UHGV virus genome: UHGV-0341595
Reading direction: 5' to 3' (one strand)
Source: a virus
Length of the DNA stretch: 17,209 bases
Under the pieces are notes generated by a model. The model saw only the letters and a program-made list of their open reading frames with translations. It ran no database searches and was not told where the DNA came from. Positions 1 to 17,209 of the stretch are shown here, piece by piece; positions within the stretch are counted from its first letter, which is position 1; the number at the start of each line of letters is the position of its first letter. The position numbers and the translations under genes are program-made.

Positions 1-2157
1 ACCAACAGCCCCGCCAATGGCGCTACCGATACTCCCGACAATCCCCACCATTGCCTGCTTAAGCAGAATTTCTGTCATCATGGACAGCACGGAACGGGTG
101 AAGCTGCGCCAGTTCTGCTCACTGCCGGTCAGCATCGCCGCCATATTCTGCGCAATACCATCAAAGGTCTGCGTGGCTGCACTTTTAACCTGCGACATAC
201 TGTCCGTGGCGCTCTCTTCCCACTCACTCCAGCCGGACCTGAGGCCTGCCATCCAGCTCCCGCGAAGCTGGTCTTCAGCCGCCCAGGTCTTTTTCTGCTC
301 TGACATGACGTTATTCAGCGCCAGCGAATTATCGCCATACTGTTCCTTCAGGCGCTGTTCTGTGGCTTCCCGCGCTGCCTGCCGGTCAGTAAGCCCCCGG
401 TTTTTCGCCTCAATGGCTGCCCGTTTTGCCCGTTGTTGCTGTGCGAACTTATCCGCCTGCTGCGCCAGCGCGTTCAGGCGCTCCTGATACGTAACCTTGT
501 CGCCAAGTGCAGCCAGCTGGCGTTTGTACTCCAGCGTCTCATCTTTATGCGCCAGCAGGGATTTCTCCTGTGCGGACAGCTGGCGACGTTGCGCCGCCTC
601 CTCCAGTACCGCGAACTGACTCTCCGCCTTCCACAAATCCCGGCGCTGCTGGCTGATTTTCTCATTTGCTCCGGCATGCTTCTCCAGCGTCCGGAGTTCA
701 GCCTGAAGCGTCAGCAGGGCAGCATGAGCACTGTCTTCCTGACGATCGCCCGCAGACACTTTCACGCCGGACTGTTTCGGCTTTTTCAGCGTCGCTTCAT
801 AATCCTTTTTCGCCGCCGCCATCAGCGTGTTGTAATCTGCCTGCAGGATTTTCCCGTCTTTCAGTGCCTTGTTCAGTTCTTCCTGACGGGCGGTATATTT
901 CTCCAGCGGCGTCTGCAGGCGTTCGTAAGCCTTCTGCGCCTCTTCGGTATATTTCAGCCGTGATGCCTCAGACTCGGCCCAGTCCTTTGCTGCCATCTCT
1001 CTGGCCTTTTCAAGATCGGCCTGCAACGTGGCGGCTGAAAGCCCAAGTTGCGCATTCGCTCTGTCCTCCCATGCTCCCCGGAGATTGGCAAGAAATGCTG
1101 AGGTTTTACCGCGCCGGTGGCTTCGGCTCTGATACCACTGCCATTTTTTGTCCGCCTCATCAAAAGCCTTTTCTGCTTTCTCCAGCATTCCCTGGGCAGT
1201 GTCCGGGCGACCAATATCCAGCACCGAATCCCACATGGATTTGAATGCCCGTGCTGTCCTGTCTGCCCAGGTCTCCAGCGTGCCCATGTTCTCTTTCAGG
1301 CGGCGGGTCTGGTCATCAAACCCTTTCGTTGCGGCCTCGTTCGCCGCCTGCAATGCCCCGGCTTCATCTCCGGAACGCTGCAACTGAGCAACATACGCAA
1401 TCTGCTCCGCCGTCACGTTATGGAACTGACGTGCCATCGCTGTCAGTCCCGACGTCGGGTCTGTGGTCAGCTTCCCGAAGGCTTCAGCGACCTTGTCCAC
1501 CTCCACGCCGGATGCAGAGGAGAAACGCGCCACACTCTGGCTGATCGCCTCAAACTGCTCACCACCACGCACACCGGCATTCACCAGCGCCGTCAGTGAC
1601 TCGCTGGTCTGGTTAAACGTCAGCCCTGCCGCCTGCCCGGCTCTGGACAGGGCCAGAATACGATCTGCCGTCAGTCCCGCCTGATTGCCGGAAAGGACCA
1701 GCGTTTTGTTGAAATCGGACAGGGTTGAGTTGCCCTGATACCAGGCATACGCCAGCGCACCGGTCGCCACCGCCAGCGAGGTGGCCCCCACCATCGGCAG
1801 GGTGATCGCACCGGCAAGCCCCCTGAACATGGGGATCATCCCGCCGAAGGAGTCCTTAACCTGACCACCCTGTTGCAGCAGGATCAGCCACGGACTTTGC
1901 CCGCCTGCAAGCTGCGTGGCCACGTCGGTGAACTGTGCAGGCAGCATACGCATGGCGGCTTTATACTGCCCGACGGAAATCCCCGCTTTCTGTGCAGCCA
2001 GCGCCTGTCGGCTCAGCGACTGTTCAACGACTGCCGCTGTTTTTTTCGCATCAGTTTCCGTACCGGAAAAATGACGCCTGACTCTGGCCATCTGCTCGTC
2101 AAATCTGGCCGCATCCAGACTTAAATCAACGACCAGATCGCCTACCGGTTCAGCCAT
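1..2157 (-). CDS. H: Tail tape measure protein (lambda gpH-like), partial: N-terminal ~719 codons, 3-prime end runs off the window start
   Basis: Minus-strand frame open from ATG at 2157..2155 to position 1. Translation starts MAEPVGDLVVDLSLDAARFDEQMARV and the window start encodes GIAQNMAAMLTGSEQNWRSFTRSVLSMMTEILLKQAMVGIVG, matching lambda H as I recall it. Follows G/T as in lambda. Absent from the ORF track because there is no stop inside the window. Confidence 0.9.
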   Translation of the reverse strand, partial: MAEPVGDLVVDLSLDAARFDEQMARVRRHFSGTETDAKKTAAVVEQSLSRQALAAQKAGISVGQYKAAMRMLPAQFTDVATQLAGGQSPWLILLQQGGQVKDSFGGMIPMFRGLAGAITLPMVGATSLAVATGALAYAWYQGNSTLSDFNKTLVLSGNQAGLTADRILALSRAGQAAGLTFNQTSESLTALVNAGVRGGEQFEAISQSVARFSSASGVEVDKVAEAFGKLTTDPTSGLTAMARQFHNVTAEQIAYVAQLQRSGDEAGALQAANEAATKGFDDQTRRLKENMGTLETWADRTARAFKSMWDSVLDIGRPDTAQGMLEKAEKAFDEADKKWQWYQSRSHRRGKTSAFLANLRGAWEDRANAQLGLSAATLQADLEKAREMAAKDWAESEASRLKYTEEAQKAYERLQTPLEKYTARQEELNKALKDGKILQADYNTLMAAAKKDYEATLKKPKQSGVKVSAGDRQEDSAHAALLTLQAELRTLEKHAGANEKISQQRRDLWKAESQFAVLEEAAQRRQLSAQEKSLLAHKDETLEYKRQLAALGDKVTYQERLNALAQQADKFAQQQRAKRAAIEAKNRGLTDRQAAREATEQRLKEQYGDNSLALNNVMSEQKKTWAAEDQLRGSWMAGLRSGWSEWEESATDSMSQVKSAATQTFDGIAQNMAAMLTGSEQNWRSFTRSVLSMMTEILLKQAMVGIVGSIGSAIGGAVG

Positions 2158-2988
2158 ACCGGACTCCTCCTGCGATCCCTTCTGATACTGTCATCAGCAT
2201 TACGTCATCCTCCGTCATGTCCGCCACATCCGGGGAAGCGGGGATAACTTCATTCCCGTCCGGGCCAAAGCGGACGCCTCCGGCAAGCCCTGCCGCTTTC
2301 TGCATCAGCACATCATCTTCAGGCTCTTCGTCAGCCTCGCGCCGGTTCAGCAGACTGAAATCCAGCGGATGCATATCCGGCTCGCTGAAAAACAGGCTGA
2401 GTACGGTGTACGTCAGCCCGGAAAAGTGCATATCCAGCAGAACATCATGAAAATAATGGGTACTGTAAAAGCGGTGCCAGTCGGCATACTCCGTGGATGA
2501 CATCCCGGCAAGCATGGCGCGCCAGTCGGGTCGCCCCATCTCACGCGCCAGTTTCAGGGCAAAACTCAGCTCACCGTCGAACACTTTCCCGCAGAAACAG
2601 GCTCTGCTGGCCCGGCGTCATCTGCCTGTTCAGGTGCATCATTCACAACAAACTCAGACATACCGGACAGACGCATTACCACATTTTCAGCCTGAGCAAT
2701 TGCCTCTGTGGGCCAGGTGGTAAGCACTTCCTGCTCAATTTGTTTAACGGCTTCATTCATGGACGGCATCTTTGTCTTCTGCGGATGGCTATGCCACAGG
2801 GACATCGCCACCAGAAAAGCACCGGTTCTGACGAGATCTTCCACGCTCACCTGTCGATTGAGACTGGATCCCGCCTGTTCTGCCTGTCGTTTCAGCAGGG
2901 CGAGATGCTCAATTCGCTGCAGGGCTGACAGTTCAGAAAGCGTGACGCTCACACCGTTATATTCAAATGATTCGGTTTTCAGGAACAT
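2150..2988 (-). CDS. T: Tail assembly chaperone G-T fusion made by programmed -1 ribosomal frameshift; the T portion (2150..2584) has no start of its own
   Basis: Minus-strand heptamer G GGA AAG (plus-strand 2584..2590, ctttccc) lies in the G frame 6 codons before the G stop. The -1 frame continues as VFDGELSFALKLAREMGRPDWRAMLAGMSSTEYADWHRFY... to a stop at 2150, 7 nt before the H start. Same architecture as lambda G/GT. Confidence 0.85.
2566..2988 (-). CDS. G: Tail assembly chaperone G (lambda gpG-like), 140 aa
   Basis: ORF track 2566..2988 (-), MFLKTESFEYNGVSVTLSELSALQRIEHLALLKRQAEQ...; same length and position (between V and T/H) as lambda G; ends 18 nt past the slippery heptamer. Confidence 0.9.
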   Translation of the reverse strand: MFLKTESFEYNGVSVTLSELSALQRIEHLALLKRQAEQAGSSLNRQVSVEDLVRTGAFLVAMSLWHSHPQKTKMPSMNEAVKQIEQEVLTTWPTEAIAQAENVVMRLSGMSEFVVNDAPEQADDAGPAEPVSAGKCSTVS

Positions 2989-3003
2989 CGCTGACTCTCC
3001 GGA

Positions 3004-3744
3004 TTAACTGTCGGTGACGGTGATTTCTGCAACCACAGCAAGTTCACCATTACCGGATACAACCGGAATGTTGACCTTGCCTGCAGCAACACCTTTCACG
3101 GTGATGGTCATACCACTGACCGACACGGTGGCTTTTGTTTTATCCGCAGACACCGCACGGAAGCTCTTGTCGGTTGCGCCTTCCGGCTGGAATGCCACGG
3201 TCAGCGTGGTGCTCTGCCCTTTCACCACCGAAGTGCTGGCAGGCGTCACGGTCATGCCGGTTGCCGCTGTTACCGTGCTGCGATCTTCTGCCATCGACGG
3301 ACGTCTCACGTTGGTGACTTTCACCGTGCGGGTGATCACTTCCTTCGCCGTCACCGCCTTACCGATACTGCTGACCCAGCCGCGGAACACATCGACCGTG
3401 CCGTTCGGGAAGCGGATTTTATAGGCACGGGTATCCCCTTCATTAAACCACGCCAGCAGCGCCTGCTGCCCCTGCTCTCCGGGCATCCACGCCAGCGTGA
3501 AGCTGGTATCTCCGGCAGATTTCTGCCCCTGCCCGGTCGCAGTCCAGTCCGCATCTTCATCATCGAGATAGCTGTCGTCATAGGACTCAGCGGTCAGTTC
3601 GCCGGGCGTCAGGTCTTTAACTTTAGCCAGACGCGACCAGTCAACGTCTGAAAGCGGGTTCGCATAAGGGTCACCGTTCCCCTTATAAACCCACAGTGTG
3701 GTCCCGGCCCCTTTCACCGGCATTACTGGATTTGGTACAGGCAT
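3004..3744 (-). CDS. V: Major tail tube protein V (lambda gpV-like) with C-terminal Ig-like domain
   Basis: ORF track 3004..3774. I place the start at the internal ATG 3744..3742 ([22 protein letters not shown]...), which has a GAGGA RBS and lies 8 nt after the U stop; gives 246 aa. C-terminus is T/S/V-rich, typical of the V Ig-like domain. Confidence 0.9.
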
Positions 3745-3751
3745 ATCGTCC

Positions 3752-4147
3752 TCACATTTCATAGGTAATGACATAAGTCAGATCGGCTGAACTCCACAGG
3801 CCCGCATCATCGTCGCGCCGGTAGTCATAGCCACTGGCCACCATACTGGTGATCAAATCTGACAGTGCCGGGACATCGCTCATCACCGGATAAATCCGGG
3901 ACTCCATCCACGAATCCAGCTCTGAATCCGGCACCTGAGCAGGCAGGAAAACTTCAATATGCAGCTCCGCCTGCCAGGTATCACTGTCCAGCTCTTCGCC
4001 CGTGTATTCAGCGCCGGTGAGATAAACGGCAATTGCCGGAAAATCCGCCTCATCAAAAACAGCGGGGCGACCATCAAAAAGCGTCGCCCCGGTGTCATGC
4101 TTCTCCAGTGCATCCAGTACGGCTGCACGGAGTTCAGTATGTTTCAT
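3752..4147 (-). CDS. U: Tail terminator protein U (lambda gpU-like), 131 aa
   Basis: [72 protein letters not shown]...; ATGA start/stop overlap with Z; lambda order Z-U-V. Confidence 0.92.
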
Positions 4148-4722
4148 CGCTTTATTACCATTCTCAGTTGATGCTGCAGCGCATAGCCCAGCTCTTTCGG
4201 AAGACGTTCACGCCGTATCCGTTCAATATTCTGTTTAAACGCCGTGGTAAGCGGCACCGCCATCGGGATTTTCACCACATCAATGGGGTAACGGTTTTTC
4301 CCGGCCACACGCTGCATGACATGCCACCGGCCATTTTTCAGTTGCTGAATAAACGCGCCGGGAATACGACGGTTTCCCACCACAAGCACGCTGCCGCCAC
4401 CTTTCAGGGATGAACGCTGCCCCTTTTTACGACGTCTGCGGCGGGAAAGGACAACCCGCGCGTTACCCAGCTTGATTACGGGCAAATCCCCCCGGTTAAC
4501 CCTGATTCTGGCCTGCGGATTTTTGACCGTGGCCCTTTTCAGCCTGGCCCTTTCCTTTACCAGTTTCCGGCGTACCTTTGTCTCACGGGCAACCTGTGAC
4601 GCAGACTGCGATATCGCGGATGACGCAACGCGGTTAATGGCCATTGCGGCGGCACCAGGCACCGCCGTTTTGCTGATACGGCTGAGGTTTTCAACGGCCT
4701 GCTCAAGACCTTTTATGGCCAT
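4144..4722 (-). CDS. Z: Tail completion protein Z (lambda gpZ-like), 192 aa
   Basis: ORF track 4144..4722; length and position between FII and U as in lambda; basic RRRRRKKGQR stretch. Confidence 0.88.
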   Translation of the reverse strand: MAIKGLEQAVENLSRISKTAVPGAAAMAINRVASSAISQSASQVARETKVRRKLVKERARLKRATVKNPQARIRVNRGDLPVIKLGNARVVLSRRRRRKKGQRSSLKGGGSVLVVGNRRIPGAFIQQLKNGRWHVMQRVAGKNRYPIDVVKIPMAVPLTTAFKQNIERIRRERLPKELGYALQHQLRMVIKR

Positions 4723-4733
4723 ACATCCCCCTT

Positions 4734-5087
4734 TCAGCGGCGACGGTTAACGGCAGGCGGCACGCCACGCCCAAGCCAGAGATGACAGCTTCCGCCATCA
4801 TCCGGCGAAATCCGGTCCACCCAGAAGTTTTCCTCGCCGATGGTCAGTGTGTCTCCACGCCGCAGCTGCCGCACATCATCAGTCCGGACAAACAGGGACG
4901 GGCTGGAGCCTTCAACGCGCACCCCCTGTCCGGCATAGCTGATATTTTCAGGGTCATCAAAAACACCACGTATCACAGCACCGGACAGCTCACCGGATGT
5001 CATGGTGGCTGACGTTCCCATGTACCCGCGTATCGTTTCATCGGCGCGGGCAATGGCAGCATCGAACAGGTTATCGGAATCAGCCAC
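4734..5087 (-). CDS. FII: Head-tail joining protein FII (lambda gpFII-like), 117 aa
   Basis: MADSDNLFDAAIARADETIRGYMGTSATMTSGELSGAVIRGVFDDPENISYAGQGVRVEGSSPSLFVRTDDVRQLRRGDTLTIGEENFWVDRISPDDGGSCHLWLGRG...; same length and position as lambda FII. Confidence 0.9.
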   Translation of the reverse strand: MADSDNLFDAAIARADETIRGYMGTSATMTSGELSGAVIRGVFDDPENISYAGQGVRVEGSSPSLFVRTDDVRQLRRGDTLTIGEENFWVDRISPDDGGSCHLWLGRGVPPAVNRRR

Positions 5088-5098
5088 AGCGCCTCCCG

Positions 5099-5494
5099 TT
5101 ATTGCATTCTGGCCAGGCCATGTTCTGTCATTTCGGCTGCCACACCGGCAGAGACACGAAACGCCGTTCCCGGCAGCACAAATGCCACAGGCTCATCCCG
5201 CGTGGCGTGAAGTGCATCAGTATGCAGCGTCACCAGTGCCACGACCGTGACCAGAGCAGCCGTATCAATCACGGTATCCGGCTGCGCTGATACCACCTCA
5301 TTTTCATGTCCGGTCAGCGCATTTTCCGGGCTGACAGATGTGTCCTGACCGGCAGCGTCATCCGTGTCATCAAGCTCCTCTTCCAGCTCTGCCACACGGA
5401 GCACCAGTTCTTCTTTCGTCCCCGTCAGGCTGACATCACGGTTCAGTTGCTCACCCAGCACCTGAAGACGGGCAATCAGTTCATCTTTCGTCAT
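5099..5494 (-). CDS. FI: DNA packaging/head assembly protein FI (lambda gpFI-like)
   Basis: ORF track 5099..5533. I place the start at ATG 5494..5492 (MTKDELIARLQVLGEQLNRDVSLTGTKEEL...), preceded by GGAGGA; this gives ~131 aa, matching lambda FI. The upstream 13 codons of the track ORF are probably not translated. Confidence 0.85.
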   Translation of the reverse strand: MTKDELIARLQVLGEQLNRDVSLTGTKEELVLRVAELEEELDDTDDAAGQDTSVSPENALTGHENEVVSAQPDTVIDTAALVTVVALVTLHTDALHATRDEPVAFVLPGTAFRVSAGVAAEMTEHGLARMQ

Positions 5495-5535
5495 GGACTC
5501 CTCCACAGAGAGAAAATGGCCCCGAAGGGCCATGA

Positions 5536-6324
5536 TTACGCCAGTTGTACGGACACGAACGCATCAGGATCAGCCAGCAGCATCAGCGGTGCTGACTGAA
5601 TCATGGTGAACTCACGCGCCGGATCGCCGGTGGTCACCCAGTTTTTCGGGTAGCGGGCAGAGGCGTTAATACCTTCGCGCTGTGCGTCCGCATCCTGAAT
5701 GCAGCCATAGGTGCGCAGACCGCGTGCCTGAGTGTTCCCCAGCACCATCGTGTTGTCCGGCAGGAAGTTCTTTTTGACGTCGTTTTCCACGTACTGTCCG
5801 GAATACACGACGATCGCCGTATCGCCATACATCCCCTTATAGGACACCGCTTCGCCCAGGTCTTTTACCGCTGTCTCCAGCTCGGAATTAGAGCCGCGAC
5901 GGGTATCCAGCTTCTCCTTGACGGCTTTGAAGGAACGGAACAGCGCCCAGCCTTTCGGATCAAACACGATGATATTCACCACGCCGCTGGCGTTCAGCGC
6001 GTAGGCTTCGATATCGTCGGTCGGGTCATACGTGGACTTGTCACGCTTGCTCCACTCCGTGCCGCCGGACTGCGTGATGTTGTTCGCCGCACTGCGGCCC
6101 ATATCCACCTCAACCGGATCGAAGGCTTCACCGGTCATGGTGTATTTGCCCTTGAGCACGGCAGAAACTGCCTGCATCTCTTCGACCTGAGCAATGGCCA
6201 GCTCTTCGTCACGCATGTTCTGCAGGATGATGCGACGGCGGCGGTAAGCCGGGTCCGCCAGATTCTGCGGATCTTCATCCGGCAGGCGACGCAGGGTCAT
6301 CTGCGGATTCACCTCATGCTTCGG
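5536..6324 (-). pseudogene. E: Major capsid protein E (lambda gpE-like), 5-prime truncated: only the C-terminal ~260 codons remain
   Basis: Translation ...PKHEVNPQMTLRRLPDEDPQNLADPAYRRRRIILQNMRDEELAIAQVEEM ... PLMLLADPDAFVSVQLA corresponds to lambda E from about residue 82 to the end. The frame hits TAG at 6327..6325 exactly where composition switches to AT-rich. No E N-terminus upstream; the track ORF starts at an internal GTG. Confidence 0.85.
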
Positions 6325-6352
6325 CTACATGAGTCAATCCCGAAAGAACTAT

Positions 6353-6382
6353 TTGATTTCACTTAGCTTTGTGGTTTATATA
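6353..6382 (+). promoter_or_regulatory. Candidate sigma70-type promoter for the DUF262-HEPN cassette
   Basis: TTGATT (6353..6358), 18-nt spacer, TATATA (6377..6382), about 100 nt upstream of the DUF262 ATG in an AT-rich non-coding stretch. Pattern match only. Confidence 0.3.
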
Positions 6383-6480
6383 TCTACGCAACTCCTATCA
6401 CTGCAATACTTTCTGCAATACAGATATGTGTAGTGAGGACTTGTCTAAAAACCATATTCACGAAGAAAAAGGATGACACG

Positions 6481-7644
6481 ATGCAACCAGAAGATTATGA
6501 AGAAAAGCAATACGAGGATGAGCCAGAATCCTATCCAATTGATGAGTTTCAACTTACTACTACGCCCAATGATTTTAATATAATCACAATTATAAGTTTT
6601 ATTAAATCAAAAGTTTTTAAAATCCCTAACTTTCAAAGGCATTATGTTTGGGATATCAAACGAGCATCAAAACTCATTGAATCTCTTTTAATAGGCCTTC
6701 CTATACCTCAAATATTTTTATATGAACAAGATAAAAATGAATTTTTAGTGATAGATGGTCAGCAGAGATTAATGACCCTTTATTACTTTGTAAATGGTGT
6801 ATTCCCTAGAAAAGAGAAACGTTCTGAACTGAGAAAAATCTTTGAAGATAATGGAAACATTCCAGAAAACATTCTTCACAATGATGAATACTTCACAAAG
6901 TTCAACCTAAAACTTGATGGTCTATCAGACACCCAAAAAAACAAGTTTAATGGGAAAAACTATGAAACATTAAACGAATTTCAAACCACTTTAAATCTGG
7001 CAACCATACGAAATATGGTAATCAAACCGGTTGCACAAGATTCGGAAGATGGTGCAATGTTTGAAATATTTAACCGCCTAAATAGTGGGGGAATGAACCT
7101 TTCTCCTCAAGAAATTCGTATGAGTTTATATCACTCAGACTTTCTTTCAAATCTTGTTTCATTGAATGAAAACAAGACATGGAGAAAAATTCTTTCAAAA
7201 AATGTTGTTGACATGCGATTGAGTGATATTGAAGCGATATTGCGCACATTTGCTATGTCCCTTTTTACATCTCAATACAAAAGCTCAGTTAGCGGTTTTT
7301 TGAACAATTTCTCAAATTATGCAAAAAACTACGACACTAAAGACATAATTTTATTTAGTAATATATGGAATGAATTTATGGATAGTGTTGATGGAATTGA
7401 TGAAATCAATTTCAGAACTGGTGGGAATCGTATGAGTATAACTTTATTTGAGTCAATTTTTTATGCTGCAACTTATGACTCATTTAAAGATAAAGATCTA
7501 AAAATAAGACAAGTGACGGTGAATTATATCGATAAGCTTAAAAATGATCCTGAATTTCTGACATTTAGTACTGATAAAACAACAAGAAGAGAGCATGTAA
7601 TTGGACGTCTAGAACGTGCAAGAACAATTTTGGAGGGAATGTAA
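6481..7644 (+). CDS. DUF262 (ParB/Srx-like N-terminal nuclease/NTPase) domain protein, ~387 aa
   Basis: ORF track 6433..7644; likely start ATG 6481 (MQPEDYEE...) with AAGGA 7 nt upstream. Contains the hallmark DUF262 motif FLVIDGQQRLMTLYYF and a second conserved block FEIFNRLNSGGMNLSPQEIR. Low-GC codon usage unlike the flanking phage genes. Confidence 0.8.
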   Translation: MQPEDYEEKQYEDEPESYPIDEFQLTTTPNDFNIITIISFIKSKVFKIPNFQRHYVWDIKRASKLIESLLIGLPIPQIFLYEQDKNEFLVIDGQQRLMTLYYFVNGVFPRKEKRSELRKIFEDNGNIPENILHNDEYFTKFNLKLDGLSDTQKNKFNGKNYETLNEFQTTLNLATIRNMVIKPVAQDSEDGAMFEIFNRLNSGGMNLSPQEIRMSLYHSDFLSNLVSLNENKTWRKILSKNVVDMRLSDIEAILRTFAMSLFTSQYKSSVSGFLNNFSNYAKNYDTKDIILFSNIWNEFMDSVDGIDEINFRTGGNRMSITLFESIFYAATYDSFKDKDLKIRQVTVNYIDKLKNDPEFLTFSTDKTTRREHVIGRLERARTILEGM

Positions 7645-7648
7645 AATA

Positions 7649-8197
7649 ATGGAGGATATGGGATATACTTCTATTGAAAGTATGTTTAATAACTATAAGT
7701 GTTATTATGATTTTCTTCTAACTCATAATGAGATTAGTTTTGCTAATGATTACAAATCACAATTTTCAAAAGTAATGCTATTAGCATGTGCTAGCTATTT
7801 TGAAACTTTAGTTGTAACTAAGATACATTGTATGCTTAACCCAAGCCAATGTAATCTTACACACGATTTTATCGATAATAAGGCCCTAACCAGGCAGTAT
7901 CATACACTCTTTGATTGGAAAAAAAGGAATGCAAACCAGTTTTTTTCCTTTTTTGGCCCAAAATTTAAAGAGTTTATGATTGAGAAGGTAAAATCAAGCA
8001 CAGAGTTGACCAAGTCTATCTCTGATTTTATGGAAATCGGAGAGCTAAGAAATAAATTAGCACATAATAATTATGCTACTTTTGTATTAGAAAGCACAGC
8101 TGAAGAGATTTATAATAAATTTTTAAATGCACATTCATTTGTCTCTCAACTAGATACGTTCAGTACACAGTTTAGAGAGCAAATTGGTGAACAGTAA
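7649..8197 (+). CDS. Small HEPN-motif protein (putative RNase-type effector), ~182 aa, coupled to the DUF262 gene
   Basis: ORF track 7616..8197; likely start ATG 7649 (MEDMGYTSIE...), 5 nt after the DUF262 stop, with GGAGGG upstream. C-terminal ELRNKLAHNNY fits the HEPN R-x4-6-H motif. I recall HEPN-like nucleases of this type being annotated adjacent to DUF262 proteins. Family assignment is by motif only. Confidence 0.6.
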   Translation: MEDMGYTSIESMFNNYKCYYDFLLTHNEISFANDYKSQFSKVMLLACASYFETLVVTKIHCMLNPSQCNLTHDFIDNKALTRQYHTLFDWKKRNANQFFSFFGPKFKEFMIEKVKSSTELTKSISDFMEIGELRNKLAHNNYATFVLESTAEEIYNKFLNAHSFVSQLDTFSTQFREQIGEQ

Positions 8198-8235
8198 TAG
8201 TTTATCTCCAGCAAAAAAAATAACTTGCAAATAAT

Positions 8236-8262
8236 AAAAGCGGTCGCGTGACCGCTTTTTTC
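8236..8262. terminator. Bidirectional rho-independent terminator
   Basis: aaaaGCGGTCgcgtGACCGCtttttt: 6-bp GC-rich stem, 4-nt loop, A-run before and T-run after, 39 nt downstream of the HEPN stop. Confidence 0.75.
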
Positions 8263-8409
8263 TATTTATCATTGCTATTTTCCTTTATTATTTCAGCAAT
8301 TGACATAACTAAGGCGTCTGCTTTATTTCTAGTCCTATCAAACATATCTCTAATTACATCAATATAATAATGTTCCTCAAAAATATTTACGTCTGACAAA
8401 AGTATTGCA

Positions 8410-8456
8410 CAACTCTTGCCCAAAATGTCAGCCAGTTGATCTTTGTTGACTTCCAT
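8410..8456 (-). pseudogene. nu1: 5-prime fragment of terminase small subunit gene nu1 (first ~15 codons only)
   Basis: The track ORF 8262..8456 starts MEVNKDQLADILGKS, matching the lambda Nu1 N-terminus MEVNKKQLADIFGAS as I recall it, then diverges into AT-rich sequence with no further Nu1 similarity. The 64-aa ORF is most likely a chimeric remnant. Confidence 0.7.
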
Positions 8457-8676
8457 TGTTCATTCCACGGACAAAAACAGAGAAAGGAAACGACAGAGGC
8501 CAAAATGCCCGTTTTCAGCGCCTGTCATTTCCTTTCTTTTCAGGGGGTATTTTAAATAAAAACATAAAGTTACGGCGAAGAAGAACGGAAATGCCTTAAA
8601 CCGGAAAATTTCCATAAATAGAGAAAAACTGCGCGCCTGACGCCCCGTAGCCTGTCAGATCGCCGGAAAGGACCCG
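8457..8676 (-). other. Lambda-type cos site (cosQ-cosN-cosB), oriented with the minus strand
   Basis: The minus strand reads ...GGGTCCTTTCCGGCGATCTGACAGGCTACGGGGCGTCAGGCGCGCAGTTTTTCTCTATTTATGGAAATTTTCCGGTTTAAGGCATTTCCGTTCTTCTTCG...GAAAAGAAAGGAAATGACAGG...GGCCTCTGTCGTTTCCTTTCTCTGTTTTTGTCCGTGGAATGAACAATGGAAGTCAAC, near-collinear with the lambda left end/cos region as I recall it, ending at the nu1 start. cosN core is around 8630..8650. Confidence 0.75.
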
Positions 8677-8701
8677 CCAGCCAGAGCGGGCCCTAATTTC
8701 A

Positions 8702-9085
8702 TCAACCAATCAGCTTATAGCGACCATCCCGTGCATTGCGGCGTACACGCTCAATCTTGAGGCATAGCGCCGCATCTGGCTTTTTTGGGACAGGTACGCG
8801 GCAATATTCAGAAGCGCGAGGAATATTATTTATCCAGTCGATCACTTCACTTAAATACCAGGCCTTACGCCCTTCCGTAACCTGCACACGCTCCGGGAAC
8901 TCTCCACTAGCCTCAAGGTTTAGCAGTGTACGCCGACTCAGGGTTGTAATTTCCATCACCTGATTCATATCAACAAGGCGCTCGCTTAAACACATTTTGT
9001 CAGCGATAGCTTTTAATTCCTCTACAGCTGGATTCGGGTACATCATTTCGGCAATTGGCTTAAGGTCATTGTAATCATTCTGCAT
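8702..9085 (-). CDS. AlpA/MerR-like HTH domain protein, 127 aa, last gene of the E-like/D-like operon, abutting cos
   Basis: ORF track 8702..9085. Central segment MEITTLSRRTLLNLEASGEFPERVQVTEGRKAWYLSEVIDWI fits the AlpA-family HTH pattern. RBS AAGGGGGA 5 nt before the ATG; start is 11 nt after the D-like stop. Confidence 0.6.
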   Translation of the reverse strand: MQNDYNDLKPIAEMMYPNPAVEELKAIADKMCLSERLVDMNQVMEITTLSRRTLLNLEASGEFPERVQVTEGRKAWYLSEVIDWINNIPRASEYCRVPVPKKPDAALCLKIERVRRNARDGRYKLIG

Positions 9086-9096
9086 TGTATCCCCCT

Positions 9097-9438
9097 TTAC
9101 ACACGAGCCAGCGGCTGAACAGAAATACCTGAGCCAACAAACGCTGCAATCTTTACTGACAGTTCTTTTACAGACTCAGGCCAGTTCAGAGCATCAACAT
9201 TTAAGACACCTGTCTTATAGACCTGAGCCTGTGTTTTTTTCGCGGTGTCGATTTGTACAGCGGAAACATAAACCGCTTTACCTACGCTCGAACCATCCCA
9301 TACCACCAGTGCACCTGTTGCATCTTCCTGCATCAGTGGCGTAAATGCAGGAATTACCCCTTTATTAGCTGAAAATATCCCCAGCGTAGTCACCAGTGCT
9401 TCAGTGCCAGCCATGAGTTCAGTGTAATGAGTAGCCAT
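9097..9438 (-). CDS. Head decoration protein, lambda gpD family (divergent), 113 aa
   Basis: TPLMQEDATGALVVWDGSSVGKAVYVSA...KTGVLNVDALNWPESV...KIAAFVGSGISVQP parallels lambda D (TPLMLDTSSRKLVAWDG...LWPEA...AFAGTAISIV) in size and motif order. GGGGGAG RBS overlaps the E-like stop. Confidence 0.7.
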   Translation of the reverse strand: MATHYTELMAGTEALVTTLGIFSANKGVIPAFTPLMQEDATGALVVWDGSSVGKAVYVSAVQIDTAKKTQAQVYKTGVLNVDALNWPESVKELSVKIAAFVGSGISVQPLARV

Positions 9439-9447
9439 TGCTCCCCC

Positions 9448-10488
9448 TTAGCCAATGCGAACGGTAACAAAACGATTGATGCGGGCCGGTATTGGCTGTG
9501 GTGCTGAATGTGTCTGCACATATTCAATAGCCGGATCACCAGGCACAATATAGTTTTTCGGTGCAAGTTCGGCTTTAGTCAGCCCCATTCGGATTAGCTC
9601 CGGATCCTGAATACCGCCATAGGCGACAATCCCCTGAAGAGCCGTATTGCCAAGCACCATCAAATCAGGATCAAGGAAATGTTTTTCAGTTCCGTCCTCG
9701 TCGGTATAACGCCCGCTGTATACAACAATCGCAACATCGCCCATATACCCTTTAAAACTCACCGAATCACCAAGGTCTTTAAGAGCCGTTTCCAGTTCGG
9801 AATTAGAACCACGACGGGTATCCAGAGCCTCTTTTATCGCTCTGAATGAACGGTATTTCTTCCATACATTACCGCCCATAATGATGATATTAGTGACGCC
9901 CTCACTAAATTCTGCGTAGCTCTCAATATCATCATTTGGATCAAAAGTTTCTTTATCCTTACCTGACCACTCAGCACCGCCAGACTGAGTGATGATATTT
10001 TGTGGTTTAATATTCCAGTCCAGCTCATAACGTTCAATACCATCGCCCTCAATGATATTTTTCCCCGTTGTGATTGCCTGAACGGCAAGCCATTCAATAC
10101 GTGCACGAATAGCTTTAGCCTGATTTACAATCGCCTGTTTAACTTTAATATTACGCGCTCCAAAAGCATTGTATTGCTCAGGTGATACACCAGCAGGGCG
10201 CACAGCTAACTTATTTGGATCAATGCTGCTTTTCGGCTTCATATAGCCTGGACGAATTGTTTTTGATTCGTACCCTTCGTCACGTGAAACTTTACTACCC
10301 GCCATAGGAGAACAAAACGCTGCAATTGGGATATTTGGATCGTCGATTGTATCAAGAATAATATCGCGCGATTCAAACATTACCGAGCGAGTAAAAAACA
10401 AACTGGTAAACAACGCATTTAGTTGTTTTTGTACATCTACAGCATTAACCACCTGTACAAGCTGGGTAGGCGAATATAAATCAACCAT
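9448..10488 (-). CDS. Major capsid protein, lambda gpE family (divergent, apparently intact), ~346 aa
   Basis: ORF track 9448..10662 (404 aa). Similarity to lambda E starts near MRMVDLYSPTQLVQ; AAGAGG RBS favours ATG 10488 (alternative 10494). Shares long identical stretches with the truncated E in this window (DTRRGSNSELETA, AIVVYSG, ITQSGG) but is otherwise divergent. The first ~57 track codons are probably untranslated leader. Confidence 0.8.
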   Translation of the reverse strand: MVDLYSPTQLVQVVNAVDVQKQLNALFTSLFFTRSVMFESRDIILDTIDDPNIPIAAFCSPMAGSKVSRDEGYESKTIRPGYMKPKSSIDPNKLAVRPAGVSPEQYNAFGARNIKVKQAIVNQAKAIRARIEWLAVQAITTGKNIIEGDGIERYELDWNIKPQNIITQSGGAEWSGKDKETFDPNDDIESYAEFSEGVTNIIIMGGNVWKKYRSFRAIKEALDTRRGSNSELETALKDLGDSVSFKGYMGDVAIVVYSGRYTDEDGTEKHFLDPDLMVLGNTALQGIVAYGGIQDPELIRMGLTKAELAPKNYIVPGDPAIEYVQTHSAPQPIPARINRFVTVRIG

Positions 10489-10662
10489 ACGCATCCTCTT
10501 TGCATTCATTAAAAATAATTGTGGATATATGCTATCACCGATATTTGTCATGCGAATACATGCAACCGAGTGCAATGTTGTATAAAGTTTTGGGATAACA
10601 ACTTCAGCGCGGATAATTAGTGTTAATATCTTCACTCCCTTTGGCCGGGATTTATGTAGCAT

Positions 10663-10696
10663 GCCGGAAAATTTATTTTTTTCCGGCCTTTTTTAT
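10663..10696 (+). terminator. Hairpin with plus-strand intrinsic-terminator features
   Basis: GCCGGAAAA-tttattt-TTTTCCGGC followed by CTTTTTTATT on the plus strand, between the ssb stop and the E-like upstream region. There is no U-tract in the minus orientation, so it would stop transcription antisense to the capsid operon. Confidence 0.45.
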
Positions 10697-10705
10697 TGGC
10701 AATAT

Positions 10706-11155
10706 TTAAAACGGAATATCATCTCCCCATTGTTCATTATCTCCCACTGGTGGATGGCTTCCTTGCTGATCTGCCTGTTGTTTTGCTCTGTTCAGTGCGT
10801 CAGTAGCCTGACCCTGTTGACCTTTTTTGCCGCCCGGTCGCACCGTTCGCGCACTGATTACGCTGTCTGCGATAACCTGCCAGCCCTGCCGCGTTTCACC
10901 GTTCTGTCCAGTCCACTGGCTCACCTGCATATTACCCGCCACGCTCAGGAGTTCGCCTTTGTGATGCTTTGCCAGCGCGTCGGCTTGTCTGCCAAACGCC
11001 AGGACAGATAACCACATCGTCGCCTGACCGTCATCCGACTGACTGCAGGGCAGTGATACCGCCATACGCGCCAGCGTCATGGGGGTGCCCTTGCTGGTCT
11101 GTTTTGTCTGCGGGTCGTCCACCAACCGCCCGTAAACTGATATTTGCGCCGTCAT
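10706..11155 (-). CDS. ssb: Single-stranded DNA-binding protein (SSB-like), 149 aa
   Basis: N-terminal OB-fold pattern VYGRLVDDPQ...TLARMAV...WLSVLAFGRQADALAKHHKGELLSVAGNMQVSQWTGQNGETRQGWQV, a Gly/Gln-rich linker and the acidic C-terminal tip GDDIPF typical of bacterial/phage SSB. Confidence 0.8.
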   Translation of the reverse strand: MTAQISVYGRLVDDPQTKQTSKGTPMTLARMAVSLPCSQSDDGQATMWLSVLAFGRQADALAKHHKGELLSVAGNMQVSQWTGQNGETRQGWQVIADSVISARTVRPGGKKGQQGQATDALNRAKQQADQQGSHPPVGDNEQWGDDIPF

Positions 11156-11397
11156 GCTGCCTGCTCTCCGGACTTAATATTGATTGTTGTCACTTCCTCC
11201 GCTTCAGCAATCTCCCGTTCGGTCAGAGTGGCAAAGTTTGCAGCCGCCGTTGTCATGAATGCGCTAATCAGTTCGGGATGTGCTTTCGCGTATCCTTCCC
11301 CGGCGTTGCGGTCGATGATTTTTATCGACACCCTTAACCAGTGTTCCGTCAAATCAAGGGCGTGCGATTGTGATTTTTTTGTGTGCTTCGCTGTCAT
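11152..11397 (-). CDS. Hypothetical protein, 81 aa, translationally coupled to ssb
   Basis: ORF track; ATGA overlap with the ssb start; directly downstream of the iteron cluster. No recognisable motif. Confidence 0.45.
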   Translation of the reverse strand: MTAKHTKKSQSHALDLTEHWLRVSIKIIDRNAGEGYAKAHPELISAFMTTAAANFATLTEREIAEAEEVTTINIKSGEQAA

Positions 11398-11443
11398 AGG
11401 CTTTATCTCACAGCAGTAAATTAAAATTTTTGCGTTTTAACCC

Positions 11444-11680
11444 TTCACCTGTTCACCTTTTGATATTTTCTCTTTTAATTCATAATGTTAATGGGTGAAC
11501 AGTTTCACAAAAACTATTCACCAACTGTTCACCACTGTTCACCACTGTTCACCCTTGAAGCTCAATAAACAATCAAAAAGGTGAACAGTGAATAGTTTGG
11601 TGAACAGTTCATAAATAACTGTTCACCCTATAATATACTGATATAAAAGATATTTATGACAGGGTGAACAGTGGTGAACA
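11444..11680. repeat. Iteron cluster (putative replication origin): at least 10 perfect copies of TGTTCACC/GGTGAACA plus degenerate copies
   Basis: TGTTCACC at 11450, 11526, 11536, 11546, 11620; GGTGAACA at 11494, 11580, 11599, 11663, 11673; degenerate TATTCACC 11515 and GTGAATAG 11588. Lies just after the primase stop (11695). The octamer is the P4 type I iteron bound by P4 alpha in ori/crr, as I recall it. Confidence 0.8.
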
Positions 11681-11694
11681 GTTATTCCATAAGT

Positions 11695-13515
11695 TTAATT
11701 TTTGCTATCGTCATTAGTGACCGATACACATGATGGCATCCAGTCTTCTGATTCCTCCGTCAGTGTCACGTTTGAACGCAAACCGTGCTTCGTTTTCCGT
11801 TTCATATACTCCCTGCCATATTCCGCCATTGCCCCCGGCATATCTTTACCGAAGCGCGTCAGTGTTACAGGTTTACCAAACCCATGTGCCCTCATATAAG
11901 CCAGATAGGCATGATAGAGATACCTGCGTGGGCTGAATGGCACAATTTCAGCATTACCCACTAACAGGCCATCACACATTACCGATGCCATGAGATAGCC
12001 GCAGAAGTCCACCAGCGAATCCCCCTCTCGCTTTATCGCCAGTGCTTCTTCAGATTTCTGCTGCTCATATAACAGGCGTCTGGCTTCGTCCTGATCAGCA
12101 AACCGTGTAAGCAGATGGCGAATCACTACCGCCAGCTCACCTTCTATTTTTTCCGCCAGCATCGAATCGCGTTCGTTCTCCGGTACAACTTCCGAAAAAT
12201 TGAATATCACCCGACGACGTGAGATCCCCCCGCTGCGGTCACTGAATGACATGGCGTTATTGTTAACCGCCAGCACTACTGCCGGAATACGCGTTGAATA
12301 GGGGGCTTTGTGTTTCGGGTCAATTGCCACCTTGTCACCGCCTGTAATGGCCTTAATCCCTGCCCCATCACCAGCGTAGCGGGTCATATCCGGCATGATA
12401 ATCAGCGAAAAGCCAACCACTAACGCACGTTCCCTTGCATCTTCCAGCGCCTTCATGCTTGCTGATACTGTATTAGCCTTACCCGCCAGCATGGTGCAAA
12501 TCTCCGCCATCACACTTTTACCACTTCCCCCCGGCCCTGTTACCTCAATGAATAACTGCCAGTCGTACCGGTTCGCCAGCACCATGAATAATGCCGCCAG
12601 TACGCGATCTGCCTTGCGGTCATTCTCAGCCACCGAACGGCGCAACCACTTCCAGAAATTCGGCGCATGTGTTGCCAGCGTTTCCCCCTCTGCTGGTGGG
12701 CTGAAAGGTAATTCACTGGCAATTAACAACCAGTCGTTTTTGTTATGCTCCCGAAAATTACCAGTTCTGGTATCAAATACCCCGTTACTGAATCCAATCA
12801 GGTTACGGGCTGTATTCCCCATTACAGGCAAACTTAACTTCATGGTATCTACCGCCGATTTAATAGCGTTCTGCGAATAGCTGATCTCCGCATCAATGAA
12901 AATCTGCGCCATAGCACGCTGTAACTCTTTATCCTGAACCGGCTCCCATACAACGCCGTTGTAATGATGAACGGTGTCAGAGTCGGCATTGATTGCCAGT
13001 TCGCCGCCGTAATGTGCAAGGAGAACTTCACCGCGCTGGCTGGCCCCCATCTGATTCAACGCCAAAGATGAAGCACGCTCGTCATTTTTGCGCTCTGCCT
13101 TCTTCACTGGCAGTTCAATCACCAGACTTTCCCCATGCTCCGCTTCAGCTTTTAGGCCGACAAGGCGCGGAGTCCAGTCTTCAGGCTCTCGATCAACAAA
13201 GCTACGGTAACAACGTGCTTCCTTTACGCCTGCAATAGCAAGTAATGTCGCAACCTTCGTCAGACTTTTCTCTGCAATCTTTCCGGCACGATAAACACGC
13301 ACATAATGACGGCCTTCATCGATAATTTGCATATCATCCAGGTTTTCCAGTTGTTCCGTACCCAGAATGACTGGTGGTGTATCATCTGCTGCAATATGCT
13401 TACCTGCCCATTCATTCCATTCTTTTGCATGACTCCAGGCATCACTGCCAGCAAAAATGATGACTTCCGTCATTTTGTCGCGCGGTTGGTATTTTAAGTT
13501 CGGAGCACGTTTCAT
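11695..13515 (-). CDS. Replication initiator primase/helicase (P4 alpha-like; D5_N/SF3 NTPase type), 606 aa
   Basis: ORF track 11695..13515; strong GGAGG RBS 5 nt before the ATG; Walker A GPGGSGKS in the central region; size and position (after int-alpA, before iterons) typical of P4/PICI replication proteins. Confidence 0.8.
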   Translation of the reverse strand: MKRAPNLKYQPRDKMTEVIIFAGSDAWSHAKEWNEWAGKHIAADDTPPVILGTEQLENLDDMQIIDEGRHYVRVYRAGKIAEKSLTKVATLLAIAGVKEARCYRSFVDREPEDWTPRLVGLKAEAEHGESLVIELPVKKAERKNDERASSLALNQMGASQRGEVLLAHYGGELAINADSDTVHHYNGVVWEPVQDKELQRAMAQIFIDAEISYSQNAIKSAVDTMKLSLPVMGNTARNLIGFSNGVFDTRTGNFREHNKNDWLLIASELPFSPPAEGETLATHAPNFWKWLRRSVAENDRKADRVLAALFMVLANRYDWQLFIEVTGPGGSGKSVMAEICTMLAGKANTVSASMKALEDARERALVVGFSLIIMPDMTRYAGDGAGIKAITGGDKVAIDPKHKAPYSTRIPAVVLAVNNNAMSFSDRSGGISRRRVIFNFSEVVPENERDSMLAEKIEGELAVVIRHLLTRFADQDEARRLLYEQQKSEEALAIKREGDSLVDFCGYLMASVMCDGLLVGNAEIVPFSPRRYLYHAYLAYMRAHGFGKPVTLTRFGKDMPGAMAEYGREYMKRKTKHGLRSNVTLTEESEDWMPSCVSVTNDDSKN

Positions 13516-13799
13516 TTGTTACCTCCGGCAACTAACATTGCCCGAATTTTACGGATATAGCCTGCGGCACGCCTCTGATTATCTGTCTTGCAATTTTTTA
13601 CCAGAATGAAATCTCTTTCGAACTGCTGACGCGGCATAACACATTCAAAATCATAACCATCACGCAAATAAGAGACACGACGATCATCAACCGAAATAAT
13701 CTTTACCCGATAGCCATAGCTGTCTTTAAAAATATCCCCAAGGCTGATTTTTGAATGAGTTTGACCGCTGGCAATAAAGCCAGAAAATTTATTTTTCAT
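13512..13799 (-). CDS. Hypothetical protein, 95 aa, coupled to primase
   Basis: ORF track; stop overlaps the primase ATG (ATGA). No recognisable motif. Confidence 0.45.
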   Translation of the reverse strand: MKNKFSGFIASGQTHSKISLGDIFKDSYGYRVKIISVDDRRVSYLRDGYDFECVMPRQQFERDFILVKNCKTDNQRRAAGYIRKIRAMLVAGGNK

Positions 13800-13802
13800 T
13801 TT

Positions 13803-14027
13803 TTATTCTCCGGTATAGCTCTGGTCGTGTATTTTTATAGCTTCATCCAGCTCTTTGATGACAGGATCAAGTAACGTAATTAACGCTCCAGCTAAATTAG
13901 CATCCCGTTCATCGTGTTCCGCATTTGTTGTCCCATCAAGCCAGGTTGATAAGATTTCTCGCATATTTTTGCCACAAACGAGCGCGTTTTCAGCATGTGT
14001 CAGCACTTTAAAATAAAGATCATTCAT
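13803..14027 (-). CDS. Hypothetical protein, 74 aa
   Basis: ORF track; tightly packed in the same operon (3-nt gap to the next gene). No recognisable motif. Confidence 0.4.
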   Translation of the reverse strand: MNDLYFKVLTHAENALVCGKNMREILSTWLDGTTNAEHDERDANLAGALITLLDPVIKELDEAIKIHDQSYTGE

Positions 14028-14385
14028 GGCACACCTCCTGACGAATACGGGCAGCGAATATCATCACGTAGCCAGTTGGGGATTGCAGCCGGGCTTCCTG
14101 TTCGCTGGCGGCCTCGATGTGTATTACGCGTGGTTGTGCGGTGCTCAGGGCGATAAAACGCCAGATGAAATTGTTTTCGCATTTCTGAATAAACAGCGTG
14201 TTTTCTTCACGCCCTTTCCAGAAAGCCGCAGTATAGCCCATCTCCTTAACCATCTTGCGGGCATCAACCAGCGTGTCAGCGGCTACATGTACCGTAGTTG
14301 CTCCATCTGCCATGCGGTCGTGGTGTAGTGCCAGAAAGGTGTATATAAATTTAGGGTGAGTTTGGGTATGCTGTGTTCCAGCCAT
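14020..14385 (-). CDS. Hypothetical protein, 121 aa, first gene of the replication-side operon
   Basis: ORF track; 8-nt overlap with the downstream ORF; preceded by a palindromic regulatory region. No recognisable motif. Confidence 0.45.
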   Translation of the reverse strand: MAGTQHTQTHPKFIYTFLALHHDRMADGATTVHVAADTLVDARKMVKEMGYTAAFWKGREENTLFIQKCENNFIWRFIALSTAQPRVIHIEAASEQEARLQSPTGYVMIFAARIRQEVCHE

Positions 14386-14415
14386 AATCGTTACCTCATT
14401 TAACGGGTTGGTTAG

Positions 14416-14448
14416 ACGCCTCGATGGTGTTCCCGCACGTCGAGGCGT
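14416..14448. promoter_or_regulatory. 9-bp inverted repeat hairpin in the leader of the minus-strand operon
   Basis: ACGCCTCGA (14416..14424) and TCGAGGCGT (14440..14448) with a 15-nt loop, followed on plus by TGCATTTTCC. Could be an attenuator/terminator or a protein-binding site. Confidence 0.4.
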
Positions 14449-14468
14449 TGCATTTTCCTAAACACGTA

Positions 14469-14522
14469 TGTAATGTGTCATCACACATTAACACATTACA
14501 TCGGGTGTAATTGACGTGTCAA
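14469..14522. promoter_or_regulatory. Operator-like palindromes in a divergent control region
   Basis: TGTAATGTGT (14469..14478) is the reverse complement of ACACATTACA (14491..14500); ACACATTA is tandemly repeated (14483, 14491); second palindrome TTGAC-GT-GTCAA at 14511..14522 overlaps a -35-like TTGACG. Confidence 0.5.
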
Positions 14523-14695
14523 CACACAAAAATCAAAGACGTGGTAATCCTCCGTTCCAGTTTCGGTTAGATCCTGAGTTGAGGGAGTTGATGGAGCAAG
14601 CACAGCAAGTAGATGGAGACGAATCTTTAGCAGCCTGGATTAAAAGGATTATTCGCAAAGAACTACAGCAACGCGGATATGAAGTCAAAATTTAA
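14516..14695 (+). CDS. Small ribbon-helix-helix-like putative regulator (59 aa from GTG 14516, or 34 aa from ATG 14591); not in the ORF track
   Basis: Hand translation: VSTHKNQRRGNPPFQFRLDPELRELMEQAQQVDGDESLAAWIKRIIRKELQQRGYEVKI, stop TAA 14693..14695. The FQFRLDPELRELMEQA segment fits the RHH beta-strand/helix pattern. GAGGGAG lies before the ATG at 14591. Only plus-strand gene in the satellite backbone. Confidence 0.4.
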   Translation: MSTHKNQRRGNPPFQFRLDPELRELMEQAQQVDGDESLAAWIKRIIRKELQQRGYEVKI

Positions 14696-14708
14696 CAGAT
14701 AATATTTC

Positions 14709-14741
14709 ATATAGAGCCATTTATCTCGAATGGCTCTATAT
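14709..14741. terminator. Bidirectional terminator hairpin between convergent genes
   Basis: 12-bp perfect stem (14709..14720 and 14730..14741) with a 9-nt loop, AT-rich flanks; between the RHH ORF end (14695) and the TIR-like gene end (14771). Confidence 0.6.
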
Positions 14742-14770
14742 CTATGCAGATTTTTAGTTCAAAGAATTTA

Positions 14771-15646
14771 CTAAACTGCGTAACCAGTAGCTCGCAAGTC
14801 TTTAATAATGCTATATGCTACTTCTTCAATAGAAGAATTGAATTTTTTATAAATAAGACCATTCAAATCACTTGGAATCACTACATCACCTGTGTATAGA
14901 CAACAAACCTTAGAACGACCTAATTTCCCTACGAAATAACCAAATTCAAACATTACATTTGGTCGTGCACGTAACTCCTTTTCTCTTTCATTATCAGGTA
15001 AAGAGTCTTGCGGCAATAAATAAGCGATCTCATCAGGTGTGAGAAGAATGAATGCGAAACCAACATCACTATTTGCTTCAAATTTCTCAATCACTGTCTG
15101 ACCTACATCAGCTTGCCTATGGAGAACAATAGGTTCTAAGCCAATTTCTCTTAAAAACACTTCTAAGTTGGTTTTTGATATTTCATCTCTTCCATGAACA
15201 ATGAATACTTTTTTGGTTTTTACCGCTGAACTCTGAGGTACTTCAATATTTTCTTCAACAACTTTGGAAGATATAGGAATTAACTCCAGTCGCTCCATAA
15301 TCGACTCTAGTTTTCTTATCTTACTCTGGAGTTTACGCGTAGCCTCACTGATTTTTTCTCCCAAGGAAGTCTCGTACAATGAAATAACACCAAATGCCCC
15401 ACCTTCATATTCTTCTTTGAAATCATCATTTGTGAAACTACGCTTCAGTAGCTCAGCATTAAAATCACTCCATTTCCTGTAATCAGCATTAAACAGCTCC
15501 AAGTCACTATTGTTATTTATGCTTTTCTGTAGGAGTAATAATCCTTTTTGAATTCTGTCTTGAATTTTATCTTTCATATCATCTCTTGATATGATTAGTT
15601 CACAAACAGTTTTCATTTCTACGCTATTTTTTTTTCGAGTAGCCAT
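14771..15646 (-). CDS. TIR-like domain protein (C-terminal, resembling the predicted nucleotide-binding TIR-like family) with N-terminal helical domain, 291 aa; putative defence effector
   Basis: C-terminal half KKVFIVHGRDEISKTNLEVFLREIGLEPIVLHRQADVGQTVIEKFEANSDVGFAFILLTPDE ... RARPNVMFEFGYFVGKLGRSKVCCLY matches the conserved blocks of that family as I recall them. N-terminal ~140 aa is charged and helical. Gene is strongly AT-rich relative to int/alpA and the primase. Confidence 0.6.
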   Translation of the reverse strand: MATRKKNSVEMKTVCELIISRDDMKDKIQDRIQKGLLLLQKSINNNSDLELFNADYRKWSDFNAELLKRSFTNDDFKEEYEGGAFGVISLYETSLGEKISEATRKLQSKIRKLESIMERLELIPISSKVVEENIEVPQSSAVKTKKVFIVHGRDEISKTNLEVFLREIGLEPIVLHRQADVGQTVIEKFEANSDVGFAFILLTPDEIAYLLPQDSLPDNEREKELRARPNVMFEFGYFVGKLGRSKVCCLYTGDVVIPSDLNGLIYKKFNSSIEEVAYSIIKDLRATGYAV

Positions 15647-15682
15647 GCTTACACCCTTTTATATAACAATTTACTACAACAT

Positions 15683-15910
15683 TTATGTCCGCCATTCCCC
15701 CCTAATCCATGCCTGAACTTCGGAGAGACGGTAAGCTACCGCAGTAGCGCCAATCTTGATCCGCTTAGGAAATTTTCCTTCCTTCTCCAGCTTCCAGCGT
15801 GTGCTGTTCGCAAGAGTGGTTAGCTCCCGACATTCTTTCTCACGGATCATACGATCAATGTTAGGAATGTACTCCAGACCCTTTTTATCAACAATTGCCA
15901 TTTTTTTCAT
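15683..15910 (-). CDS. alpA: AlpA-family transcriptional regulator, 75 aa
   Basis: CRELTTLANSTRWKLEKEGKFPKRIKIGATAVAYRLSEVQAWI fits the AlpA HTH pattern; starts 2 nt after the integrase stop. True start may be an internal Met. Confidence 0.8.
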   Translation of the reverse strand: MKKMAIVDKKGLEYIPNIDRMIREKECRELTTLANSTRWKLEKEGKFPKRIKIGATAVAYRLSEVQAWIRGEWRT

Positions 15911-15911
15911 G

Positions 15912-17135
15912 TTAACCAGCCTTTTGTTTGAGGATTGTCACTTTTGAATCAGCACCTGCGATGCTATTGAGATATGTAGTCCAGAGTTCCAGAGCATCCA
16001 GTTTTTTAGCCATAAACTTACTCCGATTGTAAACACCTGCCACGCCAGGTAGCGCATGGCCTAACAGTTGTTCTACTACATAAAATTCAACACCGAGATC
16101 ACTTAGATGAGTAGATAGCGTTCTTCTAAGGTCGTGTAGTGACCATTGTTTTTCATGGCCCAAACGTTTACCGATTTTCCCCCCAATCTTGCTTACGCTT
16201 TCTCTAATTCGCAGACTTCCCAGCACATAACCAGTATGTTTTGTCTCTTCGTGAACATCCGTTACCCACTGTCGTAGAATTTCAGGTACTGGTCTGACGA
16301 TTTCAACACCAGTTTTTGAGTGATCTTTTGGTACAGTCCAAACCCAACTTTCGAGATCCCATTCGCTCCATTCTGATAATCGGGCTTCACTCATTCGACA
16401 TCCAAATACTGTACAAAGCACAAACATTTTTCGCGTGTATTCAGACATTAGTTTTAAATCAGGCTCGACAAAAATTGCCTTCCAGAGCTGGCCGAGTTCG
16501 GCTTCATCCAGAACCCGATCCCGCTTACCTGCAATCTGCCCCACATCACTCATGCGCAAATCCTTTAAAGCATCACACGTCGCGTACTGGCGTACCCGAC
16601 AAAAACGAAGAGCTAATTTAGTGTCAGAAAAAACATACGCCGCCATAACTGGTGCATTACGTTTAATTCGGTCAAAACAGTCCAGCCATTCATATAGGTG
16701 AGTGTCATTTACGGGCAAATGACCGATATAGGGAAAGATATGCTTTCGAAATCTGCCAAGCGTTACAGCATGAGTTTTACGACGCACCTTACAGTAATTT
16801 TCATACCAGTAATTTAGTGCATCCTCCACTGTGACCGGCTTTAAGCGTTCTTCAGCCTGAATCTTAATCTGGATACGCGGATCACGTTTGTCAGCCAACC
16901 AACCACGGCACTCGTCGCGCTTTTCCCTTGCCTGTTTGAGTGACATATCAGGATATTTACCCAACGTTAGCCAGACCGGAGCATCCCGGCCACCTGCTAA
17001 CCTGTAGAAGAAAACAAAGCTCACAGCCCCTTTAGTACTCACACGAATAGAAAGCCCCTTTCCATCAGCGTAAGCGTGCAGTGAGAACCGTATTGACGAA
17101 GTGAAGCTGGTCAGGCAGGCAGAGTAACCCGCCAC
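15912..17135 (-). CDS. int: Tyrosine site-specific integrase (P4-type), ~407 aa
   Basis: N-terminal arm-binding-like region (ADGKGLSIRVSTKGAVSFVFFYRLAGG...LTLGKYPDMSLKQAREKRDE); C-terminal catalytic motifs HDLRRT and LLGHA...GVAGVYNRS with the tyrosine. GTG start at 17135; exact start uncertain. Confidence 0.88.
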   Translation of the reverse strand: MAGYSACLTSFTSSIRFSLHAYADGKGLSIRVSTKGAVSFVFFYRLAGGRDAPVWLTLGKYPDMSLKQAREKRDECRGWLADKRDPRIQIKIQAEERLKPVTVEDALNYWYENYCKVRRKTHAVTLGRFRKHIFPYIGHLPVNDTHLYEWLDCFDRIKRNAPVMAAYVFSDTKLALRFCRVRQYATCDALKDLRMSDVGQIAGKRDRVLDEAELGQLWKAIFVEPDLKLMSEYTRKMFVLCTVFGCRMSEARLSEWSEWDLESWVWTVPKDHSKTGVEIVRPVPEILRQWVTDVHEETKHTGYVLGSLRIRESVSKIGGKIGKRLGHEKQWSLHDLRRTLSTHLSDLGVEFYVVEQLLGHALPGVAGVYNRSKFMAKKLDALELWTTYLNSIAGADSKVTILKQKAG

Positions 17136-17209
17136 GGGAGCAGAGCACCCACCCGGTTCACAGGCCAGTCGGCGATGACATCAAGTACATAATGCAGATA
17201 GCGTTCCGG

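What the first reader, a model, noticed from the sequence alone, without database searches (positions are those of the whole stretch)
6300..8460. Head-gene module missing: the cassette sits exactly between nu1 codon ~15 and E codon ~83
Going leftward on the minus strand the order is cos, the first ~15 codons of nu1, AT-rich cassette, then E from about residue 82, FI, FII, Z, U, V, G, T, H. That is collinear with lambda except that everything from the rest of nu1 through A, W, B, C, Nu3, D and the E N-terminus is absent and replaced by the DUF262-HEPN cassette. Both junctions fall inside codons: nu1 similarity stops near 8411, and the E frame hits TAG at 6327..6325. The late region therefore cannot make terminase, portal or a functional capsid, yet keeps a full head-completion/tail set. 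Either a defective prophage had its head genes replaced by a defence cassette, or a satellite end (cos plus cargo) is fused to a prophage remnant.
Basis: partly seen in the sequence, partly recalled or inferred. Interest (0 to 1): 0.65.

Follow-up and report, generated by a model that had tools for sequence, protein, structure and literature searches.

The report
Satellite inserted in prophage capsid gene
The head genes have probably not been deleted: an 11-kb phage satellite of an already published type (a "helper-embedded PICI") has inserted into the lambda-like prophage's capsid gene E. In every related genome examined this pushes the head genes beyond the end of this contig, and the DUF262-HEPN cassette is the satellite's own cargo.

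Summary
The sequence observation is correct. On the minus strand the order is cos, about 15 codons of nu1, an AT-rich DUF262-HEPN cassette, then E from codon 80, FI, FII and the tail genes.

The headline reading, that the head module is missing or was replaced, is not supported. Everything from 6327 to at least 17069 is one integrase-bearing satellite. Its parts are int, alpA, a TIR gene, primase, SSB, its own E-like and D-like genes, a second AlpA-like gene, cos and cargo.

The left junction is the satellite's 10-bp attachment core (6317-6326) inside E codons 79-82. In complete E. coli genomes with the same element, the E 5' fragment, D, C, B, W, A and nu1 follow directly after int.

The window is a whole 17,209-bp metagenome contig. 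It stops 140 nt into an IS66-family element that interrupts int, so those genes are simply out of view.

The nu1 stub belongs to the satellite's own cos region. Sister satellites carry a full nu1 there, and the stub occurs only with this cassette.

This is the "11capE" helper-embedded PICI (site E:Phage_cap_E:80) described by Tommasini, Mageeney and Williams in 2023. The type strain carries the same cassette. It is already known, and interest is low.

The parts
1..5533 (-). Helper prophage late genes H (partial), T, G, V, U, Z, FII, FI
   Evidence: 96% identical and collinear with lambda from position 7202 onward. Window 1-8234 aligns to annotated E04 (L002) 12001-20235.
5536..6326 (-). 3' fragment of helper major capsid gene E (codons 80-341)
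   Evidence: Lambda alignment and translation. RefSeq annotates the same fragment in relatives as 'major capsid protein, missing N-terminus'.
6317..6326 (.). 10-bp attachment core TGCTTCGGCT on the cargo side of the satellite, inside E codons 79-82
   Evidence: The same 10 bp occurs at the int-side junction of E04 (L002 35255). NRG 857C has TGCTTGGGTT at both of its junctions. The 10-bp identity block was reported in PMC10111431.
6327..6429 (.). Satellite attP arm, with the doubled motif CTGCAATACTTTCTGCAATACA at 6401-6422
   Evidence: The motif and its distance from the core are conserved in satellites with three unrelated cargoes, while the sequence around it differs. It matches the TGTATTGC doubled motif, about 81 bp from the att centre, described in PMC10111431.
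6481..7644 (+). Cargo gene 1: ParB-like DUF262 / GmrSD_N protein (387 aa)
   Evidence: Pfam PF03235, E 1.7e-35. PADLOC NsnA 6e-59 and PD-T4-2_A 1.9e-38.
7649..8197 (+). Cargo gene 2: RiboL-PSP HEPN protein (182 aa)
   Evidence: Pfam PF18735, E 1.6e-13. PADLOC PD-T4-2_B 2e-4.
8236..8259 (.). Bidirectional terminator-like hairpin between the convergent HEPN gene and the 64-aa ORF
   Evidence: Found on both strands by the terminator scan.
8262..8456 (-). 64-aa ORF: nu1 start codon plus about 15 nu1 codons, fused to cassette-side sequence (the nu1 stub)
   Evidence: No Pfam, PADLOC or PDB match. Sister satellites have a full-length nu1 at this position.
8419..8676 (-). The satellite's own cos: cosQ side 8646-8676, 12-nt cohesive end 8634-8645 (GGGCGTCAGGCG), helper-type cosB 8457-8615
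   Evidence: Alignments to lambda and to the resident helpers' cos. A 258-bp block shared by satellite and helper at 90% identity is noted in PMC10111431.
8702..9085 (-). AlpA-family helix-turn-helix protein (127 aa) next to cos
   Evidence: Pfam PF05930, E 7.6e-9. PDB 8c3t, E 2e-9. Found next to this cos in 51 of the 54 satellite-type IMG/VR loci; in the other three the locus ends before the gene.
9097..9438 (-). The satellite's own head-decoration (D-like) gene
   Evidence: Pfam HDPD. 38% identical to lambda D.
9448..10488 (-). The satellite's own major capsid (E-like) gene
   Evidence: Pfam Phage_cap_E, E 1e-41. 42% identical to lambda E.
10706..13515 (-). Replication zone: SSB (10706-11155), an 81-aa ORF, and D5-type primase-helicase (11695-13515)
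   Evidence: Pfam matches. RefSeq annotation of relatives.
13512..15646 (-). DUF4222 gene, a 74-aa ORF, Icd-like gene (14020-14385), and a variable-zone TIR-domain gene (14771-15646)
   Evidence: The TIR gene matches PADLOC PDC-S35 at 7e-67. It is absent from NRG 857C and 13E0767 and present in E04 and WP8.
15683..17069 (-). Integration zone: alpA (15683-15910) and the tyrosine integrase, whose first 26 codons are cut off
   Evidence: Pfam Phage_AlpA. Pfam Phage_integrase and Arm-DNA-bind_3. 98.6% nucleotide identity to the NRG 857C 11capE integrase region.
17070..17209 (.). End of an IS66-family element (starts GTAAGCGTGC...) inserted in int; the contig ends here
   Evidence: Homology to the uninterrupted int stops at 17069. 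A DDE_Tnp_IS66_C fragment is called at the contig end.

Best explanation
The interval 6300-8460 is the cargo end of an approximately 11-kb helper-embedded phage satellite. It belongs to the HE-PICI '11capE' family, integration site E:Phage_cap_E:80. [quoted passage not shown]

Shown here:
- The left junction (6317-6326) is the 10-bp attachment core.
- The right 'junction' (about 8410) is not a prophage breakpoint. It lies inside the satellite, where the satellite's own cos region (cosQ, cosN, helper-type cosB and a nu1 stub) meets a variable cargo slot.
- That slot runs from cos to the integrase arm motif. In this lineage it holds a DUF262 + HEPN defence-type gene pair.
- In all four related complete genomes examined, the head genes nu1 to D and the E 5' end lie on the far side of the satellite, beyond int. 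That is outside this contig.

Taken from the literature, for the near-identical element in NRG 857C:
- On induction the prophage-satellite composite excises and replicates.
- The satellite then excises late and precisely, which restores E.

Inferred:
- Helper late transcription reads into the co-oriented satellite genes.
- Helper Nu1/A terminase packages the satellite through its helper-type cosB. No Rpp or terS is needed in this lineage.
- The nu1 stub is a scar left when the cassette displaced a formerly full-length satellite nu1.
- In this particular contig, the IS66-family insertion 78 nt into int has probably disabled or uncoupled excision. If so, E stays split.
For: 1. Context in four complete genomes. 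The order is always tail genes, FI, E 3' fragment, cargo, cos, AlpA-like gene, D-like gene, E-like gene, SSB, primase, alpA, int, E 5' fragment, D, C, B, W, A, nu1.
2. The same 10-bp core sits at both junctions, and the two E fragments rebuild an intact E.
3. 3,101 of 5,426 complete E. coli genomes have an uninterrupted E across the reconstructed attB. 173 have the int-side junction. 30-31 have this cargo-side junction.
4. The window's int and backbone are 97.7-99.6% identical to NRG 857C and E04.
5. The integrase arm motif sits at a conserved distance from the core in satellites with three unrelated cargoes.
6. The published description of exactly this element, including measured excision, is PMC10111431.
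7. The cargo slot is variable: an Abi gene plus the satellite's own terS in WP8, DUF3892 plus hypothetical genes in 13E0767, and DUF262-HEPN here.
8. Sister satellites carry a full nu1 after the same cos. The nu1 cut at lambda nt 228-238 occurs only together with DUF262-HEPN.
9. The cassette is 99.7-100% identical in 31 genomes and is always found in this context.
Against: - The window does not contain the int-side junction or the E 5' fragment. It ends in an IS66-family element, and no complete genome in the collection shares that exact int::IS junction. What lies beyond in this strain is inferred from relatives. An IS-mediated deletion there cannot be excluded.
- No particles were ever recovered for the type element (PMC10111431). 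Packaging and transfer are therefore unproven.
- The satellite's 12-nt cohesive end differs at 5 positions from that of the resident helpers. Cutting by the helper terminase is an assumption.
- Defence activity of the cassette is inferred from domains only.
Confidence: 0.93

Rival explanations
1. A defective lambdoid prophage lost nu1 (from codon 15) through the E N-terminus by deletion, and the DUF262-HEPN cassette was inserted in their place.
For: Within the window, the cassette does sit between a nu1 stub and an E 3' fragment. The far side of the IS66-family element is not visible.
Against: - The cos and nu1 stub are contiguous with satellite genes, not with prophage lysis genes.
- The helper's own cos and nu1 exist as a second, separate copy in relatives.
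- The head genes are present beyond int in all four relatives examined.
- The left junction is a conserved integrase core with its arm motif.
Confidence: 0.02
2. A satellite end (cos plus cargo) became fused to a prophage remnant by illegitimate or homologous recombination or by deletion. On this reading it is a dead chimera, not an integrated mobile element.
For: Satellite and helper share 258 bp of cos at 90% identity that could recombine. In this contig int is interrupted by an IS element. Several relatives carry IS insertions or frameshifted helper genes.
Against: - Both ends of the satellite carry the same 10-bp core, and E is rebuilt exactly.
- The junction is identical in 173 genomes with varied helper prophages.
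- Precise excision was measured in NRG 857C (PMC10111431).
Confidence: 0.03
3. The contig is a metagenome assembly chimera that joins a satellite to a prophage tail region through shared repeats.
For: The window is a k141 metagenome contig, and both of its ends lie in repeated sequence: the tape-measure gene and an IS element.
Against: The same E-fragment/cassette/cos junctions occur at 99-100% identity in 30-31 finished E. coli chromosomes.
Confidence: 0.01

Closest known systems
Helper-embedded PICI Eco567.11capE (E. coli NRG 857C), site group E:Phage_cap_E:80 (Tommasini, Mageeney and Williams, NAR Genom Bioinform 2023, PMC10111431)
   Same: - Same integrase (98.6% nucleotide identity).
- Same insertion point in E, at a 10-bp core.
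- Same orientation relative to the helper late operon.
- Same arm motif.
- Same gene order: int, alpA, variable zone, primase, SSB, capsid gene, decoration gene, AlpA-like gene, cos, cargo.
- Same DUF262-HEPN cassette (99.8% identity).

   Different: - The core allele here is TGCTTCGGCT rather than TGCTTGGGTT, matching a lambda-type helper E.
- A TIR-domain gene sits in the variable zone in place of NRG 857C's genes.
- int is interrupted by an IS66-family element.
EcCICFT073-type cos PICIs of E. coli, which use Rpp (Fillol-Salom et al., Mol Cell 2019, PMC6739421)
   Same: Similar size, int-alpA-primase backbone, a cos site, and a lambdoid helper. Neither EcCICFT073 nor this lineage has a terS gene.
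   Different: - EcCICFT073 sits in the chromosome, has a cosB unlike the phage's, and needs Rpp to redirect TerS.
- This element sits inside the helper, has a helper-type cosB (149 of 159 positions identical to lambda), and has no detectable Rpp homologue.
Capsid-forming PICIs (cf-PICIs)
   Same: Both are satellites that encode capsid-family proteins.
   Different: cf-PICIs encode all the proteins needed to build their own capsids and package their DNA into them, and take only tails from the helper (abstract listed). This element has only an E-like and a D-like gene.
PD-T4-2 anti-phage system (Vassallo et al. 2022, as summarised in PMC10952713)
   Same: A two-gene unit made of a DUF262 protein and a PF18735 HEPN protein.
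   Different: The best HMM for the DUF262 protein is Menshen NsnA, not PD-T4-2_A. The match to PD-T4-2_B is weak (2e-4). Activity has not been tested.

Membership tests
HE-PICI, E:Phage_cap_E:80 group | Tyrosine integrase of the 11capE clade at one end of the element, followed by alpA | tested here: met
   Window 15692-17069 is 98.6% identical to the NRG 857C int/alpA region. Pfam Phage_integrase, Arm-DNA-bind_3 and Phage_AlpA all match. The N-terminal 26 codons are cut off by an IS element.
HE-PICI, E:Phage_cap_E:80 group | Integration inside a helper prophage late gene (E, around codon 80), with a short identity block at both junctions and no replacement copy of the target | tested here: met
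   The cargo-side junction and core lie at 6317-6326 in the window. The int-side junction lies outside the contig, but it is present with the same 10-bp core in E04 and in 173 complete genomes.
HE-PICI, E:Phage_cap_E:80 group | int, alpA and primase co-oriented with the interrupted late gene | tested here: met
   All of these lie on the minus strand, as do E, FI and the tail genes.
HE-PICI, E:Phage_cap_E:80 group | Doubled TGTATTGC motif at a fixed distance from the att centre on both attP arms | tested here: met
   The cargo-side copy is at 6401-6422, about 80 bp from the core centre. The int-side copy is seen in NRG 857C, WP8 and 13E0767 but falls outside the window.
HE-PICI, E:Phage_cap_E:80 group | Inducible precise excision that restores the late gene | not testable with these tools
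   Shown experimentally for NRG 857C in PMC10111431. In this contig, the IS insertion in int makes excision doubtful.
Rpp-dependent cos PICI (EcCICFT073 type) | An Rpp protein and a cosB unlike the helper's | tested here: not met
   No PDB hit to Rpp for any small satellite ORF. cosB is 149/159 identical to lambda.
Capsid-forming PICI | A complete set of capsid-assembly and DNA-packaging genes of its own (capsid, portal, protease, terminase, connectors) | tested here: not met
   Only Phage_cap_E and HDPD homologues are present.
PD-T4-2 defence system | Adjacent DUF262 protein and RiboL-PSP HEPN protein | tested here: met
   PF03235 at 1.7e-35 and PF18735 at 1.6e-13. PD-T4-2_A at 1.9e-38 and PD-T4-2_B at 2e-4. 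The domain definition is from PMC10952713. Protection against phage was not tested.
Menshen (NsnABC) | NsnA together with the NsnB ABC ATPase and the NsnC effector | tested here: not met
   There is an NsnA-like hit at 6e-59, but no ATPase gene. The second gene is a 182-aa HEPN protein. The three-gene definition is from PMC12065111.
GmrSD type IV restriction enzyme | DUF262 joined to a DUF1524 nuclease domain | tested here: not met
   Only the GmrSD_N domain is found; there is no DUF1524 hit.

The most novel reading that the evidence does not exclude
The nu1 stub may mark a switch in packaging strategy that has not been described.

Satellites sharing this cos exist with a full lambda-like nu1, with a diverged terS of their own plus their own cosB, or with no terS at all. 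In the window's lineage, the defence cassette displaced the satellite's terS. That would leave a hybrid cos, with the satellite's cohesive-end allele joined to a helper-type cosB, which depends entirely on the helper's Nu1.

A more speculative addition: the perfect 11-nt inverted copies of the integrase arm motif at both cassette borders (6402-6412 and 8399-8409) could record an integrase-associated or inversion-type route by which cargo enters the slot between cos and attP.
Probability: 0.12. Interest if true: 0.5.

Novelty: already known. Interest (0 to 1): 0.2.

Why it matters
It corrects a tempting misreading. A prophage whose capsid gene seems truncated next to a defence cassette is not necessarily decayed. 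It may be hosting a satellite that splits the gene on purpose and restores it on excision.

For annotation, such loci should be called as nested elements: a helper prophage containing an HE-PICI that carries defence cargo. They should not be called defective prophages.

Biologically, the locus shows a satellite delivering two defence-type modules, DUF262-HEPN and a TIR protein, while sitting inside its helper. All of this has been published for a near-identical element, so the value here is confirmation and a few family-level details.

Tried and rejected
- An Rfam scan of the whole window found nothing above gathering scores, including the C4/isrK immunity RNAs reported in some PICIs.
- The promoter scan of 6250-8750 was no better than shuffled sequence. 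Only the bidirectional hairpin at 8236-8259 was informative.
- I searched complete genomes for the window's exact int::IS66 junction, to see what lies beyond. None has it. E04 has an independent ISCro1 insertion 32 nt away.
There are no direct repeats at the borders. The left border is the att core and arm. The only notable feature is an 11-nt inverted repeat, and it is absent from other cargo variants.
- I tested whether the satellite's cohesive-end allele is unique to satellites. It is not: 3 of 57 IMG/VR loci with it are lambda-like Nu1+A head regions.
- I looked for an Rpp homologue by PDB sequence search of the small ORFs. None was found.
- One search contained an irrelevant fourth sequence that I added by mistake. 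Only its three real rows were used, and the alignment was repeated properly.
- I did not use the large protein-database searches or structure prediction, because the identification did not depend on them.
Full report
**Observation**

Against phage lambda:
- Window 6326->2699 (minus strand) equals lambda 6370-10000 at 96% identity. This is E from codon 79/80, followed by FI, FII, Z, U, V and G.
- Window 8676->8419 (minus strand) equals lambda 48472..228 at 90% identity. This covers cosQ, cosN, cosB and the first 38 nt of nu1.

Protein-level similarity to Nu1 runs to codon 15, which puts the breakpoint at about 8410. The E frame ends in TAG at 6327..6325. The interval between the junctions is 29-33% G+C. 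It encodes a GmrSD_N/DUF262 protein and a RiboL-PSP HEPN protein on the plus strand.

Everything to the right of cos is also foreign to the prophage. From 8702 to 17069, all on the minus strand, lie:
- an AlpA-family gene;
- a D-like and an E-like gene, 38% and 42% identical to lambda D and E;
- SSB and a D5-type primase-helicase;
- DUF4222 and Icd-like genes;
- a TIR-domain gene;
- alpA and a tyrosine integrase.

That is the layout of a Gram-negative phage-inducible chromosomal island.

**Context in complete genomes**

The junction region 5400-9200 occurs almost unchanged in 30 complete E. coli chromosomes. I examined NRG 857C, E04, WP8-S17-ESBL-12 and 13E0767. In all four the order is:
1. 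tail genes, FI;
2. E 'missing N-terminus';
3. cargo;
4. cos, AlpA-like gene, D-like gene, E-like gene, SSB, primase, alpA, int;
5. E 'missing C-terminus';
6. D, C (S49 peptidase), portal, W, terminase large subunit, nu1;
7. lysis genes.

So the head module is displaced by about 11 kb, not deleted.

**The attachment site**

The two E fragments share a 10-bp core. It is TGCTTCGGCT in the window and in E04, and TGCTTGGGTT in NRG 857C. Joined at the core, the fragments rebuild an intact 341-aa E.

In the collection of 5,426 complete E. coli genomes:
- 3,101 have an uninterrupted E across the reconstructed target site;
- 173 carry the int-side junction.

**Why the head genes are not visible here**

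The window is an entire metagenome contig, ENA ERZ27317282 k141_113104, 17,209 bp. Homology to the uninterrupted integrase stops at 17069, 78 nt after the int start codon. There an IS66-family terminal repeat begins (GTAAGCGTGC...) and the contig ends.

No complete genome shares this exact junction, and E04 has a separate ISCro1 insertion 32 nt away. What follows in this strain is therefore inferred from relatives. The insertion probably disables the satellite's excision or uncouples it from helper transcription.

**Identity of the element**

This is the element published as Eco567.11capE, the founding 'helper-embedded PICI' (PMC10111431). The type strain is NRG 857C, which is my locus L001. 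That paper reports:
- the 10-bp identity block;
- the site name E:Phage_cap_E:80, with 201 instances;
- a doubled TGTATTGC motif on both attP arms;
- four ordered gene zones;
- a 258-bp cos block shared with the helper at 90% identity;
- by qPCR and deep sequencing, excision and replication of the whole composite, followed by late, precise excision of the satellite.

No particles were recovered.

The window matches on every feature that can be tested. The integrase region is 98.6% identical. The satellite is co-oriented with the helper late genes. The arm motif lies at 6401-6422, about 80 bp from the core centre. NRG 857C even carries the same DUF262-HEPN cassette at 99.8% identity.

**The right-hand 'junction'**

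The nu1 stub is part of the satellite, not a prophage breakpoint. The resident helper keeps its own cos and nu1 as a second copy.

The stretch between cos and the arm motif is a variable cargo slot:
- an Abi gene plus a full terS in WP8; this terS is 35% identical to Nu1 and comes with its own cosB;
- DUF3892 plus hypothetical genes in 13E0767;
- DUF262-HEPN here.

Among 57 IMG/VR loci that share the satellite's cosN 18-mer:
- eight satellites have a full nu1, 72-73% identical to lambda Nu1 and with the same N-terminus;
- about ten have the diverged terS;
- about 21 keep cosB only to about lambda nt 176;
- the cut at lambda nt 228-238 occurs only together with DUF262-HEPN.

The cassette is 99.7-100% identical in 31 complete genomes and is never seen elsewhere in E. 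coli. The simplest reading is a single event in which the cassette replaced the rest of a satellite-borne nu1. That fits the capture-then-loss model for PICI late zones in PMC10111431.

**The cassette**

It pairs a DUF262 (ParB-like NTPase) protein with a PF18735 HEPN protein. This is the domain pair of the PD-T4-2 defence system.
- It is not Menshen: there is no NsnB ATPase or NsnC.
- It is not GmrSD: there is no DUF1524 domain.

It is transcribed against the satellite's late genes and ends at a bidirectional hairpin. Its defence function is inferred, not tested.

**How it most likely works**

Shown here or in the cited paper: site-specific insertion into E; composite excision and replication; late satellite excision that restores E.

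Inferred:
- Helper late transcription runs from nu1 through the E 5' fragment into int, alpA and the rest of the satellite.
- Helper Nu1 binds the satellite's helper-type cosB, which is 149/159 identical to lambda with recognisable R3, R2 and R1. Neither Rpp nor terS is then needed. No Rpp homologue was found.
- About four 11-kb copies would fill a lambda-sized head, unless the E-like and D-like proteins change head size.

**Verdict**

The phenomenon is already known, so interest is low.

**Residual points**

These may deserve a note:
- the family's cohesive-end allele;
- the range of terS and cosB states across the family;
- the inverted arm-motif copies at the cassette borders.

Noticed in passing
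window 8634-8645 (minus strand); also L001, L002, L005, L006 and L008-L064: The satellite's 12-nt cohesive end is GGGCGTCAGGCG. Lambda and the resident helpers have GGGCGGCGACCT. That is 5 of 12 positions changed, while the flanking cosQ and cosB are more than 90% identical. The allele is shared by all satellites of this family that I examined. However, 3 of 57 IMG/VR loci with the 18-mer are lambda-like Nu1+A head regions, so it is not exclusive to satellites. No phage in the curated collection matched the region at better than 90.7%.
   Followed up: partly
window 6402-6412 and 8399-8409: A perfect 11-nt inverted repeat (TGCAATACTTT / AAAGTATTGCA) brackets the DUF262-HEPN cassette. The left copy is part of the integrase arm motif. 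The right copy starts 1-2 nt after the nu1 homology ends. It is absent from the cos-side border of two other cargo variants. It could be chance, or a trace of how the cassette entered.
   Followed up: partly
window 17070-17209: The end of an IS66-family element is inserted 78 nt into the satellite integrase gene, and the contig ends there. Strain E04 has an independent ISCro1 insertion 32 nt away in the same gene, plus IS200C, ISKpn26 and IS3 copies between the HEPN gene and cos. These satellites appear to accumulate IS elements.
   Followed up: partly
window 14771-15646 (minus strand): A 291-aa TIR-domain protein lies in the variable zone between alpA and the Icd-like gene. It matches Pfam CAP12-PCTIR_TIR and PADLOC candidate system PDC-S35 at 7e-67. 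It is present in E04 and WP8 and replaced by other genes in NRG 857C and 13E0767. This is a second defence-type cargo on the same satellite.
   Followed up: partly
window 8702-9085 (minus strand): A second AlpA-family helix-turn-helix protein (127 aa) lies immediately upstream of cos. It is found next to this cos in 51 of the 54 satellite-type IMG/VR loci; in the other three the locus ends before the gene. It sits where EcCICFT073-type islands encode Rpp but shows no similarity to Rpp. Its role (late regulator or packaging specificity) is unknown.
   Followed up: partly
L005 8422-8964 (WP8-S17-ESBL-12) and about ten IMG/VR loci: Some members of this HE-PICI family encode their own small terminase subunit. 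One type is 35% identical to lambda Nu1 and comes with a distinct cosB. Another type is 72-73% identical. The type element was described as lacking terS.
   Followed up: partly
window 8262-8456 (minus strand): A 64-aa ORF uses the nu1 ribosome-binding site, start codon and first 15 codons, then continues into cassette-side sequence. RefSeq annotates it as a hypothetical protein. It has no family or structure match, and it is unclear whether it is expressed or functional.
   Followed up: partly
whole window: The window is identical to a complete metagenome contig (ENA ERZ27317282 k141_113104, 17,209 bp). Both contig ends fall in repeated sequence: the tape-measure gene H on the left and an IS66-family element on the right.
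   Followed up: yes

What the first reader, a model, noticed from the sequence alone, without database searches (positions are those of the whole stretch)
5536..10488. Two E-family capsid genes 3 kb apart: one canonical but truncated, one divergent but intact
The truncated lambda-type E (5536..6324) and the intact divergent E-like gene (9448..10488) share blocks of identical peptide sequence (DTRRGSNSELETA, AIVVYSG, ITQSGG) amid otherwise substantial divergence. The intact copy has a different N-terminal region and is paired with its own D-like gene. This is unusual for a single phage genome. It fits a satellite capsid homologue co-residing with helper-type genes, and the conserved blocks could be interaction surfaces or recombination substrates.
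Basis: partly seen in the sequence, partly recalled or inferred. Interest (0 to 1): 0.55.

Follow-up and report, generated by a model that had tools for sequence, protein, structure and literature searches.

The report
Satellite inserted in prophage capsid gene
The "truncated" lambda-type capsid gene is one half of a prophage gene that an 11-kb phage satellite has split by inserting into it, and the second capsid gene belongs to that satellite; this arrangement was published in 2023 as a "helper-embedded PICI", so the finding is real but not new.

Summary
Window 5536..6324(-) encodes residues 80-341 of lambda gpE at 97% identity. Window 9448..10488(-) is an intact 346-aa E-family gene, 47% identical to it, followed by its own D-like gene. 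The E gene is not decayed. It is split at codon 80 by site-specific insertion of an ~11-kb integrase/AlpA/primase/SSB element that carries the E-like and D-like genes, a copy of the helper cos site and defence cargo. In the closest complete genomes the other 80 codons of E lie just beyond the integrase, and joining the halves gives an in-frame 341-codon E. This element is Eco567.11capE of E. coli NRG857c, the founding helper-embedded PICI (Tommasini, Mageeney & Williams 2023, PMC10111431). The window's integrase residues 27-411 are 100% identical to it. New details here: an IS66-family element interrupts the integrase in this copy. The E-like gene is an old lineage, found only in satellites in every context I read, under strong purifying selection. 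It also sits in satellites inserted in the portal gene beside an intact helper E, so it is not merely a spare. The shared peptide blocks reflect protein constraint, not recent recombination. Its function remains untested.

The parts
1..5533 (-). Late genes of the lambdoid helper prophage downstream of E: tape-measure H (partial), T/G, V, U, Z, FII (4734..5087) and FI (5099..5533).
   Evidence: Collinear at 97-98% identity with the annotated NRG857c prophage. Pfam Packaging_FI and Phage_attach hits.
5536..6324 (-). 3' part of helper major capsid gene E (codons 80-341 plus stop), cut off from its first ~80 codons by the insertion.
   Evidence: 97% identical to lambda gpE residues 80-341. RefSeq annotates the same stretch as a capsid pseudogene missing its N-terminus.
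6317..6326 (-). attR crossover core (AGCCGAAGCA on the gene strand), the boundary between satellite and helper E. It encodes K-P-K-H of the PGYVKPKH motif.
   Evidence: Sequence read. The 10-bp attL/attR identity block AACCCAAGCA lies at the same place in GPEC709. Lambda's uninterrupted E reads AAGCCGAAGCAT.
6401..6423 (-). Doubled motif cTGTATTGCAgaaAGTATTGCAg, the arm-type motif of HE-PICI attP, about 80-90 bp from the core.
   Evidence: It matches the published tgTGTATTGCantgTGTATTGCa motif, one copy of which lies 81 bp from the attP centre (PMC10111431). The second copy is seen in GPEC709 between the core and int.
6433..8197 (+). Low-GC (30%) two-gene defence cargo on the opposite strand: a DUF262/GmrSD_N protein (6433..7644) and a RiboL-PSP HEPN protein (7616..8197).
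   Evidence: Composition, Pfam, and PADLOC hits NsnA / PD-T4-2_A with a weak PD-T4-2_B.
8419..8676 (-). Satellite copy of the helper cos region: cosQ, cosN (8634..8645), lambda-type cosB and the first 13 codons of Nu1.
   Evidence: 90% identical to the helper's own cos/Nu1 start. The cosN 12-mer is GGGCGTCAGGCG against the helper's GGGCGGCGACCT. The same 258 bp at 90% are reported in PMC10111431.
8702..9085 (-). 127-aa AlpA-type HTH protein, downstream of the D-like gene in all but one of the 89 related loci read; role unknown.
   Evidence: Pfam Phage_AlpA, PDB 8c3t at E=2e-9, and present in 79 of 80 IMG/VR loci.
9097..9438 (-). Satellite head-decoration (gpD/SHP-like) gene.
   Evidence: Pfam HDPD, 38% identical to lambda gpD, and PDB hits to phage 21 SHP and lambda gpD.
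9448..10488 (-). Satellite major-capsid-family gene (E-like), intact at 346 aa.
10706..13799 (-). Satellite replication zone: SSB (10706..11155), D5-type primase/helicase (11695..13515) and DUF4222 (13512..13799).
   Evidence: Pfam.
14438..15692 (-). Swapped accessory cassette relative to NRG857c. It contains a 291-aa TIR-domain protein (14771..15646).
   Evidence: No alignment to NRG857c over this stretch. Pfam CAP12-PCTIR_TIR and PADLOC PDC-S35. The same cassette is present in 36 complete genomes.
15683..17069 (-). Integration zone: AlpA (15683..15910) and tyrosine integrase codons 27-411 (15912..17069).
   Evidence: Pfam Phage_AlpA. The integrase is 385/385 identical to the 11capE integrase residues 27-411.
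17070..17209 (-). End of an IS66-family insertion sequence (tnpC C-terminus plus terminal repeat) that interrupts the integrase after codon 26. attL and the first 80 codons of helper E are therefore outside the window.

Best explanation
The window holds two nested mobile elements of E. coli. A lambdoid prophage is the helper. Its major capsid gene E has been split at codon 80 by site-specific integration of an ~11-kb phage satellite of the helper-embedded PICI type. This satellite is a copy of the published element Eco567.11capE.

Shown here:
- The satellite is co-oriented with the helper late operon. It consists of int and alpA, a variable accessory cassette (here a TIR protein), a primase/helicase and SSB, then a late module of E-like capsid, D-like decoration protein and an AlpA-type HTH, then a copy of the helper cos site and a DUF262+HEPN defence pair.
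- The 'truncated E' is the distal half of the split helper gene.
- The 'divergent E' is the satellite's own gene. It belongs to an old lineage seen only in satellites among the contexts examined, and it is under purifying selection.

From the published experiments on NRG857c (not tested here): on induction the whole composite excises and replicates. The satellite excises later, and only then is helper E restored. The satellite therefore delays helper capsid production and is passively replicated. It is probably also transcribed by the helper's late operon.

Inferred:
- The satellite DNA is packaged by helper terminase through its lambda-type cosB.
- E-like and D-like are made as real structural proteins, because they are conserved as a cognate pair. 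Whether they form satellite shells, co-assemble with helper E, or do something else is not known.
- In this particular copy an IS66-family insertion has removed the first 26 codons of int. Excision and restoration of helper E are probably blocked unless integrase is supplied in trans.
For: - Helper gene halves: in NRG857c and GPEC709, which are 98-100% identical to the window, codons 1-80 of E lie 160 bp beyond int, followed by D, C, B, W, A and Nu1. Joining the halves at the 10-bp attL/attR identity block gives 1026 nt, an in-frame 341 aa that is 98% identical to lambda E. The element there is 10,983 bp long.
- Window E fragment: it equals lambda gpE residues 80-341 at 97% identity.
- Integrase: residues 27-411 are 100% identical to the 11capE integrase.
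- att motif: the HE-PICI doubled TGTATTGC motif lies next to attR, and the second copy lies next to attL in GPEC709.
- cos copy.
- Publication: the same element, the same 10-bp block, the same cos copy, 201 instances at site E:Phage_cap_E:80, and att-site qPCR and sequencing after mitomycin C (PMC10111431).
- Satellite lineage of E-like: the best of 50,697 phage records is lambda E at 41.7%. The E-like/D-like cassette is in 395 of 5426 complete E. coli genomes, and 365 of those keep the SSB..HTH block contiguous. SSB, E-like and D-like sit together in all 80 IMG/VR loci (HTH127 in 79 of them), and E-like, D-like and HTH127 sit together in loci from four other genera.
- Selection: dN/dS among E-like alleles is 0.02-0.09, and synonymous sites against lambda E are saturated.
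Against: - The window lacks attL and the first 80 codons of E, because it ends inside an IS66-family element. The split-gene reading for this genome therefore rests on near-identical complete genomes, not on the window alone.
- No particles of the 11capE/50icd pair were ever recovered (PMC10111431), so packaging and transfer are unproven.
[quoted passage not shown] No phenotype is therefore attached to this gene class.
- The satellite cosN differs from the helper's at 5 of 12 positions. Whether helper terminase cuts it is untested.
Confidence: 0.92

Rival explanations
1. The E-like gene is a spare copy captured from the helper, so that capsids can still be made while the helper's E is split. 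This is the backup-copy idea raised in PMC10111431.
For: It is an intact E-family gene paired with a D-like gene inside an element that breaks E. The authors propose it.
Against: - It is only 42% identical to the helper E, with saturated synonymous sites, so it is not a recent capture.
- The same allele (98-99% aa) sits in satellites inserted in the portal gene B, where the helper E is intact 5 kb away and no spare portal is carried.
- It also sits in chromosomal PICIs at cspD/clpS and tRNA-Pro, which break no phage gene.
Confidence: 0.12
2. E-like and D-like redirect or sabotage helper capsid assembly. They could do this by forming smaller satellite-sized shells or by poisoning helper shells, as the capsid homologue Ccm of SaPIbov5 does.
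For: - There is precedent in SaPIbov5 Ccm and in PmCI172, which makes small capsids and carries a capsid homologue (PMC6092414).
- Strong purifying selection points to a function.
- The N-arm and E-loop region is the most diverged part, at 13-33% identity. A cognate D-like gene always travels with E-like.
Against: For EcCICFT073, deleting c1499 or c1500 left interference unchanged and all packaged DNA was phage-sized. That homologue is, however, only 55% identical to this E-like. The satellite encodes no portal, protease or scaffold of its own.
Confidence: 0.2
3. There are two unrelated prophages, or a prophage and a remnant, lying side by side. On this view the truncated E is a product of deletion and decay, not of insertion.
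For: The window alone shows only one junction, and IS elements are present.
Against: - The two halves of E flank the element exactly and rejoin in frame at a 10-bp repeat in complete genomes.
- The element has a PICI organisation, with no portal, terminase or tail genes.
- The integrase clade and att motif are those of HE-PICIs.
- Precise excision was measured experimentally.
Confidence: 0.02

Closest known systems
Eco567.11capE, helper-embedded PICI at site E:Phage_cap_E:80 in E. coli NRG857c (Tommasini, Mageeney & Williams 2023, PMC10111431)
   Same: It is the same element. The window is 97.9% identical over 1183..14201. The integrase is identical over residues 27-411. The insertion point in E, the att motif, the E-like/D-like pair (99.9% nt), the cos copy and the DUF262+HEPN cargo are all the same.
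   Different: - The accessory cassette between alpA and the Icd-like gene is replaced, with a TIR protein instead of YlcI plus a hypothetical protein.
- int is interrupted by an IS66-family element.
- The attR core carries the lambda allele AGCCGAAGCA instead of the AACCCAAGCA read in strain GPEC709.
EcCICFT073, the model Gram-negative PICI (Fillol-Salom 2018, 2019)
   Same: It has the int-alpA / primase / capsid homologue (c1499, PDB 3BQW) / decoration homologue (c1500) / cos layout and lambdoid helpers.
   Different: - It is integrated in the chromosome, not in the helper.
- Its capsid homologue is only 55% identical.
- Per the literature it uses Rpp with a non-lambda cosB. The window element has lambda-type cosB and no Nu1-like gene.
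Capsid-forming PICIs (cf-PICI; Alqurainy et al. 2023)
   Same: The satellite encodes its own HK97-fold capsid protein.
   Different: From my knowledge of that literature and the abstract seen, cf-PICIs encode a full head and packaging set: capsid, protease, portal, connectors and small terminase. This element has only the capsid and decoration genes.
SaPIbov5 Ccm (capsid-homologue size redirection)
   Same: It is a satellite-borne homologue of the helper's major capsid protein (cited in PMC6092414).
   Different: It is in a Gram-positive host and belongs to an unrelated capsid family. Its small-capsid function is demonstrated there and is untested here.

Membership tests
Helper-embedded PICI (HE-PICI), E:Phage_cap_E:80 group | Primary tyrosine integrase belongs to the HE-PICI clade / cap_E subclade | tested here: met
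   Residues 27-411 are 385/385 identical to the 11capE integrase WP_000896726.1. The first 26 codons are replaced by an IS66-family end.
Helper-embedded PICI (HE-PICI), E:Phage_cap_E:80 group | Inserted within a late gene of a lambdoid prophage and co-oriented with it | tested here: met
   The attR side is in the window. The satellite abuts codon 80 of helper E, and all core genes are on the minus strand like the late operon. The attL side is seen only in near-identical complete genomes.
Helper-embedded PICI (HE-PICI), E:Phage_cap_E:80 group | Short attL/attR identity block with no replacement sequence, and the target gene restored by precise excision | tested here: met
   There is a 10-bp block AACCCAAGCA in GPEC709, and the rejoined E is 1026 nt, in frame, 341 aa. 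This could not be tested on the window's own attL, which lies outside it.
Helper-embedded PICI (HE-PICI), E:Phage_cap_E:80 group | Doubled TGTATTGC motif at fixed distances on both sides of the attP centre | tested here: met
   One copy lies at 6401..6423, about 80-90 bp from the core. The second copy lies about 135 bp from the core in GPEC709. The second copy is not in the window.
Helper-embedded PICI (HE-PICI), E:Phage_cap_E:80 group | Four-zone PICI organisation (int+AlpA / variable Bro-type zone / primase+SSB / late zone) with no tail genes | tested here: met
   Pfam hits for int, Phage_AlpA, D5_N/DUF5906/Pox_D5, SSB, Phage_cap_E and HDPD. There are no helper portal, terminase or tail homologues inside the element.
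Helper-embedded PICI (HE-PICI), E:Phage_cap_E:80 group | Helper-dependent induction, excision after composite replication, and transfer in helper particles | not testable with these tools
   Excision and replication were shown for NRG857c by qPCR and sequencing, but no particles were recovered (PMC10111431).
Rpp-type Gram-negative PICI (EcCICFT073 type) | PICI-specific cosB next to a gene whose product redirects helper TerS (Rpp) | tested here: not met
   The window element has lambda-type cosB at 90% identity and only 13 codons of Nu1. It has no Nu1-like gene, unlike the chromosomal PICIs L003 and L004. Whether the Nu1-like gene of L003/L004 is Rpp could not be confirmed, since it has no PDB sequence match.
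Capsid-forming PICI (cf-PICI) | Own complete head and packaging module (capsid, protease, portal, connectors, small terminase) | tested here: not met
   Only the capsid and decoration genes are present. No portal, protease or terminase family is found in any element ORF scanned.
P4-like satellite | Sid/Psu capsid-size and decoration genes and P2-type helper signals | tested here: not met
   None of the ORFs scanned hit Psu, Sid or Delta families. No C4/isrK-type RNA reached the Rfam gathering score. The helper is lambdoid.
Pfam Phage_cap_E (lambda gpE family, HK97 fold) | Full-length match to the family profile and to solved gpE-family structures | tested here: met
   E-like matches profile positions 4-327 of 329. 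PDB 3BQW scores E=1e-120 and lambda gpE 7VI9 scores E=9e-76.

The most novel reading that the evidence does not exclude
The E-like/D-like pair is the satellite's own shell. While helper E stays split, late transcription reading through the embedded satellite yields only E-like and D-like. The first procapsids built on the helper's portal, scaffold and protease would then be satellite-type, possibly with a different size or stability. They would be filled through the satellite's variant cos site before the helper can make any capsid of its own. This would be a capsid takeover that needs only two satellite genes plus physical control of the helper's gene. It would give the first function to the capsid homologues that most Gram-negative PICIs carry.
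Probability: 0.15. Interest if true: 0.6.

Novelty: already known. Interest (0 to 1): 0.2.

Why it matters
The arrangement is a striking piece of phage biology: a parasite that lives inside, and physically breaks, the capsid gene of the virus it exploits. However, it was found, named and partly tested in 2023, in a strain whose element is almost identical to this one.

What remains open is what the satellite's own capsid and decoration genes do. This analysis narrows that question:
- They are an old lineage seen only in satellites in the contexts examined, and strongly conserved.
- They always travel as a capsid/decoration pair, with the AlpA-type HTH downstream in nearly every locus read.
- They are also carried by satellites that leave the helper's capsid gene intact, so 'spare part for the broken gene' is not a sufficient explanation.

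The IS-disrupted integrase in this copy is a natural example of a satellite locked inside its helper.

Tried and rejected
- Rfam scan of the whole window at gathering thresholds found nothing, including no P4-type C4/isrK immunity RNA.
- The promoter/terminator scan of 6000..11800 gave no more sites than shuffled sequence. Only a bidirectional hairpin at 8236..8259, between convergent genes, is worth noting.
- I tested whether the 127-aa HTH next to cos is the packaging-redirection protein Rpp. Its only PDB sequence match is an AlpA-family protein, so this is not supported.
- I tested whether the Nu1-like gene of the chromosomal relatives matches a solved structure. It does not.
The result was negative. 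I also checked whether the blocks are a peculiarity of this allele. They are conserved in E-like alleles from five genera, while the CFT073 homologue has diverged there.
- I considered adjacent prophages, prophage decay, and recent duplication of E. I rejected them on the precise in-frame rejoining and on saturated synonymous divergence.
- Two look-ups in the Mol Cell 2019 paper timed out. A later one gave only general statements.
- I did not run the large protein-database searches or structure prediction. The identification did not depend on them, and a crystal structure of a homologue exists (3BQW).

Full report
**What is in the window**

The window is E. coli DNA.
- Positions 1..5533 carry, on the minus strand, the tail and head-completion genes of a lambdoid prophage (H, T/G, V, U, Z, FII, FI). 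They are collinear at 97-98% identity with an annotated prophage of strain NRG857c.
- Positions 5536..6324(-) encode 262 residues that match lambda gpE residues 80-341 at 255/262 identity.
- A 30%-GC block follows with two plus-strand genes, a DUF262/GmrSD_N protein and a RiboL-PSP HEPN protein.
- The rest is on the minus strand: a 258-bp copy of the helper's cos region, a 127-aa AlpA-type HTH protein, a D-like gene (9097..9438), an E-like gene (9448..10488), SSB, a D5-type primase/helicase, DUF4222, an Icd-like gene, a TIR-domain protein, AlpA and a tyrosine integrase.

**Check of the observation**

Both E-family genes are at the stated coordinates.
- They share 113/239 identical residues (47%, E=3e-71).
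- The D-like protein hits Pfam HDPD and is 38% identical to lambda gpD.
- Against full-length lambda E, the E-like protein is 30% identical over residues 1-79 and 45% over residues 80-341. Identity peaks at 77% around residues 212-256 and drops to 13-33% over the N-arm and E-loop region.

**What it is**

The complete genomes closest to the window are GPEC709 (99.7% over the 5000..11500 junction and 100% over 14300..17069) and NRG857c (97.9% over 1183..14201).
- In both, the missing first 80 codons of E lie about 160 bp beyond the integrase. They are followed by D, C, B, W, A and Nu1 of the same prophage.
- attL and attR share the 10-bp block AACCCAAGCA.
- Joining the two E pieces there gives a 1026-nt, in-frame, 341-codon gene that is 98% identical to lambda E. 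The inserted element is 10,983 bp.

So the 'truncated' E is the distal half of a gene split by site-specific insertion of an ~11-kb integrase-bearing element. The 'divergent' E belongs to that element.

**This is published**

A literature search found Tommasini, Mageeney & Williams, NAR Genomics and Bioinformatics 2023 (PMC10111431). [quoted passage not shown] They report:
- the 10-bp identity block;
- 201 instances at the site they call E:Phage_cap_E:80, and 290 more at 13 other sites in lambda-type late genes;
- a doubled motif tgTGTATTGCantgTGTATTGCa at 81 bp and 132 bp from the attP centre;
- the 258-bp, 90%-identical cos copy;
- qPCR and sequencing after mitomycin C, showing that the composite excises and replicates first and the satellite excises later. 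No particles were recovered.

I verified the defining features independently:
- The window's integrase residues 27-411 are 385/385 identical to the 11capE integrase.
- The doubled motif lies at 6401..6423, next to the attR core at 6317..6326.
- The second motif copy lies between attL and int in GPEC709.
- The cos copy is at 8419..8676.

**What differs in this copy**

1. The window ends in the terminus of an IS66-family element (17070..17209). This stretch is 100% identical to tnpC ends elsewhere in E. coli. It replaces the first 26 codons of int. attL and the E N-terminal half are therefore not in the window. The integrase of this copy is probably inactive, which would lock the satellite in place and keep the helper E broken. 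That last step is inference.
2. The cassette between alpA and the Icd-like gene (14438..15692) is swapped relative to NRG857c. It carries a TIR protein (PADLOC PDC-S35), a variant found in 36 complete genomes.
3. The attR core reads AGCCGAAGCA, the lambda allele, rather than AACCCAAGCA.

**Is the E-like gene a satellite lineage or an ordinary phage capsid?**

- Among 50,697 phage records, the best match to the E-like protein is lambda E itself at 41.7%. None reaches 60%.
- In 5426 complete E. coli genomes, 395 carry the E-like/D-like cassette, and 365 of them keep the SSB..HTH block contiguous.
- I read contexts in 89 other loci. In all 80 IMG/VR loci the gene sits between SSB and the D-like gene, and the HTH127 gene follows in 79 of them. 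The two annotated chromosomal PICIs, at cspD/clpS and tRNA-Pro, show the same SSB / E-like / D-like / HTH order, as do NRG857c and GPEC709.
- In the four loci from Kluyvera, Superficieibacter, Cedecea and Kosakonia, E-like is followed by D-like and HTH127. Two of these loci also show the satellite primase, but the SSB query found nothing there.
- No locus shows it as the capsid gene of a complete phage head module.
- All seven E-like alleles compared, from five genera, are intact and 346 codons long. dN/dS is 0.02-0.09. Synonymous sites against lambda E are saturated (pS 0.72-0.78).
- The CFT073 PICI homologue c1499, whose crystal structure is PDB 3BQW, is 55% identical to E-like and 43% to lambda E. 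The PICI capsids are thus closer to each other than to lambda.

The refutation test fails to refute: this is an old lineage carried by satellites.

**The conserved blocks**

- At identical residues inside the four blocks, the two genes use the same codon in 13 of 32 cases, against 39 of 83 outside the blocks (Fisher p=0.68).
- The longest shared exact DNA word is 14 nt.
- The blocks are also conserved in E-like alleles from all five genera.

They therefore reflect protein-level constraint in the best-conserved part of the fold. There is no sign of recent gene conversion, and they are poor substrates for homologous recombination. Whether they are contact surfaces was not tested.

A related point: the att core encodes K-P-K-H of the PGYxKPK motif. 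That motif is conserved in lambda E, E-like, c1499 and even the distant YSD1 capsid. The integrase thus targets one of the most invariant spots of the family. The satellite's own gene codes the same peptide with different downstream bases, AAGCCGAAAAGCAGC against AAGCCGAAGCATGAA.

**What the satellite capsid genes do**

This is the open part.
- The published suggestion is a backup for the broken helper gene. My context survey argues that this is not the main reason. Of 80 IMG/VR loci with a ≥98%-identical E-like allele, 42 are in E (integrase 99-100% identical to the 11capE integrase). Ten are in the helper portal gene B, with an integrase only 53-54% identical. In two of those that I read in full (L061, L085), the portal is split after residue 279, the helper E is intact 5 kb downstream, and no spare portal is carried. 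Chromosomal PICIs carry the module too.
- Strong purifying selection and the invariable capsid/decoration pairing suggest a real structural role. Divergence is concentrated in the N-arm and E-loop region. From my knowledge of lambda capsid structures, that region is where gpD docks, so the pattern would fit a cognate capsid/decoration pair. This is inference, not a result.
- I rate 'assembly redirection or interference' at about 0.2 and 'spare part' at about 0.12. The rest is unknown.

**Packaging**

- The 11capE-type elements (window, NRG857c, GPEC709) keep lambda-type cosQ and cosB, but their cosN 12-mer is GGGCGTCAGGCG against the helper's GGGCGGCGACCT.
- The chromosomal relatives L003 and L004 keep lambda's cosN, have a non-lambda cosB, and carry a Nu1-like gene downstream. 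That layout is the one Feiss describes for Rpp-type PICIs (PMC9026076).
- The window element therefore most likely uses helper Nu1 directly. This is inferred, and cleavage of the variant cosN is untested.
- Four copies of the 10.98-kb element total 43.9 kb. By my own arithmetic and general knowledge of lambda packaging limits, that is within lambda head capacity.

**Verdict**

The feature is already known. Interest is low for discovery purposes, with a modest residual question about the function of PICI capsid homologues.

Noticed in passing
window 17070..17209: The end of an IS66-family insertion sequence (tnpC C-terminus plus terminal repeat) replaces the first 26 codons of the satellite integrase. 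None of the listed best matches among 5426 complete E. coli genomes extended across this junction. The satellite is probably locked in the helper's E gene in this strain.
   Followed up: partly
window 8634..8645 (cosN) within 8419..8676: The satellite's cos copy keeps lambda-type cosQ and cosB, but its 12-nt cohesive-end sequence is GGGCGTCAGGCG against the helper's GGGCGGCGACCT, with 5 differences all in the right half. The same variant is in NRG857c and GPEC709. Related satellites show other cosN variants (L007, L008, L009).
   Followed up: partly
window 8460..8615 (-): A 51-aa ORF starts with the first ~13 codons of the helper's Nu1 (MEVNK.QLADI) and then continues into unrelated sequence. 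It has no family match. It may be a by-product of capturing cos.
   Followed up: no
window 6433..8197 (+): A 30%-GC, opposite-strand gene pair of DUF262/GmrSD_N and RiboL-PSP HEPN, with PADLOC hits NsnA / PD-T4-2_A and a weak PD-T4-2_B. It is likely anti-phage cargo at the satellite's distal end. The two genes overlap or abut, and a bidirectional hairpin follows at 8236..8259.
   Followed up: partly
window 14438..15692: An accessory cassette is swapped relative to the published NRG857c element. A 291-aa protein with a C-terminal CAP12/Pycsar-type TIR domain (PADLOC candidate PDC-S35) replaces YlcI plus a hypothetical protein. This looks like a second variable cargo slot.
   Followed up: partly
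L061 and L085 (IMG/VR), 1915..17133: A 98-99% identical E-like/D-like module sits in a different helper-embedded satellite, whose integrase is 53-54% identical. That satellite splits the helper portal gene after residue 279. The helper's E is intact 5 kb downstream, so two complete E-family genes coexist there.
   Followed up: yes
window 6317..6326; L002 near 4036 and 15011: The att core lies in the codons for K-P-K-H of the PGYxKPK motif, which is conserved across the whole Phage_cap_E family as far as phage YSD1. The core differs by two bases between this window (AGCCGAAGCA) and GPEC709 (AACCCAAGCA), so the integrase tolerates, or has adapted to, synonymous alleles of the target.
   Followed up: partly
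window 964..1182: A ~220-nt stretch inside the tape-measure gene does not align with NRG857c although both flanks do. It is a local variable segment of gene H.
   Followed up: no
L003 10617, L004 10578, L006 11821: Chromosomal PICIs with the same capsid module keep lambda's cosN. L003 and L004 replace cosB with a GGTGG-repeat sequence followed by a Nu1-like (36-37% identical) gene annotated as small terminase. It may be the Rpp-type arrangement, but the protein has no sequence match in the PDB.
   Followed up: partly

What the first reader, a model, noticed from the sequence alone, without database searches (positions are those of the whole stretch)
6325..8411. Low-GC DUF262 + HEPN two-gene cassette: candidate nuclease-based defence module
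A 2.1-kb AT-rich island holds a DUF262 protein (FLVIDGQQRLMTLYYF; FEIFNRLNSGGMNLSPQEIR) followed 5 nt later by a small protein with an R-x4-H HEPN-type motif (ELRNKLAHNNY), with its own putative promoter and a strong bidirectional terminator. DUF262 domains occur in GmrSD/BrxU/SspE-type defence nucleases, usually fused to a DUF1524/HNH nuclease. Here the partner is a separate HEPN-like protein, which suggests a sensor plus RNase-type abortive-infection effector. I cannot place it in a named defence system from memory.
Basis: partly seen in the sequence, partly recalled or inferred. Interest (0 to 1): 0.8.

Follow-up and report, generated by a model that had tools for sequence, protein, structure and literature searches.

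The report
PD-T4-2-type DUF262 plus HEPN defence pair
The AT-rich island holds a real two-gene module, a ParB-like DUF262 NTPase followed by a small HEPN RNase. This architecture was already shown to protect E. coli from phage T4 under the name PD-T4-2, and here it rides as cargo on a phage satellite embedded in a prophage capsid gene.

Summary
Window 6347..8418 is a 31% GC cargo segment. Gene A (6481..7644, 387 aa) matches Pfam GmrSD_N/DUF262 at E 1.7e-35 and has intact QRxxxW, DGQQR and FxxxN motifs. Gene B (7649..8197, 182 aa) starts 4 nt after A's stop, matches Pfam HEPN_RiboL-PSP at E 1.6e-13, and has an invariant R134-x4-H139. A bidirectional terminator lies at 8236..8259. The claimed promoter was not found by the scan.

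The pair is a conserved operon. In 54 of 58 genomes from many phyla, an A homologue sits directly upstream of the B homologue.

The architecture has a name. DUF262 + RiboL-PSP-HEPN is PD-T4-2 (Vassallo 2022), and the operon was noted in 2013. This copy belongs to a diverged clade: PADLOC PD-T4-2_A scores 2e-38, but PD-T4-2_B only 2e-4.

It is not GmrSD (no DUF1524) and not Menshen (no NsnB or NsnC).

The host element is the published helper-embedded satellite 11capE. There the cassette fills a variable slot next to cos and replaces terS.

Verdict: a real, probably functional defence module and a new member of a known kind. The mechanism is inferred, not shown.

The parts
6317..6346 (.). End of the satellite. 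It holds the att identity block (TGCTTCGGCT, 6317..6326) inside the interrupted lambda-E-like capsid gene, plus about 20 bp of conserved satellite end.
   Evidence: In NRG857c the 10-bp block TGCTTGGGTT occurs at both junctions. This matches the 10-bp block reported for Eco567.11capE (PMC10111431). Similarity to a sister element carrying different cargo (AF40, L062) runs up to window 6346. The second junction lies outside the window.
6353..6383 (+). Candidate weak promoter, TTGATT-N17/18-T(T)ATATA.
   Evidence: Read from the sequence. It was not called by the consensus scan. It is conserved in the Enterobacter copy. Unverified.
6401..6421 (+). Two direct copies of CTGCAATAC, 12 bp apart, between the candidate promoter and gene A. 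Possibly an operator.
   Evidence: Both copies are conserved in the Enterobacter cassette. Function unknown.
6481..7644 (+). Gene A: a 387-aa protein with a ParB-like DUF262 (GmrSD_N) NTPase domain (about residues 30-220) and an all-helical C-terminal domain (about residues 220-387). It has no DUF1524/HNH domain.
7649..8197 (+). Gene B: a 182-aa all-alpha HEPN protein of the RiboL-PSP family, with the R134-N-K-L-A-H139 motif (codons 8048..8065).
8236..8259 (.). Bidirectional intrinsic terminator that closes the A-B operon and insulates it from convergent transcription.
   Evidence: a 10-bp stem with 5 GC pairs, a 4-nt loop, and T runs on both strands.
8262..8456 (-). Chimeric 64-aa ORF. Only its first 12-13 codons (8419..8456, MEVNKDQLADILG) are the N-terminus of a Nu1-type small terminase. 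The rest is AT-rich cargo DNA. It marks the right edge of the cargo replacement.
   Evidence: Similarity to the nohA/cos region of the K-12 Qin prophage covers 8419..8676 (L060 annotation). Sister satellites carry an intact Nu1-family terS at this position.
8419..8676 (.). Lambdoid cos region of the satellite. It is context and not part of the defence module.
   Evidence: 258 bp are 90.7% identical to the sequence next to nohA in K-12. The same 258 bp at 90% identity is reported as the presumed cos of 11capE (PMC10111431).

Best explanation
This is a self-contained two-gene anti-phage module of the PD-T4-2 type. Gene A encodes a ParB-like DUF262 NTPase with a helical C-terminal domain. By analogy with the equivalent domain of NsnA, SspE and GmrSD, that C-terminal domain is presumed to bind DNA. 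Gene B encodes a stand-alone RiboL-PSP-family HEPN ribonuclease. The genes are 4 nt apart, so translational coupling is plausible. They run antisense to every other gene of the host element and end in their own bidirectional terminator.

Proposed mechanism (all steps inferred). A binds and hydrolyses an NTP through the clustered QRxxxW, DGQQR and FxxxN motifs. It surveys DNA through its C-terminal domain. On meeting a phage-specific DNA feature, it switches conformation and releases or activates B. Modified cytosines of T-even phages are the obvious candidate trigger. B, as a dimer, forms the composite Rx4H active site and cleaves RNA (tRNA or mRNA). Translation stops and the infection is blocked, either abortively or through reversible growth arrest.

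The module is accessory cargo. It occupies the cos-proximal end of an 11capE-type helper-embedded PICI satellite that sits inside the major capsid gene of a lambdoid prophage. In this E. coli lineage it has replaced the satellite's small-terminase gene.
For: Shown here:
- Domain identity of both proteins and their folds.
- Strict conservation of the NTPase motifs in A and of R134, N135 and H139 in B across phyla. This argues that both are active enzymes.
- Operon conservation. Of 58 genome loci with a B homologue, from Proteobacteria, Actinobacteria, Firmicutes, Bacteroidota, Chloroflexi, Verrucomicrobia and archaea, 54 have an A homologue immediately upstream on the same strand. Two more are cut by a contig end.
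- In the 48 intact pairs the gap is -11 to +37 nt.
- The A and B identity matrices correlate, with r = 0.68 and 0 of 2000 Mantel permutations reaching it.
- In viral contigs, 23 of 27 A homologues with at least 39% identity are followed by B. The distant A relatives (30-36% identity) are followed by small proteins that match PF18735 (L102 only below the Pfam cut-off).
- Mobility as a unit. The same cassette (93% amino-acid identity) sits at the same place in an Enterobacter satellite. A 67%-identical pair sits next to the integrase of a relaxase-bearing island in Salmonella.
- A sister satellite at the same capsid-gene site carries a different gene in this slot.

From the literature:
- PD-T4-2 is 'DUF262, HEPN'. 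It protects against T4, both when cloned and in its native strain ECOR65 (PMC9519451).
- DUF262 acts as an NTPase and sensor in GmrSD, BrxU and SspE (PMC10952713; PMC12065111).
Against: - No experiment exists on this clade.
- B matches the PADLOC PD-T4-2_B model only weakly: E 2e-4 for this protein, and 7e-7 at best among 63 homologues, of which only 26 match.
- A scores higher on the NsnA (Menshen) model than on PD-T4-2_A.
- I could not obtain the PD-T4-2 sequences themselves for a direct comparison.
- Whether PD-T4-2 acts by abortive infection or by direct immunity is not stated in the text I could read.
- Its trigger, the RNA target and any A-B contact are unknown.
- Two B homologues have no A nearby (L029, L035), and three A homologues have no B within 6 kb (L091-L093). 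The partnership is therefore strong but not absolute.
- No promoter was detected by the scan.
Confidence: 0.65

Rival explanations
1. It is a toxin-antitoxin or addiction module that stabilises the satellite. B is a HEPN RNase toxin, A is its protein antitoxin, and phage defence is at most a side effect.
Against: - A is large (387 aa) and more conserved than B (mean pairwise identity 47% against 36%).
- A keeps all NTPase motifs invariant, which is unlike a simple neutralising antitoxin.
- The gene order is partner first, as in PD-T4-2, and that system gives phage protection (PMC9519451).
- This reading is not exclusive of defence.
Confidence: 0.15
2. It is a DNA-targeting, type IV-restriction-like system. 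A itself cuts or nicks modified phage DNA through a ParB-like nuclease activity, and B is an accessory or regulatory subunit.
For: The closest structural relatives of A are the DNA-targeting enzymes BrxU, SspE and DndI. ParB-fold domains are treated as DNases in the HEPN survey (PMC3710099). PD-T4-2 was selected on T4, whose DNA is modified.
Against: Neither protein has a DUF1524/HNH domain; in GmrSD, BrxU and SspE that domain is the nuclease (PMC10952713). B keeps an invariant catalytic Rx4H, which would not be expected of a purely regulatory subunit.
Confidence: 0.12
3. It is a degraded or partial Menshen (NsnABC) system, of which only NsnA survives next to an unrelated gene.
For: The best PADLOC hit of A is NsnA, E 6e-59 over the full length.
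Against: - There is no NsnB ATPase or NsnC effector anywhere in the window. Downstream of B are a terminator, a terS remnant and cos.
- The A-B pairing is conserved in 54 of 58 loci across phyla, so B is the genuine partner.
- All 48 A homologues that carry a HEPN partner also hit the NsnA model. That model therefore detects the shared ParB-DUF262 + C-terminal-domain scaffold and not Menshen specifically.
Confidence: 0.03

Closest known systems
PD-T4-2 (Vassallo et al. 2022, E. coli ECOR65; PADLOC PD-T4-2_A and PD-T4-2_B)
   Same: - It is a two-gene operon in the same order.
- A is a DUF262 (PF03235) protein without DUF1524.
- B is a small (about 160-180 aa) stand-alone HEPN of the RiboL-PSP family (PF18735).
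- It is found in E. coli.
Our A matches the PD-T4-2_A model over its whole length at E 2e-38. Our B matches PD-T4-2_B collinearly.
   Different: - The sequences have diverged. B reaches only E 2e-4 (19 bits) on the PD-T4-2_B model.
- A and B are longer here: 387 + 182 aa, 1717 bp, against about 1540 bp for PD-T4-2.
- No direct sequence comparison was possible.
- The phage range, the trigger and the mode of action of this clade are untested.
Menshen NsnA (NsnABC; Millman 2022, Li et al. 2025)
   Same: A shares the whole NsnA scaffold: a ParB-DUF262 domain with the QRxxxW, DGxQR and FxxxN motifs, plus a helical C-terminal domain that Li et al. name ParBDB (PMC12065111).
   Different: There is no NsnB ATPase and no NsnC inPIN-nuclease effector. 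The effector here is a separate HEPN protein.
GmrSD / BrxU / SspE (type IV restriction and phosphorothioate-sensing enzymes)
   Different: In those enzymes DUF262 is fused to a DUF1524 His-Me/HNH DNase. Here no DNase domain exists, and the partner is an RNase-type HEPN protein.
RiboL-PSP-HEPN 'operon with ParB' (Anantharaman et al. 2013, HEPN superfamily survey)
   Same: This is exactly the gene neighbourhood seen here. It was predicted as a conflict system with a conserved Rx4-6H (PMC3710099).
   Different: That was a computational note only. No clade structure, host element or function was given.
Eco567.11capE helper-embedded PICI (Mageeney et al. 2023)
   Same: The host element of the cassette is this satellite type. 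The window aligns to NRG857c at 97-98% identity over most of its length and diverges at the 14.4-15.7 kb cargo locus. It has the same insertion in capsid gene E, the same presumed 258-bp cos, and no terS.
   Different: In the text I searched, the paper does not mention DUF262, HEPN or defence cargo. It describes the non-hypothetical genes as unidirectional. The antisense A-B cassette was therefore not interpreted.

Membership tests
PD-T4-2-type system (DUF262 + RiboL-PSP HEPN) | Two adjacent co-oriented genes, with the DUF262 gene first and the HEPN gene second | tested here: met
   A is 6481..7644 and B is 7649..8197, on the same strand with a 4-nt gap. The same order is found in 54 of 58 related loci.
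PD-T4-2-type system (DUF262 + RiboL-PSP HEPN) | Component A carries DUF262/GmrSD_N (PF03235) with a DGQQR motif and lacks DUF1524 | tested here: met
   PF03235 scores 1.7e-35, and there is no DUF1524 hit at E up to 1. D92-R96 are invariant.
PD-T4-2-type system (DUF262 + RiboL-PSP HEPN) | Component B is a HEPN of the RiboL-PSP family (PF18735) with an Rx4-6H motif | tested here: met
   PF18735 scores 1.6e-13, above the gathering score. R134-x4-H139 is invariant. The fold is HEPN. PD-T4-2B itself hits PF18735 in HHpred at 97.8%.
PD-T4-2-type system (DUF262 + RiboL-PSP HEPN) | Both proteins are recognised by the PD-T4-2 profile HMMs (PADLOC) | tested here: inconclusive
   A scores E 1.9e-38 but is outscored by NsnA. 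B scores E 2e-4, 19 bits. Across the family, 48 of 48 A homologues hit the model, but only 26 of 63 B homologues do, with a best E of 7e-7. PADLOC's own thresholds and DefenseFinder could not be run.
PD-T4-2-type system (DUF262 + RiboL-PSP HEPN) | Confers resistance to phage (T4) that depends on both genes | not testable with these tools
   This needs cloning and plaque assays.
Menshen (NsnABC) | NsnA-like gene followed by an NsnB ATPase and an NsnC effector | tested here: not met
   Only A is present. The next features are B (HEPN), a terminator, a terS remnant and cos. No ATPase or PIN-like gene lies in the cargo segment.
GmrSD / BrxU / SspE family | DUF262 combined with a DUF1524 (His-Me/HNH) nuclease domain, fused or adjacent | tested here: not met
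   Neither A nor B matches DUF1524. B is all-alpha HEPN.
HEPN superfamily | Four-helix up-down core with a conserved Rx4-6H motif | tested here: met
Helper-embedded PICI (11capE type), the host element | Integrase-bearing satellite of about 11 kb inserted in the major capsid gene of a lambdoid prophage, with alpA, primase, its own capsid gene and cos | tested here: met
   The 10-bp att block is at both junctions in NRG857c. cos comes. It matches the description in PMC10111431. In the window only one junction is present.

The most novel reading that the evidence does not exclude
The most novel reading not excluded has two parts.

First, this clade may be functionally distinct from PD-T4-2. Its HEPN partner has drifted so far that the PD-T4-2_B model barely sees it, so it may have a different trigger and a different RNA target.

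Second, the whole ParB-DUF262 + RiboL-PSP-HEPN superfamily may work by a logic not yet described for any defence system. In that logic, an NTP-gated ParB-type DNA clamp or sensor directly licenses a separate HEPN RNase.

In a helper-embedded satellite that lost terS when it gained the cassette, the module might also act for the satellite, in conflicts with its helper or with competing phages, and not only for the cell.
Probability: 0.25. Interest if true: 0.55.

Novelty: new member of a known kind. Interest (0 to 1): 0.3.

Why it matters
PD-T4-2-type systems are validated, but in the literature I could search their mechanism is uncharacterised and no close relative has a solved structure.

This work shows that the DUF262 + RiboL-PSP-HEPN pair is a very broad and old operon. 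It persists across bacterial phyla and archaea, and down to about 30% identity in A. Current PADLOC models see only part of it on the HEPN side.

The work also identifies a cargo slot with defence-type content in the published helper-embedded satellite 11capE. This adds to the picture of satellites as carriers of immune genes. It also offers a tractable E. coli model, strain NRG857c, in which the cassette, the satellite and its helper can be manipulated together.

For annotation, the practical result is a name and a testable prediction for genes now labelled only 'DUF262 domain-containing' and 'HEPN domain-containing'.

Tried and rejected
1. Obtaining the real PD-T4-2 sequences (RCO39066.1; QOYX01000002 338334..339873) for a direct alignment. 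The supplement gives accessions only. Distant pairs from viral contigs of a similar size (L102, L104) are not in the E. coli genome collection, and their B partners do not hit PD-T4-2_B. The comparison therefore rests on PADLOC and Pfam profiles.

2. Rfam scan of the whole window. No family was found. The widely conserved 218-258 bp next to the cassette turned out to be the lambdoid cos region, not an RNA gene.

3. The promoter claim. The scan found none upstream of gene A, and promoter-like sites in the region are no more frequent than in shuffles.

4. Sequence search of solved structures. There is no close relative of either protein. B gave only chance-level hits, and A gave only weak DUF262 hits such as BrxU 7p9k.

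5. Phage and plasmid collections. B has only one hit in each, Akkermansia phage Chambord and an Exiguobacterium plasmid. The family is rare in sequenced phages and plasmids.

6. DARNA (PD-T7-3) and Ishtar papers. I checked them as possible mechanistic precedents. They describe unrelated single-protein HEPN systems.

7. IS insertions seen in 3 of the 31 E. coli copies. In the one I inspected, the IS lies downstream of B and does not disrupt the genes. This gives no evidence of counter-selection.

Full report

Yes. The composition profile drops from about 0.57 GC to 0.29-0.36 between roughly 6250 and 8500. Computed on the segment I later defined as cargo (6347..8418), GC is 0.313. The prophage part (1..6312) has 0.575 and the rest of the satellite 0.452.

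The six-frame listing shows two long + strand ORFs in this AT-rich DNA. With ATG starts and Shine-Dalgarno-like sequences upstream, they are gene A (6481..7644, 387 aa) and gene B (7649..8197, 182 aa), with 4 nt between stop and start. RefSeq annotates the same two genes, with the same lengths, in 31 complete E. coli genomes as 'DUF262 domain-containing protein' and 'HEPN domain-containing protein'.

The hairpin at 8236..8259 (10-bp stem, T runs on both strands) is the only terminator-like site in the region.

The 'own promoter' is the one element that I could not confirm. The scan reports no site upstream of gene A, and the density of promoter-like sites equals that of shuffled sequence. By eye there is a weak TTGATT-N17/18-T(T)ATATA at 6353..6383. 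It is conserved in the Enterobacter copy of the cassette. So is a pair of CTGCAATAC direct repeats at 6401..6421.

**2. What are the two proteins?**

*Gene A.* It matches Pfam GmrSD_N (PF03235, the former DUF262) at E 1.7e-35 and has no DUF1524. In PADLOC its best full-length matches are NsnA (6e-59) and PD-T4-2_A (2e-38). Only its N-terminal 50-110 residues match GmrSD-like models such as HEC-05, HEC-06 and SspE.

An alignment of 48 homologues keeps three motif groups invariant: F51-Q52-R53...W57, D92-G-Q-Q-R96, and E195, R199, L200, N201, G203, G204. These correspond to the three DUF262 motifs (QRxxxW, DGxQR, FxxxN) that Li et al. describe as clustering around the nucleotide (PMC12065111).

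*Gene B.* It matches Pfam HEPN_RiboL-PSP (PF18735) above the gathering score (E 1.6e-13). R134, N135 and H139 (an Rx4H motif) are invariant in 63 homologues, together with H85, F88, W90, G103, F127 and G131.

**3. Do the two genes belong together?**

I scanned one genome per species (GTDB) for B relatives. This returned 58 loci from Gamma- and Alphaproteobacteria, Actinobacteria, Firmicutes, Bacteroidota, Chloroflexi, Verrucomicrobia, Leptospira, Synergistetes and methanogenic or methanotrophic archaea.

- In 54 of the 58, tblastn finds an A homologue (27-68% identity) ending within a few bases of the B start on the same strand. Two more loci are cut by a contig end. Two (L029, L035) have B without A.
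- In the 48 intact pairs the spacing is -11 to +37 nt.
- Pairwise identities of A and B across these pairs correlate, with r = 0.68 and no Mantel permutation out of 2000 reaching it. A is the more conserved partner (mean 47% against 36%).
- Starting from A instead, in IMG/VR viral contigs, 23 of 27 A homologues with at least 39% identity are followed by a B-family protein.
- The more distant A relatives (30-36% identity, L097-L105) are followed by 158-179-aa proteins. My B profile and PADLOC do not recognise these, but they match PF18735 (L102 only below the gathering score). Two of them (L102, L104) align their R-x4-H with that of B.

The ParB-DUF262 then RiboL-PSP-HEPN operon is therefore an old, widespread unit, and the window holds one clade of it. 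A full HMMER search finds 865 50%-identity cluster representatives of the B clade (385 at E 1e-30 or better) among 1.84 billion. Nearly all of those listed are 170-190 aa.

**4. What known system is it?**

Vassallo et al. list PD-T4-2 as 'DUF262, HEPN', from ECOR65 (Table S1). Their HHpred results are PF03235 for PD-T4-2A and PF18735 RiboL-PSP (97.8%) for PD-T4-2B (Table S3). Deleting the system in ECOR65 restored T4 plaquing.

Anantharaman et al. (2013) had already tabulated the RiboL-PSP-HEPN family as occurring in an 'operon with ParB'. Later reviews group PD-T4-2 with Menshen and Dazbog as DUF262 systems without DUF1524 and call them largely uncharacterised.

The window's pair meets every architectural criterion of PD-T4-2, but it is a diverged member.

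- B scores only E 2e-4 on PADLOC's PD-T4-2_B. Across the clade only 26 of 63 members match, with a best E of 7e-7.
- All A members match PD-T4-2_A (best E 1.6e-49), but they match NsnA better.

Other named systems are excluded. It is not Menshen, because no NsnB or NsnC is present. It is not a GmrSD/BrxU/SspE enzyme, because no DUF1524 is present. It gives no hit to Dazbog or PD-lambda-5 models at E up to 1.

I could not retrieve the PD-T4-2 sequences themselves, so the depth of the split is known only through profiles.

**5. Where does it sit?**

The window is not a generic 'defence island'.

*Prophage part.* Positions 1..6312 are lambda-like tail and head genes on the minus strand. They end in a major capsid gene E that lacks its first 80 or so codons.

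*Satellite part.* From about 6317 to the window end lies an 11-kb satellite. Its features are:

| Feature | Window position |
|---|---|
| Tyrosine integrase | 15912..17135 |
| AlpA | 15683..15910 |
| Variable locus | about 14.4-15.7 kb |
| Icd-like gene (named from the NRG857c annotation; no Pfam or PADLOC family match for the window ORF 14020..14385) | 14020..14385 |
| DUF4222 | 13512..13799 |
| D5-type primase-helicase | 11695..13515 |
| SSB | 10706..11155 |
| Its own E-like capsid gene | 9448..10662 |
| Its own D-like decoration gene | 9097..9438 |
| A second AlpA-type regulator | 8702..9085 |
| Lambdoid cos region | 8419..8676 |

*Identity of the element.* In E. coli NRG857c the same element (97-98% identical over most of its length) is flanked by the two halves of gene E and by a 10-bp direct repeat. 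This is the published helper-embedded PICI Eco567.11capE. It was described from that very strain, with a 10-bp att block, a 258-bp presumed cos and no terS (PMC10111431). In the text I searched, that paper does not mention the two genes studied here.

*The cargo slot.* Comparison with sister elements defines the cargo slot.

- A satellite at the same capsid-gene site in strain AF40 is similar up to 6346 and again from 8474. In between it carries a single 438-aa protein with no Pfam or PADLOC match.
- Chromosomal relatives at thiM/rcnR and clpS carry an intact Nu1-family small terminase plus a small ORF there.
- In Enterobacter hormaechei the same DUF262-HEPN cassette (93% identity) lies between the att end and an intact terS, in a satellite that is again inserted in a prophage capsid gene.
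- In the window only the first 12-13 codons of terS survive, fused to AT-rich DNA as the 64-aa ORF 8262..8456.

The cassette is therefore one of several alternative cargos at the cos-proximal end of this satellite family. In the E. coli lineage its presence goes with loss of terS.

*Other host elements.* A 67%-identical pair sits next to the integrase of a relaxase-bearing island in Salmonella. The module therefore moves between different kinds of mobile element.

**6. How does it most likely work?**

*Shown.* There are two enzymes with intact, strictly conserved catalytic signatures. They are co-inherited as a tightly spaced operon, carried on mobile elements, and share the architecture of a validated anti-T4 system.

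*Inferred.* The model rests on what DUF262 does in GmrSD, BrxU and SspE (NTP-dependent sensing of modified DNA that activates a linked nuclease) and on the general behaviour of HEPN RNases (dimeric composite Rx4H site, tRNA or mRNA cleavage; for recent examples). On that basis:

- A senses a phage DNA feature and, through NTP binding or hydrolysis, activates or releases B.
- B cleaves RNA and halts translation.

Whether the outcome is abortive infection or direct immunity, what the trigger is, and whether A and B touch each other are all open.

*Rivals.* The rivals are a TA or addiction role, DNA cleavage by A itself, and a Menshen remnant. They are weighed in the rival section. The first two are partly compatible with the main model. 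The third is excluded by gene content.

**7. Novelty and score**

The finding is real and biologically meaningful, but its kind is known.

- The architecture was predicted in 2013 and validated in 2022.
- The host satellite was published in 2023.
- The proteins are already annotated by domain in RefSeq.

Three things are new.

- The assignment of this diverged clade to the PD-T4-2 type.
- The evidence that the operon spans a much wider sequence space than current PADLOC models capture on the HEPN side.
- The recognition of a variable cargo slot in helper-embedded satellites. This slot holds the PD-T4-2-type pair, and the element carries a second candidate defence gene elsewhere: the TIR-domain protein at 14771..15646, which matches PADLOC PDC-S35 at 7e-67.

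I rate it a new member of a known kind, with interest 0.3.

Noticed in passing
window 1..17209 (junction at about 6317..6326); L001 11237..23339: The window is a lambdoid prophage whose major capsid gene E is split by an 11-kb integrase-bearing satellite. The satellite carries its own E-like capsid and D-like decoration genes. A 10-bp att repeat flanks it in NRG857c. This is the published helper-embedded PICI Eco567.11capE type (PMC10111431), and the same arrangement occurs in Enterobacter hormaechei (L064, L065).
   Followed up: yes
window 14771..15646 (minus strand): A 291-aa protein with a CAP12/Pycsar-type TIR domain (PF10137, E 1e-33). It matches the PADLOC candidate system PDC-S35 (E 7e-67). 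It sits in a second variable locus of the satellite (about 14.4-15.7 kb, GC 0.36), which holds unrelated genes in NRG857c. It is probably a second defence cargo.
   Followed up: partly
window 8419..8676 and 8262..8456: A 258-bp stretch is about 91% identical to the sequence next to nohA (a Nu1 homologue) in the K-12 Qin prophage; its 8460..8677 part matches about 4000 E. coli genomes at roughly 90-92%. This is the lambdoid cos region. The adjacent 64-aa ORF keeps only the first 12-13 codons of a Nu1-type small terminase, so the satellite lost terS where the cassette sits. No Rfam family matches.
   Followed up: yes
L062 4429..5745 (E. coli AF40): A sister satellite at the same capsid-gene site carries a single 438-aa protein in the slot that holds DUF262-HEPN here. 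That protein has no Pfam or PADLOC match. It is an uncharacterised alternative cargo and worth testing as a defence gene.
   Followed up: partly
window 6401..6421: Two exact copies of CTGCAATAC, 12 bp apart, lie upstream of gene A. Both are conserved in the Enterobacter cassette. They may be a regulator binding site.
   Followed up: no
L097-L105 (IMG/VR viral contigs): Distant relatives of A (30-36% identity, about 350 aa) are each followed by a 158-179-aa protein. These proteins match Pfam RiboL-PSP-HEPN (L102 only below the gathering score) but no PADLOC model, including PD-T4-2_B. They look like further undetected clades of the same two-gene architecture.
   Followed up: partly
L035 5749..8498; L029 2974..4652; L091-L093: These are exceptions to the pairing. 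In L035 a B homologue follows a 698-aa protein with a SEC-C motif and a ParE-like C-terminus instead of A. In L029 B stands alone next to a rolling-circle Rep gene. Three viral contigs have A with no B within 6 kb.
   Followed up: partly
L067-L069 (Salmonella enterica): A 67%-identical DUF262-HEPN pair lies directly after the integrase of an island that carries a relaxase and a MobC/NikA-like gene. The island is next to a bapA-type giant adhesin and its type I secretion locus. The same module therefore rides on a different class of mobile element.
   Followed up: no
H26 (Akkermansia phage Chambord, 5292..5798); H27 (Exiguobacterium mexicanum plasmid NZ_CP040675): These are the only hits to B in the phage and plasmid collections, at about 37% identity. 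The plasmid hit is annotated with an adjacent DUF262 gene.
   Followed up: no

What the first reader, a model, noticed from the sequence alone, without database searches (positions are those of the whole stretch)
8457..17135. P4/PICI-like satellite backbone carrying its own E-family capsid and D-family decoration genes next to a lambda-type cos site
Reading the minus strand right to left: int, alpA, cargo, small ORFs, alpha-type primase, TGTTCACC iterons, ssb, then an operon (E-like capsid, D-like decoration, AlpA-like HTH) ending at a lambda-type cos site. There is no terminase, portal or protease. The satellite families I know carry either no capsid genes (P4-like, classic PICI) or a full HK97-type head module (capsid-forming PICIs). 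An E plus D pair in reversed order (E then D) beside cos is not a layout I recognise. By analogy with the SaPIbov5 capsid homologue Ccm, the pair could redirect or poison assembly of a lambdoid helper capsid while cos lets the helper terminase package the element.
Basis: partly seen in the sequence, partly recalled or inferred. Interest (0 to 1): 0.8.

Follow-up and report, generated by a model that had tools for sequence, protein, structure and literature searches.

The report
Known satellite inside prophage capsid gene
This is a copy of an already published E. coli phage satellite (the helper-embedded PICI "11capE") that sits inside the major capsid gene of a lambda-like prophage; its own capsid and decoration genes are a known, standard part of this satellite group, so the finding is real but not new.

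Summary

The layout is not new:
- The element is about 99% identical to Eco567.11capE of E. coli NRG857c, the type "helper-embedded PICI" (Tommasini et al. 2023).
- The same E-then-D pair (c1499/c1500) is in the model PICI EcCICFT073. Deleting either gene there changed neither lambda interference nor transfer (Fillol-Salom et al. 2018). The proposed Ccm-like role has therefore been tested in that relative and not supported.

- The satellite is inserted into gene E of a lambda-like prophage. The 3' part of E and FI-FII-Z-U-V-G-T-H lie at 1-6316. In three related genomes the 5' part of E and the D-C-B-W-A-Nu1 genes lie just beyond int.
- The satellite extends left to 6317 and includes a DUF262+HEPN defence cargo.
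- In this copy an IS66-family element replaces the first 26 int codons, so it is probably immobile.

Minor extras: the satellite's cosN differs from the helper's at 5 of 12 bases, and relatives carry full Nu1-type terS genes.

The parts
1..5533 (-). Helper prophage (lambda-like) genes downstream of E: H (runs off the window), T, G, V, U, Z, FII and FI.
   Evidence: Pfam hits: TMP_2/Tape_meas_lam_C, Phage_tail_T, Phage_TAC_2, Phage_TTP_12, Phage_tail_U, Minor_tail_Z, Phage_attach, Packaging_FI. RefSeq annotation of near-identical loci agrees.
5536..6316 (-). 3' fragment of the helper's major capsid gene E (from about codon 84 to the stop), cut off by the satellite insertion.
   Evidence: Pfam Phage_cap_E 9.5e-49, covering only profile positions 94-328. 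Joining the two E fragments of L001 across the 10-bp core gives an intact 341-aa protein. That protein is 98% identical to lambda gpE as I recall its sequence from memory.
6317..6326 (-). att core at the satellite/helper junction, on the E 3' side (AGCCGAAGCA here; AACCCAAGCA on both sides in L001 and L002).
   Evidence: It matches the 10-bp identity block reported for 11capE (PMC10111431).
6403..6421 (-). Doubled GTATTGC motif (GTATTGCAGAAAGTATTGC), the HE-PICI-specific attP arm motif, about 81 bp from the core centre.
   Evidence: The motif and its spacing are described in PMC10111431.
6481..8197 (+). Satellite cargo hotspot 2: DUF262/GmrSD_N gene (6481-7644) and HEPN RiboL-PSP gene (7649-8197). 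GC content of this cargo region (6327-8240) is 0.31.
   Evidence: Pfam. PADLOC NsnA 2.8e-59 / PD-T4-2_A 2.8e-38, and PD-T4-2_B 2e-4. An Abi gene replaces this cargo in L003. GC.
8262..8456 (-). Nu1 stub: the first 11 codons of terS (MEVNKDQLADI) fused to unrelated low-GC sequence.
   Evidence: Full Nu1-type genes occupy this position in relatives.
8457..8680 (-). cos site: cosB-like R3/R2/R1 region matching the helper's, and a cosN 12-mer GGGCGTCAGGCG at 8634-8645.
   Evidence: Alignment A1.
8702..9085 (-). Second AlpA-family HTH protein (127 aa). It is not an Rpp homologue.
   Evidence: Pfam Phage_AlpA 7.6e-09. PDB 8C3T 2e-09 and no RppC hit. 36% identical to the satellite's AlpA. No similarity to EcCICFT073 c1501 or RppA. 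dN/dS 0.11.
9097..9438 (-). Satellite head-decoration gene (gpD/SHP family).
   Evidence: Pfam HDPD 4.4e-15. PDB hits: phage 21 SHP 1TD0 6e-16 and lambda gpD 1e-11. 54% identical to EcCICFT073 c1500. 35% identical to the helper's D.
9448..10488 (-). Satellite major capsid gene (lambda E family, 346 aa; start at 10488 with RBS AAGAGGA).
   Evidence: Pfam Phage_cap_E 1.8e-41. PDB hits: 3BQW 1e-120 and lambda gpE 7VI9 9e-76. 55% identical to EcCICFT073 c1499. 41% identical to the helper's E. dN/dS 0.065. RBS seen.
10706..11397 (-). SSB (10706-11155) and an 81-aa protein of unknown function (11152-11397).
   Evidence: Pfam SSB 2.6e-16. Same gene order in EcCICFT073.
11450..11680 (.). Replication origin: 10 copies of the TGTTCACC iteron, in both orientations, around AT-rich spacers, immediately 3' of pri.
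11695..13799 (-). Replication module: DUF4222 gene (13512-13799) and D5-type primase-helicase (11695-13515).
   Evidence: Pfam. The primase is 44% identical to the EcCICFT073 Pri.
13803..14695 (.). Small genes of the regulatory zone: a 74-aa ORF, an Icd-like gene (14020-14385, minus strand) and a YlcI/YnfO-family gene (14516-14695, plus strand).
   Evidence: RefSeq names in near-identical loci. No Pfam hits.
14771..15646 (-). Cargo hotspot 1: TIR-domain protein (PADLOC candidate defence family PDC-S35). GC content 0.35.
   Evidence: Pfam CAP12-PCTIR_TIR 1.2e-33. PADLOC PDC-S35 6.9e-67. A different gene occupies this position in NRG857c.
15683..15910 (-). alpA.
   Evidence: Pfam Phage_AlpA 6e-15.
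15912..17069 (-). Integrase of the 11capE clade, lacking its first 26 codons.
   Evidence: Pfam. Comparison with the intact 411-aa int of L001. Matches to other E. coli genomes stop at window 17069.
17070..17209 (-). End of an IS66-family insertion sequence (C-terminus of the transposase and the terminal repeat ...GCACGCTTAC) interrupting int.
   Evidence: The sequence matches IS66-family tnpC ends in 443 E. coli genomes at up to 99.3% identity, and none carries this junction.

Best explanation
The element is a helper-embedded phage-inducible chromosomal island (HE-PICI) of the published 11capE family. Intact copies are about 11 kb. [quoted passage not shown]

Shown for the near-identical type element in NRG857c (Tommasini et al. 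2023):
- After SOS induction the prophage-plus-satellite composite excises and replicates.
- About an hour later the satellite excises precisely, which restores an intact helper E gene.

Inferred:
- Helper late transcription reads into the embedded satellite and expresses its int, E, D and other genes.
- The satellite replicates from its Pri/iteron origin.
- Helper Nu1/A terminase cuts it at its own cos, and it is packaged as multimers in helper-sized heads, as EcCICFT073 is.

The E, D and second AlpA-like genes are the conserved 'late zone' of this PICI group. They are under strong purifying selection, so they do something. The carriage of a cognate decoration protein suggests that the satellite's E enters a real expanded shell. 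My best guess (about 30%) is that it acts as a spare or co-assembling coat protein while the helper's E is still split. In the only experimental test, in EcCICFT073, both genes were dispensable.

The two low-GC cargo regions (TIR; DUF262+HEPN) are anti-phage defence payloads.

In this particular copy an IS66-family element has removed the integrase start, so the satellite probably cannot excise and the prophage's E probably stays broken.
For: Identity and context:
- 99.1% nucleotide identity to the NRG857c element and 99.8% to other E. coli copies.
- In three genomes, including a 95.8%-identity variant, the 5' 246 nt of E lies just beyond int and the 3' part just beyond the cargo. D, C, B, W, A and Nu1 follow on one side and FI to J on the other.
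- 10-bp core AACCCAAGCA at both junctions; doubled GTATTGC motif about 81 and 132 bp from the core (PMC10111431).
- Joining the two E fragments across the core gives an intact 341-aa E.
- Gene-for-gene synteny with EcCICFT073, including E then D.

Experimental basis:
- Induction data in PMC10111431.

Packaging:
- The cos region matches the helper's.
- Three lambdoid phage contigs carry the satellite's cosN variant next to Nu1 and A proteins 99-100% identical to the helper's. The A match is complete in one contig and runs to the contig end in the other two.

Selection:
- dN/dS is 0.065 for E, 0.24 for D and 0.11 for the HTH gene.

This copy:
- IS66-family end at 17070-17209.
Against: - Neither 11capE nor 50icd particles have ever been recovered (PMC10111431), so packaging and transfer of this family remain unproven.
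- The right junction of this copy is outside the window. It is displaced by the IS element and is inferred only from relatives.
- Deleting the E or D homologue in EcCICFT073 had no phenotype. This argues against any essential coat-protein role, at least with helpers whose own E is intact.
- The satellite's E is only 41% identical to the helper's E, so co-assembly is uncertain.
- The cosN 12-mer differs from the resident helper's at 5 of 12 bases.
- A terminator-like hairpin follows ssb (10663-10687), so read-through expression of E and D is not assured.
Confidence: 0.9

Rival explanations
1. One reading: a new kind of satellite whose E+D pair redirects or poisons assembly of the helper capsid (like Ccm of SaPIbov5), while cos lets the helper terminase package it.
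For: - The satellite's E and D are diverged from the helper's (41% and 35% identity).
- Both are under purifying selection, so an interaction with helper assembly is conceivable.
- PmCI172, which also has a capsid homologue, makes small capsids (PMC6092414).
Against: - It is not a new kind. The family and the E-D pair are published.
- In EcCICFT073, deleting c1499 or c1500 did not restore lambda plaques or change transfer, and all packaged DNA was phage-sized.
- In EcCICFT073 interference is due to Rpp (PMC6739421). This element lacks Rpp.
Confidence: 0.08
2. The satellite's E and D are a functional replacement coat. While the helper's E is interrupted (permanently so in this IS-damaged copy), the satellite's E and D assemble on the helper's portal, protease and scaffold to build heads. 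The element would then be a partly capsid-forming satellite.
For: - A cognate decoration protein travels with E. By my own knowledge of lambda, gpD binds only the expanded shell.
- dN/dS of E is 0.065.
- E, D and the HTH gene keep fixed spacing in front of cos in 51 contigs.
- Tommasini et al. raise the 'backup copy' idea themselves.
Against: - Only 41% identity to the helper's E.
- No phenotype in EcCICFT073, although that satellite is not embedded and its helpers have intact E genes.
- No particles have been recovered from NRG857c.
- The satellite excises at 42-98% by 2-3 h after induction, which restores the helper's E anyway.
Confidence: 0.25
3. The int-primase backbone and the capsid/cos genes are unrelated neighbouring remnants, or the E and D genes belong to a head module of a phage.
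For: A complete lambdoid head module does flank the element in related genomes.
Against: - That module belongs to the interrupted helper and has its own D and split E.
- The satellite's E and D are 35-41% identical to them and 54-55% identical to the PICI genes c1499/c1500.
- One att pair encloses int through cargo 2.
- The block recurs as a unit in 71 complete E. coli genomes and 51 IMG/VR contigs.
Confidence: 0.02

Closest known systems
Eco567.11capE, the type helper-embedded PICI of E. coli NRG857c (Tommasini, Mageeney & Williams 2023, NAR Genom Bioinform, PMC10111431)
   Same: - 99.1% nucleotide identity over the shared 84%.
- Same insertion point in lambda-type gene E, same att core region and same doubled GTATTGC motif.
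- The E, D and HTH products are 100% identical at two-decimal precision (D and HTH show no substitutions, E has dN 0.001).
- Same DUF262+HEPN cargo at the left end.
- Same cos region with a Nu1 stub.
   Different: - Cargo between alpA and the Icd-like gene is a TIR protein here and a 178-aa hypothetical protein in NRG857c.
- This copy has an IS66-family element in the 5' end of int.
- The left att core reads AGCCGAAGCA rather than AACCCAAGCA.
EcCICFT073, the model Gram-negative PICI of E. coli CFT073 (Fillol-Salom et al. 2018 and 2019)
   Same: - Same gene order: int, alpA, ylcI, icd-like, DUF4222, pri, ori, hypothetical, ssb, capsid (c1499), decoration (c1500), then packaging functions and cos.
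- E 55%, D 54% and Pri 44% identical.
- cos-type packaging that depends on a lambdoid helper.
   Different: - EcCICFT073 sits in the chromosome, not inside its helper.
- It has RppA and a non-lambda cosB. This element has no Rpp homologue, has a helper-type cosB, and carries a second AlpA-like gene where c1501 lies.
Capsid-forming PICIs (cf-PICIs)
   Same: A satellite that carries its own major capsid gene.
   Different: By my own knowledge and the abstract listed, cf-PICIs encode all the proteins needed to make and fill their own capsids. That means an HK97-type capsid, protease, portal, connectors and TerS. Here there are only E and D of the lambda type.
SaPIbov5 Ccm (capsid homologue that makes small capsids)
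   Same: A satellite-encoded homologue of the helper's major capsid protein.
   Different: The equivalent test in EcCICFT073 gave no interference phenotype and no small capsids. Nothing here shows size redirection.
P4-like satellites
   Same: int, an AlpA/Vis-type HTH, an SF3 (D5-type) primase-helicase, helper-type cos and defence hotspots.
   Different: No Psu, Sid or Delta homologues in any satellite ORF scanned. The cos is lambda-type, not P2-type. No C4/isrK immunity RNA was found.

Membership tests
HE-PICI, 11capE group (site E:Phage_cap_E:80) | [quoted passage not shown] | tested here: met
   The left junction is in the window: the 3' fragment of E at 5536-6316 followed by FI through H, all on the minus strand like the satellite genes. 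The right junction was seen in three related genomes. In the window itself it is displaced by the IS66 element.
HE-PICI, 11capE group (site E:Phage_cap_E:80) | Short att identity block at the published position, with reconstruction of an intact attB gene. | tested here: met
   AACCCAAGCA is present at both junctions of L001 and L002. Joining the fragments across it gives a 341-aa E.
HE-PICI, 11capE group (site E:Phage_cap_E:80) | Doubled TGTATTGC motif about 81 bp and about 132 bp from the attP centre. | tested here: met
   The window copy lies at 6403-6421, 81.5 bp from the core centre. The int-side copy, 131-135 bp away, was seen in L001-L003. The int-side copy lies outside the window.
HE-PICI, 11capE group (site E:Phage_cap_E:80) | Integrase of the 11capE clade. 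| tested here: met
   Over int, the best-matching genome aligns at 99.8% nucleotide identity (L001, int product WP_000896726.1). The same protein accession is annotated in NRG857c. No phylogeny was run. The window's int lacks its first 26 codons.
HE-PICI, 11capE group (site E:Phage_cap_E:80) | Excision after helper induction. | not testable with these tools
   Shown experimentally for NRG857c only. It is doubtful for this copy because of the IS66 insertion in int.
Gram-negative PICI (Fillol-Salom 2018) | int plus alpA at one end, with genes running in one direction. | tested here: met
Gram-negative PICI (Fillol-Salom 2018) | pri/rep gene with an iteron origin immediately 3' of it. | tested here: met
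Gram-negative PICI (Fillol-Salom 2018) | Size of 10-20 kb, without lysis, tail, portal or large-terminase genes. | tested here: met
   10,983 bp from core to core in L001. All satellite ORFs were scanned.
Gram-negative PICI (Fillol-Salom 2018) | Helper-type cos site or a terS gene. | tested here: met
Gram-negative PICI (Fillol-Salom 2018) | Helper-dependent induction, packaging and high-frequency transfer. | not testable with these tools
   Particles were not recovered even for the type element.
Rpp-type packaging redirection | An Rpp homologue plus a non-helper cosB. | tested here: not met
   No RppC or RppA similarity, whereas the EcCICFT073 gene hits 6HLK at 5e-31. The cosB here is helper-like.
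cf-PICI | A complete head module: capsid, protease, portal, connectors and TerS. | tested here: not met
   Only E and D are present, with terS reduced to 11 codons.
P4-like satellite | psu, sid and delta genes, a P2-type cos and a CI immunity RNA. | tested here: not met
   No such Pfam hits. No Rfam hit. The cos is lambda-type.

The most novel reading that the evidence does not exclude
In helper-embedded PICIs the conserved E+D pair may be a working coat. While the helper's E is split, the satellite's E would assemble on the helper's portal and scaffold, and its cognate D would stabilise the shell. The satellite would then make some or all of the heads that carry it. In copies like this one, where the satellite can no longer excise, that coat could keep an otherwise capsid-less prophage able to produce particles. 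The satellite-specific cosN (5 of 12 bases different from the resident helper's) would keep satellite and helper DNA ends from annealing to each other.
Probability: 0.15. Interest if true: 0.6.

Novelty: already known. Interest (0 to 1): 0.15.

Why it matters
As a discovery it matters little.

What remains open, and is sharpened here:
- Many Gram-negative PICIs keep a diverged E/D pair under strong purifying selection, although deleting it has no known phenotype.
- Whether the embedded configuration gives that pair a role is unknown.

The window is also a clean example of how a satellite-prophage composite decays: an IS hit in the satellite integrase locks the helper's capsid gene in the split state.

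Tried and rejected
- tRNA scan for an att site: no tRNA genes. The target is gene E, not a tRNA.
- Rfam scan for P4-type C4/isrK immunity RNAs: no hits.
- Is the 127-aa AlpA-like protein next to cos an Rpp? No similarity to RppC in the PDB, to EcCICFT073 RppA or to c1501. It is simply a second AlpA-family protein.
- Promoter and terminator scans: counts no higher than in shuffled sequence. They were used only to note two hairpins.
- Was the E/D pair recently captured from the resident helper? No. Identities are 41% and 35%, the longest exact nucleotide match is 14 nt, and only one 136-nt stretch reaches 74%.
- Does the odd cosN mean the resident prophage cannot be the packaging helper? This was weakened by finding three lambdoid phage contigs with the same cosN and Nu1/A proteins 99-100% identical to the helper's.
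- Search for the exact int/IS66 junction in 5,426 complete E. coli genomes: not found.
- I did not run the large protein-database searches or structure prediction. A crystal structure of a 55%-identical homologue (3BQW) and the published family assignment made them unnecessary.

Full report
**What is in the sequence**

Pfam gives the following hits:
- a tyrosine integrase at 15912-17135 (minus strand);
- AlpA at 15683-15910;
- a TIR-domain protein at 14771-15646;
- a DUF4222 protein at 13512-13799;
- a D5_N/Pox_D5/DUF5906 primase-helicase at 11695-13515;
- SSB at 10706-11155;
- a Phage_cap_E protein at 9448-10488 (1.8e-41);
- a lambda gpD-family protein at 9097-9438 (4.4e-15);
- a second AlpA-family protein at 8702-9085.

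The octamer TGTTCACC occurs ten times between 11450 and 11680, in both orientations, against 0.6 copies expected in the whole window. The capsid gene starts at 10488 behind an AAGAGGA ribosome-binding site.

**The cos site**

The stretch 8457-8680 aligns base for base with the cos region of the lambdoid prophage type found next to this element. The match includes the R3/R2/R1 region and the first 11 codons of Nu1 (MEVNKDQLADI). After those codons the reading frame runs into unrelated low-GC DNA.

The 12-base cohesive-end sequence is GGGCGTCAGGCG (8634-8645), not the helper's and lambda's GGGCGGCGACCT. That is five differences in twelve bases.

The left third of the window (GC 0.575, against 0.31-0.49 in the satellite) is a lambda-type prophage on the same strand. 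[quoted passage not shown]

In three complete E. coli genomes that carry the element, the missing 5' 246 nt of E lies immediately beyond the satellite's int. It is followed by D, the S49 protease, portal, W, terminase A and Nu1. These genomes are:
- GPEC709, at 99.8% identity;
- NRG857c, at 99.1%;
- WP8-S17-ESBL-12, a variant at 95.8%.

The two junctions share a 10-bp core, AACCCAAGCA (AGCCGAAGCA at the window's left junction, 6317-6326). Joining the E fragments across it restores an intact 341-aa protein. That protein is 98% identical to lambda gpE as I recall its sequence from memory.

The satellite is therefore inserted into its neighbour's capsid gene. It measures 10,983 bp core to core in GPEC709. 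It extends left to 6317 and includes the divergently oriented DUF262 and HEPN genes (6481-8197), which the finding's coordinates left out.

**This copy is damaged**

All database matches stop at window position 17069. From 17070 to the window's end the sequence is the C-terminus of an IS66-family transposase plus its terminal repeat. It is shared at up to 99.3% identity with IS66 copies in 443 E. coli genomes, none of which has this junction.

The first 26 codons of int, its promoter region and the right att site have been displaced. The 407-aa 'int' ORF is an IS-int fusion. By inference this copy cannot excise, so the prophage's E gene is locked in the split state.

**It is already described**

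A literature search led to Tommasini, Mageeney & Williams 2023 (PMC10111431). That paper describes exactly this element in NRG857c as Eco567.11capE, the founding 'helper-embedded PICI'. The points taken from it are:
- It is integrated at site E:Phage_cap_E:80 of prophage 50icd, with a 10-bp identity block.
- It has a doubled tgTGTATTGCantgTGTATTGCa motif 81 and 132 bp from the attP centre.
- It shares a 258-bp cos-like segment with the helper.
- A further 201 elements were found at the same site.

I found the motif at 6403-6421, 81.5 bp from the core centre. In the related loci a second copy lies 131-135 bp away on the int side.

Their induction experiment showed three steps:
- the composite excises and replicates first;
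- the satellite excises precisely at about 2 h, with 42-98% yield;
- no particles could be recovered.

**The E-then-D pair is not new either**

The best solved-structure match of the satellite capsid protein is 3BQW, a putative prophage capsid protein (1e-120). It scores well ahead of lambda gpE (9e-76).

Fetching EcCICFT073 from the CFT073 genome shows the same order: int, alpA, ylcI, icd-like, DUF4222, pri, hypothetical, ssb, capsid, decoration. Protein identities are 55% (E), 54% (D) and 44% (Pri).

They deleted each gene and found no change in lambda interference or in island transfer. All packaged DNA was phage-sized. Tommasini et al. note that capsid genes occur in 21 of 29 reference Gram-negative PICIs.

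**How it most likely works**

Shown in the type element: helper induction, composite excision and replication, then late satellite excision that repairs E.

Inferred:
- Late transcription of the helper reads into the co-oriented satellite.
- Pri and the iteron origin replicate it.
- Helper terminase cuts its cos.
- Multimers fill helper-sized heads, as for EcCICFT073.

Unlike EcCICFT073, this element has no Rpp. The EcCICFT073 gene at L007 25660-26094 hits RppC (6HLK) at 5e-31. The window's 127-aa protein hits only an AlpA-family structure and shows no similarity to RppA or c1501. Consistent with that, its cosB is helper-like.

**Additional observations**

1. *The cosN variant is a family trait.* It is present in all three related genomes. 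It is also in 57 IMG/VR contigs, which break down as follows:
   - 51 carry the HTH, D and E genes at fixed distances (-437, -790, -1840) upstream of cosN;
   - 2 are cut satellite ends;
   - 3 are genuine lambdoid phages whose Nu1 and A are 99-100% identical to the resident helper's (complete A match in one contig; in the other two it runs to the contig end).

   The same terminase type evidently serves both cohesive-end variants. Another natural variant, GGGCGGAAGGCG, occurs in phage PhiR46_1.

2. *The packaging module is polymorphic.* Among satellites with at least 95% identical E, D and HTH proteins, there are three forms:
   - an 11-codon Nu1 stub (this window);
   - a full Nu1 homologue, 71-73% identical to the helper's;
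   - a divergent Nu1-family TerS (36% identical; Pfam Phage_Nu1 1e-24) with a different cosB.

3. *The primase module is swapped among them.* Identities are 100%, about 85-87%, or roughly 43-49%.

4. *E, D and the HTH gene are under purifying selection.* Between the window and the 95.8% variant, dN/dS is 0.065, 0.24 and 0.11, against 0.26 for pri. The genes are therefore used, despite the null phenotype in EcCICFT073.

5. *E and D are old satellite genes, not recent captures.* The satellite's E is 41% and its D 35% identical to the helper's, and the longest exact nucleotide match is 14 nt.

6. *The two low-GC cargo regions vary between copies.* They match defence-system models: PDC-S35 for the TIR protein, and NsnA/PD-T4-2_A with a weak PD-T4-2_B hit for DUF262 and HEPN.

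**Function of E and D**

This remains the one open point. The carriage of a cognate decoration protein argues that the satellite's E enters a real shell. By my own knowledge of lambda, gpD binds only the expanded lattice. Tommasini et al. suggest a backup copy for the interrupted gene.

Against an essential role stand three facts:
- the null phenotype in EcCICFT073;
- only 41% identity to the helper's E;
- efficient satellite excision, which restores E anyway.

I give a spare or co-assembling coat role about 25-30%, and a Ccm-like poisoning or size-redirection role under 10%.

**Verdict**

The key biology, embedding in the helper's capsid gene, was missed, but it too is published. Novelty: already known. 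Interest is low.

Noticed in passing
window 17070-17209: The end of an IS66-family insertion sequence replaces the first 26 codons of the satellite integrase. The 407-aa ORF called int is an IS-int fusion. The exact junction is absent from 5,426 complete E. coli genomes.
   Followed up: yes
window 8634-8645 (minus strand); L018, L052, L063: The satellite's cohesive-end sequence, GGGCGTCAGGCG, differs at 5 of 12 bases from the resident helper's lambda-type GGGCGGCGACCT. It is conserved across the satellite family. It also occurs in three lambdoid phage contigs whose Nu1 and A are 99-100% identical to the helper's. Phage PhiR46_1 has a third variant, GGGCGGAAGGCG.
   Followed up: partly
window 8262-8456; L003 8346-8888; IMG/VR loci L009-L061: The gene after cos is polymorphic in otherwise near-identical satellites. 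It is an 11-codon Nu1 stub here, a full Nu1 homologue (71-73% identical to the helper's) in 8 loci, or a divergent Nu1-family TerS (36% identical) with a different cosB in 9 loci.
   Followed up: partly
window 6481-8197 and 14771-15646: There are two low-GC cargo regions (GC 0.31 and 0.35). The first holds DUF262/GmrSD_N plus a HEPN gene and resembles PD-T4-2/NsnA. The second holds a TIR protein matching PADLOC candidate PDC-S35. Both positions hold different genes in other copies, for example Abi_C in L003 and a 178-aa hypothetical protein in NRG857c.
   Followed up: partly
IMG/VR loci L013, L016, L020, L035 and others, compared with window 11695-13515: Satellites with 95-100% identical E, D and HTH proteins carry primases that are 100%, about 85-87% or roughly 43-49% identical to the window's. 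The replication module has therefore been exchanged.
   Followed up: no
window 8236-8259 and 10663-10687: Two strong hairpins followed by T runs. The first is a two-way terminator between the Nu1 stub and the HEPN gene. The second lies just after ssb and upstream of the E-D-HTH genes, so that block may need its own promoter or antitermination.
   Followed up: no
window 14516-14695 (plus strand); L001 35679-35873: A small YlcI/YnfO-family gene lies on the opposite strand in the satellite's regulatory zone. A gene of the same family lies next to the helper prophage's cos region, and another is in EcCICFT073. Its function is unknown.
   Followed up: no
window 10222-10236, within the satellite's E gene: At the position equivalent to the att core, the satellite's own E reads AAGCCGAAAAGCAGC. 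That is close to the core AGCCGAAGCA but carries two extra A bases. This fits the published remark that the satellite should not integrate into itself.
   Followed up: partly

What the first reader, a model, noticed from the sequence alone, without database searches (positions are those of the whole stretch)
8457..8676. Lambda-type cos site with an apparently variant cosN core
The cosQ-side and cosB-side flanks closely track the lambda cos region as I recall it. The 12-nt position of the lambda cohesive end (GGGCGGCGACCT) reads GGGCGTCAGGCG here, and the adjacent segment is CGCAGTTTTTCT rather than CGCGGGTTTTCG. If real, the element has a related but distinct cohesive end, or a cos that lambda terminase recognises but cleaves poorly. 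This bears on which helper can package it.
Basis: partly seen in the sequence, partly recalled or inferred. Interest (0 to 1): 0.45.

Follow-up and report, generated by a model that had tools for sequence, protein, structure and literature searches.

The report
Satellite cos site with variant sticky end
This is the DNA-packaging (cos) site of a small phage satellite that sits inside the capsid gene of a lambda-like prophage; it keeps every lambda cos signal but has a different 12-base sticky end from its helper, a pattern typical of this satellite family and probably still cut by the helper's ordinary terminase.

Summary
On the minus strand, window 8677..8442 is 91-93% identical to lambda-type cos (E=9e-96). 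At the overhang position it reads GGGCGTCAGGCG, against lambda GGGCGGCGACCT (differences at bp 6, 8, 9, 10, 12), followed by CGCAGTTTTTCT against CGCGGGTTTTCG.

The site does not belong to a phage. It belongs to an ~11-kb helper-embedded PICI of the published '11capE' type, inserted in gene E of a lambda-like prophage. Similarity to lambda starts exactly at cosQ (GGGTCCT). The CG dinucleotides flanking the nick sites, the cosN-cosB spacing, R3-I1-R2-R1 and a 12-codon Nu1 stub are all retained.

This overhang marks the satellite family:
- 25 of 26 satellites in the first collection carry it, across several cosB/terS modules.
- The helper prophage carries the canonical overhang in 7 of 7 complete genomes; 24 of 30 helper/satellite pairs on viral contigs are mismatched.

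A few genuine lambda-like prophages also use this overhang. Nu1 and gpA do not co-vary with the overhang allele. Published lambda genetics shows bp 7-12 tolerate change. Most likely this is a functional cos cut by an ordinary lambda-type terminase, giving ends that fit each other but not the helper's. This copy is probably immobile, because an IS66 element interrupts its integrase. It is a new variant of a known kind, of moderate interest.

The parts
8669..8675 (-). cosQ heptamer GGGTCCT (lambda bp -30..-24), the packaging-termination signal. Homology to phage cos starts here.
   Evidence: The per-position table shows satellite and phage sequences unrelated at bp -45..-32 and matching from bp -31 onward. 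The identity of the lambda cosQ heptamer is from my own knowledge of lambda bp 48473-48479. Its conservation among lambda-like phages is stated in PMC4669245.
8632..8647 (-). cosN: the 12-nt overhang position GGGCGTCAGGCG (8645..8634) with the conserved CG dinucleotides flanking both nick positions (8647-8646 and 8633-8632). It differs from lambda at bp 6, 8, 9, 10 and 12.
   Evidence: Alignment. Allele survey. Conservation of the flanking CG is described in PMC4669245.
8596..8631 (-). The remainder of the cosN-to-R3 interval (lambda bp 15-50), which contains the I2 segment (bp 18-50). Spacing is unchanged. Changes private to this satellite type lie at bp 16 (G>A), 18 (G>T), 24 (G>T) and 34 (A>G, which shortens the A4T4 tract).
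   Evidence: bp 16 A in 0 of 87 phages, bp 24 T in 0 of 87, bp 34 G in 0 of 87. No indels: the ATG offset is 234 in all 16 satellites and in 87 of 89 phages. I2 properties are from PMC4856287.
8581..8596 (-). R3 (lambda bp 50-65), AGGCATTTCCGTTCTT. It has one change, G54A, outside the bp 55-63 TerS contact core.
   Evidence: The extent of R3 and its contact core are from PMC9026076. The same G54A occurs in a helper prophage cos (L187).
8538..8580 (-). I1 region (IHF site and intrinsic bend) between R3 and R2, lambda-like with changes at bp 71, 73 and 80.
   Evidence: The position of I1 between R3 and R2 is from PMC9026076 and PMC4856287.
8522..8537 (-). R2 (inverted R element), AGAAAGGAAATGACAG, with one change (bp 119 C>T), which is the same relative position as the R3 change.
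8481..8496 (-). R1, CTGTCGTTTCCTTTCT, identical to lambda.
8262..8456 (-). A 64-aa ORF that is a vestige of the small terminase gene. Only the first ~12 codons (MEVNKDQLADI.) are Nu1-like; the rest is unrelated. It has no Pfam or PDB match.
   Evidence: Relatives carry a full chimeric TerS or their own TerS at this position.
8702..9085 (-). AlpA-family winged-HTH gene (127 aa) that abuts cosQ. It is 100% conserved in most family members (down to ~79% in the divergent L145), whichever cosB/terS module follows. It is not an Rpp relative by sequence.
   Evidence: Pfam PF05930, E=7.6e-9. PDB 8c3t AlpA, E=2e-9, with no Rpp hit. Conservation.
6328..17069 (-). The satellite itself, an HE-PICI of the 11capE type. 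On the minus strand it carries int, HTH, a TIR effector, Icd-like, DUF4222, D5-type primase, SSB, major capsid, head decoration, AlpA-like and cos. On the plus strand it carries the cargo genes DUF262/GmrSD_N and HEPN.
   Evidence: Family described in PMC10111431. The att core lies at 6318-6327.
5536..6312 (-). 3' fragment of the helper prophage's major capsid gene E, split by the satellite insertion. Window 1..6312 holds the helper's head-tail and tail genes.
   Evidence: Annotated as 'major capsid protein, missing N-terminus' in all six composites whose annotation was read at this point.
17070..17209 (.). End of an IS66-family element (ISCro1) inserted at about codon 22 of the satellite integrase.

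Best explanation
Window 8421..8677 (minus strand) is the packaging site of a helper-embedded phage satellite (HE-PICI, 11capE type) inserted in the major capsid gene of a lambda-like prophage.

It is a complete lambda-architecture cos. It has cosQ, a 12-bp staggered-nick site flanked by CG/CG, I2 with unchanged spacing, R3-I1-R2-R1, and the dead stub of a Nu1 gene.

This satellite type encodes neither TerS nor Rpp, so the helper's own Nu1 would bind its lambda-like cosB and position the helper's gpA on cosN (inferred). Nicking would leave 5'-GGGCGTCAGGCG overhangs (inferred). The two ends of a satellite concatemer unit (about 4 x 11 kb per lambda head) would fit each other. They would mismatch the helper's GGGCGGCGACCT ends at 5 of 12 positions.

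The variant overhang is a lineage allele of the satellite family, not decay and not a helper-specificity determinant. Lambda-type terminase reads the nick-flanking bases, the left half of cosN and the geometry set by cosB, and is largely indifferent to bp 7-12.

In this particular copy an IS66 insertion in the integrase probably prevents excision, so the cos is intact but the element is likely stranded.
For: Shown directly:
- Sequence and coordinates.
- Similarity to 40+ lambda-like phages at E=9e-96.
- Satellite gene content and insertion in gene E. The element is 97.7% identical to the published type element in NRG857c (PMC10111431).
- Homology to phage sequence begins exactly at cosQ, and there are no indels through to the Nu1 start.
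- The R3 core bp 55-63, the R2 core and R1 are unchanged.

The allele marks the family:
- 25 of 26 satellites sharing the junction carry it.
- It is linked to at least three or four different cosB/terS modules.
- About 142 of 5426 complete E. coli genomes carry this satellite-type junction/cos region, from varied hosts and countries.

The terminase is not specialised:
- Identical Nu1 proteins occur with alleles A, B and C.
- Among 59 gpA sequences there is no fixed difference between allele classes.
- Prophages L171 and L172 (uninterrupted Nu1-A-W-B-C-D..FI..V, with gene-E-sized spacing between D and FI) and L126 use this allele or a one-base derivative. For L171 and L172, gpA is ~99% identical to that of a canonical-overhang helper.
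- One satellite cosB/TerS class carries alleles A, B and C.

Helper and satellite differ: 7 of 7 complete genomes and 24 of 30 viral-contig pairs.

Established knowledge:
- cosN is functionally asymmetric: bp 7-12 tolerate change, TerL-lambda uses the N15 cosN equally well, and the flanking CG and cosQ are conserved (PMC4669245).
- TerL has low sequence specificity and is positioned by TerS bound to cosB (PMC9026076).
Against: - No ends have been sequenced and no cleavage assay exists for this overhang.
- G6T lies in the sensitive left half and is G in 85 of 87 phage sites.
- A34G lies inside the I2 bp 30-35 segment, whose 6-bp replacement is lethal in lambda (PMC4856287), and bp 34 is A in 87 of 87 phages. 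Efficiency could therefore be reduced.
- The authors of the family paper could not detect virions from the type composite (PMC10111431).
- The prophages carrying the allele are predicted, not isolated. No deposited phage genome has it.
- Many of the satellite copies are near-identical, so the counts are not independent events.
Confidence: 0.75

Rival explanations
1. Attenuated cos. The site is recognised by lambda-type terminase, but G6T (left half of cosN) and/or A34G (I2) make cleavage or the post-cleavage step clearly less efficient than at the helper's cos. This may be a tuned trait or a tolerated cost. It is compatible with the main explanation and differs only in degree.
For: Bp 6 is G in 85 of 87 phage sites and bp 34 is A in 87 of 87, yet both are changed here. 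Left-half cosN mutations are severe in lambda (G2C about 10-fold; PMC4669245). The I2 re30-35 replacement is lethal (PMC4856287). All three satellite cos classes disturb the bp 34-37 A-tract.
Against: The allele is nearly fixed in a widespread family with variable cargo and varied helpers. Complete prophages use it with standard terminase. G6T also occurs alone in a second satellite lineage, which argues for tolerance. Single-base effects at bp 6 or 34 are unknown.
Confidence: 0.2
2. Helper-restricted cos. Only rare lambda-like phages whose terminase has co-evolved with the GGGCGTCAGGCG overhang can cut it, so the resident canonical-overhang prophage is not the packaging helper.
For: A few prophages do carry the same allele (L126, L172). 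The type composite gave no detectable virions (PMC10111431).
Against: There is no covariation of Nu1 or gpA with the allele: shared identical Nu1, gpA up to 99.5-99.84% identical across classes, and the only partly associated columns are residues 9 and 21 next to cos. The same satellite TerS/cosB class carries alleles A, B and C. Satellites are embedded in canonical-overhang helpers in most pairs. TerL-lambda shows no cosN specificity towards the N15 allele (PMC4669245).
Confidence: 0.04
3. Decaying relic. The cos-like block is a non-functional remnant of a captured phage segment and the core changes are drift.
For: The adjacent Nu1 gene is reduced to a 12-codon stub. This copy's integrase is broken by IS66. 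Relative E04 has three IS elements next to its cos.
Against: The retained block starts exactly at cosQ and keeps every known functional subsite and the exact spacing. The overhang is invariant across satellites whose flanks and cosB modules differ. The changes avoid the CG flanks, bp 1-5, bp 11 and the R cores. Drift would not produce one discrete allele shared by dozens of elements and by complete prophages.
Confidence: 0.04

Closest known systems
Bacteriophage lambda cos (cosQ-cosN-I2-cosB)
   Same: The architecture, order, orientation and spacing are the same. cosQ is GGGTCCT. CG flanks both nick positions. Overhang bp 1-5, 7 and 11 match. R1 is identical and the R3 and R2 cores are unchanged. 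The Nu1 start lies at the same offset. Identity is 90.6% over 235 nt.
   Different: The overhang differs at bp 6, 8, 9, 10 and 12. There are private changes at bp 16, 18, 24, 34, 54, 80, 119, 126 and 140. No functional Nu1 or A genes follow. The sequence left of cosQ is satellite DNA, not phage DNA.
Natural cosN variants of lambda-like phages: N15 and phiD326 (bp 9, 12), Gifsy-1 (bp 8, 9, 11), mEp213/LLS (GGGCGGCGCGCT), and here PhiR46_1/YDC107_1 (GGGCGGAAGGCG)
   Same: Variation is concentrated in the right half, with the left half, the CG flanks and cosQ conserved (PMC4669245, PMC12315714). The right half AGGCG is shared with the PhiR46_1 allele.
   Different: There are more changes (5 of 12) than in any variant I could find described, and one of them is a left-half change (G6T). 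The allele is carried mainly by satellites, not phages. I could not read the dedicated survey (Vahanian et al. 2017), so I cannot say whether this exact allele is listed there.
11capE / helper-embedded PICIs (Tommasini, Mageeney & Williams 2023, PMC10111431)
   Same: It is the same element type: 97.7% nucleotide identity to the NRG857c copy, the same insertion site in gene E, and the same gene order. The paper noted a 258-bp segment ~90% identical to the helper's cos at this position.
   Different: The paper does not mention cosN. The helper/satellite overhang mismatch, the family-wide allele, and the alternative cosB/terS modules are not described there. This copy also has different cargo (a TIR effector) and an IS66 insertion in int.
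EcCICFT073-type cos PICIs with Rpp (Fillol-Salom et al. 2019, PMC6739421; Feiss et al. 2022, PMC9026076)
   Same: Both are Gram-negative cos-type satellites of lambda-like helpers, with cos lying after the late/capsid zone. Both depend on helper TerL.
   Different: The logic is the mirror image. Those PICIs keep a lambda-identical cosQ and cosN but have a foreign cosB read by an Rpp-TerS heterodimer. This element keeps a lambda-like cosB, has no Rpp detectable by sequence, and has a changed cosN overhang.
Satellite-encoded small terminase strategy (pac-type SaPIs)
   Same: Relatives of this element encode their own Nu1-family TerS with a matching non-lambda cosB (L117 type), or a chimeric TerS with a Nu1-like N-terminus and a divergent C-terminus (L157 type).
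   Different: The window's element has lost terS. The system is cos-type, not headful pac packaging.

Membership tests
Lambda-type cos site | cosQ heptamer about 24-30 bp left of the nick site | tested here: met
   GGGTCCT at 8675..8669, at the same spacing as in lambda/DE3 and 87 phage sites.
Lambda-type cos site | 12-bp nick interval flanked by conserved 5'-CG on both sides, with a conserved left half | tested here: met
   The site reads tACG|GGGCGTCAGGCG|CGc. Bp 1-5 are identical to lambda; bp 6 is changed.
Lambda-type cos site | Canonical cohesive end GGGCGGCGACCT | tested here: not met
   Five of 12 positions differ (bp 6, 8, 9, 10, 12). This feature defines lambda itself, not the wider family, where variants are known (PMC4669245).
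Lambda-type cos site | Exact cosN-to-R3 spacing, with an I2 segment | tested here: met
   No indels from cosN to the Nu1 start (offset 234 in all 16 satellites and 87 of 89 phages). The I2 sequence is conserved apart from bp 18, 24 and 34.
Lambda-type cos site | cosB = R3-I1-R2(inverted)-R1 | tested here: met
   All three R elements are present in the right order and orientation. R1 is identical, and R3 and R2 each have one change outside the core.
Lambda-type cos site | Staggered nicking by terminase, giving 12-nt 5' overhangs | not testable with these tools
   This needs end sequencing or a cos-cleavage assay.
Helper-embedded PICI (11capE type) | [quoted passage not shown] | tested here: met
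   The 3' fragment of gene E lies at 5536..6312 and the 5' fragment lies beyond int in seven composites. All core genes are on the same strand as the helper's late genes.
Helper-embedded PICI (11capE type) | Integrase of the HE-PICI clade, plus alpA, primase and a capsid homologue, in about 11 kb | tested here: met
   Pfam hits. Integrase residues 23-407 are 99-100% identical to 50+ capE-embedded elements. The intact NRG857c relative is ~11.06 kb; the published type element is 11 kb (PMC10111431).
Helper-embedded PICI (11capE type) | Excision and helper-dependent transfer | not testable with these tools
   In this copy the integrase is interrupted by IS66 at about codon 22, so excision is doubtful.
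Rpp-type cos PICI (EcCICFT073-like) | rpp gene next to cos | tested here: not met
   The gene left of cos is AlpA-family, with no hit to the solved Rpp structures. The ORF right of cos is a Nu1 stub with no match. This was a sequence-level test only.
Rpp-type cos PICI (EcCICFT073-like) | cosB unrelated to the helper's, with cosN nearly identical to lambda | tested here: not met
   Here cosB is lambda-like and cosN differs (compare PMC6739421 and PMC9026076).

The most novel reading that the evidence does not exclude
The overhang mismatch is adaptive for a satellite that lives in cis with its helper.

In the unexcised composite concatemer the two cos sites are co-oriented. Satellite cos to the next helper cos is about 46 kb, which is a packable length. 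Helper cos to satellite cos is only 15 kb.

A satellite overhang that cannot anneal to the helper's (5 of 12 mismatches) would stop such hybrid chromosomes, or terminase-cut fragments, from cyclising into viable deletion derivatives. It would also make cosN a 'compatibility group' that keeps end-mediated exchange within the satellite gene pool.

The recurrent G6T change and the altered I2 A-tract in satellites would be part of the same tuning.
Probability: 0.12. Interest if true: 0.6.

Novelty: new variant of a known kind. Interest (0 to 1): 0.36.

Why it matters
It refines how helper-embedded satellites are packaged. This type has neither Rpp nor its own TerS. It presents the helper's terminase with a near-perfect copy of the helper's cosB, but it produces different cohesive ends.

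The natural data support the genetic conclusion that lambda terminase is indifferent to much of the overhang sequence. The same Nu1 and gpA occur with three overhang alleles, and one satellite TerS class also carries three. The data extend that conclusion to a five-position variant that includes one left-half change.

Practically, it predicts that:
- Satellite and helper DNAs from one lysate can be told apart by their ends.
- Lambda-based cosmid or packaging systems should accept this cos.
- Hybrid helper/satellite chromosomes should be dead ends.

If the mismatch proved adaptive, it would be a new kind of satellite-helper isolation mechanism.

Tried and rejected
1. Rpp-type redirection. The HTH gene beside cos is AlpA-family, and neither it nor the 64-aa ORF matches the solved Rpp structures. 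cosB is lambda-like, so this was rejected for this element.

2. Specialised terminase. I tested covariation of the overhang allele with Nu1 and gpA and found none. My first gpA extraction failed on a start-codon regex and was redone.

3. 'Phage cos'. This was rejected once the annotation showed a satellite inside gene E.

4. Full-text search for the 12-mers and their reverse complements returned only unrelated papers.

5. The dedicated survey of natural cosN variation (Vahanian et al. 2017, Virology) is not held. I therefore could not check whether this allele is already catalogued.

6. The deposited phage collection has no full-length match carrying this allele. The best hits are the two GGGCGGAAGGCG phages at 96.2%.

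7. I considered the R3/R2 G>A changes as a specificity switch. I rejected this because both lie outside the bp 55-63 contact core and the same R3 change occurs in a helper prophage.

8. A search for published data on cosN bp 6 found nothing in the accessible papers.

The second scan (12th base not T) was complete.

Full report
**1. The observation**

On the minus strand the window reads ...GGCGGGTCCTTTCCGGCGATCTGACAGGCTACG GGGCGTCAGGCG CGCAGTTTTTCTCTATTTATGGAAATTTTCCGGTTTAAGGCATTTCCGTTC.... I aligned it to a reference lambda (phage DE3, whose record annotates the 12-nt 'cos site'), to phage 2H10, to phage PhiR46_1 and to an E. coli prophage. The overhang position is GGGCGTCAGGCG where lambda has GGGCGGCGACCT. 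The next 12 nt are CGCAGTTTTTCT where lambda has CGCGGGTTTTCG. The block 8677..8442 matches 40 or more lambda-like phages at 90.6-93.2% identity, with E down to 9e-96. Two details need correcting. The homology continues past 8457 through the first 12 Nu1 codons. The left-hand similarity is short and begins exactly at the cosQ heptamer GGGTCCT (8675..8669).

**2. What carries it**

The site is not in a phage genome in the ordinary sense.

- From about 6328 to 17069 lies an ~11-kb element. Its core genes are a tyrosine integrase, an HTH, a TIR effector, an Icd-like protein, DUF4222, a D5-type primase, SSB, its own E-family capsid protein, a D-family decoration protein and an AlpA-family protein, followed by the cos block. 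A DUF262/GmrSD_N plus HEPN cargo pair sits on the other strand.
- In seven complete E. coli genomes the same element splits gene E of a lambda-like prophage.
- It is 97.7% identical to the copy in strain NRG857c. That copy is the published type example of a 'helper-embedded PICI', 11capE (PMC10111431).

The paper noted a 258-bp, ~90%-identical cos-like segment shared with the helper and presumed cos packaging by the helper. It never mentions cosN.

**3. Anatomy**

I use lambda numbering, with bp 1 as the first overhang base, which is window 8645. Every known cos subsite is present:

| Subsite | Window coordinates | State |
|---|---|---|
| cosQ | 8675..8669 | GGGTCCT, as in lambda |
| CG flanks of both nick positions | 8647-8646, 8633-8632 | conserved |
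| I2 | within 8631..8596 | spacing unchanged |
| R3 | 8596..8581 | one change, G54A, outside the bp 55-63 TerS contact core |
| I1 | 8580..8538 | lambda-like |
| R2 | 8537..8522 | one change, bp 119 |
| R1 | 8496..8481 | identical to lambda |
| Nu1 start | 8456 | at the usual offset |

There are no indels from cosN to the Nu1 start in any of 16 satellites, as in 87 of 89 phages. This matters because even a 3-bp change of the cosN-cosB distance is severely defective in lambda (PMC9026076). The ORF that follows keeps only ~12 Nu1-like codons and has no family or structure match. The gene to the left of cos is AlpA-family and shows no similarity to the solved Rpp proteins.

**4. How the overhang varies in nature**

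I scanned IMG/VR with the flanks fixed and the 12 nt left free.

- A complete scan for sites whose 12th base is not T found 59 loci. The commonest allele was GGGCGGAAGGCG ('B', 36 sites in the pooled table), mostly followed by full 181-aa Nu1 genes. It is also the allele of the deposited phages PhiR46_1 and YDC107_1.
- The window's allele ('C') had 22 sites in the same pooled table, plus rare intermediates.

Of the 22 allele-C sites, 20 lie directly after the satellite's AlpA-like gene. With a junction-based classifier, 25 of 26 satellites carry C and one carries B. About 142 of 5426 complete E. coli genomes carry this satellite-type junction/cos region. No deposited phage genome has allele C. 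However, three predicted prophages do. L172 and L171 (a one-base derivative) have uninterrupted Nu1-A-W-B-C-D..FI..V clusters with gene-E-sized spacing between D and FI. L126 has Rz upstream and Nu1/gpA downstream.

**5. Does the allele need a special terminase?**

No sign of it.

- Identical Nu1 proteins occur with alleles A, B and C.
- Among 59 full gpA sequences there is no fixed difference between allele classes. The closest A/B pair is 99.84% identical and the closest A/C pair 99.5%. The only partly associated columns are residues 9 and 21, which are encoded right next to cos.
- Within one satellite cosB/TerS class (L117 type), alleles C, A and B all occur.

This agrees with published lambda genetics:
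- cosN is functionally asymmetric. Changes in bp 7-12 have minimal effect, while left-half changes such as G2C are severe.
- TerL-lambda uses the N15 cosN (bp 9 and 12 changed) as well as its own.
- Natural variants (N15, phiD326, Gifsy-1) cluster in the right half, and the flanking CG and cosQ are conserved (PMC4669245).
- TerL is not highly sequence specific and is positioned by TerS bound at cosB (PMC9026076).

Four of the window's five changes (bp 8, 9, 10, 12) fall in the tolerant half, and the right half AGGCG is shared with allele B. Only G6T is a left-half change.

**6. Satellite versus helper**

In seven complete genomes (CD09, NRG857c, W284, HY220605, KW21, L1PEag1, E04) the satellite has allele C and the prophage around it has the canonical overhang.

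Integrase relatives fetched with 10-kb flanks gave 30 helper/satellite pairs:

| Helper overhang | Satellite overhang | Pairs |
|---|---|---|
| canonical | C | 17 |
| GGGCGACGACCT | C | 1 |
| canonical | B | 2 |
| other mismatched combinations | | 4 |
| matched | | 6 |

The mismatch is therefore the rule but is not obligatory. Many copies are near-identical, so these are not independent events. A second satellite lineage (integrase ~92% identical, with a different junction and cosB) carries GGGCGTCGACCT, which is G6T alone.

**7. A modular cos-terS region**

The same left part (AlpA-like gene, junction GCTCTGGCTGGC, cosQ, allele C) is joined to different right parts:

- **Window type:** a lambda-like cosB with a Nu1 stub.
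- **L139/L157/L175 type:** a lambda-like cosB with a chimeric 183-aa TerS. Its first ~110 residues are Nu1-like and its C-terminal domain is divergent.
- **L117 type:** a non-lambda cosB with its own divergent Nu1-family TerS.
- **L198 type:** a further R-type cosB.

All share bp 13-33. Divergence starts at about bp 34. The window type is thus the member that depends fully on the helper's TerS and TerL.

**8. Most likely mechanism**

Shown: the sequence architecture, the family context, the allele distribution, and the absence of terminase covariation.

Inferred:
- The helper's Nu1 binds the lambda-like cosB, and gpA nicks at the conserved CG-flanked positions.
- Satellite concatemers are cut every fourth cos. 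Four units of ~11.06 kb give ~44 kb, within lambda's packaging window. This arithmetic uses L182 coordinates; concatemeric packaging of a related PICI is cited in PMC10111431.
- The resulting molecules carry 5'-GGGCGTCAGGCG ends, which fit each other but not the helper's.

Efficiency is unknown. G6T and A34G are invariant positions in phages. A34G lies in the I2 bp 30-35 segment, whose 6-bp replacement is lethal, whereas bp 18-29 are replaceable (PMC4856287). A moderate attenuation therefore cannot be excluded.

**9. This particular copy**

Every composite matches the window only as far as 17069. The last 140 nt are the end of an IS66-family element (ISCro1) inserted at about codon 22 of the integrase, as in strain E04. 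The cos is intact, but the element probably cannot excise, so the helper's capsid gene stays split.

**10. Comparison and novelty**

- The element family is known (PMC10111431).
- Lambda cos and natural cosN variation are known (PMC4669245; Vahanian et al. 2017, which I could not read).
- Rpp-type PICIs are the mirror image: a lambda-like cosN with a foreign cosB (PMC6739421, PMC9026076).

As far as I could determine from the accessible literature, the following are not described:
- this five-position overhang allele;
- its near-fixation in capE-embedded satellites;
- the systematic mismatch with the embedding helper;
- the alternative cosB/terS modules behind one constant cosQ-cosN.

I rate it a new variant of a known kind, of moderate interest.

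**11. Speculative reading**

In the unexcised composite, helper cos to satellite cos is 15.1 kb (L182). Satellite cos to the next helper cos is about 46 kb of the 61-kb composite (PMC10111431), which is a packable length. A 2-of-12 end mismatch already costs about fourfold in yield (PMC4669245). Five of 12 should block cyclisation of such hybrid chromosomes. The mismatch might therefore be selected in satellites that live in cis with their helper. The six matched pairs and the lack of phylogenetic correction keep this at low probability.

Noticed in passing
window 17070-17209 (and int ORF 15912-17135): The window ends in an IS66-family element (ISCro1) inserted at about codon 22 of the satellite integrase. 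The listed 407-aa ORF with a GTG start has an artefactual N-terminus. The same insertion is present in strain E04. This copy is probably unable to excise, which leaves the helper's capsid gene split.
   Followed up: yes
window 8702-9085 (-): This is a second AlpA-family gene (127 aa, with N- and C-terminal extensions beyond the AlpA domain), in addition to the int-proximal HTH at 15683-15910. It always abuts cosQ and is 100% conserved in most family members (~79% in the divergent L145) whichever cosB/terS module follows. Its role (regulator, excisionase-like, or packaging factor) is unknown.
   Followed up: partly
L117:5593-6144; L139, L157, L175 downstream of cos: Relatives of the satellite encode small terminases. 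One is a divergent Nu1-family TerS paired with a non-lambda cosB. The other is a chimeric 183-aa TerS whose first ~110 residues are almost identical to phage Nu1 and whose C-terminal (TerL-binding) domain is divergent. The window's 64-aa ORF is the remnant of such a gene.
   Followed up: partly
window 8609-8612 (lambda bp 34-37), and the same position in L117-type and L198-type satellites: The I2 A-tract AAAA is invariant at bp 34 in 87 phage cos sites. It is altered in all three satellite cos classes (GAAA, GCAT, CAAT). It lies at or next to the bp 30-35 segment that is essential in lambda.
   Followed up: partly
L231, L235, L237 (satellite cos ~8.0-8.3 kb downstream of int): A second capE-embedded satellite lineage (integrase ~92% identical, with a different junction and cosB) carries GGGCGTCGACCT, which is the G6T change alone. 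Some of its helpers have further overhang variants (GGGCGGCGTCCG, GGGCGGCGTCCT).
   Followed up: partly
window 14771-15646 (-), 6433-7644 (+), 7616-8197 (+): Defence-like cargo sits at two variable spots of the satellite. One is a CAP12/Pycsar-type TIR effector between the int-proximal HTH and the Icd-like gene; in other copies it is replaced by an Abi protein, DUF2971 or hypothetical genes. The other is a GmrSD_N (DUF262) plus RiboL-PSP HEPN pair to the right of cos.
   Followed up: partly
L265 (strain E04) 17340-20578: In the closest relative of the window's source, three IS elements (IS200C, ISKpn26, IS3 family) are packed between the HEPN gene and the AlpA-like gene, next to the satellite cos. 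The window lacks them.
   Followed up: no
window 6318-6327: The att core at the satellite/E-gene junction reads TGCTTCGGCT here, against TGCTTGGGTT in NRG857c. The 10-bp identity block reported for the type element therefore varies with the helper's E allele.
   Followed up: no
L144 and L148 (IMGVR_UViG_3300045988_113976, 56 kb): One metagenomic viral contig has the GGGCGGAAGGCG cos with a full Nu1 gene near both of its ends. This is consistent with a terminally redundant assembly of a circular or concatemeric phage genome that uses allele B.
   Followed up: no

What the first reader, a model, noticed from the sequence alone, without database searches (positions are those of the whole stretch)
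11444..11680. Dense array of P4-type iterons immediately downstream of the primase gene
At least ten perfect copies of the octamer TGTTCACC occur in both orientations within about 240 bp, including three tandem copies at 10-bp spacing (11526..11553), plus degenerate copies. This matches what I recall of the P4 alpha-binding type I iteron and marks the likely origin. It supports a P4-like replication module in an element whose morphogenesis genes are lambda-like.
Basis: partly seen in the sequence, partly recalled or inferred. Interest (0 to 1): 0.45.

Follow-up and report, generated by a model that had tools for sequence, protein, structure and literature searches.

The report
Replication origin of embedded phage satellite
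The repeat cluster is real and is almost certainly the replication origin of a small phage satellite (a PICI) that sits inside a lambda-like prophage's capsid gene; it uses the same 8-base protein-binding repeat as satellite phage P4, but this type of origin and this element are already described, so it is a solid but ordinary finding.

Summary
Observation confirmed. TGTTCACC occurs 11 times in the window, 10 of them in 11450-11680 (chance expectation 0.6). Three copies are tandem at 10-bp spacing. All ten are phased at ~10.5 bp. Two 35/36-bp spacers of 80-83% AT sit between inverted copies; one of them is the least stable duplex in the window.

The octamer is the annotated type 1 ori repeat of phage P4. 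The rep-proximal half of the array (11580-11680) is colinear with the P4 ori core, and the distal half (11442-11522) with a P4 crr unit. The adjacent 606-aa gene is 51% identical to the helicase and origin-binding part of P4 alpha and matches PDB 1KA8. It lacks P4's zinc-ribbon/Toprim primase domains.

In 20+ relatives the array keeps its layout. The iteron core changes together with one short segment of the origin-binding domain.

The element is a helper-embedded PICI, close to the published 11capE, inserted in a lambdoid prophage's capsid gene E. The homologous rep-ori of EcCICFT073 replicates experimentally (published).

Verdict: a Rep-bound satellite origin; a new member of a known kind; low to moderate interest.

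The parts
11695..13515 (-). rep ('pri-rep'): 606-aa P4-alpha-family SF3 helicase with a C-terminal winged-helix origin-binding domain (aa 498-594) and a non-P4 N-terminal module (aa 1-135)
11663..11680 (-). two tandem iterons (GGTGAACAGT x2 on the + strand), nearest to the rep stop codon; right arm of the ori-core module
   Evidence: Colinear with P4 9396-9413.
11628..11662 (.). 35-bp spacer, 80% AT; candidate DNA-unwinding element of the ori-core module
   Evidence: The 30-bp window starting at 11628 is the least stable of the whole window (dG -27.0 against a mean of -40.5). Same 35-bp length as the P4 ori spacer 9361-9395, with a shared 5' part CTnTAAnnTACTG.
11620..11627 (+). single iteron facing the spacer; left arm of the ori-core module
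   Evidence: Equivalent to P4 9353-9360.
11580..11606 (-). two exact iterons (11580, 11599) with a degenerate copy between them (11587); equivalent to the three tandem iterons of P4 ori
   Evidence: Aligned to P4 9310-9338.
11526..11553 (+). three tandem iterons at exact 10-bp spacing (ACTGTTCACC x3); central cluster, two copies in the closest relatives
   Evidence: W284 has 2 copies. The best E. coli hits are 10 bp shorter.
11494..11522 (.). one exact iterons on the minus strand (11494-11501) and one degenerate iteron on the plus strand (TATTCACC, 11515-11522); inner arm of the crr-like module
11458..11493 (.). 36-bp spacer, 83% AT, of the crr-like module; second candidate melting site
   Evidence: 83% AT and within the least stable 1.1% of 30-bp windows. 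Shares 'ttttctcttttaatt' with both P4 crr repeats.
11442..11457 (+). degenerate (CCTTCACC) plus exact iteron; outer arm of the crr-like module
   Evidence: Aligned to TGTTCACAcTGTTCACC of P4 crr.
11417..11435 (.). A/T tract (gtaaattaaaatttttgcg) at the distal edge of the array; conserved in relatives and present as A(5-6)nT(5-8) beside each P4 crr unit
10706..11397 (-). two genes directly downstream of the origin: an 81-aa protein (11152-11397, phrog_1231) and a single-strand DNA-binding protein (10706-11155); same order in EcCICFT073
6325..17069 (-). the satellite that owns the origin: a helper-embedded PICI inserted in prophage gene E; cut at 17069/17070 by an IS66-family element
   Evidence: PMC10111431.

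Best explanation
The array is the origin of replication of a ~10.8-kb helper-embedded PICI satellite. It holds the binding sites for the satellite's own initiator, encoded by the gene that ends 14 bp away.

Architecture. The origin is composite. A rep-proximal module (11580-11680) is colinear with the ori core of phage P4. A distal module (11442-11522) is colinear with one unit of the P4 cis replication region (crr). Three phased iterons (11526-11553) lie between them. Each module is a 35/36-bp AT-rich spacer bracketed by inward-facing iterons.

Proposed mechanism. (1) Rep monomers bind ACTGTTCACC through the C-terminal winged-helix domain. (2) Specificity probably lies in a hairpin segment, KRKTKHG-LRSN, aa 572-582. 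(3) Because the sites are phased at ~10.5 bp, the proteins sit on one face of the helix and oligomerise. (4) The AT-rich spacers melt. (5) The SF3 helicase part of Rep loads and unwinds. (6) The SSB encoded just downstream coats the single strands. (7) Priming comes either from Rep's Toprim-like N-terminal module or from the host primase.

Shown here: the sites, their phasing, the instability of the spacers, homology to P4 ori/crr and to P4 alpha, and conservation and co-variation in relatives. Taken from the literature: replication driven by the homologous EcCICFT073 rep-ori, and origin recognition by P4 alpha. Inferred: binding, the melting site and the priming route in this element.
For: Clustering and form.
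- 10 of 11 exact copies lie in 231 bp, against 0.6 expected in the whole window.
- Phasing at 10.5-10.6 bp, R = 0.85-0.90; 0 of 2000 random placements reach this.
- The 11628 spacer is the least stable 30-mer of the 17.2 kb; the 11460 spacer is in the least stable 1.1%.

Homology to P4.
- TGTTCACC is P4's annotated ori type 1 repeat in both ori and crr.
- The proximal half has the same order, orientation and spacings as P4 ori: successive starts 21, 43, 10 bp apart against 22, 43, 10 in P4.
- The distal half aligns to both P4 crr units, including the spacer sequence.
- Rep aa 149-596 are 51% identical to P4 alpha aa 323-771. Rep aa 498-594 match the solved P4 origin-binding domain 1KA8.

Relatives.
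- In Rep-homologue loci from many Enterobacterales an iteron array always follows rep. It is the only cluster in the element.
- Iteron columns are 89% conserved against 52% for the other columns inside the array (p = 5e-12).
- The iteron core switches in concert at all positions: TGTCTACC, TGTCCRCC, TGTGCACC, TCTCTACC.
- These switches track changes confined to Rep aa ~570-582, while the rest of the OBD stays about 70-83% identical among the PICI-type and Serratia relatives. P4 alpha shares both the octamer and the hairpin motif.

Experiment in a homologue.
- EcCICFT073 has the same rep-ori-hyp-ssb layout and a Rep 44% identical over its full length.
- Its rep-ori supports plasmid maintenance, and this needs both rep and ori (PMC6092414).
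Against: - There is no experiment on this element. Rep binding, the melting site and the firing of this origin are all inferred.
- For 11capE, helper-driven passive replication could not be separated from autonomous replication (PMC10111431).
- Rep lacks P4's recognisable primase domains, so the priming step is open.
- The satellite in this strain has an IS66-truncated integrase and may be decaying. Against that, rep is intact and the iterons are unusually perfect.
- Placing the specificity segment in the 'wing' rests on canonical winged-helix topology. My single-sequence model of the OBD was unusable (pLDDT 39.5).
- A regulatory role for the same sites, in transcription of the downstream genes or in copy control, is not excluded and could coexist with origin function.
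Confidence: 0.9

Rival explanations
1. The array is only a crr-type cis-acting enhancer of replication. The true initiation site lies elsewhere in the element, as in P4, where crr follows alpha and ori is about 4.7 kb away.
For: In P4 the sequence directly downstream of alpha is crr, not ori. The distal part of the array is crr-like. One more 10/10 match to ACTGTTCACC exists 3.3 kb away at 8186.
Against: The proximal half of the array is colinear with the P4 ori core itself, including the 35-bp spacer. No second cluster exists in the window or in the complete relative L002. The lone 8186 copy lies inside a cargo HEPN gene and has no AT-rich partner. In EcCICFT073 the region downstream of rep was sufficient as ori (PMC6092414).
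Confidence: 0.04
2. The repeats are mainly a transcriptional operator. Rep, or another protein, would bind there to control the downstream hyp-ssb-capsid genes or to set copy number, and initiation would not depend on them.
For: Iterons in plasmids often double as operators or handcuffing sites (general knowledge). The array lies between rep and the next genes, with no terminator.
Against: No sigma-70-like promoter is found in 11100-11900 (0 found against 1.6 expected). The array lies downstream, not upstream, of rep. The AT-rich spacers, the helical phasing and the colinearity with P4 ori are origin features. Deletion of the homologous region in EcCICFT073 reduced plasmid maintenance.
Confidence: 0.04
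3. It is a packaging (cos/pac) or partition site of the satellite rather than an origin.
For: Satellites need a packaging signal. Repeated protein-binding sites also occur in centromere-like and pac sites (general knowledge).
Against: The repeat is the documented binding motif class of the neighbouring initiator family. It co-varies with that protein's DNA-binding domain. No partition genes or terminase genes lie next to it.
Confidence: 0.01
4. It is an inactive relic: a once-functional origin in a satellite that is now decaying in this strain.
For: The integrase is truncated by an IS66-family insertion. The close relative E04 carries four more IS elements in the same satellite.
Against: The rep ORF is full length. 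The window has more perfect iterons (10) than any relative examined (2-9), plus an extra tandem copy. Decay would degrade the sites, not perfect them.
Confidence: 0.05

Closest known systems
Gram-negative PICI pri-rep/ori replicon, type example EcCICFT073 (Fillol-Salom et al. 2018, PMC6092414)
   Same: The origin lies directly downstream of rep and is followed by a small gene and ssb. Sets of iterons flank AT-rich DNA. Rep is 44% identical over its full length, including the N-terminal module. The element is organised int-alpA ... DUF4222-rep-ori-ssb-capsid E-like/D-like.
   Different: The iteron core is TGTTCACC here and T[G/A/C]TCTACC in EcCICFT073. The OBD hairpin segment differs: KRKTKHGLRSN against TRKVKGVTQTN. 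This element is embedded in a prophage gene, whereas EcCICFT073 is at a chromosomal site.
Satellite phage P4 replicon: alpha protein with ori and crr (NC_001609)
   Same: The octamer is identical. The proximal module has the same order, orientation and spacing as the P4 ori core. The distal module is homologous to a crr unit. Both have the same orientation relative to rep/alpha. The helicase and origin-binding domains are 51% identical, and the hairpin motif K-R-x-T-K-x-G-[IL]-x-[ST]-N is shared.
   Different: P4 keeps ori and crr about 4.7 kb apart on either side of the alpha operon, whereas here they are contiguous. P4 has two 120-bp crr units, type 2 repeats and a terminator after alpha; none is found here. 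P4 alpha has Zn-ribbon and Toprim primase domains; this Rep does not. No Cnr homologue was found. No sid, psu, delta or epsilon genes are present.
HE-PICI 11capE of E. coli NRG857c (Tommasini, Mageeney & Williams 2023, PMC10111431)
   Same: Essentially the same element. The NRG857c chromosome matches the rep-ori-ssb segment at 98.9% and the window at 97.7%. Both are inserted in, and co-oriented with, the major capsid gene of a lambdoid prophage.
   Different: This copy has three rather than two central tandem iterons and an IS66-family insertion in int. In the text I could read, the paper mentions the origin but does not describe its sequence or its relation to P4.
SaPI replication origins (Ubeda et al. 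2007, cited in PMC6092414; otherwise my own knowledge)
   Same: The logic is the same: the origin lies just 3' of the initiator-helicase gene, two sets of short iterons flank an AT-rich region, and initiator and iterons are matched allele by allele.
   Different: The hosts are Gram-positive. No sequence relationship was tested here, and the iteron sequences differ. This is a 'works like' comparison, not membership.

Membership tests
Gram-negative PICI pri-rep/ori replicon | Origin located immediately downstream of the pri-rep gene | tested here: met
   The array starts 14 bp after the rep stop codon. The position is the same in EcCICFT073 and in more than 20 relatives.
Gram-negative PICI pri-rep/ori replicon | [quoted passage not shown] 2 legend) | tested here: met
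   Inverted iterons bracket spacers of 80% and 83% AT. These are the least stable DNA in the window.
Gram-negative PICI pri-rep/ori replicon | Initiator homologous to PICI Pri-Rep | tested here: met
   44% identity over 598 aligned positions to EcCICFT073 Pri-Rep, E = 8e-172, N-terminal module included.
Gram-negative PICI pri-rep/ori replicon | PICI gene organisation: int, alpA, replication zone, then late genes, all in one direction | tested here: met
   int, AlpA, TIR cargo, Icd-like, DUF4222, rep, ori, ssb, and the E-like and D-like genes are all on the minus strand.
Gram-negative PICI pri-rep/ori replicon | rep plus ori are sufficient for autonomous replication | not testable with these tools
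   Shown only for EcCICFT073 in the literature.
Helper-embedded PICI (HE-PICI) | [quoted passage not shown] | tested here: met
   Prophage gene E is split at '...KPKH|EV...'. Its C-terminal fragment is at 5536-6324, and its N-terminal fragment lies beyond int in strain W284.
Helper-embedded PICI (HE-PICI) | Integrase belongs to the 11capE integrase clade | not tested
   No phylogeny was made. The DNA is 97.7-98.9% identical to the NRG857c element that defines the clade.
Phage P4 replicon (alpha, ori, crr) | Type I iteron TGTTCACC | tested here: met
Phage P4 replicon (alpha, ori, crr) | Alpha-type SF3 helicase followed by a winged-helix origin-binding domain | tested here: met
   51% identity over 449 aa. 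PDB 1KA8 E = 1.9e-24.
Phage P4 replicon (alpha, ori, crr) | N-terminal zinc-ribbon and Toprim (DnaG-type) primase domain in the same protein | tested here: not met
   [not shown]
Phage P4 replicon (alpha, ori, crr) | ori and crr are separate loci, kilobases apart, on either side of the alpha operon | tested here: not met
   There is a single contiguous 240-bp array and no second cluster.
Phage P4 replicon (alpha, ori, crr) | Type 2 repeats (CAYTTAAAGY x3) in ori | tested here: not met
   5 scattered one-mismatch hits against 4.45 expected; none lies near the array.
Phage P4 replicon (alpha, ori, crr) | Cnr copy-number regulator encoded upstream of alpha | tested here: not met
   The gene in that position is DUF4222. 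It gives no BLASTP alignment to P4 ORF106, the P4 gene directly upstream of alpha, which I recall to be cnr. Only sequence was compared, so a structural analogue is not excluded.
Phage P4 replicon (alpha, ori, crr) | P4 satellite gene set (sid, psu, delta, epsilon) | tested here: not met
   None of the satellite's ORFs that were scanned gave a Psu, Sid, delta or epsilon family hit.

The most novel reading that the evidence does not exclude
The Gram-negative PICI origin is a fused version of the P4 ori and crr, so the two satellite families share one ancestral replicon module. This would go against the published statements that the PICI origin organisation occurs in 'no other known bacterial replicon' and that the satellite families are unrelated. 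This PICI and P4 also share both the octamer and the OBD hairpin motif. Their initiators might therefore cross-fire each other's origins, or make the two satellites incompatible, in E. coli cells that carry both, even though they exploit different helper phages. Swapping the ~11-aa hairpin (aa 572-582) would then be the way new specificity or incompatibility groups arise.
Probability: 0.35. Interest if true: 0.5.

Novelty: new member of a known kind. Interest (0 to 1): 0.3.

Why it matters
Practically, it fixes the origin and the cognate initiator of a widespread E. coli satellite: related rep-ori DNA is in 1052 of 5426 complete genomes. That is useful for annotation and for building PICI-based delivery vectors.

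Conceptually, there are two modest points.
- The replicon of this PICI is clearly homologous to that of phage P4. They share the iteron, the spacings and a 51% identical helicase/OBD. This softens the view that the two satellite families are unrelated.
- The concerted switches of the iteron core, together with one short protein segment, give a ready-made natural experiment on how initiator-origin specificity evolves.

Neither point would greatly surprise a specialist. PICI initiators are already annotated as 'P4-family primases', and iteron origins downstream of pri-rep were published in 2018.

Tried and rejected
- Full-text search for the octamer returned only primer sequences.
- The old P4 papers (Lindqvist 1993; Ziegelin 1993) are not held. 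Alpha binding to the iterons therefore rests on the P4 record's annotation, on the paper title in a reference list and on my own knowledge.
- The iteron sequences in Fig. 2a of PMC6092414 are not in the text or the supplements. I could not check whether a TGTTCACC-type PICI origin was already drawn there.
- The cf-PICI preprint says nothing about origins.
- The promoter and terminator scan of 11100-11900 found nothing.
- Rfam found nothing in the whole window.
- P4 type 2 repeats are absent.
- A relationship between DUF4222 and P4 ORF106 (which I recall to be Cnr) was rejected by BLASTP.
- The single-sequence AlphaFold model of the OBD was unusable (pLDDT 39.5), so the 'wing' assignment stays an inference.
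- I first assumed the window's last 140 bases were the same ISCro1 insertion as in strain E04. That was wrong: it is a different IS66-family insertion at a different position in int.
- cf-PICI was considered for the element and dropped, because it has no portal, protease or terminase genes.

Full report
1. THE OBSERVATION

The octamer TGTTCACC occurs 11 times on both strands of the 17,209-base window. Ten copies lie between 11450 and 11680, five in each orientation. Dinucleotide-preserving shuffles of the window give a mean of 0.60 copies and never more than 3. Three copies are tandem at 11526, 11536 and 11546. Degenerate copies lie at 11442, 11515 and 11587.

With flanks, the unit is the 10-mer ACTGTTCACC in 9 of the 10 copies. 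The ten exact copies are phased with a period of 10.5-10.6 bp (R = 0.85-0.90; none of 2000 random placements reaches this). They therefore lie on one face of the helix.

Two spacers sit between inward-facing copies. They are 35 bp (11628-11662, 80% AT) and 36 bp (11458-11493, 83% AT); the window as a whole is 52% AT. The 30-bp stretch starting at 11628 is the least stable duplex in the entire window, and the other spacer is in the least stable 1.1%.

The array fills the gap between the stop codon of a 606-aa minus-strand ORF (11695-13515) and the start of the next minus-strand ORF (11152-11397). It contains no ORF of 50 aa or more that lies within it, no sigma-70-like promoter, no intrinsic terminator and no Rfam family.

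2. IS IT THE P4 ITERON?

It annotates 'ori type 1 repeats' in the origin (9310-9413) and in crr, the cis replication region that lies directly downstream of the alpha gene (4291-4590). These repeats are TGTTCACC. Six copies are exact in ori. In crr, five are exact and five have one mismatch. The recalled consensus is right.

The resemblance goes beyond the motif. Read in the sense of the rep/alpha gene, both P4 ori and window 11580-11680 have the following order:
- two tandem iterons;
- a 35-bp AT-rich spacer whose first 13 bases are CTnTAAnnTACTG in both;
- one inverted iteron;
- a 13-14 bp gap;
- three tandem iterons, the middle one degenerate in the window.

Successive start positions are 21, 43 and 10 bp apart in the window, and 22, 43 and 10 bp apart in P4.

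Window 11442-11522 aligns instead to each of the two 120-bp crr units. The shared elements are the TGTTCACAcTGTTCACC pair, the spacer motif ttttctcttttaatt and the inverted copies. A run of A followed by a run of T borders the unit in both.

The window's array is therefore a P4-ori-like module and a P4-crr-like module joined by three extra phased iterons. Both modules are oriented relative to rep as in P4. In P4 the two are about 4.7 kb apart.

3. THE NEIGHBOURING GENE

Rep has Pfam D5_N, DUF5906 and Pox_D5 domains. Its residues 149-596 are 51% identical to P4 alpha residues 323-771, E = 8e-163. Residues 498-594 match the solved origin-binding domain of P4 alpha (PDB 1KA8) at E = 1.9e-24.

[quoted passage not shown] Its origin recognition is the subject of Ziegelin et al. 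1993. I could see that paper only as a title in a reference list.

The first ~148 residues of the window's Rep do not align with alpha. P4's N-terminus hits Zn_Ribbon_Prim and Toprim_3. The window's N-terminus hits nothing in Pfam at E <= 10 and nothing in NCBIfam.

'Primase gene' is therefore the database name, not a demonstrated property. The helicase and the origin-binding domain are what matter for the array.

4. WHAT ELEMENT IS THIS?

The window holds two nested elements.
- Positions 1-6324 carry lambda-like tail and head genes: V, U, Z, FII, FI and the C-terminal part of capsid gene E, all on the minus strand. The E reading frame breaks at '...KPKH|EVNPQ...'.
- From 6325 to 17069 lies a satellite. 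It has GmrSD-like and HEPN genes on the plus strand. On the minus strand it has an AlpA-like gene, a D-like and an E-like gene, ssb, an 81-aa gene, the array, rep, DUF4222, a 74-aa gene, an Icd-like gene, a TIR-domain gene, alpA and int.

In strain W284, RefSeq annotates the two halves of prophage gene E as pseudogenes on either side of the same element. Beyond them lie D, the S49 protease, portal and terminase genes.

This arrangement is published as the helper-embedded PICI '11capE' of E. coli NRG857c (PMC10111431). The NRG857c chromosome matches the rep-ori-ssb segment at 98.9% and the window at 97.7%. [quoted passage not shown] In the text I could read, it does not describe the sequence.

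5. EXPERIMENTAL ANCHOR

Fillol-Salom et al. [quoted passage not shown] They showed that the EcCICFT073 rep-ori segment maintains a plasmid at the restrictive temperature, and that this depends on both rep and ori.

I fetched that locus. Its gene order is the same: DUF4222, rep, origin, small gene, ssb. Its Rep is 44% identical to the window's over the full length, N-terminal module included. Its origin has the same layout, but the iteron is TGTCTACC, with degenerate TATCTACC and TCTCTACC copies. The window's array is thus an allelic form of an experimentally supported origin.

6. RELATIVES: CONSERVATION AND CO-VARIATION

A scan of one genome per species returned 72 Rep-homologue loci.

A repeated 8-mer follows rep in the PICI-type and Serratia, Proteus and Symbiopectobacterium loci examined. 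In most loci no copy of TGTTCACC lies outside the 500 bp downstream of rep.

Among seven relatives from six genera that use TGTTCACC, iteron columns are 89% identical to the window. The remaining columns inside the array are 52% identical (p = 5e-12).

Other lineages keep the layout but change the core at all positions together:
- TGTCTACC in L007, L011 and L012;
- TGTCCGCC or TGTCCACC in Serratia;
- TGTGCACC in Proteus;
- TCTCTACC in Symbiopectobacterium.

Only the central three bases of TGTnnnCC vary.

I aligned the origin-binding domains by iteron class. The putative recognition helix (...TRFGxDMPGAMAEYG...) is nearly constant across three PICI classes. It differs between the window and P4, which share an iteron. 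The classes differ in one segment, window residues ~570-582:
- KR[KH]TK[HQN]G-[IL][RQ][ST]N in the TGTTCACC class, P4 included;
- a 5-residue insertion (…CT[KR]GPDKGR…) in the TGTCTACC class of L007, L011 and L012;
- KKAESKKKATRGR… in Serratia;
- KFKTKRGYYYN in Proteus;
- TR[CK][IV]KGVTQTN in EcCICFT073 and Symbiopectobacterium.

In a canonical winged helix this segment would be the beta2-wing-beta3 hairpin, which contacts DNA in Rfx and Orc1/Cdc6 (PMC2777425). I could not confirm the assignment by modelling.

This co-variation is the strongest internal evidence that Rep reads these repeats.

7. MECHANISM AND RIVALS

The best explanation is a Rep-bound origin. Phased binding to the iterons would lead to oligomerisation, melting of the bracketed AT-rich spacers, loading of the SF3 helicase, and coating of single strands by the SSB encoded next door. 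The priming step is unresolved. I give this 0.9.

The rivals are as follows.
- A crr-only enhancer with the real origin elsewhere. Against it: the ori-core module is itself present, and there is no second cluster.
- A purely transcriptional operator. Against it: no promoter is found, and the sites lie downstream of rep. A secondary regulatory role remains possible.
- A packaging or partition site. Nothing supports it.
- A dead relic. Against it: rep is intact, and this copy has the most perfect iterons of all relatives examined.

8. COMPARISON WITH THE KNOWN, AND NOVELTY

The array passes every testable criterion of the Gram-negative PICI replicon and of a helper-embedded PICI.

It works like, and is homologous to, the P4 replicon. 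It is not a P4 replicon in the strict sense. There is no Zn-ribbon/Toprim primase domain. ori and crr are contiguous rather than separated. There are no type 2 repeats and no Cnr homologue. No P4 morphogenesis-control genes are present.

The 2018 paper calls the homology of Pri-Rep to P4 'distant' and the origin organisation unique to PICIs. Another paper calls the satellite families phylogenetically unrelated (PMC7145576). For the replication module, the data here say otherwise. This is an incremental correction. It is not a new kind of system, so the finding is a new member of a known kind, with interest about 0.3.

9. LIMITS

Nothing was tested at the bench. Figures of the papers are not available to me, so a TGTTCACC-type PICI origin may already have been drawn in Fig. 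2a of PMC6092414. Cross-reactivity with P4 is a prediction only.

Noticed in passing
window 5536-6324 and 6325-17069; L003 13795-14583 and 25560-25805: The iteron-bearing element is a ~10.8-kb satellite inserted inside the major capsid gene E of a lambdoid prophage, with the break at '...KPKH|EV...'. It is co-oriented with that gene and carries its own E-like (9448-10662) and D-like (9097-9438) genes. This matches the published helper-embedded PICI 11capE (PMC10111431).
   Followed up: yes
window 17069/17070 to 17209: The last 140 bases are the end of a multicopy IS66-family element (100% identity, found in 443 E. coli genomes). It cuts off about the first 26 codons of the satellite's integrase. 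The satellite probably cannot excise in this strain, which would leave the prophage capsid gene permanently split. Strain E04 has a different IS66-family (ISCro1) insertion in the same gene, plus three more IS elements in the satellite.
   Followed up: yes
window 11526-11553: The central tandem iteron cluster has three copies here but two in W284. The closest E. coli relatives are 10 bp shorter over the same segment (891 against 901 bases). Iteron copy number is therefore polymorphic, presumably through slippage.
   Followed up: partly
window 8184-8193 (minus strand): A lone full 10/10 match to ACTGTTCACC lies 3.3 kb from the array, at the 3' end of the HEPN cargo gene. A 10-mer match is expected about 0.03-0.04 times by chance. 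It has no AT-rich partner and is absent from the complete relative L002, so it is probably chance, but a stray Rep site is not excluded.
   Followed up: partly
[not shown]
   Followed up: partly
L004-L075, L077 (regions downstream of rep); Rep aa ~570-582: There are at least five iteron specificity classes (TGTTCACC, TGTCTACC, TGTCCRCC, TGTGCACC, TCTCTACC). Each is paired with a distinct version of one short OBD segment. Xenorhabdus and Photorhabdus P4-like loci seem to use yet another repeat (about GATGTATAG), which was not analysed.
   Followed up: partly
window 11417-11435; P4 (L001) 4290-4306 and 4470-4486: A run of A followed by a run of T borders the crr-like module in the window, in all PICI relatives and in both P4 crr units. 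Its role (bend, unwinding, host-factor site) is unknown.
   Followed up: no
window 6433-8197 (+) and 14771-15646 (-): The satellite carries defence-like cargo at two places. One is a GmrSD_N/DUF262 gene with a RiboL-PSP HEPN gene, on the strand opposite to the rest of the satellite. The other is a CAP12/Pycsar-type TIR-domain gene between alpA and the regulatory zone.
   Followed up: no
window 8702-9085 (-): A second, longer AlpA-family gene (127 aa; phrog_2790, excisionase/transcriptional regulator) lies at the far end of the satellite, after the D-like gene. It is in addition to the alpA next to int (15683-15910).
   Followed up: no
window 9448-10662 (-): The satellite's E-like capsid ORF is 404 aa from its first ATG, but RefSeq aa (1041 nt) in W284 and E04. 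The Pfam match starts at residue 70, so the true start is uncertain.
   Followed up: no
L002 (LR881103, 'Escherichia phage vB_KppS-Ant', 16.5 kb): The only phage-database record with a similar origin (73.5% identity) is an 'induced prophage' of 16.5 kb. It has int, rep, capsid, portal, terminase and a protein annotated as tape measure, so it looks like a capsid-forming PICI deposited as a phage. It has 8 TGTTCACC copies, all downstream of rep.
   Followed up: partly
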